Positions 1-64,000 of a stretch of 64,000 nt of DNA are shown piece by piece. The notes under the pieces are model-generated. The model saw only the letters and a program-made list of their open reading frames with translations. It searched no databases and was not told the origin of the DNA. How positions within the stretch are numbered: position 1 is the stretch's first letter; every line of letters starts with the position of its first letter. The stretch comes from Candidatus Latescibacterota bacterium (GTDB lineage: Bacteria; Latescibacterota; UBA2968; UBA8231). The stretch spans positions 224,001-288,000 of the forward strand of contig OZ220089.1 in NCBI GenBank assembly GCA_964291625.2, written 5' to 3'. The position numbers and the translations under genes were made by a program.

Positions 1-2
1 CC

Positions 3-1007
3 TTCGGCCACCTCTCCGGCCTGCGGACCGCCGCCGAGCACGGCCTCGCGGTCGAGAGGGCCGCCCTCGAGGAGACACGCCGGGAGGTCGCCCTGGAGGT
101 CAGGGAGCTGTACTACGGGATGCTCCTGGCCGGCGACCTGTCGGCCCTCGCCCGGCGCCTGCGCCAGGAGCTGGAGGACCGGGAGTCGGAGGTGAACGCC
201 GACGACCCCGACATCCCCCTGGGCGTGCCCTACCGCCTGCAGCTGGCCCTGCTGGAGCTCCGCGACCGCGAGGCCGAGCTCCAGGACCAGTTGCGCCTGG
301 CGCGTTCGGCCCTGGCGTGGAGGGCGGGCCTGCCGGAGGACGAGCCCTTCGAGCTGGCCGAGACCCGGCTCGAGCCCGTGGAGGCCGAGGTTCCTCCTCT
401 CGACGAGCTGCTGGAGCGGGCCCTGAGACACCGGCCGGACTGGCGCCGTCTGCGCGCCGGAGTGGCCGCCCGCCGGGCCCAGGAGCAGGCCGCGCGCAGC
501 GCCGGGTACCCCCAGATCTTTCTCGCCGGGGGCCTGCGCTACGCCGCGGCCCCGGGGCGGACGGATCAGCGGAACCCTTTCGTCAAGGACGAGTTCAACC
601 TCTTCAGCGGGGCCGTCGTGCTGGGCCTGCGCCAGTCCTTCGAGATCGGCCTCATCGGCGCCGAGGTGGACCGGGCGCGGGCCCGGCGCATGCAGCTGGA
701 GGCCCGGGAGCGCAGCGGCGCCCAGGGCATCCGCCTCGAGATCGACCAGGCCCTGAAGGAGTACGAGGGGGCCCGGAGGGAGCTGGACTCGGCCCGGCGG
801 GGCCGTGACCTGACGCGGGAGTGGCTGCGGATCGCGCGCGACGAATACGACCTGGACCCGGCCCGGATCAAGGATCTGGTGAGCGCCTTCGAGAGCTTCG
901 CCGACTCCGAGCAGGCCTACCATGAAGCCGTGTACGAGCACAACGTGAGGCTCGCCGGACTCGAGCACGTCGTCGGCGCCCCCCTCGGCCCGGGGAGCCC
1001 GGAATGA
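3..1007 (+). CDS. TolC-family outer membrane efflux protein (5' truncated by window edge)
   Basis: Frame is open from position 3 (FGHLSGLRTAAEHGLAVE...EVRELYYGM). Helical OEP-type repeats: ALRHRPD, YPQIFLAGG, YHEAVYEHNVRLAGLEHVVG. Confidence 0.85.
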   Translation, partial: FGHLSGLRTAAEHGLAVERAALEETRREVALEVRELYYGMLLAGDLSALARRLRQELEDRESEVNADDPDIPLGVPYRLQLALLELRDREAELQDQLRLARSALAWRAGLPEDEPFELAETRLEPVEAEVPPLDELLERALRHRPDWRRLRAGVAARRAQEQAARSAGYPQIFLAGGLRYAAAPGRTDQRNPFVKDEFNLFSGAVVLGLRQSFEIGLIGAEVDRARARRMQLEARERSGAQGIRLEIDQALKEYEGARRELDSARRGRDLTREWLRIARDEYDLDPARIKDLVSAFESFADSEQAYHEAVYEHNVRLAGLEHVVGAPLGPGSPE

Positions 1008-2278
1008 GACTTCGGGGCATCGCCTCGGGACTGGTCTGGCTGGCCTGCACCGGCCCCGCCGGCGCCGGGGGCGAGGCCTGGCTGGCGGCCGAGGTGGACC
1101 GGTTGAACCTGGAGGGCCGGAGGGCTCCCGAGGCGGCGGCGGCGGCCTTCGTCGACCGCGCCGTGGACCTTCCCGGCTTCGCCGAGCTCTGCTTCGGAGA
1201 CTACCTGGAGGACAGCCTCGCCGAGCTCGAGGGTCACATGACCCGCTCCGACTTCCGGGCCTACGTCGAAGCCCACCGCGGGCGGCTGCTGGAGTCGCTG
1301 CGGCAGCGGCTCGTCGACGACCTGGGAACCCGCCTCGCCAGCGGGTTGCCGACCCTGGAGGCGGCGTCCTCCGACTTCGACGGCAAAGCCGGCCGCGCCG
1401 AGATCACCGTCCCCGGAGGGGGGGGGCCGATCCGCTGCCACCTGCGGCGCACGGAGGAGGGCTGGCGCCTGCGGGACCTGCGCCTCCAGGACCGCCGCCT
1501 CAGCCGCATGTACCGGCGGCGGTTCGAGGATGTCCTCGACCGCCGCGACTCCCCCGCCGTCCTCGAGGCCCGGCTCGCCGGCCGCGAGTACATCGTCCTC
1601 GAGGACTTCTCCTTCTCCGAGCCGGGCGACCTGCCCATGGGTTGGGGCTGGCGGGACCGGGACGACGACGCCGAGAAGCCCTACCGGGTGCGCCGGCACG
1701 GCCGGGACGCCTTCGTCGAGGCCCGGGTGTCGGACTCGTCGATCCTCCTCCTGAGCCAGGCCCAGTGGAACCCGCGCCGTTTTCCGATCCTGACCTGGTG
1801 CTGGCGGGCGGACCAGTTGCCCGAAGGCGGGGACGAGCGCTTCGGGGCCACCAACGACAGCGCCGCGGGTGTGTACGTGTTCTACTCGCTGACCTGGCTG
1901 GGCGCGCCCCGGCACGTCAAGTACGTGTGGAGCACCACCCTGCCCCTCGACACCGTGGGGCGCCGGAACCGCATCTTCCGTCCCTGGTACATCGTCGCCG
2001 AGAGCGGCGCCGGGAACCTGGGGCGATGGACCTTCGAGGTGGCCGACCTCGAGCGCGACCACGGCCGCACCTACGGGGGCGACCCGAAGGACCGGACCGT
2101 GGGTCTCGGCCTGCTGACCGACGCCAACAACACCGGGACCCGGGCCGAGGCCTGCTACGGGGAGCTGCGCGCCTGGACCCGCGAGGCCTGGGAGCAGGGC
2201 CGCGTCGTCGATCACTGCGGCGGCCTCCGGGTTCCCCCCGTCCTCACCGGCTCCACCTCGCGGGAGGTCACGCCATGA
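1004..2278 (+). CDS. Secreted fusion: N-terminal MlaC/Ttg2D-like domain + C-terminal DUF3047 domain
   Basis: Signal peptide; AVDLPGFAELCFGDY and WRLRDLRL..LSRMYRRRF are MlaC-like. LTWCWRADQLP, NDSAAGVYV, KYVWSTTLP and LTDANNT are typical of DUF3047. ATGA overlap with the TolC gene. Confidence 0.7.
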   Translation: MRLRGIASGLVWLACTGPAGAGGEAWLAAEVDRLNLEGRRAPEAAAAAFVDRAVDLPGFAELCFGDYLEDSLAELEGHMTRSDFRAYVEAHRGRLLESLRQRLVDDLGTRLASGLPTLEAASSDFDGKAGRAEITVPGGGGPIRCHLRRTEEGWRLRDLRLQDRRLSRMYRRRFEDVLDRRDSPAVLEARLAGREYIVLEDFSFSEPGDLPMGWGWRDRDDDAEKPYRVRRHGRDAFVEARVSDSSILLLSQAQWNPRRFPILTWCWRADQLPEGGDERFGATNDSAAGVYVFYSLTWLGAPRHVKYVWSTTLPLDTVGRRNRIFRPWYIVAESGAGNLGRWTFEVADLERDHGRTYGGDPKDRTVGLGLLTDANNTGTRAEACYGELRAWTREAWEQGRVVDHCGGLRVPPVLTGSTSREVTP

Positions 2279-2889
2279 AGACCGTCATCTGCCTGCTCAT
2301 GGCGCAGGCGCCCCTCGCCCTGCTCGCCGAGACGCCCCCCGACAGCACGGCCACCGCCTTCCTCCGGAGCCACGACGCCCGGGTGCGGGAGATCGTCCTC
2401 GCCGGCCCGGACACCTTGTCCGGCGAGGACCGGACCCGCGTGCAGGACCTGATCGGCGACGCCTTCGACTTCCGCGAGCTGGCGCGGCTCTCCCTCGGCG
2501 ACCACTGGCAGGAGCGCACCCAGGAGGAGCGCGGCGAGTTCGTGGACCTCTTCCGCCGCATCATCGAGAGGCAGAACTTCGACCTCTTCGTGCGCTATCA
2601 CCGGGAGGGGCGGATCACCTACACCTCCGAGGAGCTCGACGAGGAGGGGCGGGCGGTGGTGCGCGGCGAGGTGCCGCTGAAGCAGGAGACCAAACGGATC
2701 GCGTACTACCTGCACCGGACACCGGCGGAGGCCGGGGGCGCCTGGCGCATCTACGACCTCGCCGTGGACGGGGCCGGCACGGCGGAGGCCAACCGCCGCA
2801 CCTATACCCGCTACATCGGCCGCCACTCGTACCCGGCCCTCCTCGAGGCCCTGCGCCGCAAACTGGACCGGCTCGAGGGGCGGGGCTGA
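2275..2889 (+). CDS. MlaC/Ttg2D (HpnM-like) periplasmic lipid-binding protein
   Basis: ATG at 2275 overlaps the upstream stop (ATGA), preceded by GGAGG. Motifs FDFRELARLSLGDHW, EFVDLF and WRIYDLAVDG. Confidence 0.85.
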   Translation: MKTVICLLMAQAPLALLAETPPDSTATAFLRSHDARVREIVLAGPDTLSGEDRTRVQDLIGDAFDFRELARLSLGDHWQERTQEERGEFVDLFRRIIERQNFDLFVRYHREGRITYTSEELDEEGRAVVRGEVPLKQETKRIAYYLHRTPAEAGGAWRIYDLAVDGAGTAEANRRTYTRYIGRHSYPALLEALRRKLDRLEGRG

Positions 2890-2914
2890 AGCCGGGGGAA
2901 CCAACGGCCGCCGC

Positions 2915-5341
2915 ATGCGGATCCGCTACGAGCGCATCGTCCACTACGTCTTCCACCACCATCTGGGGATCATCCTCTTCTCCCTGGTGATCTCCCTCCT
3001 GGCCGGATCGCTGGCGGCGCGCCTGAAGATCAAGGCCGACTCGGCCGACCTGCTGCCGGACGACTACGTGAGCGTCCGCGAGTTGAACCGCATCAAGGCG
3101 CGCGTCGGCGGCGCCGCGCCGCTGATGGTGATCGTCACCGGCGACGATCTGGCGGCCTGCGTGGAGTTCATGCACGTCCTGGCCGACTCCCTCGAGGGCA
3201 GTCCGATGCTGAGCTCCATCGTGCGCGGGCGCACGGCCCAGACCGAGTTCCTGAGCCGCAACCGGCTGCTCTACATGGACCTGGCCGACCTGCGGGAGCT
3301 GCAGACCCGCGTGCAGGAGAAGGTCGAGCTGGAGAAGCTGCGGCGGTCCCCCCTGTACATCGGCCTGGAGGACGAGGAGGAGGATCCCCTCGAGCTCGAC
3401 GACCTGGAGGCCCGCTACCCCGGCGGCAGCGGGGGCTTCCACCGCGACTACTACCTGACCAAGGAGGGCAACGGCGTCATCCTGCGGGTCTACCCCGCGG
3501 GGGTGATCACCGACATGACCTTCAGCCGGCGCCTGCTGTCGGGCATCCGCTCGACGATCGACGCCATCGATCCCCGGCGCTTCCACGCCAGCATCGAGGT
3601 CTCCTTCTCGGGCAGCTTCAACAACGCCTTCACCCAGTACGACGTGATCGTGCGGGACCTGCGGTCGACGGCGCTGTACGCCTTCCTCGGCGTCCTCCTG
3701 CTCATCTCCCTCTACTTCCGCCAGGTCCTGTCGCCGCTCTTCGTCGTCGTCCCCCTGCTCATGAGCCTGTCGTGGACCTTCGCCCTCACCTGGCTCGTCA
3801 TCGGCAACCTCAACCAGATCACCGTCTGTCTCTTCGCCATCCTCTTCGGTCTCGGCATCGACTTCGGCATCCACATCTTCGCCCGCTACCGCGAGGCCCG
3901 CCGGAGAGGGCTGGAGACGGAGGCCGCCCTCGTGGAGACGGTCTGCCAGACGGGCAGCGCCCTGACCACCACGGCGGTGACCACGGCGGTGGCCTTCTTC
4001 TCGCTGCTGTTCTCCGACTTCAAGGGGTTCAGCGAGTTCGGCTTCATCGTCGGCGTGGGGATCCTGTTCTCGCTGGTGGCCATGGTCGTCATCTGCCCTG
4101 CCTTCATCGTCCTGGCCGAGAGACTGCGGCTGATCCGCCTGGGCCAGCAGGAGGTACCCGGCCACCTGCTGCGACGCGGCCGTTACCCCGTGCCCCACCT
4201 CACCCTGATCCTGGCCGTGGCGGCCACGGGCTACTCGGTGCTGCACCTGGCCGACCTGCGCTTCGAGTACGACTTCAAGAAGCTCCGGCCGGACACCTCC
4301 AGCGGGGGCCCGAAGGCGAGCCTGCCCGACGAACTGAAGGAGACCCGCGCGCCGGCGATCGTCCTCACCGAGAACGAGGAACAGGCGATGGCCGTGGTGG
4401 CCGAGGTCGAGCGCCGGCGCGCCGCCCACGGCGACAGCTCCACCATCCGCTCGGTGCGCAGCGTCTACTCCCTGCTGCCGGCCGACCAGGAGGAGAAGCT
4501 GGCCATCCTCGGCGGCCTGCGGCAGACCCTGGAGGAGAACGAGGACCTACTCGACGGCGGCACCCGGGCCCGCGTCGACTCCCTGCGGCGCTACCTGGAG
4601 GTCTCCCGGCTGCGGCTGGAGGACCTGCCGGGGGAGATGACCAAGAGCTTCTCCGGCAAGGACGGCGAGATCCTCAGCTTCGTGCAGATCAACGCCGCCG
4701 TGCCCCTGCGCGACGGGCGCAACGCCATCGCCTTCGCCCGGCAGATCAAGGAGATCGAGACCCCCGGCGGCGGCACCTTCTTCGCCTCGAGCGCCCACAT
4801 CATCTTCGCCGAGATGCTGGAGCTGATGCTCGACGACGCCGTCAAGGCGGTGGCCGTCTCCCTCATCGCCGTCACCCTCGTGCTGCTGATCGACCTGGGC
4901 AGTCTCGGGCGGACCCTGCTCGTCCTCACCCCCCTGCTCACGGCGCTGGCCTGGGTCACGGGGCTGATGTACATCTTCGATTTCAAGGTCAACATCTACA
5001 ACATGGTCGCCTTCCCCACGATCATCGGCATGGGGATCGACAACGCCGTGCACATGTTCCACCGGTACCGAGAGGCCGGCCCGGGATCGATGCGCCTCGT
5101 GCTGCGCACCACGGGCACCGTGCTGATGGCCACGACGCTGACGACCATGGTCGGCTTCGCCGGCCTCGTGCCCGCCCATCACCCGGCCCTCTACTGGGTC
5201 GGCACGGTCACGCTTCTGGGGCTGGGCTCCTGCTTCGTCTCGGCCGTCACCCTGTTGCCGGCGCTGCTGCAGATGCTCGAGGGACAACGAGAAACGGCCC
5301 GCCCCGGGAAGGCGGGGCTGCCTTCGGGGACGGGCCGCTGA
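2915..5341 (+). CDS. MMPL/RND-family transporter (HpnN/BstA-like lipid exporter)
   Basis: 808 aa with two TM repeats and large loops; GLGIDFGIH and GMGIDNAVH motifs. Confidence 0.9.
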   Translation: MRIRYERIVHYVFHHHLGIILFSLVISLLAGSLAARLKIKADSADLLPDDYVSVRELNRIKARVGGAAPLMVIVTGDDLAACVEFMHVLADSLEGSPMLSSIVRGRTAQTEFLSRNRLLYMDLADLRELQTRVQEKVELEKLRRSPLYIGLEDEEEDPLELDDLEARYPGGSGGFHRDYYLTKEGNGVILRVYPAGVITDMTFSRRLLSGIRSTIDAIDPRRFHASIEVSFSGSFNNAFTQYDVIVRDLRSTALYAFLGVLLLISLYFRQVLSPLFVVVPLLMSLSWTFALTWLVIGNLNQITVCLFAILFGLGIDFGIHIFARYREARRRGLETEAALVETVCQTGSALTTTAVTTAVAFFSLLFSDFKGFSEFGFIVGVGILFSLVAMVVICPAFIVLAERLRLIRLGQQEVPGHLLRRGRYPVPHLTLILAVAATGYSVLHLADLRFEYDFKKLRPDTSSGGPKASLPDELKETRAPAIVLTENEEQAMAVVAEVERRRAAHGDSSTIRSVRSVYSLLPADQEEKLAILGGLRQTLEENEDLLDGGTRARVDSLRRYLEVSRLRLEDLPGEMTKSFSGKDGEILSFVQINAAVPLRDGRNAIAFARQIKEIETPGGGTFFASSAHIIFAEMLELMLDDAVKAVAVSLIAVTLVLLIDLGSLGRTLLVLTPLLTALAWVTGLMYIFDFKVNIYNMVAFPTIIGMGIDNAVHMFHRYREAGPGSMRLVLRTTGTVLMATTLTTMVGFAGLVPAHHPALYWVGTVTLLGLGSCFVSAVTLLPALLQMLEGQRETARPGKAGLPSGTGR

Positions 5342-5346
5342 TTCGG

Positions 5347-5422
5347 TGGAGCGGGAGACGAGACTCGAACTCGCGACAACCACGTTGGCAACGTGGGGCT
5401 CTACCAACTGAGCTACTCCCGC
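5347..5422 (-). tRNA. tRNA-Gly(GCC)
   Basis: Reverse complement GCGGGAGTAGCTCAGTTGGTAGAGC-CCACG TTGCCAA CGTGG-TTGTCGCGAGTTCGAGTCTCGTCTCCCGCTCCA; 76 nt cloverleaf with encoded CCA. Confidence 0.98.
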
Positions 5423-5435
5423 GATCAGGAGGAGG

Positions 5436-5465
5436 AATATAGAGAGTGGGAAAAAAGAGCGTCAA
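5436..5465 (-). promoter_or_regulatory. Putative sigma70 promoter of tRNA-Gly
   Basis: Minus strand TTGACG (5465-5460), N18, TATATT (5441-5436), just upstream of the tRNA. Confidence 0.6.
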
Positions 5466-8400
5466 GGCCCTGGGCGCCGCCTGCATCGCCCTGGCGGCAG
5501 GGCTCGGTTGCGGCGGCGAAGGCGGCAGCGCCCTGCCGCCGCAGGCGCGCTGGCACAACAACCAGGGCGTCGTCTACATGGACCAGCACAACTACGTCCG
5601 GGGCCGCGAGCACTTCGAGGAAGCCGCCAGGCTCGCCCCGGGCTACGCCACGGCCCGCGCCAACCTCGGCATCGCCCTCTACAGCCTGGGGAAGTACGAC
5701 AGCGCCCGCGTGGCCCTGGGCCGGGCCCTGGAGCGCGACGGCGGTCACCTGCACGCCCTCTACACCCTGGGCCTGATCGACCACGCCCAGGGACGCGACT
5801 ACGCCGCCGCCCTCGACCGCTTCCGCCGGGTCGCCGCCCGCGACGGCGAGGATCCTCTCGTGTGGTACTTCCTCGGCCGGACCCACGCCAAGGTCGGCCA
5901 GGCGGACTCCGCGGTGGCCGCCTACGAGCGCGCCATCGCCCTGGACCCCACCCACCTGTCGGCCCACTACGCCCTCGCCCAGGAGCTGCGCCAGCAGGGG
6001 GACCTGGAGGCCTGGCGGCGCACCCTGACCCGGTTCGACCAGCTGAGCCGGGCCGGCGTCGAGGGCGTCTCCTCCGCCTACCAGGGGCAGGGCAAGTATG
6101 CCGAAGCCCTCGCCGAGGGCCGCTTCGGAGTCGGCGGCGCCGGAAGCGCCGGCGGCCTGAGCTTCCGGGCGGCGTCGGACCTGGCCGCCGGTGAGGGTCC
6201 CCTGCTCTTCCTCACCCCCGTCGACGCCGACGGCGACGGCGGCGCCGACGTGGTGGCCGGCACCGGCCGTGGACCGCTGCTGCTGGCCAACGGCGACGAC
6301 GGACTCATGGCGGGCGCGGCCTGGGACTTCGAAGGGGTTCCGGCGGCCCGGGGCCTGGCCTTCGCCGACGTGGATGACGACGGCGACGCCGACGCCGCCT
6401 GGTCCGGCGACGGTCTGCGCCTCCTCCTGCAGGACGAGGGCGGGCGCTTCCGGCTCTCGGACGAGTCCCTGGCGCCGGCCCCGGCGACGGTCCTCTTCGG
6501 GGACGTCGATCACGACGGCGACGCCGACCTGGTCGCCGCCGGTCCCGACCTGGTCCTGTGGGCCAACGACGGCACGGGATCCTTCGCCGACGCCACCGCC
6601 GCCGCCGACCTGGCCGTCCCCGGCGTCGAGACGGCGGTGCTGTCCGACTTCGACGACGACCGCGACGTCGACATCCTGGCGGGGGGGCGGTCCCTCGGCC
6701 TCTACGGCAACAACCGCGACGGCACCTTCACCGACGTGGCCGGCCGCCGCGGCCTGCAGGCGGGCGGGGTCACCGGCCTCGCCGTGGCCGACCTCGTCCC
6801 GGACGGGCGCATGGACGTGCTGGTGGTCACCGCCGGCGGCGCCCGCCTGCACGCCAACCGCGGGACCGCCTTCGAGGCGGTCCCGGTGCCGGCTCCGGAC
6901 GGCGCCCGGCAGGCCCTGCCCGCCGACTTCGACAACGACGGCGACCTCGACCTGCTGTGGGTCGGTCCGCAGGGCGCCCGGCCCGCCGTCGGCAACGGCC
7001 CCGACTTCCAGCCCACGGGCGCGGATCTCGGCCCCGGGCCGTGGGCCATCCTCGACGCCGACAGCGACGGCCGGCTCGACGTGCTCGCCGGCCGCAAGAG
7101 GTGGCTCAACGACAGCGACGCCGGAAACTGGCTCGCCGTCGACCTGTCGGGCCGCAACAGCAACCCCGACGGCTTCGGCGCCAAGGTGGTGGTCTCCACC
7201 GCCCTGGGACAGCAGAAGCGCGAGCTGCGCGGCGGCGCCGGGGACCCGCCGGTGCTGCACTTCGGCCTGGCCGGGGCCGACTCGGTGGAGTTCGTCAGCG
7301 TCCTCTGGCCCAGCGGCGTGCGTCAGACCGAGCTGGCCACCTCCGCCGGACGGCGCCTGGCACTGATGGAGCTCGACCGCAAGGGCACCTCCTGCCCCGT
7401 CCTCTACGCCTGGGACGGCAGCGGCTTCGGCTTCGTCTCCGACTTCCTCGGAGGCGCCATCATCGGCTACCTGACCGCCCCCGGGCAGTACTACACGCCG
7501 GACACGGACGAGTACCTCCCCCTGCGCCGCCTGCAGGCCAGGGACGGGAGCTACGTGCTGCAGGTGGCCAACCAGCTCGAGGAGATCGTCTACCTCGACG
7601 CCGCCGAGCTGGTCGCCGTCGATCATCCCGCCGGCCTGCGTCTGGAGCCGAACGAGCGCCTGTTGTCCGCACCCCCCTATCCCCCCTTCCGGACCTATGC
7701 CCTGTCGCGGACCCGCCCGCTGGCGAGCGCGCGCGACGGCGAGGGCCGCGACGCGAGGGCGGAGCTGGCCCGCGTCGACGACATCTGGTACGAGGGTTTC
7801 GCGCGCAGCGACATCCACGGCTACGCCGGCGAGTCCACCCTGATCCTGGACCTGGGCGACCTGAGTGACTGGCCGCACCCGGTCCTGCTGGCCCACGGCT
7901 GGGTCGACTATGCCCATTCCAGCAGCAACTGGGCCGCCGCTCAACGCGGCCTCGGCCTGTCGCCGCCGCGGCTGGAGGTCGACCACGGCGACGGCTGGCG
8001 CCAGGTGACCGCCGACATGGGCACGCCCGCGGGCCTGCCGAAGGGGATGCTCGTCGATCTGGACGGCCTCTTCCCGGCCGGCACGGAGAGGGCGCGCCTG
8101 CGCATCACCACCCGGGCCTGCGTCTACTGGGACCAGTTCCTCCTCGGGCTGGCGGAGCCGGAGGCGCCGCGCCGCGTCCACCGGCGGCGCTTCGAGGCGG
8201 ACCTGCACTGGCGCGGATACCCGGCCCACGAGTCGGTCCGCGGCACCTTCGCCTTCCGCTACCACTACGACCGGCTGCGCACCGAGGCCCCCTGGGGCAC
8301 CCACGCCGGCGCCTTCACCCGCCACGGCGACGTGACCGAGCTGGTCGCCGCCGTGGACGACCGCTTCGCCATCCTGCGCCACGGCGACGAGCTGACCCTC

Positions 8401-8646
8401 GAGGTCGAGGCCGGCGCCTTCCCGCCGGTGCCCGCGGGCTGGGAGCGGACCTTCCTGCTCTACGCCGACGGCTTCGGCAAGGACATGGACTTCCACTCCG
8501 CCCACTCCCTCACCGTCGAGCCCCTGCCCTTCCACGGCATGTCCCGTTATCCCTACGGCCCGGACGAGACCTACCCCGCCACGCCGGAGCACGCGCGCTA
8601 CGTGCTCGACTACAACACGAGATGGGTGAAGGGCTACTACCGCTAG
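5446..8646 (+). CDS. Lipoprotein with TPR repeats, FG-GAP/VCBS repeats, ASPIC/UnbV domain and a large C-terminal domain (CRTAC1-like)
   Basis: GGAGG RBS; lipobox GLGC; N-terminal TPRs; repeated DxDxDGDxD; NPDGFGAKV...LHFGL...WPSG (UnbV); SCPVLYAWDG C-terminal module. Confidence 0.85.
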   Translation: MGKKSVKALGAACIALAAGLGCGGEGGSALPPQARWHNNQGVVYMDQHNYVRGREHFEEAARLAPGYATARANLGIALYSLGKYDSARVALGRALERDGGHLHALYTLGLIDHAQGRDYAAALDRFRRVAARDGEDPLVWYFLGRTHAKVGQADSAVAAYERAIALDPTHLSAHYALAQELRQQGDLEAWRRTLTRFDQLSRAGVEGVSSAYQGQGKYAEALAEGRFGVGGAGSAGGLSFRAASDLAAGEGPLLFLTPVDADGDGGADVVAGTGRGPLLLANGDDGLMAGAAWDFEGVPAARGLAFADVDDDGDADAAWSGDGLRLLLQDEGGRFRLSDESLAPAPATVLFGDVDHDGDADLVAAGPDLVLWANDGTGSFADATAAADLAVPGVETAVLSDFDDDRDVDILAGGRSLGLYGNNRDGTFTDVAGRRGLQAGGVTGLAVADLVPDGRMDVLVVTAGGARLHANRGTAFEAVPVPAPDGARQALPADFDNDGDLDLLWVGPQGARPAVGNGPDFQPTGADLGPGPWAILDADSDGRLDVLAGRKRWLNDSDAGNWLAVDLSGRNSNPDGFGAKVVVSTALGQQKRELRGGAGDPPVLHFGLAGADSVEFVSVLWPSGVRQTELATSAGRRLALMELDRKGTSCPVLYAWDGSGFGFVSDFLGGAIIGYLTAPGQYYTPDTDEYLPLRRLQARDGSYVLQVANQLEEIVYLDAAELVAVDHPAGLRLEPNERLLSAPPYPPFRTYALSRTRPLASARDGEGRDARAELARVDDIWYEGFARSDIHGYAGESTLILDLGDLSDWPHPVLLAHGWVDYAHSSSNWAAAQRGLGLSPPRLEVDHGDGWRQVTADMGTPAGLPKGMLVDLDGLFPAGTERARLRITTRACVYWDQFLLGLAEPEAPRRVHRRRFEADLHWRGYPAHESVRGTFAFRYHYDRLRTEAPWGTHAGAFTRHGDVTELVAAVDDRFAILRHGDELTLEVEAGAFPPVPAGWERTFLLYADGFGKDMDFHSAHSLTVEPLPFHGMSRYPYGPDETYPATPEHARYVLDYNTRWVKGYYR

Positions 8647-8659
8647 GGGAGTTCCGCGG

Positions 8660-10855
8660 ATGAGCCCCCTGCCCCCGGTCCTGGCGCGTCTCCCGAGGCC
8701 GTCCGTGCAGGGCCTCCGCTGGATCGCCGCCGCGTGCCTGGCCTGCCTGTTCCTCTACGCGGCGGGCTTCGGCGCGGTCTACCTCCTGTTCAGCGACAAC
8801 CTGCCCGACATCGACGAGCTGGAGACCTTCCAGCCCAAGCGGGTCACCCGCGTCTACTCGGCCGACGGCCGCCACCTCTACGACTTCAAGCTGGAGAACC
8901 GCGAGCTGATCCGCAGCTTCGACGAGATCCCCGCGGCGATGAAGGACGCTCTGATCTCGGTCGAGGACCGCCGCTTCTTCAGCCACTGGGGCATCGACCT
9001 GCACCGCATCCTCGGGGCCGTCCTGGAAAACGTGAAGCGCAGGGACCCCACCGCCCAGGGGGCCAGCACCCTCACCCAGCAGCTGGCCCGCAACCTCTAC
9101 CGGAAGGTCGGCACGCAGCGCTCGTCGGAGTCCGTCGGGGACCTCCTCGCCACCTACGCCCGCAAGATCCGCGAGCAGATCACCGCGGTCCACGTGGAGC
9201 GGCTCTACACCAAGCGCGAGATCCTGGTGATGTACCTCAACACCGTGTTCTTCGGTTACGACGCCTATGGTCTGAAGTCGGCGGCGCGACTGTACTTCGA
9301 CAAGGAGGCCGGCGAGCTGGAGGTGGAGGAGTGCGCCATGCTCGCGGGCCTGCTGAAGGCGCCCAACAGCTACAGCCCCTTCAACCATCCGGAGAAGGCC
9401 CTCAAGCGCCGCAATCTCGTGCTGGAGGAAATGGTCAAGGCGGGGAAGCTGGAGGCCGAGGAGGCCGCGCGCCTGTCGCGCGAGCCGGCCCGCATCCGCC
9501 GCGGGCGCCGCTCCGAGACCTACGGGCTGGCCCCCTACTTCGTGGAGTTCGTGCGCCAGCAGCTGGACGCCGAGCACGGCGGCAAGCTCTACCGGGAGGG
9601 CTACTCGGTGCACACCACCCTCGACGCGGGCCTGCAACGCATCGCCGAGGAGCACTTCAACACCCAGATCGCCGCGGTCCAGGCCGAGGTCGACGCCTGG
9701 GTGTCGCGGCAGCACCCGGCACACCGTCCCGACAGCGACAGGGCCGTCGTGCAGGGCGCCTTCGTCGCCATCGATCCGGCCAGCGGCGACATCCTGGCGA
9801 TGATCGGAGGCCGGGACTTCTCGGAGAGCAAGTTCAACCGGGCCCACCAGGCCCTGCGCCAGGCGGGCTCTGCCTTCAAGCCCTTCGTCTACACCGCTGC
9901 GATCGACAACAACCGATTCCCCATCGATGTCTACGACGACAACTCCATCGTCGTCGAGGAATGGGACGGCACCATCTGGACCCCCGAGAACTACGATCAC
10001 AAGTTCAAGGGCCCCGTCACCCTCCGGCAGGGCCTCAAGGAGTCGCGCAACATCATCGCCCTGAAGCTGGCCCAGGACCTCGGCCCCGACCGGGTGGCCC
10101 AGTACGCCGAGACCATGGGCATCAGCACGCCGATCAACCCTTACTACGCCATCGGCATCGGCTCGAGCGACGTCAGGCTTCTGGAGATGGTGGCGGCCTA
10201 CGCGGTCTTTCCCAACCGCGGGATCTACGTCAGGCCGGTCCCCGTGTCCCGGATCGAGGACTCCGAGGGCAGCCTCATCTACCAGTCGAGCCCGGAGCGG
10301 CACGCGGTGCTGCGTCCGGCCGTGGCCGTGGTCATGACCGACCTGATGCGCTCGGTCATGGACGAGTTCGGCGGCACCGGCCGCTCGACGCGCTTCCGGC
10401 ACGGCTTCCGCTGGGCCGCCGCGGGCAAGACGGGGACCACCAACGACTACCGGGACGCCTGGTTCATCGGCTTCACCCCCCACCTGGTGGCCGGCGTCTG
10501 GGTCGGTGTCGACGATCCAAGCATCGGACTGGCCTCACAGGCCGGCGCCGCCGCCGCCCTGCCGGTCTGGGCCCGCTTCATGAAGCAGGTCTACGACGAG
10601 GTCGAGCCCTACCGCGGGCGCCGCCGCGACCGGTTCGAGTTCCCGGAGGCGTTGGTGGAATACCGCTCCGTGTGCATGGACACGTACAAACTGGCGACGC
10701 GCTACTGTCCGAACCAATCGAAGGAGCGGGACCCCAACGTGATCAGACGCCAGGAGGAGGACTCGGAGATCTTCATCCGCGGCGGCGCCATGCCGGAACC
10801 CTGCCCCCGCCACGGCGTCGACGACTCGGGCGGACGGCGGCGGCGGCGGTTCTGA
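8660..10855 (+). CDS. mrcA: Class A penicillin-binding protein 1A (transglycosylase/transpeptidase)
   Basis: EDRRFFSHWG, QGASTLTQQL, RKIRE, SAFK (SxxK), SRN and KTGT motifs. Confidence 0.93.
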   Translation: MSPLPPVLARLPRPSVQGLRWIAAACLACLFLYAAGFGAVYLLFSDNLPDIDELETFQPKRVTRVYSADGRHLYDFKLENRELIRSFDEIPAAMKDALISVEDRRFFSHWGIDLHRILGAVLENVKRRDPTAQGASTLTQQLARNLYRKVGTQRSSESVGDLLATYARKIREQITAVHVERLYTKREILVMYLNTVFFGYDAYGLKSAARLYFDKEAGELEVEECAMLAGLLKAPNSYSPFNHPEKALKRRNLVLEEMVKAGKLEAEEAARLSREPARIRRGRRSETYGLAPYFVEFVRQQLDAEHGGKLYREGYSVHTTLDAGLQRIAEEHFNTQIAAVQAEVDAWVSRQHPAHRPDSDRAVVQGAFVAIDPASGDILAMIGGRDFSESKFNRAHQALRQAGSAFKPFVYTAAIDNNRFPIDVYDDNSIVVEEWDGTIWTPENYDHKFKGPVTLRQGLKESRNIIALKLAQDLGPDRVAQYAETMGISTPINPYYAIGIGSSDVRLLEMVAAYAVFPNRGIYVRPVPVSRIEDSEGSLIYQSSPERHAVLRPAVAVVMTDLMRSVMDEFGGTGRSTRFRHGFRWAAAGKTGTTNDYRDAWFIGFTPHLVAGVWVGVDDPSIGLASQAGAAAALPVWARFMKQVYDEVEPYRGRRRDRFEFPEALVEYRSVCMDTYKLATRYCPNQSKERDPNVIRRQEEDSEIFIRGGAMPEPCPRHGVDDSGGRRRRRF

Positions 10856-10865
10856 GCCGAGGGGG

Positions 10866-12572
10866 TCAGGGAGCGAAGAAGATGAACAGCAGGCCGCCCA
10901 CGATCGCCCCGGACAGGCCGAGTTCCAGGTAGCGGTGGTCCGGCTCGATCCGTGACTGGGGGAATCCATCGCCGGAGCTCAGCCAGCCGGCCGGATGCGA
11001 GACGGCCGGATCCCTGATGCGGCCCTCCAGCCGATGGACCCACAGCACCCGCTCGCCGGCGTCCTCGAGGCGCAGGTAGACGACGGCGCGGGCCTCGCGC
11101 TCCAGGGCGCCCCCGAAGGGTCCGAGGGACAGTCCCCCCGAGCTGTAGACGACGCGGGCGTCGGCGACGCGGTAGCGCAGCACGTGGCGGGCGCCGTCGG
11201 TCAGCACGCGCACCCCCCGACTCAGCAGGCCCCTTGTCAGGAGGCCTTCCACGACCCAGTCGGCATCGTCCTCCTCGGCGCTGATCAGACTCACCGTGGC
11301 GCCCCGGGCCAAGGGGATGTCGTCGAGGACGCTCTCCAACTCGGCGGCCAGTCCCCGGTCGACGAGTTCCAGGTCGGTGACCTCCCCCCGCGGCCCTCCC
11401 CCGGGCCCGTCCGGGGCCGAGACCCGCACCACCGAGAAACCGAGGTCGACGGAGCCCTCGCGGCCCGGAGGCCGGAAGGCCCCGGTCCAGGCGAAGGGTC
11501 CGGTGCCGGTTGGGGTCAGGTCCAGCTCCACCGACCGGTCCTGCCCCGCACCCAGCTCTCCGGGCCCGGGAACCCGCACCTCCACGGCGTCCTCCTCGAG
11601 GTCGACCTGCGCCCCGGCAACCGCGGCAGCGGCCTCTTGGGCCTCGAAGCCGCCCGAGGCCCGGGCGCCGAGCTCCTCGTAGGGGATCGCCGCGGGGCCC
11701 GGATTCGACCACACCAGCCTCAGCCGGAGGGGTTCGCCCCGCACCGCGCCACCCTCGGCCACCCGCACCTCGAATTCGGGCACCGGCCGCACCCCCAGGG
11801 GCGACACCGCCACCGGCGAGGCCCGGAGTCCGCCGCCCTCGGCGCGGATCACCAGGGGCAGGCCGCCGGCCGCGTCCGGCGCCAGACGGACCTGCCAGCG
11901 GTGCTCCGAGGCCTCTCCCGCCCCGACCGGCGGCCCCGGGTCGGCCTCGGCGGCGGTGAGGCCCGCCGGCCAGTCCACCGCCACCGCTTCGACGGCGCGC
12001 TCGTCTTCGTTGGTCACGGCCAGGACCAGCTCCACATCCTCGCCGGGGTAGGCCTCCAGCGGGCTCAGGGCAGCGCGCAGACGCAGGGGCGGCACGACGG
12101 TCAGCACCGCCCGCGCGCGGTGGGCCTCCTCCCCCGGGGTGTCTACGTTGGAGGACAGGGTCGCCTCCACCGGGATCTGCCCGGTCGAGGCGGCGCGCAG
12201 GACCACCGTGAGGGTGTCGGTGGACCTCTCGCCGACAGGATGCCCGGTGTAGTCGAGGTCGACGCGGCCGTGCGCGAACCCGGCGCGCCCCAGGGCGCAG
12301 ACGGCGGATTCGACCTGCACGCTCTCGTGAGGGAAGGAGACCGCCGCTCCGATGATCGCCTCCCCGTCCCCGGGGAAGAGGTCGAGGACAAGCTCCGCCT
12401 GCTGCTCGAGTCCGGGGCCGGCCACCGGGGCCTGGAACCTGGCCGTCAGGCTCGACCGGGCCTCGGCCGCGCAGGCCGCCGCGGCGAGGATCAGGAGAAT
12501 GGAAACGCCCGTCCCGCGGGCCCTGGGAAGGGCCGCGAGAGGGCCTTGGAGGTATGTGTGCAATTCGCCCAA
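10866..12572 (-). CDS. Hypothetical exported protein with beta-rich (Ig-like) repeats and C-terminal TM anchor
   Basis: Signal-like segment ILLILAAAACAAEA; beta-strand-rich repeats (YPGEDVELVLAVTN, RGEPLRLRLVWSN); C-terminal hydrophobic helix. Start codon uncertain. Confidence 0.65.
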   Translation of the reverse strand: MGELHTYLQGPLAALPRARGTGVSILLILAAAACAAEARSSLTARFQAPVAGPGLEQQAELVLDLFPGDGEAIIGAAVSFPHESVQVESAVCALGRAGFAHGRVDLDYTGHPVGERSTDTLTVVLRAASTGQIPVEATLSSNVDTPGEEAHRARAVLTVVPPLRLRAALSPLEAYPGEDVELVLAVTNEDERAVEAVAVDWPAGLTAAEADPGPPVGAGEASEHRWQVRLAPDAAGGLPLVIRAEGGGLRASPVAVSPLGVRPVPEFEVRVAEGGAVRGEPLRLRLVWSNPGPAAIPYEELGARASGGFEAQEAAAAVAGAQVDLEEDAVEVRVPGPGELGAGQDRSVELDLTPTGTGPFAWTGAFRPPGREGSVDLGFSVVRVSAPDGPGGGPRGEVTDLELVDRGLAAELESVLDDIPLARGATVSLISAEEDDADWVVEGLLTRGLLSRGVRVLTDGARHVLRYRVADARVVYSSGGLSLGPFGGALEREARAVVYLRLEDAGERVLWVHRLEGRIRDPAVSHPAGWLSSGDGFPQSRIEPDHRYLELGLSGAIVGGLLFIFFAP

Positions 12573-12660
12573 CCTGCTTTTCCTGCTTGTACTTGCGGAG
12601 ATCGGTAGAGTTACGGGCGTGGTTCGCGGCTGTCAAGACACGGGGGCCGCAGGGATCACC

Positions 12661-12688
12661 TTGACGCCTCCCCGGATGGGGGTAGCTT
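12661..12688 (+). promoter_or_regulatory. Putative sigma70 promoter for the ytfI/ytfJ-like pair
   Basis: TTGACG (12661-12666), N16, TAGCTT (12683-12688). A divergent TTGACA lies on the minus strand at 12636-12631. Confidence 0.45.
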
Positions 12689-12770
12689 CTCGCATGAGGA
12701 CTGAGGAACTCTCGCCGAGGTTCCGCGTTGCCGCTCCCGGGGGTGAGCCGTCATCTGGCCGGATCTCCTG

Positions 12771-13481
12771 ATGCTGTTGGCGGCCGGGCTCGCACTGGCC
12801 GCCATCGCCTTTCTGCTGCTCCCGGTCGTGGTCGCCGTCACCGGCGCGCGGCGGCGCGAGGACGGCGGTTTCGACATGAGCGCCCAGGCGGCGGTGTGGG
12901 CCGGGTTGCTCGGTGTCCGACTGCGTCGGCGCGATCCCTCGTGGGAGCTGGTGACCACCCTCGCCGGGCGTGCCGTCGGCCCGGGGATGCGGCTGGGGCA
13001 AGCGGAGGTCCAGGCCGGGGCGGCATGCCTCCCCGCCGCCGAAGCCCCGGCGGCTCCCGACGGCGCCGGAGGGCGAGGGCCGCGGATCGCCGCAGCCGGC
13101 CTCCGCGAGCGCCTCCGGTCCCAGTCCCCCCTCGCCAGGCCGGCGCTACGCCTGGTGCGCTCCCTGCCCGGCGCCTTCCGCCTTCGCCGGATGCGCCTGG
13201 ACGGCGTCGTCGGCCTTGCCGACCCCGAGGCCACGGGCCGGCTCTTCGGCCTCGTCCATGCCCTCGCGCCGGCGGCGCCGGAGAGAGTGGCCCTGACCCT
13301 CACCCCCGACTTCACCCACCCCTGTATCCACGGCCGCGCCGAACTCCGACTGCACCTCCGGCTGGCGCGGCTGCTCTACATGGCCGCACGCTTCGGCCTC
13401 GCCACCGGACGGGTCCGGGCAGCGGCCCGGCTGCGGTCCTGGCTGGCGGCCCGGGGCGCCGGACGGAAAGGCAACCGATGA
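12771..13481 (+). CDS. DUF2953-like (YtfI-like) membrane protein
   Basis: N-terminal TM; GLADPEATGRLFG...LTPDF motif; directly precedes the YtfJ homolog. Confidence 0.7.
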   Translation: MLLAAGLALAAIAFLLLPVVVAVTGARRREDGGFDMSAQAAVWAGLLGVRLRRRDPSWELVTTLAGRAVGPGMRLGQAEVQAGAACLPAAEAPAAPDGAGGRGPRIAAAGLRERLRSQSPLARPALRLVRSLPGAFRLRRMRLDGVVGLADPEATGRLFGLVHALAPAAPERVALTLTPDFTHPCIHGRAELRLHLRLARLLYMAARFGLATGRVRAAARLRSWLAARGAGRKGNR

Positions 13482-13879
13482 CATCCTCCGTGGAGGCCCT
13501 GATCGAGCGGGTCCTGGGAGAGCTGCACACCATCGTCCAGACCCGCACCGTCGTCGGTGAGCCGGTCACGGCCGGGGACGTAACCCTGATCCCGGTCTCC
13601 AGGATCTCCCTGGGATTCGGCGCCGGAGGCGGCCAGGAGGGCAGCGGCAGGAGCGGCACCGGCGGCGGCGCCTCGGTGGAGCCCATCGCTTTCGTCGTCA
13701 TCGACGCCAGGGGCAAGGTGCAGGTCCTGACGCTGAAGGAGAAGGAGGTCAGCTGGGGCCAGCTCGTGGAGCTGGTGCCCGAAGCCGTCTCCAAGGTCCG
13801 GGATTTCGTCGAGCGCCGCCGCGGCCAGGACGAGGAAGAAGGGGGGGAGGACGACGTGGACGAGGCGAAGGACCGCTGA
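13478..13879 (+). CDS. ytfJ: GerW/YtfJ family protein
   Basis: ATGA overlap; TVVGEPV...LIPVSRISLGFGAGGG...GTGGGASVEPIAFVVI signature. Confidence 0.88.
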   Translation: MTSSVEALIERVLGELHTIVQTRTVVGEPVTAGDVTLIPVSRISLGFGAGGGQEGSGRSGTGGGASVEPIAFVVIDARGKVQVLTLKEKEVSWGQLVELVPEAVSKVRDFVERRRGQDEEEGGEDDVDEAKDR

Positions 13880-13908
13880 TACGCCCTGCAGGGCCTGGCC
13901 CTCGACAG

Positions 13909-14415
13909 CTACCGGGCGTCCCGGGGAAAGAGGCGGAAGCGGCCGTCGAGGAGCAGATGGGTGTACCAGCCGGCCAGGGTCGCCCCCAGCAGCACGAGGT
14001 CGGCGGGCGGGATCGAGGCGCCGCCGCTCGCCCACGCCGACGCCAGGTCCCCTCGCCACCACAGGCATCCCGCCCCCAGCGCGCCGGTGACGAGGACGGG
14101 CGTCAGGCGACCGTGAGTCCAGCCGCGGTGGTGGTCGACGAGGGGCAGCGTCGAGAGCACGGCCAGGAGGGTTGCCATCTGCCAGAGGCCGTTCCACGCC
14201 AGCCACAGCAACGCCGCCAGCACCCCCCGGTAGAACCACCGCCGCGGCAGCGAATCGGTGTCGACATCCGGAAAGAGGGCGAAGAACAGGGTGGTTGCGA
14301 AGACCGCCCACCACACCGGATCCGCGGCGCCGGGGATGGCGCCGGCGGCCCCCGCCGCCCCGGCCACGGCGGCGCCGGCGAGGCAGCCCCCGGCCAGGTG
14401 CCCGGCCGCCTTCAC
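13909..14415 (-). CDS. Membrane-bound metal-dependent hydrolase (YdjM-like)
   Basis: GTG at 14415 overlaps the rlmN stop; GH, LFPDVDT, HHRGWTH and HLLLD motifs. Confidence 0.8.
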   Translation of the reverse strand: MKAAGHLAGGCLAGAAVAGAAGAAGAIPGAADPVWWAVFATTLFFALFPDVDTDSLPRRWFYRGVLAALLWLAWNGLWQMATLLAVLSTLPLVDHHRGWTHGRLTPVLVTGALGAGCLWWRGDLASAWASGGASIPPADLVLLGATLAGWYTHLLLDGRFRLFPRDAR

Positions 14416-15490
14416 GCGGGGCGGCGGTAGAGCTGCCCGCAGGCCGCGTCGATGTCGCGGCCCCGGCTCTCCCGCAGGCGGACGGTCCGCTTCGTCCGCG
14501 ATTCCAGGCGGCGCCGGAAGGCCTCGATCCGCTTCCTCCCGGGCCTGTGAAAGACCGGCGCCTCCGGGTCCCCGGGGGCCAGCTCGTTGTAGGGGATCAG
14601 GTTGATCTTGCAGGGCACCTCGGCCGTCAGCTCCGCCAGGCGCACGGCGTCTTCCTCGGTGTCGGTGACGCCGCGCAACAGCACGTACTCGAAGGTGACC
14701 CTGCGGCCCTGCCGGTCGAAGTAGTAGCGCGCCGCCTCCAGCAGGTCGGCGATGTTCCACTTGCGGTTGATCGGCATCAGCCCCTCGCGGACCTCGTCGG
14801 TGGTGGCGTTGAGGGAGATCGCCAGGCCGACGTTGAGGTTGTCCTCGGCCAGCCGGCGGATCCCCGGCAGGTACCCCGCCGTGGAGACGGTGATGCGCCG
14901 GCCACCGACGGAGGCGCCCCCGGGCCGCTGGATCAGCCTCAGGGCGGTGGTCACGGCGTCGTAGTTCAGCAGGGGTTCCCCCATGCCCATCATGACGACG
15001 TTGGTGATCCGGCCGAGGCCTTCGGCGGCGGCGGAGGCGTGGACCTGCAGGAGCTGGTCCACGATCTGCGCCGCCGTCAGGTTGCGGACGAAACCCATGC
15101 GCCCCGTGGCGCAGAAACTGCAGTCGAGGGGGCAGCCCACCTGGGAGGACAGGCAGAGAGTGCGGCGCCGGCCGTCGAGGATGAGGACCGACTCGAACTG
15201 GGCCCCCCGCCATCGCCGAAGATGAACTTCACCGCCATCCCCGTACCCGAATCGCGGCGCTCCAGGAGCTGCAGGCGGGTCACGCGGGCCCCGGCCTCGG
15301 CCAGGGACCGGCGCAGGCGGAGGGGCAGGTCGGACATCGACTCCAGGCGGGTCTCCCCGCGCCCGTGGACCCAGGCGAAGAGCTGGTCTCCCCGGTAGGC
15401 GGGCTCCCCCATCTCCACGGCCAGTTGCCGCAGCTGCTCCGGGAGCAGGCCCTTGAGATCGAGGGCCTCCGCGGGCCGGGAAAGAGTCAT
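14412..15490 (-). CDS. rlmN: Dual-specificity RNA methyltransferase RlmN, split by one frameshift near 15203-15208
   Basis: N-terminal frame MTLSRPAEALDLKGL...YRGDQLFAWVH...KFIFGDG. C-terminal frame QFESVLI...LCLSSQVGCPLDCSFCATG, MGMGEP, DIDAACGQL. The frame switch falls at a C6 run on the + strand. Confidence 0.9.
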
Positions 15491-15536
15491 ACCGAGACCA
15501 CGGGAGGGAGGGCGGAAAACCGGTGGCTGAGGTGGC

Positions 15537-15588
15537 TTGACGGACCCATGGCGCCTGGTTAGCATAGGGGGCACCCCCATATGGTCAA
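15537..15588. promoter_or_regulatory. Overlapping divergent sigma70-type promoters (M23 gene and rlmN)
   Basis: Plus strand: TTGACG (15537-42), N17, TAGCAT (15560-65). Minus strand: TTGACC (15588-83), N16, TATGCT (15566-61). Confidence 0.55.
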
Positions 15589-15630
15589 GCGCGGCCCCCT
15601 TCCGCGTCTTCTCCCGACTACTGGAGTCGC

Positions 15631-16935
15631 ATGAGCCTGCCGCCGCGTTCTTCCGTGGGGTTCTGGGGTTTCCTCACCGCTCTCACCGCCCTGACTTTCG
15701 TGCGCATCGACCTTCATGCGCGCCCCTCCGCCGTCTCCGGGCCCGGCGAGGGCTTGGCCGTGGTGCAGGCGGCCGTCGCCCCCGTCGCGGTCAGTCTCGC
15801 GGCGCCCAAGCCGCACCGGCACGTCATCGCCGACACCCTGGGGCCGGACGAATCGATCTACCTGGCCCTCAAGCGGCACCGCGTCTCCGACCTGCAGATC
15901 ACCCTCCTGAGTACCGCCTTGTCCCCGGTCCTCCAGGTGCGCAAAGACCCGAAGCCGGGCGACTTCTTCCGGCTGGAGCTGGACAGCCTGCACGCCGTGG
16001 CCCGCTTCGAGTACACCCCGGTGAAGGCGCCGGACAGGCCCGTGCTGGTGGAGCGCCAGGCGGAAGAACTGGTCGCCCGGCGGTGGCAGCGCCCGGTGAC
16101 GGAGACCATCGAGACCCTCCGGGTCTTCATCGAGGACAACCTGTTCAACGCCATCGCTGCCACCGGGGAGAACGACGCCCTCACCGACTTGGTGGTGGAC
16201 GACGTCTTCGGCTCGGTCCTCGACTTCCACACGGTTCCCCGCCACGGCGACCGCCTCGGCCTGGTCTTCACGCGCGAGTCGGTGGACGGCCGGTTCCTGC
16301 GCTACGGGAAGATCCTCATGGCCCTCTACGAGGGCGAGTCCTTCTCCCGCGTCGGCGTCTACTACGAGGACCCCGCCGGCGGCGGCAACTACTACGACGA
16401 ATCCGGCGAGTCCCTCGAGCGCATGTTCCTCCTCAAGCCCATGTCCTTCCGGCGAATCAGCTCGCCCTTCTCGCGCCGCCGCTTCCACCCCATCCTCAAG
16501 CGCCACCAGCCCCACCTCGGCACCGACTACGCCGCCGCCCCCGGCACGCCCGTCTGGTCAACGGCCCACGGCGTGGTGACCCATGCGGGCTGGAACGGCG
16601 GCTACGGCAAGATGGTCGAGATCAAGCACGCCAACGGCTACAGGACGCGCTACGCCCACCTGAGCCGCATCCTGGTGCGCAAGGGGCAGCGGGTGAGCAA
16701 GTCGGACCACGTGGGCCACGTGGGCGCCACTGGCCGAGCCACCGGGCCCCACCTCCACTACGAGCTCATCCAGAACGGGCGTCACATCAACCCGTCGAGC
16801 GTCAACGGCGGCGACGGGCGTCCCCTGGCCGCCGAGTACCGGCCCGCCTTCCGGAAGCACTACCGAACCCTTCGGGAGCGTCTCGACAAGGCCGCCGGCG
16901 CCATGGGGCCCCTCCTGGCCGCCAAGGGTCCTTGA
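15631..16935 (+). CDS. M23 family peptidoglycan DD-metalloendopeptidase (MepM-like)
   Basis: ISSPF.RRFHPIL, HLGTDYAA, YAHLS and ATGPHLHYE motifs; N-terminal TM. Confidence 0.92.
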   Translation: MSLPPRSSVGFWGFLTALTALTFVRIDLHARPSAVSGPGEGLAVVQAAVAPVAVSLAAPKPHRHVIADTLGPDESIYLALKRHRVSDLQITLLSTALSPVLQVRKDPKPGDFFRLELDSLHAVARFEYTPVKAPDRPVLVERQAEELVARRWQRPVTETIETLRVFIEDNLFNAIAATGENDALTDLVVDDVFGSVLDFHTVPRHGDRLGLVFTRESVDGRFLRYGKILMALYEGESFSRVGVYYEDPAGGGNYYDESGESLERMFLLKPMSFRRISSPFSRRRFHPILKRHQPHLGTDYAAAPGTPVWSTAHGVVTHAGWNGGYGKMVEIKHANGYRTRYAHLSRILVRKGQRVSKSDHVGHVGATGRATGPHLHYELIQNGRHINPSSVNGGDGRPLAAEYRPAFRKHYRTLRERLDKAAGAMGPLLAAKGP

Positions 16936-17009
16936 CAGCCGGGGGAGGGGCCCTTGACTTTCGCCCTCCGACCTCCCCGCCGCACTGCAACGCCGGGACC
17001 CGACTCCAA

Positions 17010-17420
17010 GTGGACCAGGACTTCGACAAGCTGGAAGAGCTGGTCGACCGGGACCGCCGCTACAAGCAGGCCGCCTACCTCTTCGTGCACGACGCCCTGC
17101 AGCACACCGTGGAGAAGCTCGGCAAGGCCGATCTGCCCCGCGACCAGCGGAACGTATCCGGACGCGACCTGGCCTTCGGCATCAGCGAGCACGCCCTGGA
17201 CCGTTTCGGGCCCCTCGCCCGCTCCGTCTTCGAGCACTGGGGCATCCGCAAGACCCGCGACTTCGGAGAGATCGTCTTCAACCTGGTGGAGATCCAGAGT
17301 CTGAGGACCACCGAGGACGACCGCATCGAGGACTTCGACGATGTCTTCGACCTCGACGAGGAACTGGACTGGAAGCGCCGGCGGGCGGAGTTCCGCCGCC
17401 CACGGACCTCCGGCACGTGA
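17010..17420 (+). CDS. Minf_1886-like conserved protein
   Basis: GTG at 17010; DRRYKQAAYLFV...NVSGRDL...FGPLARSVFEHWGI..TRDFGEIVFNLV...DF signature. Confidence 0.75.
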   Translation: MDQDFDKLEELVDRDRRYKQAAYLFVHDALQHTVEKLGKADLPRDQRNVSGRDLAFGISEHALDRFGPLARSVFEHWGIRKTRDFGEIVFNLVEIQSLRTTEDDRIEDFDDVFDLDEELDWKRRRAEFRRPRTSGT

Positions 17421-18619
17421 CCACCGCCTACTTCGACTGTCTCTCCGGCGTCAGCGGCGACATGGTCCTCGGCGCCGTGGTCGACGCGGGCCTCGAGCCG
17501 GACCGCTTGCAGCAGGAGGTCGACCGCCTCGCCGTGGGCGCGCGCCTGCGCTGCGAGAGCGTCAGCCGCTGCGGTCTGCGGGCCACCCGGGTGCGCGTGG
17601 AGATCGACGGCCAGGCGCCGGAGCAGGAGCACCATGTCGACCCCGGTCATCCACCGCACACCCACCTGAAGGATCTGCTCGCCCGAATCGACGGCAGCGC
17701 TCTCGCCGAGGCCGACAAGGCCTCGGCGCGCCGGGTCTTCCGCCGCCTGGCCGAGGCCGAGGCCGAGGTCCACGGCGTCGACGTGGAGTCCGTCGGCCTC
17801 CACGAGGCGGGCAGCCTCGACGCCGTCGTCGACATCGCCGGAGCCGTCGCCGGCCTGCGGCTCCTCGGGGTGACACGGGTGTACTCCTCCGCCCTGCACT
17901 GCGGGACCGGCACCGTGGAGTGCGCCCACGGACGCTACCCCCTTCCGGCGCCCGGCGTCCTCGCCCTGTGCCGGGGAGTTCCCCTGGTGCAGACCGATCT
18001 GCAGGCCGAGCTCGTAACCCCCACGGGAGCCGCCCTGATCACGACCCTGGCCGAAGGCTTCGGTCCGGCGCCGGCCATGCGTCTCGACACCGTCGGCTAC
18101 GGCGCCGGCGCCCGCGACCTTGAGCAGGCCCCCAACGTCCTGCGCCTCAGGCTGTCGGACCCGGCGGCGGCGGCCGGCGGGCAACGCTGCGTCGTGCTCG
18201 AGGCCAACGTTGACGACATGAACCCCGAGGTCTACGGCTACCTCTTCGAGCGCCTCCTCGAGGCCGGAGCCCGAGATCTCTACGTCACCCCGGTGCTGAT
18301 GAAGAAGAACCGCCCCGGCCACCTGCTCAGCGTCCTCGCCGACCCGGCCCACCTCGAGGCTGTCTCCGACGTCGTCCTCGGTGAGACCACCAGCCTCGGC
18401 GTGCGCCACTACGAGGTGGAACGCCGCGTGCTGGAGCGTTCCACCCTCTCGGTGGAGACCGAGTTCGGCCCGGTGCGCGTCAAGGTGGCCCGCCTGAACG
18501 GCCGGCGGCGGGTGGCCCCCGAGTACGAGGACTGCGCCGGACTGGCGCGGAGCCGCCGCGTCCCCATCCTCAGCGTGTACGGGGCCGCGGTCTCCGCCGC
18601 CTCGGAGGAACTCCCATGA
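17417..18619 (+). CDS. larC: Nickel pincer cofactor biosynthesis protein LarC
   Basis: YFDCLSGVSGDM, AEAEVHG, HEAG.LD..VDI, ELVTPTGAA, EANVDDM, MKKNRPG and PEYEDC motifs. Confidence 0.93.
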   Translation: MTTAYFDCLSGVSGDMVLGAVVDAGLEPDRLQQEVDRLAVGARLRCESVSRCGLRATRVRVEIDGQAPEQEHHVDPGHPPHTHLKDLLARIDGSALAEADKASARRVFRRLAEAEAEVHGVDVESVGLHEAGSLDAVVDIAGAVAGLRLLGVTRVYSSALHCGTGTVECAHGRYPLPAPGVLALCRGVPLVQTDLQAELVTPTGAALITTLAEGFGPAPAMRLDTVGYGAGARDLEQAPNVLRLRLSDPAAAAGGQRCVVLEANVDDMNPEVYGYLFERLLEAGARDLYVTPVLMKKNRPGHLLSVLADPAHLEAVSDVVLGETTSLGVRHYEVERRVLERSTLSVETEFGPVRVKVARLNGRRRVAPEYEDCAGLARSRRVPILSVYGAAVSAASEELP

Positions 18620-19389
18620 GAACCCTCGCCATCGCCATCACCCTCGGAGTGGCCTGTTGCCGGGCGGCGTCCGCATCGGCTCCCGAGCTCTCGGAGATCC
18701 CCGGCCGGGGCGCCTTCGACGAGTTCGACAGCGTCCTGCCCCTGCCCCCCGGCAAGGAGGGCGTGGAGCGCTTCGCCCTCGGCGACATCCACGGCTTCGT
18801 GCACGTCTACGAAGGCCGGGACGGCGCCTACGCCGAGGTCTGGATCAGCGAGTACCTGGAGAGTTCCGTCTCCGGACTGGTGCTGGCCGACGCCGACCTC
18901 GACGGCCTTCGGGAGATCCTCGTGTACACCGAAGGCGGGCGCATTCACCTCCTCGACCTCGGCGACTACCACTCCCTGTGGAGCAACCCGGCCACCGACT
19001 ACGAGCAGATCTCGGCGCTGGCCGTCCACGACGTCGACGACGACGAGCAGCCGGAGCTGCTCTTCGTGGCCGACGGACGGCTGGTCATCTACGACGGCCG
19101 CGACCGCTTCGAGGAGTGGCGCAGCGACCAGGACAACCTGACCTCCACCGACCTCCTCGTCGGGGACGTCGACGGCGACGGCGCCGACGAGATCGTCCTC
19201 AACGACGGCTTCGTCTTCGACGCCCGCTACCGCGACCTGGAGTGGCAGTCGCCGGAGAGCTTCGGCGAGCGCATCGGCCTCCTCGACGTCGACGACGACG
19301 AGATCCCGGAGGTGGTGGGCGAGTTCGGCGGCCGGTTCCTGCGCATCTTCGACATCGACCTGCGAAGGATGAAGTCCGCGCGCCAATGA
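18616..19389 (+). CDS. Exported FG-GAP/VCBS-repeat hypothetical protein
   Basis: Signal peptide; four repeats of the form DxDxDG/DxxEI. Confidence 0.65.
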   Translation: MRTLAIAITLGVACCRAASASAPELSEIPGRGAFDEFDSVLPLPPGKEGVERFALGDIHGFVHVYEGRDGAYAEVWISEYLESSVSGLVLADADLDGLREILVYTEGGRIHLLDLGDYHSLWSNPATDYEQISALAVHDVDDDEQPELLFVADGRLVIYDGRDRFEEWRSDQDNLTSTDLLVGDVDGDGADEIVLNDGFVFDARYRDLEWQSPESFGERIGLLDVDDDEIPEVVGEFGGRFLRIFDIDLRRMKSARQ

Positions 19390-19431
19390 CCCGGAGCGCA
19401 CCCCCGACCACCTGGAAGAAGAGAGGAAGAA

Positions 19432-20424
19432 ATGGCAAGACCCGTTACCTTGTTCACCGGCCAGTGGGCCGACCTCGACACCCCGACCATGTGCGAGAAG
19501 GCGCGAAGCTTCGGTTACGACGGCCTCGAGCTGGCCTGCTGGGGAGACCACTTCGAGGTACCGAAAGCCGACGACGCCTACTGCGCCGCCCGCCGGGCCC
19601 TCCTCGAGGAGCACGACCTGCAGCTGTTCTCGATCTCCGCCCACCTCGTGGGCCAGGCCGTGTGCGACAACATCGACGGCCGCCACCAGGCGATCCTCCC
19701 GGAGTACGTGTGGGGCGACGGCGCCCCCGAGGGCGTGCGCCAGCGCGCCGCCGCCGAGCTGGTGGCCACGGCGCAGGCCGCCGCCCGACTCGGCGTGGAG
19801 GTGGTGAACGGCTTCACGGGCAGCTCCATCTGGCACCTGCTCTACTCCTTCCCCCCGAGCTCCGACGAGATGATCGACGCCGGCTTCGCCGACTTCGCCA
19901 ACCGCTTCCGGCCCATCCTCGACGAGTTCCAGGAGGCGGGCGTCAAGTTCGCCCTTGAGGTCCACCCCACCGAGATCGCCTTCGACATCGCCTCGGCGGA
20001 GCGCGCCGTCGACGCCCTCGACGGCCATCCCGCCTTCGGCTTCAACTACGATCCCAGCCACCTCGGCTACCAGGGGGTCGACTACGTGGAGTTCATCCAC
20101 CGCTTCGCCGACCGCATCTTCCACGTGCACATGAAGGACGTGGGCTGGTCGGCGATCCCCACCGAGGCCGGCGTCTTCGGCGGCCACACCGCCTTCGGAG
20201 ACCGGCGCCGCTACTGGGACTTCCGCTCCCTCGGCCGCGGCAACATCGACTTCGAGGAGATCATCCGCGCCCTCAACCGCATCCGCTACGACGGCCCCCT
20301 GTCGGTGGAGTGGGAGGACGGCGGCATGGACCGGGAGCACGGGGCCGCCGAGGCCTGCGCCTTCGTCAAGGAGGTCGACTTCGAGCCCTCGGAGGCCGCC
20401 TTCGACGCGGCCTTCTCGGAGTAG
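19432..20424 (+). CDS. Sugar phosphate isomerase/epimerase (xylose-isomerase-like TIM barrel)
   Basis: [42 protein letters not shown] and LSVEWED motifs. Confidence 0.9.
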
Positions 20425-20429
20425 TCCCC

Positions 20430-22010
20430 GTGTCCCTTGCGCGCCTGGCCGGCGCCCTCTGCGCCTTCCTGATGGTGGCCGCCTGCGGCGGCGGCCCGGC
20501 CCCCGAGGCGCAGCGGGTGCTGGTCTTCGGACGCGGCGCCGACTCCGTCGGCCTCGACCCGGCCCTGGAGAACGACGGCGAGTCCTTCAAGGTCTGCGAC
20601 AACCTCTACGAGACCCTGGTCACCTACGAGTCGGAGTCGACCCAGGTACTCCCTCAGCTGGCCCGCCGCTGGGAGGTCAGCGAGGACGGGCTGCGCTGGA
20701 CCTTCCACCTGCGCACGGACGTGCGCTTCCACGACGGCACGCCCTTCACCGCCCAGGCGGTTCTGTTCTCCCTCGGCCGCCAGTTCTTTCCCGACCATCC
20801 CCGGTACCGGCCCGCCGCCGGCAACTACAAGTACTGGAAGGACATGGGCATGGACGACATCGTCGCCCACATGTCCGCCCCGGACGACTCGACCTTCGTC
20901 ATGGAGCTGGCCGCCGCCAACGCCCCCTTCCTGTCGACCCTGGGCATGAACTTCTGCGGCATCGTCTCGCCGGCGGCGGTGGAGCGGCACGGCGCCGACT
21001 ACTTCAAGAACCCGGTGGGCACCGGCCCCTTCCGTTTCGTCGAGTGGCGCAAGGACGAGCGCATCGTCCTCGAGCGCTTCGACGGCTACTGGGGTGAGGC
21101 TCCGCGGATCGACCGCCTCGTCTTCAAGTACATCCAGGACGCCTCGGTGCGCTTCCTCGAGTTGCGCGCCGGCGACGTCCACGGCGTCGACAACCTCAAC
21201 CCGGAGTTCATCGAGAGCATCCGCTCCGACCCGGAGATCCAGCTCCTCACCCAGCCCGGGATGAACGTGGGCTACCTGGCGATGAACCTCGACAAGGAGC
21301 CCTTCGGCGACCTCCGGGTCCGCCGCGCCGTCAACCACGCGGTGAACAAGCAGTCCCTCGTGGACAACTTCTACGCCGGACTGGCGGTGCCCGCCAAGAA
21401 CCCGATCCCGCCCGTCATGTGGAGCTACAACGACGACGTGGCCGCCTACGAGTACGACCCGGAGCGCGCCAGGGAGCTGCTGGCCGAAGCCGGACTGGCC
21501 GACGGCTTCTCCGCCGAGCTGTGGGTGCCCCTGGCGACGCGGCCGTACATGCCGCAGCCGGAGAAGATCGCCCAGGCCCTGCAGGCCGACCTTGGCCGCG
21601 TCGGCATCGAGGTGGAGCTGGTGACCACCGAGTGGGCCACCTACCTCGACAAGGTCTTCGACGGGCAGCACGACATGTGTCTGCTGGGATGGACGGGCGA
21701 CAACGGCGATCCCGACAACTTCCTCTACGTCCTGCTGGACAAGACGGCGGCCGTGAAGCCGGCCCAGAACGTGGCCTTCTACCGCTCCGACGAGCTCCAC
21801 GAGGTGCTCGTCGAGGCCCGCCACAGCGTCGACCCCGCCGAGCGCACCCGGCTCTACCGCCAGGCCCAGGAGATCGTCCACCGGGACGCGCCGTGGGTGC
21901 CGCTGGTGCACGCCACGCAGACAGCGGCCTTCCGCCGCGACGTGGGCGGCTTCGCCCTGCACCCCACCGGCAGCAAGTGGTTCCAGCCCGTCTACTTCGC
22001 GCCGCGGTGA
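20430..22010 (+). CDS. dppA: Dipeptide/oligopeptide ABC transporter substrate-binding lipoprotein
   Basis: GTG at 20430; lipobox VAAC; LRTDVRFHDGTPFTA, PVGTGPF and GWTGDNGDPDNF motifs. Confidence 0.88.
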   Translation: MSLARLAGALCAFLMVAACGGGPAPEAQRVLVFGRGADSVGLDPALENDGESFKVCDNLYETLVTYESESTQVLPQLARRWEVSEDGLRWTFHLRTDVRFHDGTPFTAQAVLFSLGRQFFPDHPRYRPAAGNYKYWKDMGMDDIVAHMSAPDDSTFVMELAAANAPFLSTLGMNFCGIVSPAAVERHGADYFKNPVGTGPFRFVEWRKDERIVLERFDGYWGEAPRIDRLVFKYIQDASVRFLELRAGDVHGVDNLNPEFIESIRSDPEIQLLTQPGMNVGYLAMNLDKEPFGDLRVRRAVNHAVNKQSLVDNFYAGLAVPAKNPIPPVMWSYNDDVAAYEYDPERARELLAEAGLADGFSAELWVPLATRPYMPQPEKIAQALQADLGRVGIEVELVTTEWATYLDKVFDGQHDMCLLGWTGDNGDPDNFLYVLLDKTAAVKPAQNVAFYRSDELHEVLVEARHSVDPAERTRLYRQAQEIVHRDAPWVPLVHATQTAAFRRDVGGFALHPTGSKWFQPVYFAPR

Positions 22011-22060
22011 GCCGCCCGCCGGCCGCCGCCGGCCCCCTCCGCTGAAAGCCCCGCCGGGCC

Positions 22061-23065
22061 GTGACCGCCTTCATCCTCCGGCGCCTGACGCTCCTGGTCC
22101 CGACGGTGCTCGGGATCTCGGTCCTCGTCTTCCTGATGATCTACCTGGTGCCGGGGGACCCCGCCCAGGTGATGCTCGGCGAGCGCGCCAACGCCGAGAC
22201 CCTGGCCGCCCTGCGCCAGGAGCTGGGCCTCGACCAGCCCTTCCACGTGCAGCTCGGCCGGTTCTTCGCCGATCTGATGCGCGGCGATCTTGGGAGGTCC
22301 TTCCGCACACACGAGCTGATCACGGTGGAGATCTTCGACCGCTTCCCGGCGACCTGCGAGCTGACCCTGGCGGCGATGTGCTTCGCCATCACCGGCGGTC
22401 TCGCTCTCGGCATGGTGGCCGCCGTGCGCCGCGGCGGCTTCCTCGACCACCTGAGCATGACCGCGGCCACCGCCGGGATCTCCATGCCCGTGTTCTGGCT
22501 GGCCCTCGTCCTCATCCTGCTGCTGGCCGTGCAGCTGCCCCTGTTCCCCATCTCCGGCCGTATCTCCGCCCACACCTACATCGAGGCGCGCACCGGGTTC
22601 TACATCCTCGACGCGCTCCTCGCAGGCGACCCGGCGGCCCTCGGCGACGCCTTGCGCCACCTCGTGCTGCCGGCGCTGGCCCTGGGGACGATCCCCTTGG
22701 CCGTGATCGCCCGCATGACCCGCTCCAGTCTGCTGGAGGTGCTGGGCGAGGACTACATCCGCACGGCCCGCGCCAAGGGCCTGGCGCCGATGCCGGTGCT
22801 GGTGCGCCACGCCCTGCGCAACGCCTTCATTCCCACCTTGACGGTGATCGCCCTGGAGTTCGGCTACCTTCTCGGCGGCGCCATCATCACCGAGACGATC
22901 TTCGCCTGGCCCGGCATCGGCCGCTGGCTCTACCTGGCGGTCCTGGCCCGGGACTTCCGCGCGGTGCAGGGTGGAGTGCTGCTGCTGGCGACCCTCTTCA
23001 TCCTCATCAACCTCGCCGCCGACGTGCTCTACGCCTGGCTCGACCCGCGAATCCGCTATGACTGA
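22061..23065 (+). CDS. dppB: Peptide ABC transporter permease (DppB)
   Basis: PGDPA, GDLGRS, DYIRTARAKGL, ETIFAWPGIG and DPRIRY motifs. Confidence 0.9.
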   Translation: MTAFILRRLTLLVPTVLGISVLVFLMIYLVPGDPAQVMLGERANAETLAALRQELGLDQPFHVQLGRFFADLMRGDLGRSFRTHELITVEIFDRFPATCELTLAAMCFAITGGLALGMVAAVRRGGFLDHLSMTAATAGISMPVFWLALVLILLLAVQLPLFPISGRISAHTYIEARTGFYILDALLAGDPAALGDALRHLVLPALALGTIPLAVIARMTRSSLLEVLGEDYIRTARAKGLAPMPVLVRHALRNAFIPTLTVIALEFGYLLGGAIITETIFAWPGIGRWLYLAVLARDFRAVQGGVLLLATLFILINLAADVLYAWLDPRIRYD

Positions 23066-24287
23066 GACGAGGGAAATACGGGTCGGCGTCGTCGGGGTGC
23101 GGCGCGGAGAGAGCTTCATCAAGGGAGCGACCGACGCCGTGGGCATGAGGCTGACGGCGGTCTGCGACATCTGGGAGGAACGCCTGGCGGCGGCGGGGCG
23201 CAACTACGGAGTGGCCACCTTCACCGACTACGACGCCTTCCTCGACAGCGGCCTGGACGCCGTCATCCTGGCCAACTACTTCCACGAGCACGCCCCCTTC
23301 GCGGTGCGGGCCCTGGAGGCCGGCAAGCACGTCCTCTCCGAGACGGCGGCCAACGGCACCCTCGCCGACGGCGTCGCCCTCTGCCGCGCGGTGGAACGGT
23401 CGGGATGCGTCTACATGCTCGCCGAGAACTACTGCTACACCCTCTTCAGCCAGGAGATGCGCAGGCTCTACCAGACCGGGGAGATCGGCCGGGTGACCTA
23501 CGCCGAGGGCGAGTACAACCACCCCATGGCCCCGGAGGCGCGCCTGCGCCTGGCCCCCGGCGAGGACCACTGGCGCAACCGGATCCCCTCCACCTACTAC
23601 TGCACCCACGCCCTGGCGCCGCTGGTCTACATCACCGGCTCCATGCCCCGCATGGTGAACGGCCTCTCCATCGCCGCCCCCGAGGTCAACGAGGAGATCG
23701 TGCGCCGGGGGGACCCCGGCTCGGTGATCCTGTGCCGCACCGACGACGGCGCCGTGTTCCGCATCTTCGGGCTGAGCCTGCCCGGCCACAGCAACTGGTA
23801 CCGCGTCCACGGCACGAAGGGGGCCATGGAGATCGCCCGCGGGCCGGGTTACTTCGGACCGGGCCATGTGCGGGTGTGGCACGAGCCCTGGAACGAGTGG
23901 CCCGGCCAGCCCCTGGAACGCTCGTATCTGCCCGAGTGGCCTGAGCACGCCGAGCTGGCCGAACGGGCCGGTCACGGCGGCGGCGACTTCTGGACCAATT
24001 TCCACTTCGCCCGGGCCATCCGCTCGGGGGAGGCCCCCTTCCTCGACGTGTACCGCGCGGTGGCCATGAGCTCCGTCGGCATCCTCGCCTGGCGGAGCGC
24101 GCTGCAGGAGGGGCAACCGGTGCAGGTCCCGGACTTCCGCGACGAAACGCAGAGGGCCCCCCTCGAGGACGACACCTGGTCGCCCTGGCCGGGAGGGGAC
24201 CCGCAGGCCCCTTCGAGCATCCACCCATCCCGGGAGCCGAGCGCCGAGGCCCTGGAGCGCGCCCGGCGGATCTGGACAGAGTTGTGA
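23058..24287 (+). CDS. Gfo/Idh/MocA family oxidoreductase
   Basis: ATG at 23058; IRVGVVG, AGKHVLSE, YAEGEYNH and GHGGGD motifs. Confidence 0.88.
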   Translation: MTETREIRVGVVGVRRGESFIKGATDAVGMRLTAVCDIWEERLAAAGRNYGVATFTDYDAFLDSGLDAVILANYFHEHAPFAVRALEAGKHVLSETAANGTLADGVALCRAVERSGCVYMLAENYCYTLFSQEMRRLYQTGEIGRVTYAEGEYNHPMAPEARLRLAPGEDHWRNRIPSTYYCTHALAPLVYITGSMPRMVNGLSIAAPEVNEEIVRRGDPGSVILCRTDDGAVFRIFGLSLPGHSNWYRVHGTKGAMEIARGPGYFGPGHVRVWHEPWNEWPGQPLERSYLPEWPEHAELAERAGHGGGDFWTNFHFARAIRSGEAPFLDVYRAVAMSSVGILAWRSALQEGQPVQVPDFRDETQRAPLEDDTWSPWPGGDPQAPSSIHPSREPSAEALERARRIWTEL

Positions 24288-24364
24288 TGCAGCGATGGCC
24301 GCTTGACCATCTGTCGGCGGCTCCCGTACTTGCACGTTTCCCTCGACCCGCGGACAACACGACG

Positions 24365-25060
24365 ATGGAACCTGAACTGACCCCGGAAGAGTTGCGGATC
24401 CTCGGTGCCCTGATCGAGAAGGGGATCACGACACCGGACTACTACCCCATGACCCTGAACGCCCTGACGGCGGCCTGCAACCAGAAGTCCAACCGCGACC
24501 CGGTGCTCGAGTACGGCGAGAAGACCGTCGTGCGCGCCCTGGACTCGCTGCGCGAAAAGGGGCTGGTGCGCGTCGTCAGCGGCCCCGACATGAGGGTGCC
24601 CAAGTACTATCACCGCTTCACCGAGGTCCGGGAGTTCTCCCCTCCCGGTGTGGCGGTGCTCTGCGAGCTGATGCTGCGGGGGCCGCAGACGCCCGGCGAG
24701 TTGCGCAGCCGCGGCAGCCGGATGCACCCCTTCGAGAGCCTCGCCGAGGTCGAGGCCGTGCTCGAGTCCCTGATGGAGCGGCCGGCGGGGCCTGCCGTCC
24801 TCCGCCTGCCGCGGCAGCCCGGGTTCAAGGAGTCCCGCTTCGCCCACCTCCTCGGCGCTCCACCCGCGATCGAGGAGCCCTCCGCGGACGGGCCCGACGG
24901 GGCCGGTGATTCCGGCGGACCACGGCCGGAGGCCGCCCGCCTGGCCGCGGCGGCCGAGGACGAGAGGCTCGAGCGCCTCGAGGCCGCCGTCGCCGGCATC
25001 GTCGAGGAGATCGCCTCCCTGCGCTCGGAGTTGAAGGAGTTCCGGGGCCAGTTCGAATAG
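24365..25060 (+). CDS. yceH: YceH/DUF480 family protein
   Basis: RILGALIEK..TTPDYYPMTLNAL..ACNQKSNRDPV and LRGPQTPGELR motifs. Confidence 0.9.
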   Translation: MEPELTPEELRILGALIEKGITTPDYYPMTLNALTAACNQKSNRDPVLEYGEKTVVRALDSLREKGLVRVVSGPDMRVPKYYHRFTEVREFSPPGVAVLCELMLRGPQTPGELRSRGSRMHPFESLAEVEAVLESLMERPAGPAVLRLPRQPGFKESRFAHLLGAPPAIEEPSADGPDGAGDSGGPRPEAARLAAAAEDERLERLEAAVAGIVEEIASLRSELKEFRGQFE

Positions 25061-25071
25061 GGTTGCGGCGG

Positions 25072-25932
25072 ATGACCAGTTCCTCGAAAGGCCCCATCAC
25101 CGACGCCATGCCGGAGGTCGACCGGGAGCTCCGGTTCCACCCCGTCCACCACGACCGGCCCCGATGCCTGACCCCCGGGCAGTTGCGGCAGTTCGACGAG
25201 CTGGGATACATCTTCCCCCTGCGCGTCTTCACCCCCGCCGAGGCCGAGGCCAACCGCGCCTACTTCGACGACTTGATGGACCGCGCCGCCGCCGCGGGCT
25301 GGGACGCGTACTCCATCAACGGCTGGCAGCGCCACTGCGCCGGCATGTGGGACCTGTGCGCGGAGCCGCGCATCCTCGACTACGTGCAGGACCTCCTCGG
25401 CGAGGACCTGGTCTGCTGGGGGGCGCACTTCTTCTGCAAGCAGCCCGGGGACGAGCGCCGGGTCAGCTGGCACCAGGACGCCTCGTACTGGCCCCTGACG
25501 CCGAGCCGGACCGTCACCGTGTGGCTGGCCATCGACGACGCCGACGAGGAGAACGGCGCCATGACCGTGGTGCCGCGTTCCCACCTGCACGGCCAGATCC
25601 CCTTCGCGCGCAGCGAGGCCGGAGAGCGCAACGTGCTCAACCAGACCGTCCTCGATCCCCGCCGCTACGGCGGCGACCCCGTGTCCTTCGTCATGAAGGC
25701 GGGGCAGATCTCCCTGCACACCGACCTGCTGCTCCACGGCTCGAACCCGAACCTCTCCGACCGCCGGCGCTGCGGACTGACCATTCGCTTCGTGCCCCCC
25801 GAGGTGCGCGCCCACAAGGGCTGGAACCGCGGGGCCATCATCTGCCGCGGAGCGGACCCCAGCGGCCACTGGCACCATCACCCGCGGCCCGAGGGCGAGG
25901 TGATACCGGGCAGCGGGGATGGGGCGGGATGA
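25072..25932 (+). CDS. Phytanoyl-CoA dioxygenase (PhyH)-family Fe(II)/2OG oxygenase
   Basis: WHQDASYW (HxD), WLAIDDA..ENG and LLHGS..N.S..RR motifs. Confidence 0.9.
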   Translation: MTSSSKGPITDAMPEVDRELRFHPVHHDRPRCLTPGQLRQFDELGYIFPLRVFTPAEAEANRAYFDDLMDRAAAAGWDAYSINGWQRHCAGMWDLCAEPRILDYVQDLLGEDLVCWGAHFFCKQPGDERRVSWHQDASYWPLTPSRTVTVWLAIDDADEENGAMTVVPRSHLHGQIPFARSEAGERNVLNQTVLDPRRYGGDPVSFVMKAGQISLHTDLLLHGSNPNLSDRRRCGLTIRFVPPEVRAHKGWNRGAIICRGADPSGHWHHHPRPEGEVIPGSGDGAG

Positions 25933-26039
25933 GGTCCGGGGGCGACGGCCGATACCTGCAAACCGTTACACCGAACTGTCGCGCTCCGGGGCTACATTCC
26001 AGGGCCCATGAGCGCTGGAAACCACGGAGTCGCGAATAT

Positions 26040-26579
26040 GTGAAGATCCTGGCGGCGAGCATCATCCTGGCGGCGGCGGGGATGACCGCCTGCGGCGGTA
26101 ACGGGGGGCCTGCGGGGCCTGAGGCAGACCTCGCCGGCACCTGGATCTTCGAGGGGACGGATCTCGTCGAGGTCCTCGCCCCGCGTTTCATGGAGCACGC
26201 CGTCGAGCAGGGGATGAGCACCCCGGACGCCCAGGCGATCGTCGACGAGGCCTTCGCCAACGCCGAGGAGGGTTTCCAGTCCTGGCACTCCACGCTTCGC
26301 TTCGATGGGGACGGGACGTGGAAGGACGACCGGGGCCAGAGGGGTACCTGGCGCATCGAGGGCGGCGTGCTGATCTCCACCGATGAGCATGGCCTCATCG
26401 AGCGCTGGGAGTACATCCTGGACGACCACGACCTGACGCTGATGCTCACGAAGGAGAGTCTGCTGTCCCTCTCGAGACAGGTGGACGACTCCGACGCCCG
26501 GAAGGCCGCGTACGAGTTCTACAGCGGGCTTCTTGCGGACGACGACGTCCTGAGGTTCTTCTACAAGCGGAAACCCTGA
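26040..26579 (+). CDS. Hypothetical lipoprotein (lipocalin-like fold possible)
   Basis: GTG at 26040; lipobox MTAC; LAGTW, LRFDGDGTW and GTWRIEG motifs. Confidence 0.65.
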   Translation: MKILAASIILAAAGMTACGGNGGPAGPEADLAGTWIFEGTDLVEVLAPRFMEHAVEQGMSTPDAQAIVDEAFANAEEGFQSWHSTLRFDGDGTWKDDRGQRGTWRIEGGVLISTDEHGLIERWEYILDDHDLTLMLTKESLLSLSRQVDDSDARKAAYEFYSGLLADDDVLRFFYKRKP

Positions 26580-26599
26580 CGGAAAGGACGATCGACCCG

Positions 26600-27244
26600 A
26601 TGAGGAAGCACCTTCCGTGCTGGATCGCGGCGCTCTCCCTGGCTCTGCTCTCGCCGGCGGCGGCGCAGGCCCAGGACGACCTGACCGAGGTCCCGCTGGT
26701 GCCCCTGCCCGAGGGCATGACCTGGGAGGAGTACCGCGACATGAACCGCCGCCTCTCGGTCGGCCTGGCCCTGAGCGCCATCCCGGTGCCGGGGATGATG
26801 CACTTCTACGCGGGCGAGCCCCGGACGGGCCGGCGGCTGCTGACGACCGGCCTGTTGGGGGCTGCCTCGATCGTGGCGGGCCTGGCCCTGCTCGGGGATG
26901 GCGACTTCCCCGAGACCGACTTCGAGGTCCTGGTGCTCAACCCCGGGGACGAGGACCGCGAGCGCCGGTACGAGAAGATCCCGGTGGAGATCGACGGCTC
27001 CAGGGTCCATTACCGCCTTCGCGAGCAGGAGCGCGAGCCCGGCCTGCTGCCGGGCGCCCTGATCCTGCTCGGCGGGCTCACCCTGGCGGTGGACTACCTC
27101 TACGACTTCGTCCACGGGATCCGGGTGATCGAGGAGAAGCGGGACCGGGTGCGGTTCAAGTACGGCAAGGCTCTCCGCTTGCACCTGGGGGCTCTAAAGG
27201 GGTCCGCAACGGGGGGACAGGTGGCCCTGAGCTACTCCTTCTGA
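26600..27244 (+). CDS. Hypothetical exported/membrane protein
   Basis: AAGGA RBS; signal peptide AQA; LSAIPVPGMMHFYAG plus hydrophobic helices; ends VALSYSF. Confidence 0.65.
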   Translation: MRKHLPCWIAALSLALLSPAAAQAQDDLTEVPLVPLPEGMTWEEYRDMNRRLSVGLALSAIPVPGMMHFYAGEPRTGRRLLTTGLLGAASIVAGLALLGDGDFPETDFEVLVLNPGDEDRERRYEKIPVEIDGSRVHYRLREQEREPGLLPGALILLGGLTLAVDYLYDFVHGIRVIEEKRDRVRFKYGKALRLHLGALKGSATGGQVALSYSF

Positions 27245-27245
27245 G

Positions 27246-27360
27246 ATGGAGGTCGCCGACCGCGTCGAGGCGCTGAGCGGCGTCGATCGGGCCGTCGGGC
27301 GCGGCGGTTGGCCTCCCTCGTCGGGCCCTGCGGCTGCGGCCAGTCCACCCTGAGGCGGTG
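27246..27360 (+). pseudogene. Decayed 5' fragment of an ABC transporter ATPase
   Basis: MEVADRVEALSGVDRAVGRGG, then a frameshift to LASLVGPCGCGQSTLRR. This is a degenerate Walker A (GPSGCGKST) with no continuation. Confidence 0.6.
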
Positions 27361-27427
27361 GCCGCCTCAAGAAGCCCATCCGAGCGGGCGCCAGGCTCGC
27401 CCGGGCGGAGACTCCAGCCGGGCCGGC

Positions 27428-28186
27428 TTACCGCAGCCCCGTGAAGAACGCGGCCCTCTCCAGGCCGCGGCCGGTCCGTACCTTGCCGTACTCCAGCTCC
27501 AGAATGCGGCCGCCGCTCTCGATGATCACCAGGCGGGGCAGGTACAGGTCGGTTCCGGGCAGCCGGCGGAAGCGCTGCAGGCGGCGCGACCACAGCACGC
27601 CGCCCCCCGGAGTGAGGACCTCCTCGCGCACCACGAAGCCGCGCTGCAGATCCACGGTCAGGCGGCGCGGCGGCAGGTCGGCGGTCTCCAGGGGGACGAT
27701 GGCGCGGCCGGCCGCCGGATGGTGGACCCGCGAGGTGTCCGGGTCTCCGGGCACGACCACCCCGAGCAGGAGCCACCGGGGATCGTAGCCTCCGAGGTCG
27801 ATCCCCAGGAAGTAGTCGAGACCGTCCTCGGCCGGAAGGACCATGGAGCGCCCCTCCACCACGGCAAGCAGGCTGTCGGCCTCGACCACGGCGGAGAGGA
27901 CGTGAACGAACAGGGGGCCCTGCACATCGAGGCGCATCAGGTCCGGGGGCCGGAAGAGGATGGAGGCGTCGAGGGCGTTCCGGCCCTGCTCGTGGGTCAG
28001 GCTGAGGCGGGCCTCGGCGGTCAGGTCCTCCAGGCCCTGCACCGCGGCGAAGTCCGCCCCCAAAGGGGTGGAGACATCGAGGGCGCCGCCGGTCCAGCCA
28101 TCGCGGGTCACGGGGGGCGGAGGACCGCAGGCACTGGTGACCGCCGCTGCGATCAGGGCGGCGACCGCGGCTCGACCGGCCCTCAA
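27428..28186 (-). CDS. LolB-like/DUF4292 outer-membrane lipoprotein
   Basis: Lipobox TSAC; FRPPDLMRLDVQGPL; beta-rich; follows a TPR gene as in TPR-lolB pairs. Confidence 0.6.
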   Translation of the reverse strand: MRAGRAAVAALIAAAVTSACGPPPPVTRDGWTGGALDVSTPLGADFAAVQGLEDLTAEARLSLTHEQGRNALDASILFRPPDLMRLDVQGPLFVHVLSAVVEADSLLAVVEGRSMVLPAEDGLDYFLGIDLGGYDPRWLLLGVVVPGDPDTSRVHHPAAGRAIVPLETADLPPRRLTVDLQRGFVVREEVLTPGGGVLWSRRLQRFRRLPGTDLYLPRLVIIESGGRILELEYGKVRTGRGLERAAFFTGLR

Positions 28187-30090
28187 GGCGACGGACGGGC
28201 CTCCAGCTTTTCCCGGACCTCCTCGTTCTCCGGCGTCAGGTCCAGGACCCGCCGCCAGTGGACCTCGGCCTCGTCGCGCTTCCCGAGGGCGTCGGCGATG
28301 TCCCCGGCGTGGTCGAGGATCACCGCCTGTTCCTCGGTGTCGTGGTCGTCCATCGCCTCCAGGGCCCGGGAGAGATAACGCTCCGCCTCCTCCAGCTCCC
28401 CGAGGCGGTAGTAGGCCCAGCCCAGGCTGTCGAAGAAGGCGCCGTTGTCGGGCTCGATGGCCACCGCCCGGGTGAGGAGCTGCACCGCCTCCTCCAGGTT
28501 GACGCCGCGGTCGGCGAAGCTGTAGCCCAGGTAGTTGAGGGCGTAAGCGTCGTCGGGCTGCAGGGCGAGGACCCGCCGGAAGCAGTCGACGGCGCGCTCG
28601 AAGTAGCCGTGGCCCGGGGACTCCCGGGCGGCCTCCTCCAGGATGCTGCCGAGGTAGAACAGGGCATGGGTCCCGTCGGCGTCCAGGTCGACGGCCCGGT
28701 TCATGCGCGCGATCGCCTCGTCCCAGCGGCCGAGATTCTGCAGGGCCACCCCCCAGTGCAGGTGGACCCTCATCAGGGTGGAGTCGGCCTCGACGGCCTC
28801 GCGGTAGCGCTCGATCGCCTCCGTCCAGAGTTGCTGCCGCCCCAGGACGACGCCCCAGCGGCCGTACAGCGGAGCCTCGGGGCCGCCGGCGGCGAGGCCC
28901 CGCCTGTAGACGCCGATCGCCTCGTCCCAGAGACGGCGGCCTTCGAGGTTGCCGCCCCAGGCGAGATACACGTCGAGCGATTCGGGCAGCCGCCCGGCCG
29001 CCTGCTCGTACACGGCGAGGGCCTCCTCCGGGCGGTCCTCCTCCTCGAGGGCCGCGCCCCAGAAGAGGTAGAGCTCGAGACTGTCGGGCATCGCTTCCAC
29101 GGCTTCCCGCAGGATCGCCTCCGCCCGTTCGGGGCGGCCCACGTGCAGGTAGTAGCGGGCCGGGTCGAGCCAGCCGTCCACCCGGGCGGGCCGGCCGCCG
29201 ACGATGCGCTCGAAGACGGCGGCGGCGAGGGGGTACTTCTCCATCTCGGACAAGGCGATGCCCAGGCGGTACAGGTAGGCGGCGTCCTCGGCTTCGAGGA
29301 TCGGCGTCAGCTGCTCCACCGTCTCCAGCAGGCGCGCGAGCTCGTACATGATCGACGAGCTGTCGGGGACGTGCCGCGCCCCCGCCTGGAGCGAGGTCAG
29401 CGCCGCCGGCCCGTCGCCGCGCGCCTCCTGGAGCTCGCCCAGTCCCAGCCAGGCGTCCTCCACCCCGGGGTCTGCGGCCAGGACCTGGCGGAAGACCGCC
29501 TCCGCGCGCTCGCGCCGGCCGCTGCGGGAGAGCACGTAGCCCACGTTGACGCGCACGTCGACGGGCGTCTCCTCCTGGTCCAGGAGGCGGTCGAAGAGGG
29601 GGTCGATGCGGGACTCGCGGCCGGTCTCCATGTAGATGCGCGCCAGGTACGAGTAGAGCTGCCAGTTGTGCGGGTCCCGGTCGATGAGCTCTTCGAGTTG
29701 CTCCCCCACCTCCCGCGGAGTGCCCACCGAGTCCAGCCAGCGCAGGAGCTGGTAGCGCAGGGCGGTGAGCTCCGGGTCGAGGGCCAGGGCCCTGCGGCCG
29801 AAGTGGACGGCCATGCGGTAGTCACGGATGCGGTCGTAGTTGCGCGCCAACTGGGTGAGAATCGTCGGCGACGAGGGATCGAGGTCGGCGGCCGAGCGCA
29901 GGGCCACGATGGCGCCCAGGGGGTTGCCCTGGGACTCGAAGACCTTGGCGGTGACGAAGTACTGCATCGCCTCGCGGCGGGCCTCCTCGGAGGGCTCGGT
30001 CCCGGGCGGCCGGCCCTGCATCACCCCGGCGCACGACCCGGTCAGAGCGAGAACGGCCAGAAGGCCGGCGCGGCGCAGAAGGAAAGCCAT
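28183..30090 (-). CDS. TPR-repeat lipoprotein
   Basis: ATG at 30090; lipobox TGSC; many TPRs; ALNYLGYSFAD...DSLGWAYYRLG...ILDHAGD C-terminal signature. Confidence 0.88.
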   Translation of the reverse strand: MAFLLRRAGLLAVLALTGSCAGVMQGRPPGTEPSEEARREAMQYFVTAKVFESQGNPLGAIVALRSAADLDPSSPTILTQLARNYDRIRDYRMAVHFGRRALALDPELTALRYQLLRWLDSVGTPREVGEQLEELIDRDPHNWQLYSYLARIYMETGRESRIDPLFDRLLDQEETPVDVRVNVGYVLSRSGRRERAEAVFRQVLAADPGVEDAWLGLGELQEARGDGPAALTSLQAGARHVPDSSSIMYELARLLETVEQLTPILEAEDAAYLYRLGIALSEMEKYPLAAAVFERIVGGRPARVDGWLDPARYYLHVGRPERAEAILREAVEAMPDSLELYLFWGAALEEEDRPEEALAVYEQAAGRLPESLDVYLAWGGNLEGRRLWDEAIGVYRRGLAAGGPEAPLYGRWGVVLGRQQLWTEAIERYREAVEADSTLMRVHLHWGVALQNLGRWDEAIARMNRAVDLDADGTHALFYLGSILEEAARESPGHGYFERAVDCFRRVLALQPDDAYALNYLGYSFADRGVNLEEAVQLLTRAVAIEPDNGAFFDSLGWAYYRLGELEEAERYLSRALEAMDDHDTEEQAVILDHAGDIADALGKRDEAEVHWRRVLDLTPENEEVREKLEARPSP

Positions 30091-30947
30091 CAGGCGGCCT
30101 CCGGAAACGCGGGTCGGCGCGGATCGAGGGCGTCGCGCAGACCGTCGCCCACGAGGTTGAGGGCGAGGGCCACGGCGAAGATCGCCAGGCCGGGGAAGGC
30201 CATCACCCACGGTGCCTTGAGGAGCAGCTCGCGGCCGCTGTTGAGCATCGCTCCCCACTCCGGCGTCGGTGGCTGGGCGCCGAGGCCGAGAAAGCTGAGG
30301 CCCGCCGCGTCGAGGATCGCCGTGGCCAGGCTCAGGGAGGTCTGCACGATCAGCGGGGCCATGCAGTTGGGCAGCAGGCTGAAGGCGACGATGCGCAGGT
30401 GACCGGCGCCGAGGGCGCGCGCCGCCTCGACGTAGGCCAGCTCGCGAAGGGAGAGGACCTGGGCCCGCACCAGGCGGGCGAACTGGGGGATGAGGACGAT
30501 GCTCACGGCGACCATGACGTTGTCGATGCCGGGGCCGATGACGGCGACGATGGCGATGGCCAGCAGGATCGACGGGAAGGCGAGCATCATGTCCACGAGG
30601 CGCATGATCAGCGTGTCGGTGAGGCCGCCGCGGTACCCGGCCGCCAGGCCGAGGGCGGTGCCCAGAGTGAGGGAGATTCCGATGCAGATACCGCCGATGC
30701 GCAGGGAGATGCGGGAGCCGTGGATGACGCGGCTGAGGATGTCGCGGCCGAACTCGTCGGTGCCCATGGGATGTTCCCACGACGGCGGCCGCAGGCGCTG
30801 GTAGAGGTCCTGCGCCAGCGGGTCGAAGGGCGCCAGCAGGGGCGCCAGGACGGCCACCACCACCAGGCCCGCGAGGACGCCGATACCGGCCAGCGGCAGG
30901 GGCCTCGACCGCAGATGGTTCGCGGCCCCGGTCAGGACGTCGATGAT
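30090..30947 (-). CDS. dppC: Peptide ABC transporter permease (DppC); start codon non-canonical or uncertain
   Basis: HPMGTDEFGRD, YVEAARALGA, PTPEWG and GDGLRDALDP motifs. The in-frame N-terminal TM (LRSRPLPLAGIGVLAGL) lies upstream of the first GTG at 30863. Confidence 0.88.
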   Translation of the reverse strand: MIDVLTGAANHLRSRPLPLAGIGVLAGLVVVAVLAPLLAPFDPLAQDLYQRLRPPSWEHPMGTDEFGRDILSRVIHGSRISLRIGGICIGISLTLGTALGLAAGYRGGLTDTLIMRLVDMMLAFPSILLAIAIVAVIGPGIDNVMVAVSIVLIPQFARLVRAQVLSLRELAYVEAARALGAGHLRIVAFSLLPNCMAPLIVQTSLSLATAILDAAGLSFLGLGAQPPTPEWGAMLNSGRELLLKAPWVMAFPGLAIFAVALALNLVGDGLRDALDPRRPAFPEAA

Positions 30948-31020
30948 GGCTCGATCCGCCTTTCTCGTTGCGGGAAGCCCGGCCCCGGATCGGAGCCGTT
31001 GGAATATAAGCAGGCTCCGC

Positions 31021-32939
31021 TCAGGCCGGCGGCACCAGGATCAGGGCGGCCAGGGGGGGCAGGGCGAGGACCGCCGACCAGCGGCGCCCGTGGCAGGGCA
31101 CCTCGCCGGACTCCACGATGCCGAGGTTTCCCGCCCCCGAGCCGCCGTAGTCGAGGGCGTCGGTGTTGAGCCGTTCCCGCCAGCGCCCGGGGCAGGGCAG
31201 CCCCAGGCGGAAGCCGCGTCGCGGCTCCGGCGTGAAGTTGCAGACCGCCACCAGGACCCCGCCCTCCGGCGCGCGCCGTTCGAAGGCGATGACGGCGTTG
31301 CCGCTGCCGCCTCCCTCGATCCACTCGAACCCGGCCTCGTCGCAGTCGCTGGCGTGCAGCCCCGGATGGCTCCGGTAGAGGCCGTTGAGATCGCGCACCA
31401 GGTCCTGCACCCCCCGGTGCCAGCCGTGCTCCAAGCTCGACCACTCCAGGGCCTGGAGATGGTCCCACTCCGGCCGCTGGCCGAACTCCCCTCCCATGAA
31501 CAGCAGCTTCTTGCCGGGGAAGGCGAACATCCAGGCGAGGAGCAGCCGCAGGTTGGCGAACCGCTGCCAGTCGTCCCCCGGCATCTTCTCCAGCAGCGAC
31601 CGCTTCCCGTGGACGACCTCGTCGTGGCTCAGGGGCAGGAGGAAGCTCTCCGCGTGGGCGTACTCGGCGGCGAAGGTGAGGTCCGAAGGGTGCGACCGCC
31701 GGTCCCCGGGATCCCGGCTCATGTAGCGCAGCGCGTCGTTCATCCAGCCCATGTTCCACTTGAAGCCGAAACCGAGCCCCCCCGCCGCCGCCGGAAGGGT
31801 CACCCCGGGCCAGGCCGTCGACTCCTCGGCGAGCATCAGCGCCCCGGGATGGTGCTCGTGGACCAGCCGGTTGGTCTCCTGCAGGAACTCGATGGCCTCC
31901 AGGTTCTCCCGTCCCCCGCGGCGGTTCGGCGTCCACTCCCCTTCCTTGCGGGAGTAGTCCAGGTAGAGCATGGAAGAGACCGCGTCGACCCGCAGCCCGT
32001 CCACGTGGAAGCGGTCCAGCCAGAACAAGGCGTTGGACTGCAGGAAGGACCTCACCTCCGGACGCCCGAAGTCGAAGGTCAGGGTGCCCCAGTCGGGATG
32101 GAGCCCGAGATCGGCGGACTCGTAGAGGGGGGTTCCGTCGAACCGCGCCAGGCCGTGGGCGTCCTGCGGGAAGTGGCCGGGCACCCAGTCGAGGATCACG
32201 CCGAGGCCGCGGCCATGGAGATGATCGACGAAGTACGCGAAGTCCTCCGGCGGTCCGAAGCGGGCCGTGGGCGCGAAGTAGCCGGTCACTTGGTATCCCC
32301 AGGAGCCGTCGAAGGGGTGCTCGGCCACGCCCATGACCTCGACGTGGGTGAAGCCCAGCCTGGCGGCGTATTCGGCCAGCTCGTGGGCCAGCCGGCGCCA
32401 GCCGAGGGGCTCGCCCCCGGGACCGCGCCGCCAGGAGCCGGGGTGGACCTCGTAGATGGACAGGGGCTCCCGCGTCCACGGGCATTCCCGGCGCCGCCCC
32501 ATCCACTCGGCGTCGGTCCACTCGAAGTCGTGGAGGGCCACTACCGAGGCCGTGCACGGCGGCACCTCGGCGGCGAAGGCCACCGGGTCGGCCTTCTGCA
32601 GCAGGTCCCCGGCGACGGTCAGGATCTCGTACTTGTAAAGGGCGCCGGCGCCCACGCCGGGAACGAAGAGCTCCCAGATTCCGCAGGACCCCGGACGGCC
32701 CATGGGGTGGCGGAGTCCGTCCCAGTCGTTGAAGCCACCCACCACGCTGACCCGCTCGGCAGCCGGTGCCCACAGGGCGAAGTGCACCCCGGGCTGCCTT
32801 CCAGGGTCCCGGGATGGGCCCCGAGGAAATCGTGGATCCGGTGGTGACGGCCATCGCTGAAGAGACGGCGGCCGGCGGCCCGGCCGACCCCGGGCGAAGA
32901 AGGCGGCGCGGCTCCCGGAGAGGATGGGGCCGCATCCAT
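31021..32939 (-). CDS. glgB: 1,4-alpha-glucan branching enzyme, split by one frameshift near 32787-32800
   Basis: ATG at 32939 (TGATG-coupled). [23 protein letters not shown] in one frame continues as [36 protein letters not shown] and [10 protein letters not shown] in another. Confidence 0.92.
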
Positions 32940-34852
32940 CAGGTGGAGGCTCTCTCGAGGTCCCTTGTCTCAGGTGGAGCCGTCGAGGCGCCGCAGCAGC
33001 CGGCCTCGGGCTCGGGTTCGGACGGCGCTCCACAGCAGTCCGGCTCGGGCTCGGACACTCCCTCGCAGCAGTCGGGCTCGGGCTCCGACTCGCAGCAGGA
33101 GTGGGCGGCAGGGTCCGCGGCTCCGGCCTCGAGTACTTCGCCCACGAAGGCCCGCGGTCCCCGGCGCACCATCGAGGCCAGCATCAGCGCCCCGAGCGCG
33201 GCCAGGCACAGGTCCCGCCACCCGGCCCCGTGGGCGGCGTGGCCCAGGTCCGGCACGACCCCGGCGACCTCGGTCAGGCTGTTGACGGCGCGCCCGAGGA
33301 GCACCGTGATGACGACCACGCAGGCGGCGAAGAGCAGAGCGATCCGGCGCCCGTGGAGCCGCGTGAGGACGCCGAGGGTGGTGACGTTGGTCGCCGGCCC
33401 GGTGATCAGGAAGGCCAGGGCCGCCCCCGGGGAGACGCCGTTGAGGACCAGCACCGCCACCAGCGGCGTGGCCCCGGCGGCGCAGACGTACACCGGCATG
33501 CCCACCAGGGCCATGATCTCCACCTCGAACCCGGGCGGCACCAGCTCCGACCACCGGGTACCGACGAAACCGTGGACCAGGGCGGCCAGGGCCAGCCCCA
33601 CGAGGATCCAGGGCGCCGTGGAGTCAACCACCTCCCCCAGGCCCTGGGCCAGTCCCGTGCGCAGCCGCGACGCCAGGGGCGGTTTGGTCCCGGCGCCGGC
33701 GGCGGCCGCCCCCTGGGGCACCAGCCGCGAGGCGAAGCGGCCCACGAACCACCCCGTGCCGAGGGCGACGGCGGCGGCCGCAGCCACTCGGGCGACGGTG
33801 AACTCTCCTCCCAGCAGGGGCAGAGTGATGAGGACGGCGTCGAGGCTCAGTTCGGGCGTGGCGATGAGGAAGGCCATGGCCGCCGTCGGCGGGACCCCGG
33901 CGACCACGATCGAGCGGTAGAGGGGGACGACGCCGCAGGAGCAGACGGGCAGAGGCAGGCCGAAGGCCATCCCCCTCGCCGCCTGGGAGAGGCGGGAGCC
34001 GCGCCCCATCCAGTCCACCGTGCCCTGGGGCAGCAGGGCGTACACCAGGCCGGCGCCGACGTAGGCGATGAGCAGGGCGGGCGCCGACTCCAGGGCCAGG
34101 GTGTAGAACACGCCTGCCATCTCGGCCATGGCCCCGGAAGCCTCCTGGTCGGCGGTGGCCACGGCCAGCAGCACCAGGGCGGCCAGGGCTCCCAGGCCCG
34201 AGGGCCAGGGCCAGGGCCGGGAGGCCGTCGCTTCGACCCCCGTCGCCAGCGGATAGCGCCGGCGCAGCACGACGTGCAACAGGGCGCCCGCCGTCAACGC
34301 CTGGAACAGCCCCCAGCCGGGCCCGCCCGGGGCCGCCGCGCCCGGGAGGAAGCCGAGGAAGGCGCCCGTGGTGGCCGCCGCCATCGCCCCCAGGGCGGCC
34401 AGGGCCGGCGCCAGGCCGTAGAGCGGCCGCAGGAGGAACCACAGGGCCAGACCGACCGGCAGCCGGTGGAGGACGACGGCCAGGTGCGAGTCCCCGCCTC
34501 CGGCCCCCCCGGACAGGACCACTCCGTCGATGCAGGAGTGGACGCCGACGGCGGCCAGGGCGAGAACGAGGGCGATGACGCGGAGGGGGCGCTCCAGCAG
34601 CGGCAGACAACGCCCGACCAGCGCCGGCAGCCACAGGCCGGCGGCGACGGCCGCCGCCGCCGGCGCCCAGCCGGCCAGGGCGGCGCCGGCCGGAACCAGC
34701 TGCAGGAGGACGAAGCCGCCGACGCCGACGAAGAGGAAGCCGTCGAGGGCGGCCGTCAGACGGCCCGAGGCCCGCGCGGCCCCGTACAGCAGGGGTCCCG
34801 CGGCGAGGGCGAGCAGACCGAGGGCCAGCGGGGTCGAGGCGGAGGGATTCAT
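32939..34852 (-). CDS. SO_0444/DUF318 (ArsP-like) metal permease with N-terminal ZIP-like region and Cys-pair tail
   Basis: [30 protein letters not shown] and GPATN motifs; N-terminal HSCIDG...VVLHRLP; C-terminal CC repeats. Confidence 0.8.
32990..33100 (-). repeat. Imperfect in-frame tandem repeat encoding CC-(x)-SEPEP units
   Basis: Recurrent cagcag..ggctcgggctc.gac units on the + strand; protein [35 protein letters not shown]. Confidence 0.75.
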
Positions 34853-34973
34853 GACGGGATTTCGAATGTACTCGGGCCACCAGCCCCCGGCTACCTGGCT
34901 CCTTGCCAGGGAAGGGGGGCGGGGTTACCTAGGAGAGCCTGCGGTATCCATCCGGCTCCGGGACAAGGCCTTC

Positions 34974-36284
34974 GTGAAGACCGAAACCCTGCACGGCTGG
35001 GGGCGTCATCCACGCCTCCCCGGCGCCGTGCACCGCGCCCGCGACCTCGACGACCTGCGGCGGCTCGCCCGGTCGGACCGCGCCGGCATCGGCCGCGGCG
35101 CCGGGCGCAGCTACGGAGACGCGGCCCTCGCCGCCCACGTGGTCTCGGCCCTGCCGCTGCGTCACCTGCTCGACTTCGACGGCCAGAGCGGGGTCCTGAA
35201 GGCCCAGGCCGGCGTCAGCCTCGACGACGTGATCCGCTTCGGCCTCCCCCGAGGCTGGTTCCCCCCGGTCACCCCGGGCACCCGGCAATGCACCCTCGGC
35301 GGCTGCGTCGCCGCCGACGTCCACGGCAAGAACCACCACCGCGTCGGCGCCTTCGGGGCCTTCGTCGACGAGCTCGAGATGGTGCTCGCCGGCGGTGACG
35401 TGGTGCACTGCTCAAGGACCGAGCTCCCCGACCTGTTCTGGGCCACCCTGGGGGGCATGGGGCTGACGGGGCTGATCCACGCCGTCACCCTGCGGCTGGC
35501 GCCGGTGCGGTCCGCTTTTGTCGACAACCTCAGCGTGCGCACCGGGAGTCTGGTCGAGACCTGCCGCCTCCTGCGGGAGACCCAGGACCAGCACGCCTAC
35601 TCCGTGGCCTGGATCGATCTGCTGACGAGATCCGCGCGCCGAGGGCGGGGCCATGTGCTGCTCGGGGAGCACGCCGAGGGTCCGGCCCTGGCTCCTCTGC
35701 ACCGGGATCCGCGGTGGCAGCTGCCCCTCCTGCCGACCAACCTGGTGCGGCACTCCGGCTTGCGCCTGCTCAACGCCATCTACTACCGTCGGCAGTTCCG
35801 GAAGCGCAGCCGTCGGCGGGTCCACTACGGCCCCTACTTCCATCCCCTCGACGGCGTCGCCCACTGGAACCGGGCCTACGGCCCCCGGGGCTTCCTGCAG
35901 TTCCAGTTCGCCGTCCCCTTCGCCAGCGACGCGGAGGTGATGGCCGATGTGGTCGAGCGCACCCAGAGGGCGGCGCCCTGCTCCCTGGCGGTGCTCAAGA
36001 CCTTCGGTGACCACCCGGGCGGACCTCTCGGCTTCCCCCTGCCGGGATACACCCTGGCCCTGGACTTCCCCCGCGCCTCGGGGATCGAGAAGGCCCTGGT
36101 CGACGCCGCCGGCATGGTGGCCGCCGCCGGGGGCCGCGTCTACCTGGCCAAGGACGCCCTCCTCACCCCGGAGCAGACCGAGACCATGTATCCACGGCTC
36201 GACGAGTTCCGCGCCGCCCGCCGGCGCTACGACCCAGGTGGCCGCTTCCGGTCGGCCCTCTCCGACCGCACGGGGCTGACGTGA
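34974..36284 (+). CDS. FAD-linked oxidoreductase, DprE1-like (decaprenylphosphoryl-ribose oxidase family)
   Basis: GTG at 34974; HGWG, GRGAGRSYGDAA, PVTPGT, DVHGKNHH, WNRAYG..GFLQFQ and YLAKD motifs. Confidence 0.85.
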   Translation: MKTETLHGWGRHPRLPGAVHRARDLDDLRRLARSDRAGIGRGAGRSYGDAALAAHVVSALPLRHLLDFDGQSGVLKAQAGVSLDDVIRFGLPRGWFPPVTPGTRQCTLGGCVAADVHGKNHHRVGAFGAFVDELEMVLAGGDVVHCSRTELPDLFWATLGGMGLTGLIHAVTLRLAPVRSAFVDNLSVRTGSLVETCRLLRETQDQHAYSVAWIDLLTRSARRGRGHVLLGEHAEGPALAPLHRDPRWQLPLLPTNLVRHSGLRLLNAIYYRRQFRKRSRRRVHYGPYFHPLDGVAHWNRAYGPRGFLQFQFAVPFASDAEVMADVVERTQRAAPCSLAVLKTFGDHPGGPLGFPLPGYTLALDFPRASGIEKALVDAAGMVAAAGGRVYLAKDALLTPEQTETMYPRLDEFRAARRRYDPGGRFRSALSDRTGLT

Positions 36285-37024
36285 GCGGCCGCCGCGCCCT
36301 GATCCTGGGGGCCCGCTCGGCGATCGCCGCAGCCCTGGCGGAACGGCTCGCCGGGGACGGCTGGGACCTGGTATTGGCGGCGCGGGACTGCCGGAGGCTG
36401 GAGCCGGCGGCCGCCGACCTGCGCTTGCGCCGCCAGCGGCAAGTGGACCTGCTGGAGTTCGACGCCCTCGACCTGGAGGCCCACGCAGGGCTCGCCGACC
36501 GGGTGCGTGCCACCGCGGGGCCCTTCGACCTGGTGGTCTGCGTCTTCGGGTACTCCGGCGATCCGGAGGAGGCGCGGCACGACACCGGGGAGATGACGGC
36601 GACGCTGACGACCAACTTCACCGCCGCCGCCGTCTGCCTCGGCCACCTGGCCAACGACCTGGAGGGCCGCGGGCAGGGCGGCATCATCGCCGTGAGCTCC
36701 GTCGCCGGCGACCGGGGGCGGCAGTCGAACTACGTGTACGGCGCCTCGAAGGGGGGGCTGAACGTCTTTCTGCAGGGCCTGCGGAACCGTCTGGCCCCTG
36801 CCGGGGTGCACGTGATGACGGTGAAGCCGGGGTTCGTGGACACGCCCATGACCCAGGGCCGCGAGGGGCTGTTCCTGGTGGCCTCGCCGGAGCGGGTGGC
36901 CGCCGACATCCTGCGCGCCTGGCGTCGGCGGCGGAACGTGGTCTACACGCCCTGGTTCTGGCGCTGGATCATGCTCCTGATCCGCCTCGTGCCGGAGGGG
37001 TTGTTCAAGCGCCTGAGGCTGTAG
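36281..37024 (+). CDS. SDR oxidoreductase, DprE2-like
   Basis: GTGA overlap; ILGARSAIA, SSVAGDRGRQSNYVYGASK and KPGFVDTPMT motifs. Confidence 0.85.
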   Translation: MSGRRALILGARSAIAAALAERLAGDGWDLVLAARDCRRLEPAAADLRLRRQRQVDLLEFDALDLEAHAGLADRVRATAGPFDLVVCVFGYSGDPEEARHDTGEMTATLTTNFTAAAVCLGHLANDLEGRGQGGIIAVSSVAGDRGRQSNYVYGASKGGLNVFLQGLRNRLAPAGVHVMTVKPGFVDTPMTQGREGLFLVASPERVAADILRAWRRRRNVVYTPWFWRWIMLLIRLVPEGLFKRLRL

Positions 37025-39239
37025 GGGCCGGAGGGTCCGGATCCTCCAGGGCCTCTCGCAGGCGGGCGGCGAGGTTGGTGTTCCGGCGGGCCGGGCGGTC
37101 GTTCTCGATGGCCCGCCGCAGGGCGCGCTGGCTGCCGATGAGGACGAAGAGCTCCCGGGCCCGGGTGACGGCGGTGTAGAGCAGGTTGCGCTGCAGCATC
37201 GGGTAGTGCTGGGTGGTCAGGGGCAGGACGACGGCCGGGAACTCCGAGCCCTGGGCGCGGTGGATGCTGATGGCGTAGGCCATGCTCAGCTGGTCGAGCT
37301 CGGCCAGCTCGTAGCGCTGCACGCCGCCGTCGTCGAAGACGACCTCGGCGAAGGACTCTTCCCCCGTTTCCAGGCGGCCGATGCGCCCCAGGTCGCCGTT
37401 GAAGACCCCCTTGTCGTAGTTGTTGCGCACCTGCATCACCCGGTCTCCCTCGCGCAGCTCGCGGTCGCCGATGGCGTGAGGCTTGCGCCCCGGGTTCAGG
37501 CGCTCCTGGAGCTGGCGGTTGAGCTGCACCGCGCCGGTCTCTCCGCGGTACATGGGAGTCAGGACCTGGATCTGCCGCATGGGGTCGAGATCCCGGCCCT
37601 GCGGCATCCGCCGGGACACCAGGTCCACCAGGCGCTGGGAGACCCGGGCGGGGTCGTCCTCCTCGACGAAGTAGAAGCCGGAGTCGGCGCGGTTGTCGAT
37701 CCGGGGCCACTCGCCGCCGTTGATGCGGTGGGCGTTGGTGACGATGAGGTTGTCGCCCGCCTGGCGGTAGATGTGGCGCAGGCGCGCCACGGGCACGACG
37801 CCGGAGTCGATGACATCCCCGAGGAGATTGCCGGGACCGACCGAGGGCAACTGGTCGGCGTCGCCCACGAGGACCAGCCGGGCGCCGTCGGGGACGGCCC
37901 GGAGCAGCGCGTTCATCAGGTTGATGTCGACCATGGAGCTCTCGTCGACGATGACCGCCTCCGCTTCGATGGGCTGGTTGCCATCGCGGCGGAAGCCGCC
38001 CTCCCGGGGGGCGTACTCCAGAAGCCTGTGGATGGTTCGGGCCTCGCGGCCGGTGGCCTCGCCCAGGCGCTTGGCGGCCCGCCCCGTGGGCGAGCACAGG
38101 GCCACCCGCAGGCCGGACGCCTCCAGGCGCCCCACGATCTGGCGGGTGATGGTGGTCTTGCCCGTGCCGGGGCCGCCGGTGACGACCAGGACCTTCCCCG
38201 CCCCCATCTGCTCCAGGGCCCATCGCTGGTCCTCTCCCAAGGACGCCTCCTCCTCGGCATCCGCCTCCCCCACCTCCTTCGCCAGGGCCGGACCCGGGGA
38301 GGTGAGTATCCGCTCCAGGGCCCGGGCCACCCCCCGCTCGGCCCGGTGCAGCCGCCCCGGATAGCAGTCCCGCCCCTCCACGACTACGTCACCCGCTTCC
38401 TGGAGGGCCGAGAGGGCCTCCGGTACTCGGCTGGAGTCGACGCCGAGGAGGAGCTCGGTCGCCGAGGCCAGCTCCTCCTCGGGCAGGAAGAGATGGCCCT
38501 CGTCGGCGGCTTCCTGCAGCAGGTAGCGGAGGCCGGCGCGCACGCGCTCCGGGGCGTCGCGGGCGATGCCGAGATCCCCGGCGATGCGGTCCGCCGTCTG
38601 GAAGCCGATGCCGCGCACGTCGCGCTGCAGCCGGTAGGGATCCTGCCGGACGCTGTGGATCGCCTCCGCGCCGTACTGCTGGTAGATGCGTACCGCGTGC
38701 CCCGTGCCGACGCCGTGGGACTGGAGGAAGACCATGACGTCGCGGATGCGCCGCTGCTCCTTCCAGGCCTCGGCGATGGCCTGAGCCCGCTTGCGCCCCA
38801 AACCCTCGATCTCCAGCAGCCGCCGCGGCTGAGCGTCGATCACTTCGAGGGAGGAGTCGCCGAAGCGGGCGACGATGCGCCTGGCCATGACCGGACCGAT
38901 CCCCTTGATCAGCCCCGAGCCGAGGTAACGCTCGATGCCTTCGGCGGTGGCGGGGTACTCGGGGATGCACGACTCCACCCGCAGCTGGCGGCCGAAGCGG
39001 GGATGGAGGTCCCAGCTCCCCTCCAGCCGCACGCTCTCGCCGGCGGAGACCGCCATGGTGCCGACGACGGTGACCGGCTCCCCCTCGCCTTCCGGGCGCA
39101 GCCGGGCGATGGTGTAGCCGTTCTCCGGGTTCTGGAAGGTGATGTGGTCGATGAGCCCCTTGAGGCGCACACCCGGCCCGGAGGCCGGGTCCTCCGGCGG
39201 CGCCCTCCCGGGGCCTTCGAAGAGGTCGCGCTCGCTCAC
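37005..39239 (-). CDS. recD2: ATP-dependent RecD2-like DNA helicase
   Basis: GTG at 39239; YLGSGLIKGIG, GIGFQTAD, TGGPGTGKT, DESSM, GDADQLPSVG and IHRAQGSE motifs. Confidence 0.93.
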   Translation of the reverse strand: MSERDLFEGPGRAPPEDPASGPGVRLKGLIDHITFQNPENGYTIARLRPEGEGEPVTVVGTMAVSAGESVRLEGSWDLHPRFGRQLRVESCIPEYPATAEGIERYLGSGLIKGIGPVMARRIVARFGDSSLEVIDAQPRRLLEIEGLGRKRAQAIAEAWKEQRRIRDVMVFLQSHGVGTGHAVRIYQQYGAEAIHSVRQDPYRLQRDVRGIGFQTADRIAGDLGIARDAPERVRAGLRYLLQEAADEGHLFLPEEELASATELLLGVDSSRVPEALSALQEAGDVVVEGRDCYPGRLHRAERGVARALERILTSPGPALAKEVGEADAEEEASLGEDQRWALEQMGAGKVLVVTGGPGTGKTTITRQIVGRLEASGLRVALCSPTGRAAKRLGEATGREARTIHRLLEYAPREGGFRRDGNQPIEAEAVIVDESSMVDINLMNALLRAVPDGARLVLVGDADQLPSVGPGNLLGDVIDSGVVPVARLRHIYRQAGDNLIVTNAHRINGGEWPRIDNRADSGFYFVEEDDPARVSQRLVDLVSRRMPQGRDLDPMRQIQVLTPMYRGETGAVQLNRQLQERLNPGRKPHAIGDRELREGDRVMQVRNNYDKGVFNGDLGRIGRLETGEESFAEVVFDDGGVQRYELAELDQLSMAYAISIHRAQGSEFPAVVLPLTTQHYPMLQRNLLYTAVTRARELFVLIGSQRALRRAIENDRPARRNTNLAARLREALEDPDPPAPTASGA

Positions 39240-39877
39240 ATCAAGGCAGCTCGCAGCAGCAGGGTGACGGCCGCCCCGAGGGCGGCGCCGGCCACCAGTT
39301 GCGCCGGCGAATGGGCCTGCCGCCGCCAGCGGGCCCACCCCGCCGCCAGGGGCAGCAGCGCGCACAGGGGCCACCACGCGGCTTCCACGAGGGTGGCCGC
39401 CAGCGCCGCCCCTCCCCCGGCGCCGGTGGTGTGGATGCTGATCTTCCACCGGCGGTTCACCAGGCCGACGCCGGCGGCGCCCACTGCGAAGGACGCCGCC
39501 GCCCAGCGCTGCACCGGCGGCATCTGCAGCCCCTGGAGGAGCGCGAACCCGACGGCGTAGCAGAGGGTCCCGACGAGCAGGAACCGGCTGCGCAGAGGGC
39601 GGGGGGGATCGTAGATGTCGTCGACTCCCCCGCCCCTGGCCAGCCAGCCCAGGAGGGCCGCGGGGCCGATGGAGAACAGCAGGATGGCCAGGGCCTTGCC
39701 CCCCGCCGACCTCAGGGGATCGCCGCCGGCGGGCAGCCACAGGAAGACGACCAGGGCCAGTCCCGGCGGGCTCAGGAGATGGGTGATGCAGCGCGCCGCC
39801 CCGTCGGTCCAGCCCGACCGGTCCGCCGCGGCTTGCGCGTCTCCGTCCCCGCCGTCACCCCCGGGCCGGGCCCTCAC
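39236..39877 (-). CDS. PAP2-like integral membrane protein
   Basis: GTG at 39877 overlaps the upstream stop; multiple TMs; WKISIH and WAR...QAHSPAQLVAG motifs. Confidence 0.65.
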   Translation of the reverse strand: MRARPGGDGGDGDAQAAADRSGWTDGAARCITHLLSPPGLALVVFLWLPAGGDPLRSAGGKALAILLFSIGPAALLGWLARGGGVDDIYDPPRPLRSRFLLVGTLCYAVGFALLQGLQMPPVQRWAAASFAVGAAGVGLVNRRWKISIHTTGAGGGAALAATLVEAAWWPLCALLPLAAGWARWRRQAHSPAQLVAGAALGAAVTLLLRAALM

Positions 39878-40311
39878 CGCTTCCACTTCTTGCCGCTGGC
39901 ATCCCTCCCTCTCCTGGCCCCCCCGGAACCCGCTTTGCCGGCGCCCTCCACGAGGAAGCCGATGAACCGCTTCTGACCGAGGGTCTTCAGGTAGGAGAGC
40001 AGGGAGACCTCCGCTTCCTTGCGGTCGAGCTTGTACCGGTCCCGGAGGCCTTCGATCATGTCCGCCACCGAGTTGCGGCCGTCGCACATCTGCCAGACCT
40101 GCGCGCCCACCTCGTCGAGGGTGATGGTCCGCTTCTCGGGGATGTAGAAGAGCTTCGACAGGAGGCGGGTCTTCCAGGTCTCCTGCCGCGTCACCGTTAT
40201 CCGGATCTCACCCTCCTCCGTCTTCTCCCACGCCAGCAGCTCGTTGCGGGCCGGCCGCGACTCCAGCATGGCGTCCCGCGTCAGCCGCGGCTTCTTCTTC
40301 GTGGCAAACAT
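39874..40311 (-). CDS. PqqD-family / RiPP recognition element-like protein
   Basis: TLDEVGAQVWQMCDGRNSVADMIEGLRDRY...EVSLLSYLKTL matches the PqqD winged-helix pattern. Confidence 0.8.
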   Translation of the reverse strand: MFATKKKPRLTRDAMLESRPARNELLAWEKTEEGEIRITVTRQETWKTRLLSKLFYIPEKRTITLDEVGAQVWQMCDGRNSVADMIEGLRDRYKLDRKEAEVSLLSYLKTLGQKRFIGFLVEGAGKAGSGGARRGRDASGKKWKR

Positions 40312-41329
40312 ATCCGTCCATGACTTCGTCGAGGGTGTCGCCGCCTTGTTCGCGCTTCTTGAACAGATGCTCGACGATGCAGATGCGATTCAAGTCGGGG
40401 CAGTGCCAGACCGCGCCCCGCAGGTAGCGCCTCGGCCTCGGGTTGACGAAGGGCAGGGGCCGCAGCACCTGGCGCCAGCGGCTCTGGGGCCGGCCGGTGA
40501 CGCGCAGGCCATCGTGGCCGCGGAAGTCGGCCCGGGCGATCTCGTGGTTCACGTCGCGCAGGTCCTTGCGGAAGAAGGAAGGGTACCAGTTTGAAAGGTC
40601 CGTCCCCTTCAGCAGCATGTGGGCCATGCTCAGGCGGTGCACGCGCAGGACCTGGGCGCCCCCGTCCTTCTCGAAGGTCATCTTCACGTGGCCCGACTTC
40701 AACTCCTTCTCGGTGAGCTCGAAGTCCGCGGGGGCGTGGAAGGTGAGGCCGTACAGGCTCCAGTACTGCAACTCGCCGCGGGGGTGGTCCTCGAGGGTGG
40801 GCAGGATCTCGTTCACCAGGCCGATCACGCCGCCGCCGTCGTCCTTTGCCGCGAGCACCCGCAGGAGCACGATGCGGCCGCAGTCCGGACAGGCGCGGGC
40901 CAGGTTGTAGGCCCGGTAGTCTGCCTCCCAGACGAAAGTCTCGTACTCGCTGCCCTCGAGCCAGCGCTTGTCCTGGAGGAACTTCGCGCGCCGCTCGACG
41001 CGCAGCTCCATGCCCGCCTTGTCGGCTTTCTTCTGCAGCTGGGAGAGATAGCGCCCCACGAGGTCCTCGACGGGCCGGCGGATGCCCCGCTTGGGAGGGG
41101 CCCGCCACTCGACCTCGGCCCGCACCATGCGGGTGTCGTCGAGGCGCGCGTAGCCGCTGGCGGCGTCGCCGTCGACCCGGCCCATCTCCCACTCCTCCGG
41201 GACGCGCAGCCGGATCCCCTGCCAGCCGAAGTCGTAGCGTCTGCCCCCCGCGGCCTGACGGGATCTTCCGGCGGGCTGCCGGGTCGGAGCCCCGCCTTCC
41301 ACGGCCGGAAGTCCGTCGCTTGCGGACAT
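40208..41329 (-). CDS. Hypothetical protein with two internally repeated (PsbP/DcrB-like?) domains
   Basis: ATG at 41329. FGWQGIRLRVPEEWE...CPDCGRIV repeats as WSLYGLTFHAPADFE...CPDLNRIC. The 3' end overlaps the PqqD-like gene by 104 nt. Confidence 0.7.
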   Translation of the reverse strand: MSASDGLPAVEGGAPTRQPAGRSRQAAGGRRYDFGWQGIRLRVPEEWEMGRVDGDAASGYARLDDTRMVRAEVEWRAPPKRGIRRPVEDLVGRYLSQLQKKADKAGMELRVERRAKFLQDKRWLEGSEYETFVWEADYRAYNLARACPDCGRIVLLRVLAAKDDGGGVIGLVNEILPTLEDHPRGELQYWSLYGLTFHAPADFELTEKELKSGHVKMTFEKDGGAQVLRVHRLSMAHMLLKGTDLSNWYPSFFRKDLRDVNHEIARADFRGHDGLRVTGRPQSRWRQVLRPLPFVNPRPRRYLRGAVWHCPDLNRICIVEHLFKKREQGGDTLDEVMDGYVCHEEEAAADAGRHAGVAAGPQRAAGVGEDGGG

Positions 41330-41352
41330 GGACCTTCCCGACCCGGACGCGC

Positions 41353-43836
41353 TTAGAAGATGAGGACCGACACCGACTTCTGGATCAGGGCGATGGAGAT
41401 CGACGCCATGCCCATGAGCGCCATGCCGCAGGCGAAGCCGACGGCGAGGACGGGCGCGTACGTGCGCCACTGTTGTCGTCCGTAGCGGTTCCAGAAGTAG
41501 TACCGGGCCAGCATGGCGCCGATGACCTCGGTGATCATCCAGTGCGGTATCGTCGTCAGGGCGCGGACGTACCCAAAGACGAGGAGGATCGGCAGCCCGA
41601 AGGCCGACAGAAAGATGTAGCTGCCCAGGCCGACGACGGTCCCGGCGACGATGAGGTTCGGCTTGATGGCGCGGAAGAGCCACGGCTCGTCGGTGGAACG
41701 CTGGATCCAGGGACTGGTGAAGTTCGGATCGGTGTCGACGGCGAAGTAGTACTCCCAGCCGGCGGGCAGGGACTGGGCGCTGGAGGCGAGGAGGGCGGGG
41801 CGAGGCGTGTCGACGACGCCGATCACCGGTCTCTCGCCCTCGACCAGGTCGGGGATGCGGTCCGGGGTGGCGACGGCGTCGCGGACCAGCTCGGCGGCGT
41901 GCGCCAGGCCCGCGACAGCGGGGCCGGCGGCGCTCACCTCGTAGCCCGCTCCGGCCGGGAGCGCCTTCTCCAGGGCGCCGGGCGGCAAGGGCGGCACGTC
42001 TTCGGGCATACCCTCGCCGAAGTGGGTGTAGAAGGCGCGCTTCTCGGACCAGGGGCCGGCCTCCCCGAGCTTGCCCTGCGACTCTATCCACTTGCTGTCG
42101 GCGGCGCGCACTCGCCAGTACCACCACTCCCCTTCCACCAGGTTCGAGGGCACCCAGGTGGCGCTGTTGCGCTCCGGCGACTCCTTCAGCTCGCTCTTCA
42201 GGGTGCCGGTGAACCAGATGCATGTCTGCAGGGCCCGGAGGCGCCACATGACCTGGGCATAGGGGTACGAGGCCGAGGGGATGGGGGCCAGCTTCCAGAT
42301 GTAGGAGGAGTAGAGGAAGGTGGCGAAGAGCACGATGGGCACCATCACCACCTCGGCCTTGATGATGCTCGTGAACTTGGTGCCCGTGAGCTCGATCTCG
42401 CGGAACTTCTGGGTCTGGGAGCCGTAGTTGCCCAGCGGGAAGGGCATGAACCAGATGTCCACGCCCTGGTACCCGGAGAGGATGATCGTCGCCTCGCGCA
42501 CGTAGGGGATCTCGATCGTCTGCCCCACCATGCCCACGAGGCGCGCGTTGACGAAGGACTGGAACGGCGTCAGCACGAACCCGAAGAACAGGAAGAACCA
42601 GATGAACTGGTGGAAGGCGGGCAGGAAGATCCAGGCGATGACGATGAGGCCGGCGGCGGTGAGCCCGTACAGGGTCAGGGCGATCCACATGGGGAAGTCG
42701 CCGCGCCCTTCGGGCACCGCCCAGGAACCGCCCCCCCTGCCGGAGGCCCTGGCGGCGGCGGCGGTGCGCAGCCCCTGCACGACCTGCCAGATACCGATGA
42801 GGGCGATGGCGATGGTCGTGCCGATGCCGAAGCTCATCCAGAAGTCGACGGAGTTGACGAAGAAGGTCTCGATGGCGCCCATGCCGGGCTGCCAGATCTG
42901 CAGGTAGCCGAGGTCGTAGAGGATCGGGTTGGCCACCGAGTGGGCGACGACGCCGAGGAAGGTGCCCATGACCCCCCAGAAAGGCATGACGAGGCCGGCG
43001 AAGATCGGCCCCAGATGGGCGGTGAACCCGAGGGGGGTGGCGGGGATGAAGTTGCCCGTGACCTGGGTGAAGTCGACGAAGGGAATGGGGATCAGCTGGA
43101 TCGGCTTGGTGAGCAGGGAGCCGGAGATCGCCGGGATCGCCACGTACAAGGTGCCGAAGACCAGGCCGATCATGGCCCCGGCGGAGAACGCCCTCCAGCG
43201 CCACGACTCCACCCCCTGGGTGGTCTCGGCCAGGGCCGTGGCCCCCTGGGCGGCGACGGGCGCGAAGGGAAAGGGCAGGCGCTCGTAGTCGGAGTTCAGC
43301 CGGAAGAGGGCATAGGCCATGGTGAACCACGAGACCCGCGAGATCACGAACTGCGCCAGCAGCAGCGAGATGGGGATGATCCAGTCGGTGTGCAGGAAGG
43401 TCCGCTGCAGCAGCGCCGGCGACTCCAGGGGCGGCGCCCACCAGTCCGGGATCAGGTTGGCGATGCCGAACTGCTGCGCCGGCGGCGACTGGCGCAGGTA
43501 CTGGTTCCACAGCAGCCCCTCGAAGGCGCCGGTCTCGGCGGCGATCAGTCCCGCCGCCACGTAGTAGAGGACGTATACCTCCTGGCGCGTCAGGGAGGTG
43601 AAGGAGCGCTTGGTGATCTCGGCGAAGAGGATGATCGTCACCCACTCCGCCGCGGCGCCGAGGGAACCGCCCACCATGAGGCTGAGGTACATGTTCCCCG
43701 GGATCATGACGAAGGCGACGAAGAAGACGCCGAGGATCGCCTTGCGGGTGAAGCCGTCCTCGAACTCGGTCGGCGTCTCGAGGAGGTCGCGGTACTCTTC
43801 GACTTCCTGGTTGGCGTTGCTCTTGCGTCTCAGCAT
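41353..43836 (-). CDS. OPT/YSL-like oligopeptide transporter with a soluble insertion
   Basis: 827 aa with many TMs; N-terminal FEDGFTRKAILG..F...MIPGNMYLSL; ERLPFPFAPV; C-terminal GFACGMAL. Confidence 0.7.
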   Translation of the reverse strand: MLRRKSNANQEVEEYRDLLETPTEFEDGFTRKAILGVFFVAFVMIPGNMYLSLMVGGSLGAAAEWVTIILFAEITKRSFTSLTRQEVYVLYYVAAGLIAAETGAFEGLLWNQYLRQSPPAQQFGIANLIPDWWAPPLESPALLQRTFLHTDWIIPISLLLAQFVISRVSWFTMAYALFRLNSDYERLPFPFAPVAAQGATALAETTQGVESWRWRAFSAGAMIGLVFGTLYVAIPAISGSLLTKPIQLIPIPFVDFTQVTGNFIPATPLGFTAHLGPIFAGLVMPFWGVMGTFLGVVAHSVANPILYDLGYLQIWQPGMGAIETFFVNSVDFWMSFGIGTTIAIALIGIWQVVQGLRTAAAARASGRGGGSWAVPEGRGDFPMWIALTLYGLTAAGLIVIAWIFLPAFHQFIWFFLFFGFVLTPFQSFVNARLVGMVGQTIEIPYVREATIILSGYQGVDIWFMPFPLGNYGSQTQKFREIELTGTKFTSIIKAEVVMVPIVLFATFLYSSYIWKLAPIPSASYPYAQVMWRLRALQTCIWFTGTLKSELKESPERNSATWVPSNLVEGEWWYWRVRAADSKWIESQGKLGEAGPWSEKRAFYTHFGEGMPEDVPPLPPGALEKALPAGAGYEVSAAGPAVAGLAHAAELVRDAVATPDRIPDLVEGERPVIGVVDTPRPALLASSAQSLPAGWEYYFAVDTDPNFTSPWIQRSTDEPWLFRAIKPNLIVAGTVVGLGSYIFLSAFGLPILLVFGYVRALTTIPHWMITEVIGAMLARYYFWNRYGRQQWRTYAPVLAVGFACGMALMGMASISIALIQKSVSVLIF

Positions 43837-43854
43837 TCTCGGAAGGGCCGCGGT

Positions 43855-46800
43855 TCAGGCGGAGACGGAATCGGCGGGGGCGCCGGCCAGCAGTTCCTGC
43901 CCCTGGCTCCGGTAGGCCTCCTTGGCCTCGGAGTCGACGGTGCGCCAGATGAGGAACTGCTTGCGGATGACGTTCATGAAGCGCTGGTTGACGCGCCGCC
44001 ACGAGGCGTCCTCGCCGCTCAGGCGGCGGATGTCGAGCTGGATCTGGTAGATGTTGTGCTCGGACTCGGGCAGGGCGCGGATGACGACGTGCTGGCTCAC
44101 CCCCAGGTCGAAGGGCGCCAGCCAGATGTTCATGTCGATGGTGTACCCCTCGCCGTACTCGGAGTCGAGGCGGCCCAGCTTGGCGCCGTCGGTGTAGAAG
44201 GTCCCGATCGATTCCTCGGAGTAGGAGTCGAAGTAGCCGATGAGGAAGACCGACAGGCCGAGGACGTCGCGCCCCGCCACGGTGAAGGGGAACTCGAAGT
44301 GCCAGTCGTCCCCTTCGGGCCGGGGCAGCCGCCAGCGGCGGGTCACGTCGGGTACCGCCATCTGCGACGCCCGGCGCGCCGGGTAGATGGTGGAGAGCAT
44401 GACCACCGCCATCACCAGGATGCAGGAGAGCACCGCCGACAGGGACGAGTAGTTGAGGGTGAAGCCGGTGACCACCCCGAGCTGGGTCAGAAGGGTCGCC
44501 GTGATCTGACCGACGAGGTAGCCGGCCACCACCCCGAGGACGGAGTAGACGCAGGACTCGGCCATGAACAGCCAGGCGATATGCCCCGGCGCCAGGCCCA
44601 CGGAGGAGTAGATGCCGATCTCGCGGAAGCGCTCGTAGACGCTGCCCATCATCGTGTTGAGGACGATGAGGGCGGCGATGAGGATCGGCACGAAGAGGTT
44701 GGCCACCCCCGACAGCGAGGTCATGCCCAGGGAGCTGTAGATCGACACCTTGATGTAGTCGTCCCCCGGCTCCTGGATGCCGGCGAAGAGGGTCACCGCC
44801 AGGCGCGACAGGAACTGCTCGATCTCGGCGCGCTCGTCGACGCCCTCGTCGAAGCGGATCGCCACCGACTGCAGGGGATTGCCGCTGCCCACGTTGCGCA
44901 GCGTGTGGTACGGCAGGATCAGGGTGTTGGCCGGCTCCAGGTGGACGAAGGGCTTGATCACCACCTGCGCGTCCTCGAGGCCCTGCTTCTCCCGCTGCTC
45001 CTCCTCGGCGATCTCCTGCACCGCCTGGCCGCCGGTGACGGCGAAGTCGGCGGGCGTCATCGTCTCGTCGTCGAGGTCCTTCAGCTCCTTCATGCGCGTG
45101 GAGTTGATGATGCCGATGACGGTGAACTGCTCGCCGAAGACGCGCACCGTGGCGCCGCCGGCGTCGACCTCGCCCATGTCGATGCCGAGCTTGTCGGCCC
45201 CGAGCATATCGTTGGGCAGGATGCAGACCCTCTCCTCGCCCTCCTGGAACCAGCGTCCCGCCAGCAGGGCCTGGTCGAGGCCTGTCACCTCGGTCTCGGA
45301 CGGGGTCAGGCCGAGGACGCCGAGGGCGTTATGGGCATCCTCGCCGTACTTGATCTTGATGTGGGCCTTCTTCTGGTTGTCGTACCAGCTCCGCGGCGCG
45401 ATGGCGGCCCGGTCGCCGAAGTTGCTGTGGGCGTACTCGAGGACCGACTCCTCCAGCGGCGTCCACGCCTTGCTGCGGATCAGCAGGCCCTCGTAGAGCC
45501 CCTCGTTGTCGCGCTCGATCTGGTTGTAGCGCAGGGCCGTCTGGATGGACGTGAAGGACAGGACCGTGAAGGTGAGCAGCAGCAGGGTGACGAAGGTCAG
45601 CGCCGTGCGCAGCTTGCGGCGCTTCATGTTGCTGATGCCCAGGAGGAAGGCGGTGAGGGAGGCGCTGGAGCGGCTCACGTCGGTGTCGTGGATGACCGCC
45701 ACCTCGGTGCGCAGTTTCTTCATCTGCTCGTTGAAGCGGCCGGAGATGATCCACATGACGAGGACCGCGAGGACGAGGATCACGAAGGCCAGGAGGATGA
45801 CGAAGGGGTTGGACAACTCGAAGGCCGGGTGGACGAAGGAGAGGACGATCCAGATGACGAGGAAGATGCCCGCGAAGCCCATGATCTGGCGCTGGATCGT
45901 GGCCGCGGTGATCAGCAGGCGCTCGGCGAAGTAGGCGCAGGGCAGGACCAGGGCCATGAAGAAGATGATGCCCTGGATGACGTCGTTCTGGGTCGACTTG
46001 ACGTCGGGATAGGCCCGCGACTCGAGGCCGATGGCCGAGCGCGTGTGGCGCACGAACGCGCTCCACTCCTTGCGCTCCAGGGCCGCCGCCGCCCGTTCCA
46101 GCTCTCCCCGGGCGCGCTCGTGCAGGTCGTTCAGGCGCTGGTTCTCGATGGCGAAGCTCCGCAGCTCGCGCATGCGGGCCTCGTCGAGGGTCCACATGTC
46201 CCTGGCCGACTGGTAGGAGGTGCGCGCGAAGGAGGATCCCGGCTCCATGGCGAAGCCCGCGCCCAGGGCCTCCTCCTTGTCGTCGGGGTTCTCGGAGTTC
46301 AGCAGCAGGGAGCGGAAGCCGAGGATCCCGGCGCCGAAGCCCATCTTCACCAGGGCTCCCGGCCGGGCGAAGAGCACGCCCACCGGCTCGTCCTTGGCCG
46401 AGGGGCCCTCCCCGATGGTGTATCCGTACTCCACGGGGGAGGCGTTGGTCTCGTCGAAGACGGTGACCTCGGAGAGCTTGGTGAGGTAGCGGGGATCGAC
46501 GATGTCGAAGAAGTTGAAGGCCTGGCACGGGAAGAGGACGACCATCCACTCCTTGTCGCGCCAGTCCATCTTGATCAGCATCGGGTAGGCCTGGTCGCCC
46601 TGGATGCCGCGGTCCGGCGCGTAGCTGACCCGTCCGGTGGCCGGGTCCATGCGGTAACCCTCCACCTGGACCTGCTCGACGCGGATGCGGTTGACGAAGA
46701 AGGCGCCGTCGCCGTCGACGACTTCGAAGTACTCGCCGCGCACGCCCTTGTAGGACTTCTTCTTGCCGTTGCGCACGACGCCGACAGCGCCCGTGCGCGG

Positions 46801-48693
46801 CAGGTCGGGAACGATGCTGCGCCTCGGGAAGACCATGGTCCGCGCCTTCAGGGACCGCATCGTGTCCTTGAGGCGCATCTTGAAGTCGGGGAACAGCTCC
46901 GGATCCTCGAAGGCCATGTGGAACATCCCCGCCAGGGCCCGGATCTGCCGCGAGAGGTTGTCGTAGCGGATGTGCTGCGCCCGGTCGAGGGGCGTGTCGA
47001 CGAGGAACCGGGCATCGTTGACGGTGACGAAGGCCAGGGCGGGGGTGCCCGTGGTCAGCACCAGCTCGCTGTTCACGGAAATCTCGCCGGGGACGAAGGT
47101 CTCCCAGCTCTTCCCCCCCTCGGGACTGATGCCGTTCACCAGGACGTCGCGGAAGCTGTAGCCCAGCTCGCGGCTCACCTTTCGCGAGTACCCCATGAAG
47201 TTCTTGCCGAAGGGTGCGAAGTAGCGCTTGTAGTAGAAGCTCGAGTTGCTGTTCCAGATGCCGAGCTCGTCGGTCTGCGTCGACAGGTCGAGGCTGATGA
47301 ACAGGTTCACGTCGAGGGAATCGACCTTCGGATCGACCCACTCGCGGTAGAAACCCAGGCGCAGGTCCTCGTCGTCGCCGAGCTCCCTCAGCAACTCGTC
47401 GGAGGTGTCGAAGGAGGCCTGGCGCCGGTCGCCCCCCTTCCGGTAGCGGAGCCGCCAGTCGTCGCCGTCGCGGACGATCAGGTCTTCCCCGTCGGCCATG
47501 GAGGCCCTGGCCACGGCGCGCACCAGCAGGGTGTCGGTCTCGGCCACGGAGCGCACCAGCGCCTCCTTGCCGCTGAAGGTCTCCTCGCCGAGACGGTAGG
47601 TGACCCCGTCCTCCCCCTCGCCGATCAGCCCGCGGGCCAGGGACGCTTCGACGACCCGGCGCAGGACCATGCGGTCGATGAAGGGGTTCTCGTCGCGCAG
47701 GTAGCGCTGGATGAAGTCGTCGATGCCGCGCAGGGCGAGGTGGTGCGCGGAGGTGGCGAGGAACAGGACCGAGCGCGCCGGGGGATGCTCGCGGAAGTAC
47801 CGGGCCAGCTCGAGCAGGGCCGTGATCCCCGCCGCCTGCTCGGCGCCGGGTGCGAGGGAAGGCACGACCGACATGGCGTCGTAGTACGACTCCAGGACGA
47901 TCACGTCCTCCTGGAGCAGAGGGTCGTAACCGGGGATGAAGCCCATGACGTTCCAGGCCGGGCGCCGCTCCCAGTCCATGCGGTACTCGAGGTGGACCGA
48001 GGGCGGCGTACCCGCGCCCTCGATCGCCTCCCGCAGCAGTCCGCCGTCCGCGCCGCTGACCCAGAACCGGGGCAGGTCGAGGGGCATGGTGAGGAACTTC
48101 TTCTCGCCTTCGAGATAGACGGTCGAGTCGGGCTCGATGAAGACGACGGCGGCAGCGCCGAGGTAGGCGCCGTTGAGCCAGTTGTCGCCGGAGTTGAAGT
48201 CGAGGACGACGACGGCTCCCGCCACGTCCTGGCCGTCGAGCTCCTCGAACTCCCCCCGGCCGCCGTAGATCAGGGGCCCGTGGATGCCGCCGTCGGGCAG
48301 GGTCGAGGTGCGCACCAGGTTGGGCCACAGTCCGTGGAGCTCCACGGACGGCCCTCCCGCGATCCTCAGCCGCCCTCCCTGGTCGACGGGCACGGAGACG
48401 TCGTACTTGTGGAAGGTGATGTCGTGCAGACCGATCTGCCGGAACTGGCGGTGCACGTGCAGGGCCGCCTGCTCGGCGCCGGGATAGCCGGCCACGCGCG
48501 AACCGAGGCCCGAGAAGAATCCCACGGTCTGGCGCAGACGGTCCTCCGGCGCCAGCTCGCGCAGGGCCTCGAAGTCGACTTCGGCCGCCGCCGGCGCCGC
48601 CGCGAGGACGGCGAGCAGGCCGAGGGACCCCGCGCGCAGACGGAGAAACGGGCGGATATCGGTCATGACCGGGTAATGATCGGCAAACGGCAT
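43855..48693 (-). CDS. Giant PA/M28-peptidase-fold + FtsX/MacB-like permease fusion (about 1600 aa; start 48693 or 48666)
   Basis: Signal peptide ending AAA-EV; SRVAGYPG and GPLIYGGRG (PA); M28-like NVMGFIPG...YYDA...PGA; MKRRKLRTALT and VYERFREIGIYSSVGL...YPARRA (FtsX). Confidence 0.8.
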   Translation of the reverse strand: MPFADHYPVMTDIRPFLRLRAGSLGLLAVLAAAPAAAEVDFEALRELAPEDRLRQTVGFFSGLGSRVAGYPGAEQAALHVHRQFRQIGLHDITFHKYDVSVPVDQGGRLRIAGGPSVELHGLWPNLVRTSTLPDGGIHGPLIYGGRGEFEELDGQDVAGAVVVLDFNSGDNWLNGAYLGAAAVVFIEPDSTVYLEGEKKFLTMPLDLPRFWVSGADGGLLREAIEGAGTPPSVHLEYRMDWERRPAWNVMGFIPGYDPLLQEDVIVLESYYDAMSVVPSLAPGAEQAAGITALLELARYFREHPPARSVLFLATSAHHLALRGIDDFIQRYLRDENPFIDRMVLRRVVEASLARGLIGEGEDGVTYRLGEETFSGKEALVRSVAETDTLLVRAVARASMADGEDLIVRDGDDWRLRYRKGGDRRQASFDTSDELLRELGDDEDLRLGFYREWVDPKVDSLDVNLFISLDLSTQTDELGIWNSNSSFYYKRYFAPFGKNFMGYSRKVSRELGYSFRDVLVNGISPEGGKSWETFVPGEISVNSELVLTTGTPALAFVTVNDARFLVDTPLDRAQHIRYDNLSRQIRALAGMFHMAFEDPELFPDFKMRLKDTMRSLKARTMVFPRRSIVPDLPRTGAVGVVRNGKKKSYKGVRGEYFEVVDGDGAFFVNRIRVEQVQVEGYRMDPATGRVSYAPDRGIQGDQAYPMLIKMDWRDKEWMVVLFPCQAFNFFDIVDPRYLTKLSEVTVFDETNASPVEYGYTIGEGPSAKDEPVGVLFARPGALVKMGFGAGILGFRSLLLNSENPDDKEEALGAGFAMEPGSSFARTSYQSARDMWTLDEARMRELRSFAIENQRLNDLHERARGELERAAAALERKEWSAFVRHTRSAIGLESRAYPDVKSTQNDVIQGIIFFMALVLPCAYFAERLLITAATIQRQIMGFAGIFLVIWIVLSFVHPAFELSNPFVILLAFVILVLAVLVMWIISGRFNEQMKKLRTEVAVIHDTDVSRSSASLTAFLLGISNMKRRKLRTALTFVTLLLLTFTVLSFTSIQTALRYNQIERDNEGLYEGLLIRSKAWTPLEESVLEYAHSNFGDRAAIAPRSWYDNQKKAHIKIKYGEDAHNALGVLGLTPSETEVTGLDQALLAGRWFQEGEERVCILPNDMLGADKLGIDMGEVDAGGATVRVFGEQFTVIGIINSTRMKELKDLDDETMTPADFAVTGGQAVQEIAEEEQREKQGLEDAQVVIKPFVHLEPANTLILPYHTLRNVGSGNPLQSVAIRFDEGVDERAEIEQFLSRLAVTLFAGIQEPGDDYIKVSIYSSLGMTSLSGVANLFVPILIAALIVLNTMMGSVYERFREIGIYSSVGLAPGHIAWLFMAESCVYSVLGVVAGYLVGQITATLLTQLGVVTGFTLNYSSLSAVLSCILVMAVVMLSTIYPARRASQMAVPDVTRRWRLPRPEGDDWHFEFPFTVAGRDVLGLSVFLIGYFDSYSEESIGTFYTDGAKLGRLDSEYGEGYTIDMNIWLAPFDLGVSQHVVIRALPESEHNIYQIQLDIRRLSGEDASWRRVNQRFMNVIRKQFLIWRTVDSEAKEAYRSQGQELLAGAPADSVSA

Positions 48694-48704
48694 GGGCCCC
48701 GCAA

Positions 48705-49235
48705 TCACCGCCGGGGGGCGAGACCTCCCCCGTAGCCCGCCCTGGCCAGGGCCCTCACCGCGTAGTAGGTGATCAGCCCCGTCATCGCCCCGGAGAGGAC
48801 GCCGCCCACCAGGAAGAGGGGCAGCAGCCGCAGCAGACCCGCCTGGGAGAGGTAGATCTCGGCCACCAGCAGCTGCGTCACCTGGTGGACGACGGCTCCC
48901 GCGATGCTCAGCCCCACGGGGCTCAACAGGCCGGGCACGGATCGCCGCAGGCCGACCATCGCGGCCAGGCTCGTGAGGGCGGCGCTGCCCCCGATGACCG
49001 ACGCCGGGCCGGCCAGACCGCCGCTCAGCAGACCGCCGACGAGGACCTTCACGGCGCCCACCGCCGCCGCCGGACCGCCGCCGAAGAGCAGCAGCGTCGC
49101 CAGGACGGCGGCGTTGCCGAGTCCGAGCTTCATCCACGGCAGGGGGCGCGGCACCGCCGTTTCGAAGACGAAGAGGATCAGAGCGGCGGCCGACATCAGG
49201 CCCAGGAAGGCGGCGCGCCTGCCGGGCGAGAGCAT
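48705..49235 (-). CDS. Gx transporter family (heptaprenyl diphosphate synthase component I-like) membrane protein
   Basis: FETAVPRPLPWMKLGLGN and GLSIAGAVVHQVTQL motifs. Confidence 0.85.
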   Translation of the reverse strand: MLSPGRRAAFLGLMSAAALILFVFETAVPRPLPWMKLGLGNAAVLATLLLFGGGPAAAVGAVKVLVGGLLSGGLAGPASVIGGSAALTSLAAMVGLRRSVPGLLSPVGLSIAGAVVHQVTQLLVAEIYLSQAGLLRLLPLFLVGGVLSGAMTGLITYYAVRALARAGYGGGLAPRR

Positions 49236-49660
49236 CAGCGGCTGACCCCGTCGAAGGCGGGGCCGCCCTCGCCTTCGACCCGGACCACCAGATGGTTGGG
49301 GACACAGACCGCCACGTCGCCCACCGCCCGCAGCCAGCCGCGGCGGACGCAGATCCGCCGGGCGCAGGGAGAGGCGGCCACGCGGACGCGGCTGCCGTCG
49401 ACCACCACCTCGCTCGCCCCGGCGGGGCCGGGGACCTCGATCCGCGCCGCTTCGCTCAGCGGCAGGAGGCGCACGACCTCGCCTCCCACCTGGACGCTCG
49501 CCGACCGGGGGGTACCGCCGCCGGGCCTCGACACGAGCAGGACCGCCGCCAACAGCAGAACCGCCGCCGCGAGGACGATGTCGCCCGGGCTGGGAGGCAG
49601 GGGCCGGTACGGCTTGACACTCCCCCTGGGGCTGTTTACACTGCCGAGAGCGCCACGCAA
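49235..49660 (-). CDS. NusG domain II (DUF1312) protein; start uncertain
   Basis: N-terminal GD+TM; SPCARRICVRRGWL...VCVPNHLVV signature. Confidence 0.85.
   Translation of the reverse strand: MRGALGSVNSPRGSVKPYRPLPPSPGDIVLAAAVLLLAAVLLVSRPGGGTPRSASVQVGGEVVRLLPLSEAARIEVPGPAGASEVVVDGSRVRVAASPCARRICVRRGWLRAVGDVAVCVPNHLVVRVEGEGGPAFDGVSR
49614..49642 (+). promoter_or_regulatory. Near-consensus sigma70 promoter upstream of rel
   Basis: TTGACA (49614-19), N17, TACACT (49637-42). Confidence 0.7.
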
Positions 49661-49767
49661 GGCCGTATCTCGTTGTCGGCTATGGAGTAACCGCCGTTTC
49701 GCGAGGCCTGCTTCGAGGCCTCCGGCCCCCCCTTGCCCGTCGAGCCCGCAACGGCGCCACCGGGCTT

Positions 49768-52056
49768 GTGAGCCCCCTCTTGACGACCCCCCGGATCGCC
49801 ATCGACGAAGCGCCCCCCCGCAACGGGGAGGAGCTGCCGGAGCGCCCGGGCCCCACCAACCTCGAGGCCCTGCTCGAGGACTCGCGGGACCACCTGCAGC
49901 TTCAGATGCTGCTCATCGAGGTCGCCTCGTGCAACGAGTCCGCCGACTTCGACCTGGTTGCGCGCGCCTACCACTTCGCGCACCAGGCCCACGCCGGCCA
50001 GATCCGCAAGTCGGGGGAACCCTTCCTCCAGCACATCGTCGAGGTGGCTCGAATCCTCGCCCAGCTGCGCCTCGACACGACCACCGTCGCCGCCGGCCTG
50101 CTCCACGACGTGGTCGAGGATACGGAGGTCACCCAGGACCAGATCGAGTCCCGGTTCGGGTCCAAGATCTCGGCCCTCATCGACGGGGTCACCAAGATCG
50201 AGCGCTTCCAGCTCGAGAGCCGCGAGGCCCGCCAGGCCGAGACCTTTCGCAAGATGCTGCTTTCCATGGTCGAGGACATCCGGGTCATCCTGGTCAAGTT
50301 CGCCGACCGGCTGCACAACATGCGCACCCTGGACGCCCTCGACGACCACCAGCGCCAGCGCATCTCCCACGAAACCCTGGAGGTCTATGCGCCCCTGGCC
50401 CACCGGCTGGGCCTGGCCCGGATCCGCTGGGAGCTGGAGGACCGCAGCCTCAAGCATCTCGAGCCCGCGTTCTACCGTGAGATCCGGGAGAAGGTGGCCA
50501 TGCGGCGCGAGGAGCGGGAGCGCCTGATCGACGGCTTCAAGACGCCCCTGGCCGAGGAGCTGACCCGCAGCGGCATCGAGGCCGAGATCACCGGGCGTCC
50601 GAAGAACTTCTACAGCATCTACAACAAGATGCGCAGCCGGGTGAAGCCCTTCGAGGAGATCTACGACCTCACGGCGGTGCGCATCATCGTCGGCACCGTG
50701 CGCGAGTGCTACCACACCCTCGGCCTGGTGCACACCCTCTACCGACCGATCCCCGACCGCTTCAAGGACTACATCGCCACGCCGAAGACCAATATGTACC
50801 AGTCCCTGCACACCACCGTCATCGGCCCCCAGGGCATGTCGGTGGAAGTGCAGATCCGCACCTGGGAGATGCACCACACGGCGGAGATCGGCATCGCCGC
50901 CCACTGGCGCTACAAGGGAGGCGGGGCCGGGGAGAGCAGCGACCTCGACCAGCAGATGAACTGGCTGCGCCAGGTCCTCGACTGGCAGCGGGACGCCACC
51001 GACCCCGTGGAGTTCATGGAGAACCTGAAGATCGAGCTCTTCCAGGACGAGATCTTCGTCTTCACCCCCAAGGGGGATCTCCACCAGCTGCCGAAGGAGG
51101 CGACCCCCATCGACTTCGCCTTCGCCATCCACACCGACATCGGCCTCCATTGCCTCACCGCCAAGGTGGACGGCCAGATCGTGCCCCTGAGCACGCCCCT
51201 GACCAGCGGCGCCACGGTGCAGATCATCACCTCGCCCCACCAGAAGCCGAATCCGTCCTGGCTCGAGATGGTCAAGACCGCCAAGGCCCGCCAGGCGATC
51301 CGCCGCTGGGTGAAGGAGGAGCGGCTCTCCCAGAGCGTTCGCCTCGGCCAGGAGATCCTCGAGCACGAGCTGAAGCGCTACCGCCACCGCGCCGGCAGCG
51401 AGGCCCTCGAGGAGCTGGCGGCGGAGCTCAAGCTGGCCGACACCGAGCACCTCTACGCGGCCATCGGCTCCGGCGACCTGTCGGTGAGCCGCGCCGTCAA
51501 CCGCCTCGTGCCGAATCCGCCGAAGCGGCGGGTGAGGCCGCTGATCCGCGACCGGCGGGGCATCCGCATCCAGGGCATGAACGACATGATGATCCACTTC
51601 GGGAAGTGCTGCACTCCGATCCCCGGGGACCCGATCATCGGCCTCATCACCCGGGGCCGGGGGCTGTCGGTGCATCGCACGGACTGCCCCAACTTCGCCG
51701 ACCTCGCCGAGGACCCGGAGAGCCTCACGCCGGTGGCCTGGGACCTCGAGGAGGAACAGGCCTTCACGGTGCAGCTCCTCGTGCGCGGGCATGACCGCAA
51801 GTACTTCCTCTCCGACGTGACCCGAATCATCTCCGACACGGGGGCCAACATCGTCAGTTGCGAGACCCGGACCCTGGCTCACGTCGTGGAGGAGACGTTC
51901 CGGATCGACGTGCACGACTCCCGGCAGCTGCAGAAGATGGTGAAGAAGCTGCGCGGCGTGGAAGGCGTCACCGAGGTGCAGCGCGTCGACAAGGTTGCCG
52001 TGGAGGGGCCGAAGGACCCCGACGGGGAGGCCTGGAGTTCCGACGAGCGCCGGTGA
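49768..52056 (+). CDS. rel: Bifunctional (p)ppGpp synthetase/hydrolase Rel (RelA/SpoT)
   Basis: RKSGEPF..H, LLHDVVED (HD), GRPK and YQSLHT motifs; TGS (VFTPKG), CC..PGD and ACT domains. Confidence 0.95.
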   Translation: MSPLLTTPRIAIDEAPPRNGEELPERPGPTNLEALLEDSRDHLQLQMLLIEVASCNESADFDLVARAYHFAHQAHAGQIRKSGEPFLQHIVEVARILAQLRLDTTTVAAGLLHDVVEDTEVTQDQIESRFGSKISALIDGVTKIERFQLESREARQAETFRKMLLSMVEDIRVILVKFADRLHNMRTLDALDDHQRQRISHETLEVYAPLAHRLGLARIRWELEDRSLKHLEPAFYREIREKVAMRREERERLIDGFKTPLAEELTRSGIEAEITGRPKNFYSIYNKMRSRVKPFEEIYDLTAVRIIVGTVRECYHTLGLVHTLYRPIPDRFKDYIATPKTNMYQSLHTTVIGPQGMSVEVQIRTWEMHHTAEIGIAAHWRYKGGGAGESSDLDQQMNWLRQVLDWQRDATDPVEFMENLKIELFQDEIFVFTPKGDLHQLPKEATPIDFAFAIHTDIGLHCLTAKVDGQIVPLSTPLTSGATVQIITSPHQKPNPSWLEMVKTAKARQAIRRWVKEERLSQSVRLGQEILEHELKRYRHRAGSEALEELAAELKLADTEHLYAAIGSGDLSVSRAVNRLVPNPPKRRVRPLIRDRRGIRIQGMNDMMIHFGKCCTPIPGDPIIGLITRGRGLSVHRTDCPNFADLAEDPESLTPVAWDLEEEQAFTVQLLVRGHDRKYFLSDVTRIISDTGANIVSCETRTLAHVVEETFRIDVHDSRQLQKMVKKLRGVEGVTEVQRVDKVAVEGPKDPDGEAWSSDERR

Positions 52057-52085
52057 CCGCCGCCGCGTCCGGCACCGGGAGGCCG

Positions 52086-52115
52086 TTGACACGATGCGCG
52101 GAGCCCGGGTACCTT
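52086..52115 (+). promoter_or_regulatory. Putative sigma70 promoter of hisC
   Basis: TTGACA (52086-91), N18, TACCTT (52110-15). Confidence 0.55.
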
Positions 52116-52142
52116 GCCGCCGGTTCCGCTCGCACCCGGCCC

Positions 52143-53198
52143 ATGACCCCCTTCCTCCCCCACATCGCCGGCATGGCCGGATACCTCCCCGGCGAGCAGC
52201 CCGCCGACGGCGAGTACCTCAAGCTCAACACCAACGAGAACCCCTACCCGCCGTCGCCGCTGGTCCTGGCGAGGCTGCGCGCCGCCCTCGACGGCCGCCT
52301 GCGCCGCTATCCCGACGCCGCCGCCACCGGGGTTCGCCGGCGTCTGGCGGCCCTCTTCGGCCGCGACGAGGATCAATTCCTGGTCGGCAACGGCTCCGAC
52401 GAGCTGCTCAACGTCGCCGTGCGCTGCTTTGCCGGCGCCGCCGACGGGGTCGCCTTCGCCACGCCGACCTACCCCTACTACGCCAAGCTCGTGGAGCTGC
52501 AGGACGCCCGCCGGGTGGCCATCGAGTTCGACGATGACTTCGCCCTGCCGGCGTCTCTCTCCGCTGCCGACGCCCGGCTGACCCTGGTGCCCAACCCGAA
52601 CTCTCCCTCGGGGACGGTCGTGGCCCGCGAGGATCTCGAGTCCCTGGCCGCCGGCCTGTCCGGCATCCTTCTCATCGACGAGGCCTACGTCGACTTCGCC
52701 CGCGGGGGCGCCCTCGATCTCGTGGGCCGCCACGCCAACGTGATCGTCGCCCGCACTCTGTCCAAGTCCTTCTCCCTCGCCGGACTCCGCATCGGCTTCT
52801 GCGTCGCCTCCCCCGAGGTGGTCCGCGGGATGGGCAAGGTGAAGGAGCACTACAACATCAACACCCTGAGCCAAGTCGCCGCCGAGGCCGCCCTCGAAGA
52901 TGTCGACTGGATGCGGAGGAACGCCCGCCGGGTCGCCGCCACCCGGTCGCGCCTGACCGGAGCCCTCCGCGGGCACGGCTGTCACGTCTGGGAGTCGGAG
53001 GCCAACTTCGTCCTCGCCCGGATGCCCTCCGGCGCCGACGCGGGGAGGATCGCCTCGGAGTTGAGGCGGCGCCGCATCCTGGTCCGCTACTTCGGCGGCG
53101 ATCCGAGGCTCAGCGACTGCCTGCGCATCTCCGTCGGCACCGACTCGGAGATCGACCGGCTGCTCCAGGAGCTCCACGGGTTGATGCGGAAGGCCTGA
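52143..53198 (+). CDS. hisC: Histidinol-phosphate aminotransferase
   Basis: KLNTNENPYPPSP, GNGSDE, NPNSPSG, DEAY and RTLSKSFSLAGLRIG motifs. Confidence 0.93.
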   Translation: MTPFLPHIAGMAGYLPGEQPADGEYLKLNTNENPYPPSPLVLARLRAALDGRLRRYPDAAATGVRRRLAALFGRDEDQFLVGNGSDELLNVAVRCFAGAADGVAFATPTYPYYAKLVELQDARRVAIEFDDDFALPASLSAADARLTLVPNPNSPSGTVVAREDLESLAAGLSGILLIDEAYVDFARGGALDLVGRHANVIVARTLSKSFSLAGLRIGFCVASPEVVRGMGKVKEHYNINTLSQVAAEAALEDVDWMRRNARRVAATRSRLTGALRGHGCHVWESEANFVLARMPSGADAGRIASELRRRRILVRYFGGDPRLSDCLRISVGTDSEIDRLLQELHGLMRKA

Positions 53199-53214
53199 AC
53201 CGCCCCTCCGGGTG

Positions 53215-53742
53215 CTACCGCCGCCCGGCCTCCCGCACCCGCTTCAGGGCGTCCACCTCCGACATCCTCAGACCGACGCGGCGCGAGATCTCGGCCGTTG
53301 ACAGGCCCTGCTCGAGCATCTCGCGGGCCCGGCGGTAGGCCTCCCCCCCGGGATCCGGGAATCCCTCCGGCCGGCGCTGCGCGGTCCCGGAAGCCCTGGC
53401 CGCCCGGCCCTCCCCCGTGGCCCCCGCGAGGCGAGGCCCCGTCTCGGCCGGCCTCGGAGGCGGGACGGTGCCGGCGGCCTTCGGGGAGGCCGTCGATCCG
53501 GGGACCCGGGGCGGGGCGGGCCCTGAGGGGGGCGGTTGTTCGAGAGTCCGGCAGAGGTCGGACAGGCGTTGGCCCAGATTGTGCAGGCTCCGGTGCTGAC
53601 CCTCCAGGAGGGTCAACCGCCGGTCCAGCTCGCGCTTCTGTTCCCGCAACCAGGACCGGAACCAGAAAGCCAGGGTCCCGGCGAGGATCAGGAAGAGCAG
53701 ATCGAGGAGGATCTGGCGCAGGGCGGAGTCAGGAAGGTTCAC
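53215..53742 (-). CDS. Hypothetical membrane-anchored protein with C-terminal HTH (DUF2802-like)
   Basis: N-terminal TM, coiled coil, Pro-rich linker, then YRRAREMLEQGLSTAEISRRVGL..SEV. Confidence 0.6.
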   Translation of the reverse strand: MNLPDSALRQILLDLLFLILAGTLAFWFRSWLREQKRELDRRLTLLEGQHRSLHNLGQRLSDLCRTLEQPPPSGPAPPRVPGSTASPKAAGTVPPPRPAETGPRLAGATGEGRAARASGTAQRRPEGFPDPGGEAYRRAREMLEQGLSTAEISRRVGLRMSEVDALKRVREAGRR

Positions 53743-53775
53743 CGGACCAATATACCCCCGTACCCCGCAAACCCG

Positions 53776-54777
53776 CTATCGATCATCCGCTGGAGGGATC
53801 CTCCCGGGGGCTGCAGCAGGTCCGATGCGGTCCCGCACCGGCGGCGTCCGGCCGCCCCGCTGATGGAGGCTGGCCAGCATGTCCCCCAACAGACCGGTGG
53901 AGAACAACTGGAATCCCACGATGATCAGCAGGATGGCGAGCATCAACAGGGGATGGCGGTTCTGGATCGTGCCGGTCTGCCACCACAGGTTCGTGATGTA
54001 TGCGCCGATGGCGCCGCCCGCGATCGTGCTCAGCAGCCCGAGGGAGCCGAAGAGATGCATGGGCGTCGACATGAAGCGGACCACGAAGGTGATGGACAAC
54101 AGGTCGAGGAGACCGTTCAGGAGGCGCCGGGTGCCGAACTTGGAACGCCCGAAGCGGCGGGGATGGTGGGTCACCGGCAGCTCGGCGACGCGGTACCCGG
54201 CCCAGTGGGCGATGGCGGGCAGGAACCGGTAGAGCTCCCCGTACAGGTAGGGCAGGGCCTCCTCCACCACCTCTCGCCGGTACAACTTGAGGCCGCAGTT
54301 GAAGTCGTGCAGGCGGATGCCGGAGACGGCCGACGTGATCAGGTTGAAGAGCTTCGACGGCAGGGTCTTGGTGAGGGGATCGCGGCGCTTCCTCTTCCAT
54401 CCCGACACCAGGTCCCGGCCGCCCTCCGCCTCGAGGGCAACCAGCAGGTTGGGGATCTCCGCCGGATCGTCCTGCAGGTCCGCGTCCAGGGTCGCCACCA
54501 GCCGGCCCCTGGCTTCCTTGAAGCCGAGGGCCAGGGCCGCGGCCTTGCGGTAGTTGCGGCGGAAGCGGACCGCCCGCAGCCACCCGTAGCTTCCGGAGAG
54601 CCGTGCGAGCACCTCGAAGGAGCCGTCGGTGCTGCCGTCGTCGACGAAGACCACCTCGAAGGTGAGGCCCTGGCCGGAGAGGGCGGCCTCGACCTGCTCG
54701 CACAGAGGCTCGAGGCTCTCCTCCTCGTTGTACAGGGGAACCACGATGGTCAGATCGATGGGGCCATCCGCAGACAT
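53776..54777 (-). CDS. GT2 glycosyltransferase (ArnC/DPM-synthase-like)
   Basis: ATG at 54777; VVPLYNEE, DDGSTD, DADLQDDP and HDFNCGLK motifs; two C-terminal TMs. Confidence 0.9.
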   Translation of the reverse strand: MSADGPIDLTIVVPLYNEEESLEPLCEQVEAALSGQGLTFEVVFVDDGSTDGSFEVLARLSGSYGWLRAVRFRRNYRKAAALALGFKEARGRLVATLDADLQDDPAEIPNLLVALEAEGGRDLVSGWKRKRRDPLTKTLPSKLFNLITSAVSGIRLHDFNCGLKLYRREVVEEALPYLYGELYRFLPAIAHWAGYRVAELPVTHHPRRFGRSKFGTRRLLNGLLDLLSITFVVRFMSTPMHLFGSLGLLSTIAGGAIGAYITNLWWQTGTIQNRHPLLMLAILLIIVGFQLFSTGLLGDMLASLHQRGGRTPPVRDRIGPAAAPGRIPPADDR

Positions 54778-54938
54778 CGCCACTCCTCTTCGAGCCGGCC
54801 TCGTGGCCGCGGGATCTCCCTGGACTCCGTGCATGGTTCCAAGATAAGGCAGGAGAGAGGGCGGGGCTCCCATGGGATCAGACCCCGTCAGCCTCCCGTC
54901 ACTATACTCTCTCAGGTCCTCACCTGCCCCCGGATGAC

Positions 54939-56357
54939 GTGATCCCACTCGCCCCCGACGCCCACGTCCACCTGATCGCGGCCTGCGGCACGGCCATGGG
55001 CTCCCTGGCCGGAATGCTGAAGAGCCGCGGCCATCGCGTCACCGGATCGGACCGCAACGTCTACCCGCCCCTGAGCGACTTCCTCCGGGCCGAGGGCATC
55101 CACCTCTTCGAGGGATTCGACCCGGGGAACATCGATCCCGCGCCTGACCTCGTCGTCGTGGGCAACGCTGTCTCCCGAGGCAATCCCGAGCTGGAGGCCG
55201 TCCTCGACGCCGGACTTCCCTACACCAGTCTTCCCGAGATCCTGCGCGACCTGTTCCTGGCCGGCCGCCGGCCGATCGTCATCACGGGCACCCACGGGAA
55301 GACCACGACGACGGCGATGGCCGCTTTTCTGCTGCGGTCCGGGGGGCTCGATCCCTCCTGGCTCGTGGCCGGCCTGCCGCGGGACCTGGATCGCCCCTAC
55401 CATCTGGGCGGGGACCCCTGGTTCGTCATCGAGGGAGACGAGTACGACAGCGCCTACTTCGCCAAGACGGCGAAGTTCCTGTACTACCGCCCCCATCTGC
55501 TCATCATCAACAACATCGAGTTCGACCACGCCGACATCTACCGCGACCTGGACGAGATCCGCCGAGCCTTCCGGCAGGTCGTCAACCAGGTGCCGCGCAC
55601 CGGCCTGATCCTTGCCAACGGAGACGATCCCGTCGTCGCCGAGACCGTCGCCCAAGCCCCTGCTCCGGTGGAGACCTTCGGTCTGGGCTCCCACAACCAC
55701 TGGCGGGCCCTCGAGGTGGAGAGCGGCCAGCGCGGGCAGTCCTTCGACCTCGTACGTGGCGGGCAGCCCTGCGGCCGCCCGCGGCTGTCCCTCGGCGGCG
55801 AGCACAACCTGCGCAATGCCCTCGGAGCGTTGGCGGCGGCGGCTTTCACCGGAGCCGACCTGGAACTTTGTGGCGCGGCCCTGCCCGGCTTTGTCGGCGT
55901 GAGCCGCAGGCAGGAGCACCTCGGCACCATCGGCGAAGTCCGGCTCATCGACGACTTCGCCCACCATCCCACGGCGGTGGCCCAGACCCTGGCCGGCCTT
56001 CGGCGGTCCTTTCCCGGGGGCCGGCTCTGGGCCGTCTTCGAGCCCGCCAGTGCCTCGAACGCGCGGGCCACCTTCGAGGCCCTCTACGTCCAGGCCTTTG
56101 CCAAGGCCGACGCCGTCATCCTCGGGGCGGTTCCGCGGCCGGAGCGCAGCGGCGAGGAGGAACCGTTCTCACCGGATCGCCTCGCCGGTCACCTGCGGAC
56201 GCGGGGCGTCGAAGCCCGGCACCTGCCCTCGCCCGAGGCGATCGCCGCGCACCTGGCCGACCACGCGGCCCGGGGCGATACGGTGCTGTTCATGAGCAAC
56301 GCCGGCTTCGGCGGCGTGCAGCAGCTGACGGCGGAAGCCCTGCGCCGCCGGAGCTGA
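54939..56357 (+). CDS. mpl: UDP-MurNAc:L-Ala-gamma-D-Glu-meso-DAP ligase (murein peptide ligase)
   Basis: HLIAACGTAMG, GTHGKTTT, EGDEYDSAYF, EFDHADIY and DDFAHHPTA motifs. Confidence 0.9.
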   Translation: MIPLAPDAHVHLIAACGTAMGSLAGMLKSRGHRVTGSDRNVYPPLSDFLRAEGIHLFEGFDPGNIDPAPDLVVVGNAVSRGNPELEAVLDAGLPYTSLPEILRDLFLAGRRPIVITGTHGKTTTTAMAAFLLRSGGLDPSWLVAGLPRDLDRPYHLGGDPWFVIEGDEYDSAYFAKTAKFLYYRPHLLIINNIEFDHADIYRDLDEIRRAFRQVVNQVPRTGLILANGDDPVVAETVAQAPAPVETFGLGSHNHWRALEVESGQRGQSFDLVRGGQPCGRPRLSLGGEHNLRNALGALAAAAFTGADLELCGAALPGFVGVSRRQEHLGTIGEVRLIDDFAHHPTAVAQTLAGLRRSFPGGRLWAVFEPASASNARATFEALYVQAFAKADAVILGAVPRPERSGEEEPFSPDRLAGHLRTRGVEARHLPSPEAIAAHLADHAARGDTVLFMSNAGFGGVQQLTAEALRRRS

Positions 56358-56612
56358 TCCCGCCTTCCTCCACCCCATCAGGGACGCCCGGAAGCGAGAC
56401 TCCCGGCAGCGAGTGGGTGTCTCCGTCGCCGGGAGTGTGAGCAGGCGGCCACGTTCCGGCGCTTCCTCCAGCGGTTCGACAACCCCCTGAATTCGCTCCA
56501 GAACAATGAGTTGCGGAATCACCCCAGAGCCGGCACGGGAGTTGCACCGAGACGGGCCCGGCAGGCGGAAGGTCCTTCGCCCGCCCCCACCCCTTTCCCG
56601 GAGGCATTCCCC

Positions 56613-57284
56613 ATGCTGACTCGAGTGTTGCGCATCTCCCCCTGGCTGGCCGGCTGGCTCATCCTCACCGGCGCCGGCTCCGCTGGCGGCGAGCCGGGGC
56701 CCGTCGTCGTGAGCGAGTTGATGTGGGCGGGAAGCTCCGCCTCCAGCTCCGACGAGTGGATCGAGCTCTACAACCGCGGCTCCGACACGGTGAACCTCGC
56801 CGGCTGGACGATCACCCGCGGCGACGGCGAGGACGAGCGCCTGATGGTCCTCATCGAGTCCGGCCAGCTGCCGCCGGGCGGGGTCTTCCTGATCTCCAAC
56901 TACGGCCACGAGGACGAACGCTCCCGCCTGGCGGCGGCACCCTCCCTCGTCGACCCGCAGGTCTCCCTGCCCAACAGCAAGCTCCGTCTCCGCCTCTACG
57001 ACGGTCCCCCCGAGTCGGGAGCCGTCATCGACCTGGTCGACGACGGAAAGGGCGCACCCTTCGGCGGCCTGAGCGGTGATATGAAAGCGGCCATGGTGCG
57101 GACCGACCTGGAGGCCCCGGGGGACGAGAAGAGTTCGTGGACCACGGCCACCGCAGCCAGCGGATGGGACCCGGGGGCCACCGAGCTCGGCACCCCCGGT
57201 ACCATGCCCGGCGAGCAGTCCTCGACGGAGATTCCCACCAACGTATGGGCCGTCGCCTGGGGGACGATCAAGCACGGGCTCTGA
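56613..57284 (+). CDS. Secreted lamin tail domain (LTD) protein with C-terminal WGxIK motif
   Basis: GGAGG RBS and ATG at 56613; signal peptide; VVVSELMW...DEWIELYN...VNLAGWTI...GTPG; ends TNVWAVAWGTIKHGL. Confidence 0.8.
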   Translation: MLTRVLRISPWLAGWLILTGAGSAGGEPGPVVVSELMWAGSSASSSDEWIELYNRGSDTVNLAGWTITRGDGEDERLMVLIESGQLPPGGVFLISNYGHEDERSRLAAAPSLVDPQVSLPNSKLRLRLYDGPPESGAVIDLVDDGKGAPFGGLSGDMKAAMVRTDLEAPGDEKSSWTTATAASGWDPGATELGTPGTMPGEQSSTEIPTNVWAVAWGTIKHGL

Positions 57285-57398
57285 GAGCCGCGTCCGCCGA
57301 CCGAGGTTCGTATCTTCCTGCAATCGGCATCTCGCAGCCCCGCCGCCCCGCAACCCGGATGGCGGCGGGGCCAGCACGACTACACCAGGGCCATCTCT

Positions 57399-59114
<1,716 letters not shown>

Positions 59115-59158
59115 AAAGAACGCAAACGAGCCCGGCCGCAAGGCGCGGGCGGGCTCGT
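59115..59158 (-). terminator. Putative intrinsic terminator between convergent genes
   Basis: ACGAGCCCG (59126-34) pairs with CGGGCTCGT (59150-58), with an inner GCC-GCAA-GGC hairpin; TTGCGTTCTTT follows on the minus strand. Confidence 0.55.
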
Positions 59159-59180
59159 CAGGCGGGACCGGCGGCTCCGG

Positions 59181-60521
59181 CTACTGGGCGTACTGACTGA
59201 CGTTGGCGATGCCGCCGGGCTGGGTCAGGGCGAAGACGATCAGGTTGACCCCGAACTGGAGGCCGCGCTCCCGGGCATCGGCATTCGGATCGCCCCAGAA
59301 CCAACTGATGTTGAGGTCGGAGAAGATCACGGCCACCCGGCCCCGAAGCTCGAGCATCTCGAGGTCGAAGACGTTGCCGCCGGGCGCTCCTCCCTTGGGA
59401 GGTCCGTCGCCGAAGTCGTAGAAGCTGGAGAACAGGGAGTGGTTCTTCTCGACCCGCTGCCACCGGGCGCCGTCGCCGGAGAGGACCTTCTCGTCCTTCA
59501 TGAGCGACTTGAACTGGCGGTCGAAGATGGTGCCCGCCGTGCCCGCCCCCGTGCCCTCCAGGCTGCCCTCCGAGTTGGCATGGCGGATCTCCTCCGCGAA
59601 GAGGAAGCCGCCCTGGCGGAGGTACTCTCCCAGGTTCTCCTTCTCCGTGGAGGAAAACTGGAAGATGGCGTTGTTCCCGGTCATGTAGAGGAACGGTTCC
59701 TTGAAGATCTGCGAGTCGCTCAGACGCAGCGTCACCCCCTCGATGCGGGCGTTGATGCGCGTATGGTCGCGCATGTAACGCATCAACTCCTCGACGGCGG
59801 TGGGGAAGCGGTCCGTGCTCTTGTTGGCCAGGTCGTAGTCCATGACGCTCATGTTGAAGAACCCGCGGATGTTGCGCTTGTTCTCCGGGTCCTGGATCAG
59901 GATCGCCTGGTAGCGGCCGAAGTCGAGATCCTGGACGTTGAGCAACTCCTGCTTCAGACTCAGGGCCTCCTGAACGGGGGCCGCCGTCTCCGTGAGCTCG
60001 ATCATCTCGACCTCGTCGAAGGCCAGATCCTCCGCCTTGGCCCCGGAGAACGCGCCCAGCACCTGGCTGCCGGGCAGCACCGCACCGAGGAGGTCGGAAC
60101 CGATGGCGCTCACGTCGGCGATGGCGGTGATGTCGGTGGGCAGATCCGGCGGCGACAGCGACGCCAGCATTTCCATCTGCACCTCCGAGATCTCGGGCTG
60201 CTTGGCCAGGTCGAAGTTCTTCTCGAGGATCGGCGGCGGCGCCTGGAAGCGGATCAGCTTCGCCTCCTCCTCGGTGACCTGCTGCTCGTAGTACCAAGCG
60301 ACGCCCCAGGCGACGGCCTCGATGACTATGGCCACCGCGAGACTCACGAACAGGGCCGCCCGCCGGCCCGCCGTGGCCCGCCAGAGGACGTAGACCAGCA
60401 CGGCACCAACGAGAGCGTTGAGCCCCAGCACCTGGGTCTTCGAGAAGAACCCGATGATGACGACATGAAGGAAGACAGCGATCCCGAAGGAGCCGTACAG
60501 TATCTTTCTACGCTCTTCCAC
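59181..60521 (-). CDS. Membrane-anchored DUF4159 domain protein
   Basis: Three N-terminal TMs (IAVFLHV), an acidic/Pro linker, then PFLYMTG...ENLGEYLRQGGFLFAEE...FGVNLIVFALT. Confidence 0.75.
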   Translation of the reverse strand: MEERRKILYGSFGIAVFLHVVIIGFFSKTQVLGLNALVGAVLVYVLWRATAGRRAALFVSLAVAIVIEAVAWGVAWYYEQQVTEEEAKLIRFQAPPPILEKNFDLAKQPEISEVQMEMLASLSPPDLPTDITAIADVSAIGSDLLGAVLPGSQVLGAFSGAKAEDLAFDEVEMIELTETAAPVQEALSLKQELLNVQDLDFGRYQAILIQDPENKRNIRGFFNMSVMDYDLANKSTDRFPTAVEELMRYMRDHTRINARIEGVTLRLSDSQIFKEPFLYMTGNNAIFQFSSTEKENLGEYLRQGGFLFAEEIRHANSEGSLEGTGAGTAGTIFDRQFKSLMKDEKVLSGDGARWQRVEKNHSLFSSFYDFGDGPPKGGAPGGNVFDLEMLELRGRVAVIFSDLNISWFWGDPNADARERGLQFGVNLIVFALTQPGGIANVSQYAQ

Positions 60522-60551
60522 TTTCCGTTCCCCGTGGCTTGTTCAACTGAT

Positions 60552-60575
60552 CCCCGCCGGCAAGGGCCGGCGGGG
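60552..60575. other. Perfect 10-bp GC hairpin in the exbD-DUF4159 intergenic region
   Basis: CCCCGCCGGC-AAGG-GCCGGCGGGG; no U-tract on either side. Confidence 0.6.
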
Positions 60576-60587
60576 CGTTGGGGTCGA

Positions 60588-60995
60588 CTACTTCCCTCTC
60601 TGCGGCTCCGTGGCGATGATCTGGTCGACCACCCCCACCTGACGAGCGATATCCATGATCTGCACGATCTGGCCATGGGTGGCGCGCTCGTCGCCCTGGA
60701 TGATGATCATCGTCGTGTTGTCCAGGATCTGACGCTTCTCCTGGATCCGGTCCTTCAGGTTGGCGAAGGTCACGGTCTGGTGATTCAGCTTCATGTTGCC
60801 GTCCTGATCGACGACGATGAACAGGTTCTCCTTCTCGGGCGCCTGCGCCTCCTCCGCCTCGGGCAGTTTGATGTCGAGACCCGGGGTGATGGCGAAGACC
60901 GCCGTCACCATGAAGAAGATCAGCAGCTGGAACACCACGTCGATCATCGGCGTAAGGTCCGGCTTCTCGTCGTAGCGCCTTTTTTCCTGTGCCAT
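60588..60995 (-). CDS. exbD: Biopolymer transporter ExbD/TolR
   Basis: DLTPMIDVVFQLLIFFMVT motif. Confidence 0.93.
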   Translation of the reverse strand: MAQEKRRYDEKPDLTPMIDVVFQLLIFFMVTAVFAITPGLDIKLPEAEEAQAPEKENLFIVVDQDGNMKLNHQTVTFANLKDRIQEKRQILDNTTMIIIQGDERATHGQIVQIMDIARQVGVVDQIIATEPQRGK

Positions 60996-61019
60996 TATTC
61001 GGCCTCCGAGCCCCCCCGG

Positions 61020-61670
61020 TTAGGCGGTCTGGCTCTGCCAGCGGCGCAGCAGGGCATCCACGAACCCGTGCCCGTAGGGCTCGAACTGGATACCCTTGCC
61101 CTCGGCGCGCTGTGCGAAATAGGTGTAGATGGCCAGCGAAGGCACGGCGATGACGAGACCGGTCACCGTCGTGATCAGCGCCTCGGAGATACCGGCGGCG
61201 ACGATCGTCGGCTCGCCCAGTCCCTTCTCGGCGATGCCCTCGAAGGCGCGGATCATTCCGTTCACCGTTCCCAGCAGGCCGAGGAGCACGACCGAGCTGG
61301 CGACGAACTGGATCACCGACAGGTAGCGCTCGAGGTAGCTGCTCGCGGCGCGCTCTACCGTGCCGTTCATCTCGGCGCGCATCTCCTCGATGCTGCGCTG
61401 CTCGCGGGAGAGGTGCTCGAAGCGCTCGATGCCCTCGGCGTAGACATCCCCCTCCAGACGGCCGATCTCCCTGCAGTACTCCTGGAGCTGGTCGAAGGAA
61501 GCCCCGGAGTCGATCCGGCCGGTGACGTCGTTGGTCACCTCGGACAGTTCATCCTCCGACCGCATCCGCGCGTAGGTGACGATGCGCTCGATGAAGAATC
61601 CGAGGGCCATGATCGACCACAAGCCGAGGGGCCACATGAACGGTCCACCATCCTGAAAGAACTCCAGCAT
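61020..61670 (-). CDS. exbB: MotA/TolQ/ExbB proton channel protein
   Basis: GGPFMWPL, LLGLLGTVNGMIRAF and GISEALITTVTGLVIAVP motifs. Confidence 0.93.
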   Translation of the reverse strand: MLEFFQDGGPFMWPLGLWSIMALGFFIERIVTYARMRSEDELSEVTNDVTGRIDSGASFDQLQEYCREIGRLEGDVYAEGIERFEHLSREQRSIEEMRAEMNGTVERAASSYLERYLSVIQFVASSVVLLGLLGTVNGMIRAFEGIAEKGLGEPTIVAAGISEALITTVTGLVIAVPSLAIYTYFAQRAEGKGIQFEPYGHGFVDALLRRWQSQTA

Positions 61671-61759
61671 GATCGCTGATCCTCCTTGAGTTAGGGCTCA
61701 GATCTCTCGGCCCGAATCACTGAGTAAAAGGTTCATTGCGATGCCATGGTTTCGGGTGC

Positions 61760-64000
61760 TCAGAGAACGCGCGCTTCCTCCAGCGCCTCCAACTGCTGCC
61801 TCGAGAAGTCCACCTGCGGCGAGAAGCGCTGGATGCTGCCGTACTTCTGGACCACCTGCTGGAACTCCTCGGCCGCTTTGCGGTACTCCTCGAGAGCCAT
61901 GTACGCCGAGGCGATGTTGACGGCTGCGTTGACCGCCTGGTCGCTGTCCGGAAAGCGCTCGATCACCTCCTTGAAGATCTCGATGGACTCCACGTACTGC
62001 TCGCCGTCGAACAAGGACTCGCCCGCGGCGTAGACGTTGTAGGCCTCGATCTCCGACAGGTGGCCGAGGAGGACGGACGCCTTGCGGCGCAGGGGCCGGT
62101 CCTTGGCTTTCAGACGCTGCTCGGGGAACATCTCCAGGAACTTCCGGTAGCTCGCCGAGGCGAGATCGTACTCCTTCTCGCCGTAGTAGTAGTCGCCCAG
62201 GGTGAATTGGCTGGCGGCGCCGAAATCGCCGTCGGGGTGCTCGGTGACGATCCGCTCGAAGAAGGGAAGGGCGTCGGCCTTGGTGTACTCCTCCCCCAGG
62301 TCGGAGAGGTGGATGATGGCCCACGCCTTGTTGTACAGGGCGTCGTCGACGACGTCCGACCGCGAATAGCGGCCCAGAACGGCGTCGTACTTGCGCATGG
62401 CCTCCCTGAAGATCCCCTTCTTGTTTTCCCGGGTCTCGCCCTGGGCCAGATTGAAGACCGCCTCCCCCGCCCGGAACAGGGACTGGGCCGCGAACTCGGA
62501 GCGCGGGAACTTCGAGGCGAGATCTTCGAAAGTCTTGCTGGACTCGCGCCACTTGCCCATGCGGTACTCGGCAAAAGCGGCGTAGTAGTAGGCGTAGACC
62601 ACCTTCTCGTCGTCGGGGTAGGCCGTGTAGTAGGTCCTGAAGGCCTCGGCCACGTAGGGCAGGTACTGCACGTTGCCGTCCCCCGACATCTTGTTGTATG
62701 CGGCTCCGATCTGGAACTGCGCGTTTCGCGCCCAGCCGATCTGCGGATAGTTGTCGACGATGGTCTGGTAGGTCTGGACCGCCTTCTCCAGGTCGCCGGA
62801 CCGGAACTGGCTGTTGCCCTGCACGAAGAGGGCGTTGGCAATGTCCTCCGCGTCGACGGCCAGATCGAGGAGCTGCTGCGAGGCCGCGACGCTCTGCTCG
62901 TATCGCCCGAGGCGGAAGTAGGCGCTGGCCATGCGGATCAGCACGCGCACCTTGTCCTCCTGCGTCGTCAGGCGCGCCAGCATGTCTTCGTAGGTGCGTA
63001 TCGCATCCTCCGGATCCTGCTTCTCCGCCATGGAGATCAGCTGCAGCTGGGCGTTGCGGGCCAGGGTCTCGTCGCCGGACTCGATCACCTGCGTCAACAG
63101 CTTCGTGGCCTCCGCGTCCTGCCCCTGCGCGGCGAAGGAGAGGGCCATGGCGAAGTTGACCTTCAGCGCCATGCTCTCGGCAAGGTCCTGATCCAGGAGC
63201 CACTGGTAGTCGGCCAGGGCCCTGGAGAACCGGTTGGCCTTGTGGTAAGCCAGGGCGCGGCCGTAGCGAACCTCCCGGATCACGCCCGACTCGGGGTATT
63301 CGTCGATGACCTTCGTGTATCGATTGATGGCGTCCACATAGTTGTCGTTGTTGAGATCGAGCTGGGCGATCTGGTAGTGGGCCTGGGCCTCCAGCGCCCG
63401 ATCGCCCGTGACGCCCTTCAGCAGTTGGTCGAGGACCCCGCGGCCCTCCTCGGAGCGGCCGGCGCCGATGTGGATGTTGGCCGCCTCGATCAGGGATGCC
63501 ACGTAGACCTCGCCGGCCTCGCGGCCGACGCGGGAGAAGGCGTCGATGGCGCCGTCCAGCTCACCCCTCTGCTTGTAGAGGAGCCCGAGGCCGTAGTTGG
63601 CATCGGCGGCATGGCGGGTCTCGCCGTAGTTGTCGGCGATGATGCGATAGGCCTCGATGGCCTCGTCGAAGCGCTGCTGCTCGGTGTTGACGCGGCCTAT
63701 CCGCAGCAGGCAGAGAGGCGCCTGATCGGACCGTGGGAAGCTCTCCACCACCTGTCCGTAGACATCCAGGGCGGTCTCGTAGTCCTCCAGCTTCTCGGAG
63801 GACCAGCCGGCGCTGTACAGGGCGTTGGCCCGCAGGCCGGTTTCGCTGTCGGGATAGAGGGTGGCGACGGCGGAGTACTCCTGGCGGGCCTCTTCGAAGT
63901 CCCCTGCGAAGTAGCGGGCCTCGCCCTTGTTGTACTGGGCGATGGGCGGGTACGGCGTGTCTCCGTAGAGTTCGATCACCTGGTTGTAGGTGGTGTAGGC
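61760..64000 (-). CDS. Long TPR-repeat protein (CpoB/BamD-like repeats), 5' truncated by window edge
   Basis: Frame is open to the window end; many A.Y..G...A...Y..V...YP.S repeats. Confidence 0.85.
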   Translation of the reverse strand, partial: AYTTYNQVIELYGDTPYPPIAQYNKGEARYFAGDFEEARQEYSAVATLYPDSETGLRANALYSAGWSSEKLEDYETALDVYGQVVESFPRSDQAPLCLLRIGRVNTEQQRFDEAIEAYRIIADNYGETRHAADANYGLGLLYKQRGELDGAIDAFSRVGREAGEVYVASLIEAANIHIGAGRSEEGRGVLDQLLKGVTGDRALEAQAHYQIAQLDLNNDNYVDAINRYTKVIDEYPESGVIREVRYGRALAYHKANRFSRALADYQWLLDQDLAESMALKVNFAMALSFAAQGQDAEATKLLTQVIESGDETLARNAQLQLISMAEKQDPEDAIRTYEDMLARLTTQEDKVRVLIRMASAYFRLGRYEQSVAASQQLLDLAVDAEDIANALFVQGNSQFRSGDLEKAVQTYQTIVDNYPQIGWARNAQFQIGAAYNKMSGDGNVQYLPYVAEAFRTYYTAYPDDEKVVYAYYYAAFAEYRMGKWRESSKTFEDLASKFPRSEFAAQSLFRAGEAVFNLAQGETRENKKGIFREAMRKYDAVLGRYSRSDVVDDALYNKAWAIIHLSDLGEEYTKADALPFFERIVTEHPDGDFGAASQFTLGDYYYGEKEYDLASASYRKFLEMFPEQRLKAKDRPLRRKASVLLGHLSEIEAYNVYAAGESLFDGEQYVESIEIFKEVIERFPDSDQAVNAAVNIASAYMALEEYRKAAEEFQQVVQKYGSIQRFSPQVDFSRQQLEALEEARVL

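Follow-up and report, generated by a model that had tools for sequence, protein, structure and literature searches.

What does a row of genes do that combines a giant exported protein carrying an FtsX-type permease, an OPT-like transporter, a two-repeat protein and a PqqD-like protein? The question arises from a locus of a Candidatus Latescibacterota genome, which lies in a stretch of 64,000 nucleotides (the window; positions are counted from its first letter). An earlier note, made from the letters of the window, had proposed a membrane system that handles peptides and matches no characterised pathway. We conclude that the locus encodes most of a real, conserved and uncharacterised multi-subunit envelope system of this phylum. 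Conserved gene order shows or strongly implies that the giant, the OPT-fold protein, a tandem PsbP-like protein, the PqqD protein, a small FtsX permease and an ATPase belong together. Our preferred reading of their function, which we hold tentatively, is that giant, small FtsX and ATPase form a mechanotransducer of the type VII ABC class, which takes hold of an oligomer in the periplasm (probably a peptide) and passes it on to an OPT-type importer.

Organization of the locus

The whole row (37005–49660) lies on the minus strand, with no plus-strand member. Read in the direction of the genes, it begins with two genes assigned by Pfam, a NusG_II protein gene (49235–49660) and, overlapping it by 1 nt, a gene for a membrane protein of the Hpre_diP_synt_I family (48705–49235). 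The giant gene follows after 11 nt (43855–48693; 1612 aa), the OPT-like gene after a further 18 nt (41353–43836; 827 aa) and the gene for a 373-aa protein after 23 nt (40208–41329). The end of the last overlaps the start of the PqqD gene (39874–40311; 145 aa) by 104 nt. The PqqD gene overlaps a PAP2-like membrane ORF with a GTG start (39236–39886) by about 13 nt, and this in turn overlaps recD2, which encodes a RecD2 helicase according to its Pfam matches (37005–39239), by 4 nt. The co-oriented and tightly packed row described in the earlier note is thus confirmed. Third-position GC is 0.88–0.96 in every frame from NusG_II through recD2.

No ATPase is encoded among the genes scanned from 36281 to 53198, and the intergenic gaps of the row are too short to hold a precursor ORF, in line with the claimed absence of a precursor peptide. 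Promoter and terminator scans of the locus gave signal no better than shuffled sequence, and no Rfam family matches there. The locus is covered by contigs from metatranscriptome libraries of three studies, in which DNA carry-over is possible. Single contigs from these RNA libraries, which come without strand, transcript ends or expression level, span the PqqD/373-aa and the 373-aa/OPT-like junctions. Parts of the locus are uncovered in runs X16–X18, which is not evidence of silence.

The giant protein

As first noted, the giant is an exported PA/M28-fold protein of about 1600 residues fused to an FtsX/MacB permease. A signal peptide (residues about 14–38) is followed by an extracytoplasmic PA and M28-like region (about 39–330), defined by Pfam M28 and by the PA+M28 aminopeptidase YwaD, which aligns with residues 18–330 (47704–48642, minus strand, as are all parts of the giant). 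Residues 331–904 form a conserved ectodomain, defined by invariant columns in eight giants and assigned to no family. According to hydropathy, three extra TM helices (905–983) precede the FtsX/MacB module (44359–45612), in which about 275 residues, the periplasmic domain 1051–1326, separate TM1 (1032–1050) from TM2–4 (1327–1436). The FtsX model PF02687 matches residues 1334–1445 with 57.2 bits (cut-off 25.5) and is present in all eight aligned giants; MacB_PCD (PF12704; 28.7 bits, cut-off 27, residues 1041–1218) matches the window's giant only. The protein ends in a cytoplasmic domain of about 165 aa (residues 1446–1612; 43858–44358), which has 24 invariant columns (alignment A4) and belongs to no known family; it matches neither any PDB sequence nor, at the profile level, the 373-aa family.

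The M28-like domain has a non-canonical site. Peptidase_M28 scores 29.1 bits against a cut-off of 21.3, but over profile positions 1–78 of 193 only, and the model matches seven of the eight giants; the Pfam PA model matches two of them, the window's own giant not included. Compared with YwaD and leucyl aminopeptidase, all 11 aligned giants have His replaced by Tyr, Asp by Glu and Glu-Glu by His-His or His-Phe (YYD for HxD, GAE for GAxD, HH/HF for EE); of the zinc ligands His, Asp, Glu, Asp and His, the last two cannot be mapped in this alignment. Since the canonical His and Glu-Glu are missing, the Zn exopeptidase activity assumed in the earlier note is not to be taken for granted, and peptide processing is doubtful. 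Residues Y270, Y271, D272, E285 and H317 are invariant in the eight giants, and this conservation could reflect a different chemistry.

The OPT-like protein

The N-terminal peptide of the OPT-like protein is cytoplasmic and conserved. A soluble insert of about 175 aa (residues about 545–720), predicted to be periplasmic, is variable and differs among paralogs (alignment A1). Its AlphaFold model (pLDDT 70.8) gave significant Foldseek matches in the PDB to barley Yellow Stripe 1 only (7wst, E 5e-9; 7wsr, E 1e-8), the next match having an E-value of 0.05. The TM-score with 7wst is 0.62 normalised by the target, at 12–15% identity. The predicted fold bears out the OPT-like call, whereas sequence models of OPT are not matched: no Pfam family, OPT included, matches the protein, and TIGR00728 gives a weak C-terminal match of 17.4 bits (cut-off 128.35). 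The profile of the family found no match among PDB sequences. A motif spotted by eye, ERLPFPFAP, resembles what we take to be the OPT signature. Judging from its predicted fold, the protein may carry out proton-coupled import of peptides or metal chelates.

More than 2581 homologs exist, all unnamed or annotated as 'hypothetical'. Comparison with the DUF6785 profile gave a probability of 44% (E 2.4e-4) across some 200 columns at the N-terminus, and BLASTP against a DUF6785 protein found nothing; kinship of the two families is suggestive only. It should be noted that both the failure of the OPT sequence models and the weak profile link to DUF6785 speak against our preferred reading.

The PsbP-like and PqqD proteins

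The predicted model of the 373-aa protein (pLDDT 80.1) consists of two tandem PsbP/Mog1/DUF1795-like domains, in agreement with the two repeats seen earlier. Foldseek found 19 PDB matches at E ≤ 0.001, among them PsbP (first; 4rth, E 4.8e-5), TplEi/Tli4 and Eag chaperones, at 6–15% identity. Each half matches PsbP with a TM-score of 0.59 by target; over its full length the protein can be superposed on two-domain T6SS immunity proteins, though with poor rmsd. It matches none of the Pfam or NCBIfam families. The protein has no hydrophobic segment and no signal peptide and is therefore most likely cytoplasmic, as had been supposed. Its family comprises 1881 clusters at E ≤ 0.001. A complex prediction for its residues 28–346 with PqqD, using alignments as input, reached a best score of 0.26 (mark 0.32), which counts neither for nor against contact of the two.

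The PqqD assignment is sound at the level of the Pfam family (PF05402, 49.5 bits, cut-off 23.4), and the protein reaches the cut-off of none of the PqqD subfamilies in NCBIfam. It has a conserved 57-residue N-terminal extension (alignment A5) and a helix-rich C-terminal half, and its gene is the sole PqqD gene of the source genome.

PqqD/RRE domains are binders of leader peptides, and the PF05402 match thus favours a role of the locus in RiPP-like maturation and export, in which PqqD would recognise the leader peptide of a precursor encoded elsewhere, the PsbP-like protein would act as its chaperone, FtsX and ATPase would export the product and the giant would be a periplasmic processing station. 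Similarity of the ATPase described below to export ATPases points the same way: the darobactin model DarD scores 210 bits and the bacteriocin model L_ocin_972_ABC 194 bits, each below its cut-off. We nevertheless regard this as quite unlikely. The packed clusters examined contain no precursor ORF, radical SAM, YcaO or protease gene, and neither the window's row nor the compact clusters L040, L042 and L084–L086 contain a precursor or modifying enzyme. The sole PqqD gene of the genome sits in a row of membrane-system genes, and in a distant genome (G102, below) the PqqD-like genes of the clusters examined (L084, L085 and L067) all have membrane-subunit or ABC genes as neighbours and in no case a modifying enzyme. 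To our knowledge, OPT-fold proteins have no role in export. In favour of a RiPP-type role, RRE-containing clusters, which may or may not be the present locus, are reported in sponge-associated Latescibacterota MAGs (PMC12993501).

Gene order in relatives

We fetched 44 loci around orthologs of the 373-aa gene, of which 39 were distinct after removal of five duplicates; a locus search with the four-row alignment A3 gave 24 loci. Giant, OPT-like, 373-aa and PqqD genes form one row in 21 of the 39 distinct loci. Giant and OPT-like genes are immediately upstream of the 373-aa gene in 21, not counting one locus cut by a contig end, and PqqD follows the 373-aa gene in 34. The co-occurrence of M28+FtsX, OPT-like and PqqD genes, put forward as a check of the original proposal, is thus found. 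Most of the 21 syntenic loci come from one family of close kin, and related genomes are not independent samples. Small FtsX and a MacB/LolD-type ATPase directly follow PqqD in five of the 39 loci (L037, L040, L042, L066 and L067), and in two further families PqqD adjoins small FtsX instead (by coordinates, for example in G015, G010, G025 and G004). In the families f2, f3 and f5, the 373-aa/PqqD pair lies apart from giant, OPT-like, small FtsX and ATPase genes.

Across 101 genomes of the phylum, the OPT-like protein is present in 87, the PsbP-like in 84, small FtsX in 82 and PqqD in 81. All four are absent from the 13 genomes of family f9, which are 64–97% complete. Of the 13 families sampled, 12 have the genes for small FtsX, ATPase, PqqD and the PsbP-like protein, each as a single copy, and giant + OPT-like pairs number one to six per genome.

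The same components recur in G102, a distant MAG labelled Planctomycetota, in three paralogous clusters with giant, OPT-like and one or two ABC ATPase genes, joined by PqqD, PsbP-like and small FtsX in differing subsets. L085 has the order giant, OPT-like, PsbP-like, PqqD, small FtsX, ATPase. L084 and L086 each contain giant, OPT-like, DUF6785 and two ATPase genes; L084 additionally has PqqD, small FtsX and a PsbP-like gene, and at the contig end of L086 lies a C-terminal fragment that resembles FtsX, recognised by eye only. A separate row, L067, consists of PsbP-like, PqqD, FtsX and ATPase genes.

These data bear on the idea that the genes are neighbours without joint function, adjacency in the window being inherited gene order. 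The isolated 373-aa/PqqD pair of f2, f3 and f5 and the close kinship of most syntenic loci would fit this idea. It is hardly credible, given that the same families are regrouped in other orders in distant lineages and in the three G102 clusters, and that OPT-like, PsbP-like, PqqD and small FtsX share one pattern of presence and absence.

The gene order also delimits the system. An opposite-strand flagellin gene stands between PqqD and the PAP2-like gene in six loci of the window's own family (L028, L050, L053, L054, L057 and L058), so that the PAP2-like gene, which the earlier note had placed in the system, and recD2 most likely form a separate unit outside it. The PAP2 call itself is weakly supported, since PF01569 scores 22.8 bits against a cut-off of 27.2, over profile positions 52–121 only; the ORF has five hydrophobic segments. 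RecD2 is matched by HHH_RecD2 (135 bits) and, also above cut-offs, by AAA_19/AAA_30, UvrD_C_2 and SH3_13. We considered the PAP2-like ORF as a decayed small FtsX and rejected this, because no FtsX model matches it and the genuine ortholog is encoded at another place in the genome. On the other side of the row, 17 of the 18 distinct loci from the window's family have the NusG_II and Hpre_diP_synt_I pair upstream; the exception, L051, comes from a contig that begins inside the Hpre gene, so just that gene is visible. Adjacency of the pair to the giant is confined to the window's own family and absent from the loci of the others.

ATPase, small FtsX and paralogs in the source genome

The statement that the cluster lacks an ATPase holds for the window's row, but the system is not without one: the gene is in-cluster in L037, L040, L042, L066, L067, L084, L085 and L086. 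Adjacent orthologs of small FtsX and ATPase lie in the source genome at C1:1882586–1884104, 1.6 Mb from the row (ATPase, MacB/LolD-type, C1:1882586–1883383), and are 60% and 74% identical, respectively, to those of L040. Small FtsX (about 230 aa) matches Pfam FtsX with 69.5 bits and the ATPase matches ABC_tran with 116 bits. This ATPase is the putative partner of the permease, to which it would bind.

Paralogs, which the original proposal had suggested looking for along with a cognate ATPase, also exist. Giant + OPT-like pairs occur at five places in the source genome, the giants at the other four being paralogs, and PqqD and the 373-aa gene are single-copy. DUF6785/DUF6784 membrane proteins are encoded at three of those four places, and the 27 DUF6785 genes of the genome are often near genes of glycan-degradation type. 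Because the ATPase is unlinked in the source genome and the 373-aa/PqqD pair stands apart in f2, f3 and f5, the case for co-function rests on other lineages.

Two further explanations have to be weighed against these findings. The first is envelope remodelling of the FtsEX type, in which ATPase and small FtsX would drive the giant, its M28-like ectodomain would act on or bind peptidoglycan peptides or another envelope polymer and the OPT-like protein would recycle the fragments. Among type VII ABC systems, FtsEX-EnvC and YbbAP-TesA regulate a hydrolase in the periplasm, and in the giant a domain resembling a hydrolase is part of the same chain as FtsX. The single-copy set in 12 of 13 families would suit a housekeeping function, LysM occurs in 19% of the members of one related giant cluster in the ESM Atlas, and in L039 the PsbP-like gene follows mreB-like, PBP2 and RodA genes. 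No canonical FtsX was found in the source genome (best TIGR00439 match 31 bits, cut-off 255), but the absence is weak evidence, since the control passes its own cut-off in just one of 14 reference genomes. The mre/rod neighbourhood is a single instance, and one to six giant + OPT-like pairs per genome with variable inserts better fit substrate-specific uptake. We know of no M28 enzyme that acts as a wall hydrolase, and we consider remodelling unlikely.

The second is sensing or detoxification of the BceAB type, by which the FtsX machine would detect or remove an envelope-active compound and signal through the PsbP-like and PqqD proteins. FtsX-type permeases of Firmicutes with large extracytoplasmic domains are sensors or detoxifiers, and the clusters do encode accessory proteins in the cytoplasm whose folds are of binding type. 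On the other hand, the clusters have no conserved kinase, response regulator or transcription factor, and the constant OPT-fold or DUF6785 permease partner would be left unexplained, which makes this very improbable.

Proposed mechanism

According to the preferred import reading, the FtsX module of the giant would pair with small FtsX, like LolC with LolE, and bind the ATPase, giving a type VII (MacB-like) ABC mechanotransducer. Cytoplasmic ATP hydrolysis would drive motion of the giant's periplasmic PA/M28-like ectodomain of about 900 residues, which would bind, rather than canonically cleave, an oligomer in the periplasm, the most likely candidate being a peptide or a fragment of a protein. 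From there the substrate, which we infer to be a peptide, would pass to the OPT-type permease and be imported. The PsbP-like and PqqD/RRE proteins would work at the cytoplasmic face, possibly as adaptors or regulators. Their ligand could be the peptide that is imported or else a peptide stretch belonging to the machine, for instance the conserved N-terminal tail of the OPT-like protein. The single-copy set of ATPase, small FtsX, PqqD and PsbP-like protein would serve all five giant + OPT-like pairs of the source genome.

Import direction and a nutrient role are suggested by the only significant fold matches of the OPT-like protein, which are to an OPT-superfamily importer, by the DUF6785 genes near genes of glycan-degradation type and by the insert that varies between OPT-like paralogs. 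Type VII ABC systems spend ATP on envelope work, according to two sources (PMC5985334, PMC12646458). Further points count against the import reading, besides the altered M28-like site and those given above. The type VII ABC systems known to us expel, extract or activate, and we know of none that feeds an importer. PqqD/RRE proteins otherwise belong with RiPP maturation, for which this reading has no explanation.

An unlikely but more specific version would be a hybrid primary/secondary machine, in which the heteromeric mechanotransducer physically gates or loads the OPT permease, PqqD/RRE is repurposed from recognising RiPP leaders to serving as a subunit adaptor, and one motor set serves several pairs. 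PqqD and the tandem PsbP-like protein would then bind a conserved tail of the machine and the pairs would be substrate-specific, comparable to TonB-ExbBD serving many outer-membrane receptors.

Significance and comparison with known systems

Literature searches found no description of the system, nothing on DUF6785, nothing linking PqqD or Latescibacteria with FtsX and, on FtsX permeases with M28, unrelated work only; together with the recurrent gene order, this upholds the view of a conserved membrane system that matches no described pathway. If our reading is true, the system would extend the type VII ABC group of FtsEX, LolCDE, MacAB and YbbAP by another kind, the first to be coupled to an OPT-fold permease. 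PqqD/RRE domains would gain a role outside RiPP biosynthesis, and thousands of 'hypothetical' proteins (the OPT-like homologs and PsbP-like clusters counted above) a function. Both families are nearly ubiquitous in Latescibacterota, a phylum without cultured members that is common in sponges and sediments. 'RRE-containing clusters' obtained by genome mining in this phylum may be the present transport-type locus and not a natural-product pathway.

The ectodomain of the giant resembles nicalin, which shares the M28-like fold, replaced metal and catalytic residues and a membrane-anchored ectodomain, with a weak sequence match (E 0.007). Nicastrin and the transferrin receptor are presumably comparable as non-catalytic M28/PA ectodomains. 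All three belong to eukaryotic complexes without an ABC module, whereas the replaced positions are strictly conserved in the giants. The halves of the 373-aa protein share the PsbP/Mog1/DcrB/DUF1795 fold with PsbP, Tli4/TplEi and Eag chaperones, in a different gene context. The PqqD protein agrees with known PqqD/RRE proteins in its above-cut-off PF05402 match, size and helix-rich C-terminal half, and differs in its N-terminal extension of about 57 residues, its linkage to ABC and membrane genes and the lack of a precursor or modifying enzyme nearby. With the OPT/YSL family (barley Yellow Stripe 1, 7wst) the OPT-like protein has in common the predicted fold and the weak TIGR00728 match; unlike that family it lacks a Pfam OPT match, has the variable insert of about 175 residues and is always encoded beside a giant FtsX gene.

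Like LolCDE, the fullest clusters contain two FtsX-type permease genes and one ATPase gene. The best NCBIfam match of the ATPase is LolD (236 vs 308 bits) and small FtsX matches lolCE (48 vs 362), both far below the equivalog cut-offs; small FtsX is almost without a periplasmic domain, and the heterodimer is putative. FtsEX-EnvC and YbbAP-TesA share with our system an ATPase of the LolD/MacB/FtsE kind, an extracytoplasmic part that resembles a hydrolase and a four-TM FtsX/MacB permease whose TM1 and TM2 flank a periplasmic domain. In contrast to both, a PA + M28-like domain is here fused to the permease via three extra TM helices, a second, minimal FtsX is encoded separately, the ATPase is unlinked in the source genome, and the constant partners are an OPT-fold permease, PqqD and a tandem PsbP-like protein.

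Gene row and encoded proteins

In the window (GC content about 70%), true reading frames are marked by a third-position GC of 0.88–0.96. The row lies on the minus strand and begins with NusG_II (49235–49660), which overlaps the gene of the Hpre_diP_synt_I family (48705–49235) by 1 nt. After an 11-nt gap follows the giant (43855–48693), an exported PA/M28-like protein fused to an FtsX/MacB permease, then after 18 nt the OPT-like membrane protein (41353–43836) and after 23 nt the gene of a 373-aa protein (40208–41329). The latter overlaps the PqqD gene (39874–40311) by 104 nt, PqqD overlaps the PAP2-like ORF (39236–39886) by about 13 nt, and this overlaps recD2 (37005–39239), the last gene of the row, by 4 nt. 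The gene spacing in the earlier note agrees with these coordinates; the row reaches further upstream than noted, to NusG_II and Hpre_diP_synt_I. Divergent from the row head is a RelA/SpoT-family (p)ppGpp synthetase/hydrolase (49768–52056), an adjacency kept in loci of the window's own family (f1). In the 104-nt overlap (40208–40311), the last codons of the 373-aa gene and the first of PqqD are read in different frames; the overlap is kept in f1 (82–100 nt) and f5 loci (88 nt), and the overlapped tail of the 373-aa protein is disordered in the model (pLDDT <50 from residue 346).

The giant exceeds the Pfam thresholds for FtsX, MacB_PCD and Peptidase_M28, the last match spanning only profile positions 1–78 of 193. 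Its layout by hydropathy comprises a signal peptide, an ectodomain of ~865 residues, three TM helices, the FtsX module, whose TM1 and TM2 are separated by ~275 periplasmic residues, and a cytoplasmic C-terminal domain of ~165 residues. This last domain is conserved among giants and has no match to anything searched. YwaD, a PA+M28 aminopeptidase, aligns to residues 18–330; there, as in all 11 giants aligned, the M28 His is replaced by Tyr, the bridging Asp by Glu, and Glu-Glu by His-His or His-Phe. Eight giants that are 37–45% identical to the window's show no variation at the substituted positions (Y270, Y271, D272, E285 and H317). With the canonical residues replaced by invariant others, the giant does not qualify as a canonical di-zinc aminopeptidase, nor is its M28-like domain in decay.

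The OPT-like protein has no Pfam family match and a faint match to TIGR00728. The only significant PDB matches of its model (pLDDT 70.8) are to barley Yellow Stripe 1 (7wst, E 5e-9), the next unrelated match having an E of 0.05. The 373-aa protein is confidently modelled (pLDDT 80.1) as two tandem PsbP/Mog1/DUF1795-like domains, and hydropathy reveals no hydrophobic segment. The PqqD protein, encoded by the sole such gene in the genome, passes the PF05402 cut-off, as the earlier note had called it; the PAP2-like ORF, also called in that note, scores under the Pfam threshold for PAP2.

Paralogs in the window's genome

The genome (5.9 Mb, two contigs, C1 and C2) contains five giant + OPT-like pairs, and no paralogs of the 373-aa and PqqD genes were found in it. 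Thus, the giant and the OPT-type permease are the core repeated module, and the window's copy is the one with single-copy accessory genes. At three of the four places outside the window, DUF6785/DUF6784 membrane proteins adjoin the pair. The genome has 27 DUF6785/DUF6784 genes (e.g., C2:1029763–1031259 and C1:4460933–4462423) versus no match in 14 reference genomes, and neighbours of the DUF6785 genes include PcRGLX/GH127-like, GH32-like, DUF4838, MR_MLE, FG-GAP/ASPIC, T9SS-CTD and sugar-acid-dehydratase-type genes. This expansion and these neighbours suggest that DUF6785/DUF6784 proteins are uptake permeases of polysaccharide-utilisation-type loci.

A further cluster of this genome (L022:7363–16969 = C1:4229362–4238968), 12 kb downstream from where a giant and a DUF6785 gene form a pair, encodes, in order, an FtsX permease (395 aa), an ABC ATPase (226 aa), a TPR/FG-GAP/ASPIC protein (903 aa), an OPT-like paralog (901 aa) and DUF6785 (714 aa). 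Inspection by eye of the OPT-like alignment (columns 410–440 and 950–1000) shows a Cys-rich C..C...C..C loop insert in the paralogs of L022, L023 and L024, which also carry DxDxDG-type Asp-rich repeats in a soluble insert; the ortholog of L037 has a long repeat-rich insert in place of these features. No canonical FtsX was detected in the genome, the best TIGR00439 match reaching 31 bits where the cut-off is 255, which is weak evidence for absence, as the model passes its own cut-off in just 1 of 14 control genomes.

Gene order in relatives

We retrieved the neighbourhoods of 373-aa orthologs, 44 loci in all, and mapped the window proteins onto them by tblastn; 39 are distinct (L048=L025, L059=L035, L062=L033, L063=L041, L065=L036). 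Named homologs come from MAGs of Candidatus Latescibacterota, some of which carry a Gemmatimonadetes label, and all are annotated as unnamed or 'hypothetical'. The 373-aa gene is followed by PqqD in 34 of the 39 loci; of the other five, four belong to families f4, f7 and f13, and in the fifth the contig ends. The earlier note had proposed a search for co-occurrence, and the row of giant, OPT-like, 373-aa and PqqD genes does recur: giant and OPT-like lie directly upstream of the 373-aa gene in 21 of 39 loci (18 from f1, the rest from f6, f8 and f11), besides L044, whose contig ends inside the row. In f2, f3 and f5 the 373-aa and PqqD genes lie as a pair apart from the other genes of the system. 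In a single instance (L039:4775–11986, f13), the 373-aa ortholog is preceded by an mreB-like gene, two small ORFs and the genes of PBP2 and RodA, the last two with confirmed identities.

The NusG_II + Hpre_diP_synt_I pair is upstream in f1 only, sometimes with a DUF6785 gene between. Six f1 loci have a flagellin gene on the other strand that separates PqqD from the PAP2-like gene (L053:11609–12772, confirmed by Pfam; same position in L028, L050, L054, L057 and L058); the window has none there. In these six loci, the PAP2-like ORF remains joined to recD2. Given this intervening gene, PAP2-like and recD2 most likely lie outside the system; the earlier note had counted PAP2-like within it and seen recD2 as coupled downstream.

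The earlier note saw no ATPase in the cluster and proposed to look elsewhere in the genome. Clusters of relatives do contain one: in L037, L040 and L042 (f6, f8 and f11), PqqD is directly followed by a small FtsX and an ABC ATPase, and likewise in L066 and L067, from two MAGs labelled Planctomycetota. The small FtsX has ~228 aa in Latescibacterota loci and 346–357 aa in L066 and L067; the best NCBIfam matches of the ATPase are LolD, MacB and DevA. In f7 and f13, judging by coordinates, PqqD adjoins the small FtsX, not the 373-aa gene (e.g., G015:C3 103545–103916 and 103951–104589). In the window's genome the two orthologs lie side by side on C1, the small FtsX at 1883400–1884104 (60% identical to the L040 protein) and the ATPase at 1882586–1883383 (74%).

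The MAG that holds L067 has four OPT-like genes, and three of their clusters contain ATPases. The order is giant, OPT-like, PsbP-like, PqqD, small FtsX, ATPase in L085; ATPase, PqqD, giant, OPT-like, DUF6785, small FtsX, ATPase, PsbP-like in L084; and, after an FtsX-like C-terminal fragment recognised only by eye where the contig ends, ATPase, giant, OPT-like, ATPase, DUF6785 in L086. No other evidence speaks as strongly for a joint function of giant, OPT-like, PsbP-like, PqqD, small FtsX and ATPase as this reassembly of the same families in varied orders in paralogous clusters.

Distribution and occurrence

In one common sample of 101 phylum genomes, OPT-like has a match in 87, the 373-aa protein in 84, small FtsX in 82 and PqqD in 81; the last three families are single-copy in nearly all genomes having them. 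None of the four occurs in the 13 genomes of f9 (64–97% complete), and misses outside f9 are in genomes 57–89% complete. Because related genomes are non-independent, the pattern counts as roughly one loss or gain event.

The stretch 39800–49700 was found in sponge and marine metagenome runs and is present at about half or more of its sampled words in 11 public runs. Those with uncoded labels are four sponge metagenomes and one marine metagenome, which points to a sponge-associated organism. Contigs of metatranscriptome libraries from three studies cover the locus (run X2 has depth in 30/30 bins), and two gene junctions are spanned by single contigs that are near-identical; such libraries can contain DNA, and contig continuity over a pair of genes does not amount to a transcript. 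PMC12993501 describes sponge Latescibacterota MAGs with 'RRE-containing' clusters, which may be this locus. Full-text literature searches turned up no description of the locus or of DUF6785.

Proposed function and comparison with known systems

We tentatively favour nutrient capture and import, whereby the system would capture nutrients and bring them into the cell. Three points favour it: the OPT-superfamily proteins characterised to date import their substrates; giant + permease pairs occur in several copies, and their periplasmic inserts vary; and DUF6785 genes adjoin PcRGLX/GH127-like, GH32-like, DUF4838 and sugar-acid-dehydratase-type genes. An envelope-remodelling machine seems less likely, a peptide-export system less likely again, and a module for sensing the least likely of these.

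According to PMC5985334, PMC12646458, PMC7668044 and PMC8333309, type VII ABC systems convert cytoplasmic ATP hydrolysis into mechanical work in the envelope. The anatomy of the proposed system fits this class. Its new features are a partner of OPT-fold or DUF6785 type that is always present, together with the cytoplasmic pair of PqqD and PsbP-like proteins. The two different FtsX genes are reminiscent of LolC and LolE, and the hydrolase-like ectodomain of the giant recalls FtsEX-EnvC and YbbAP-TesA, except that here it is fused to the permease.
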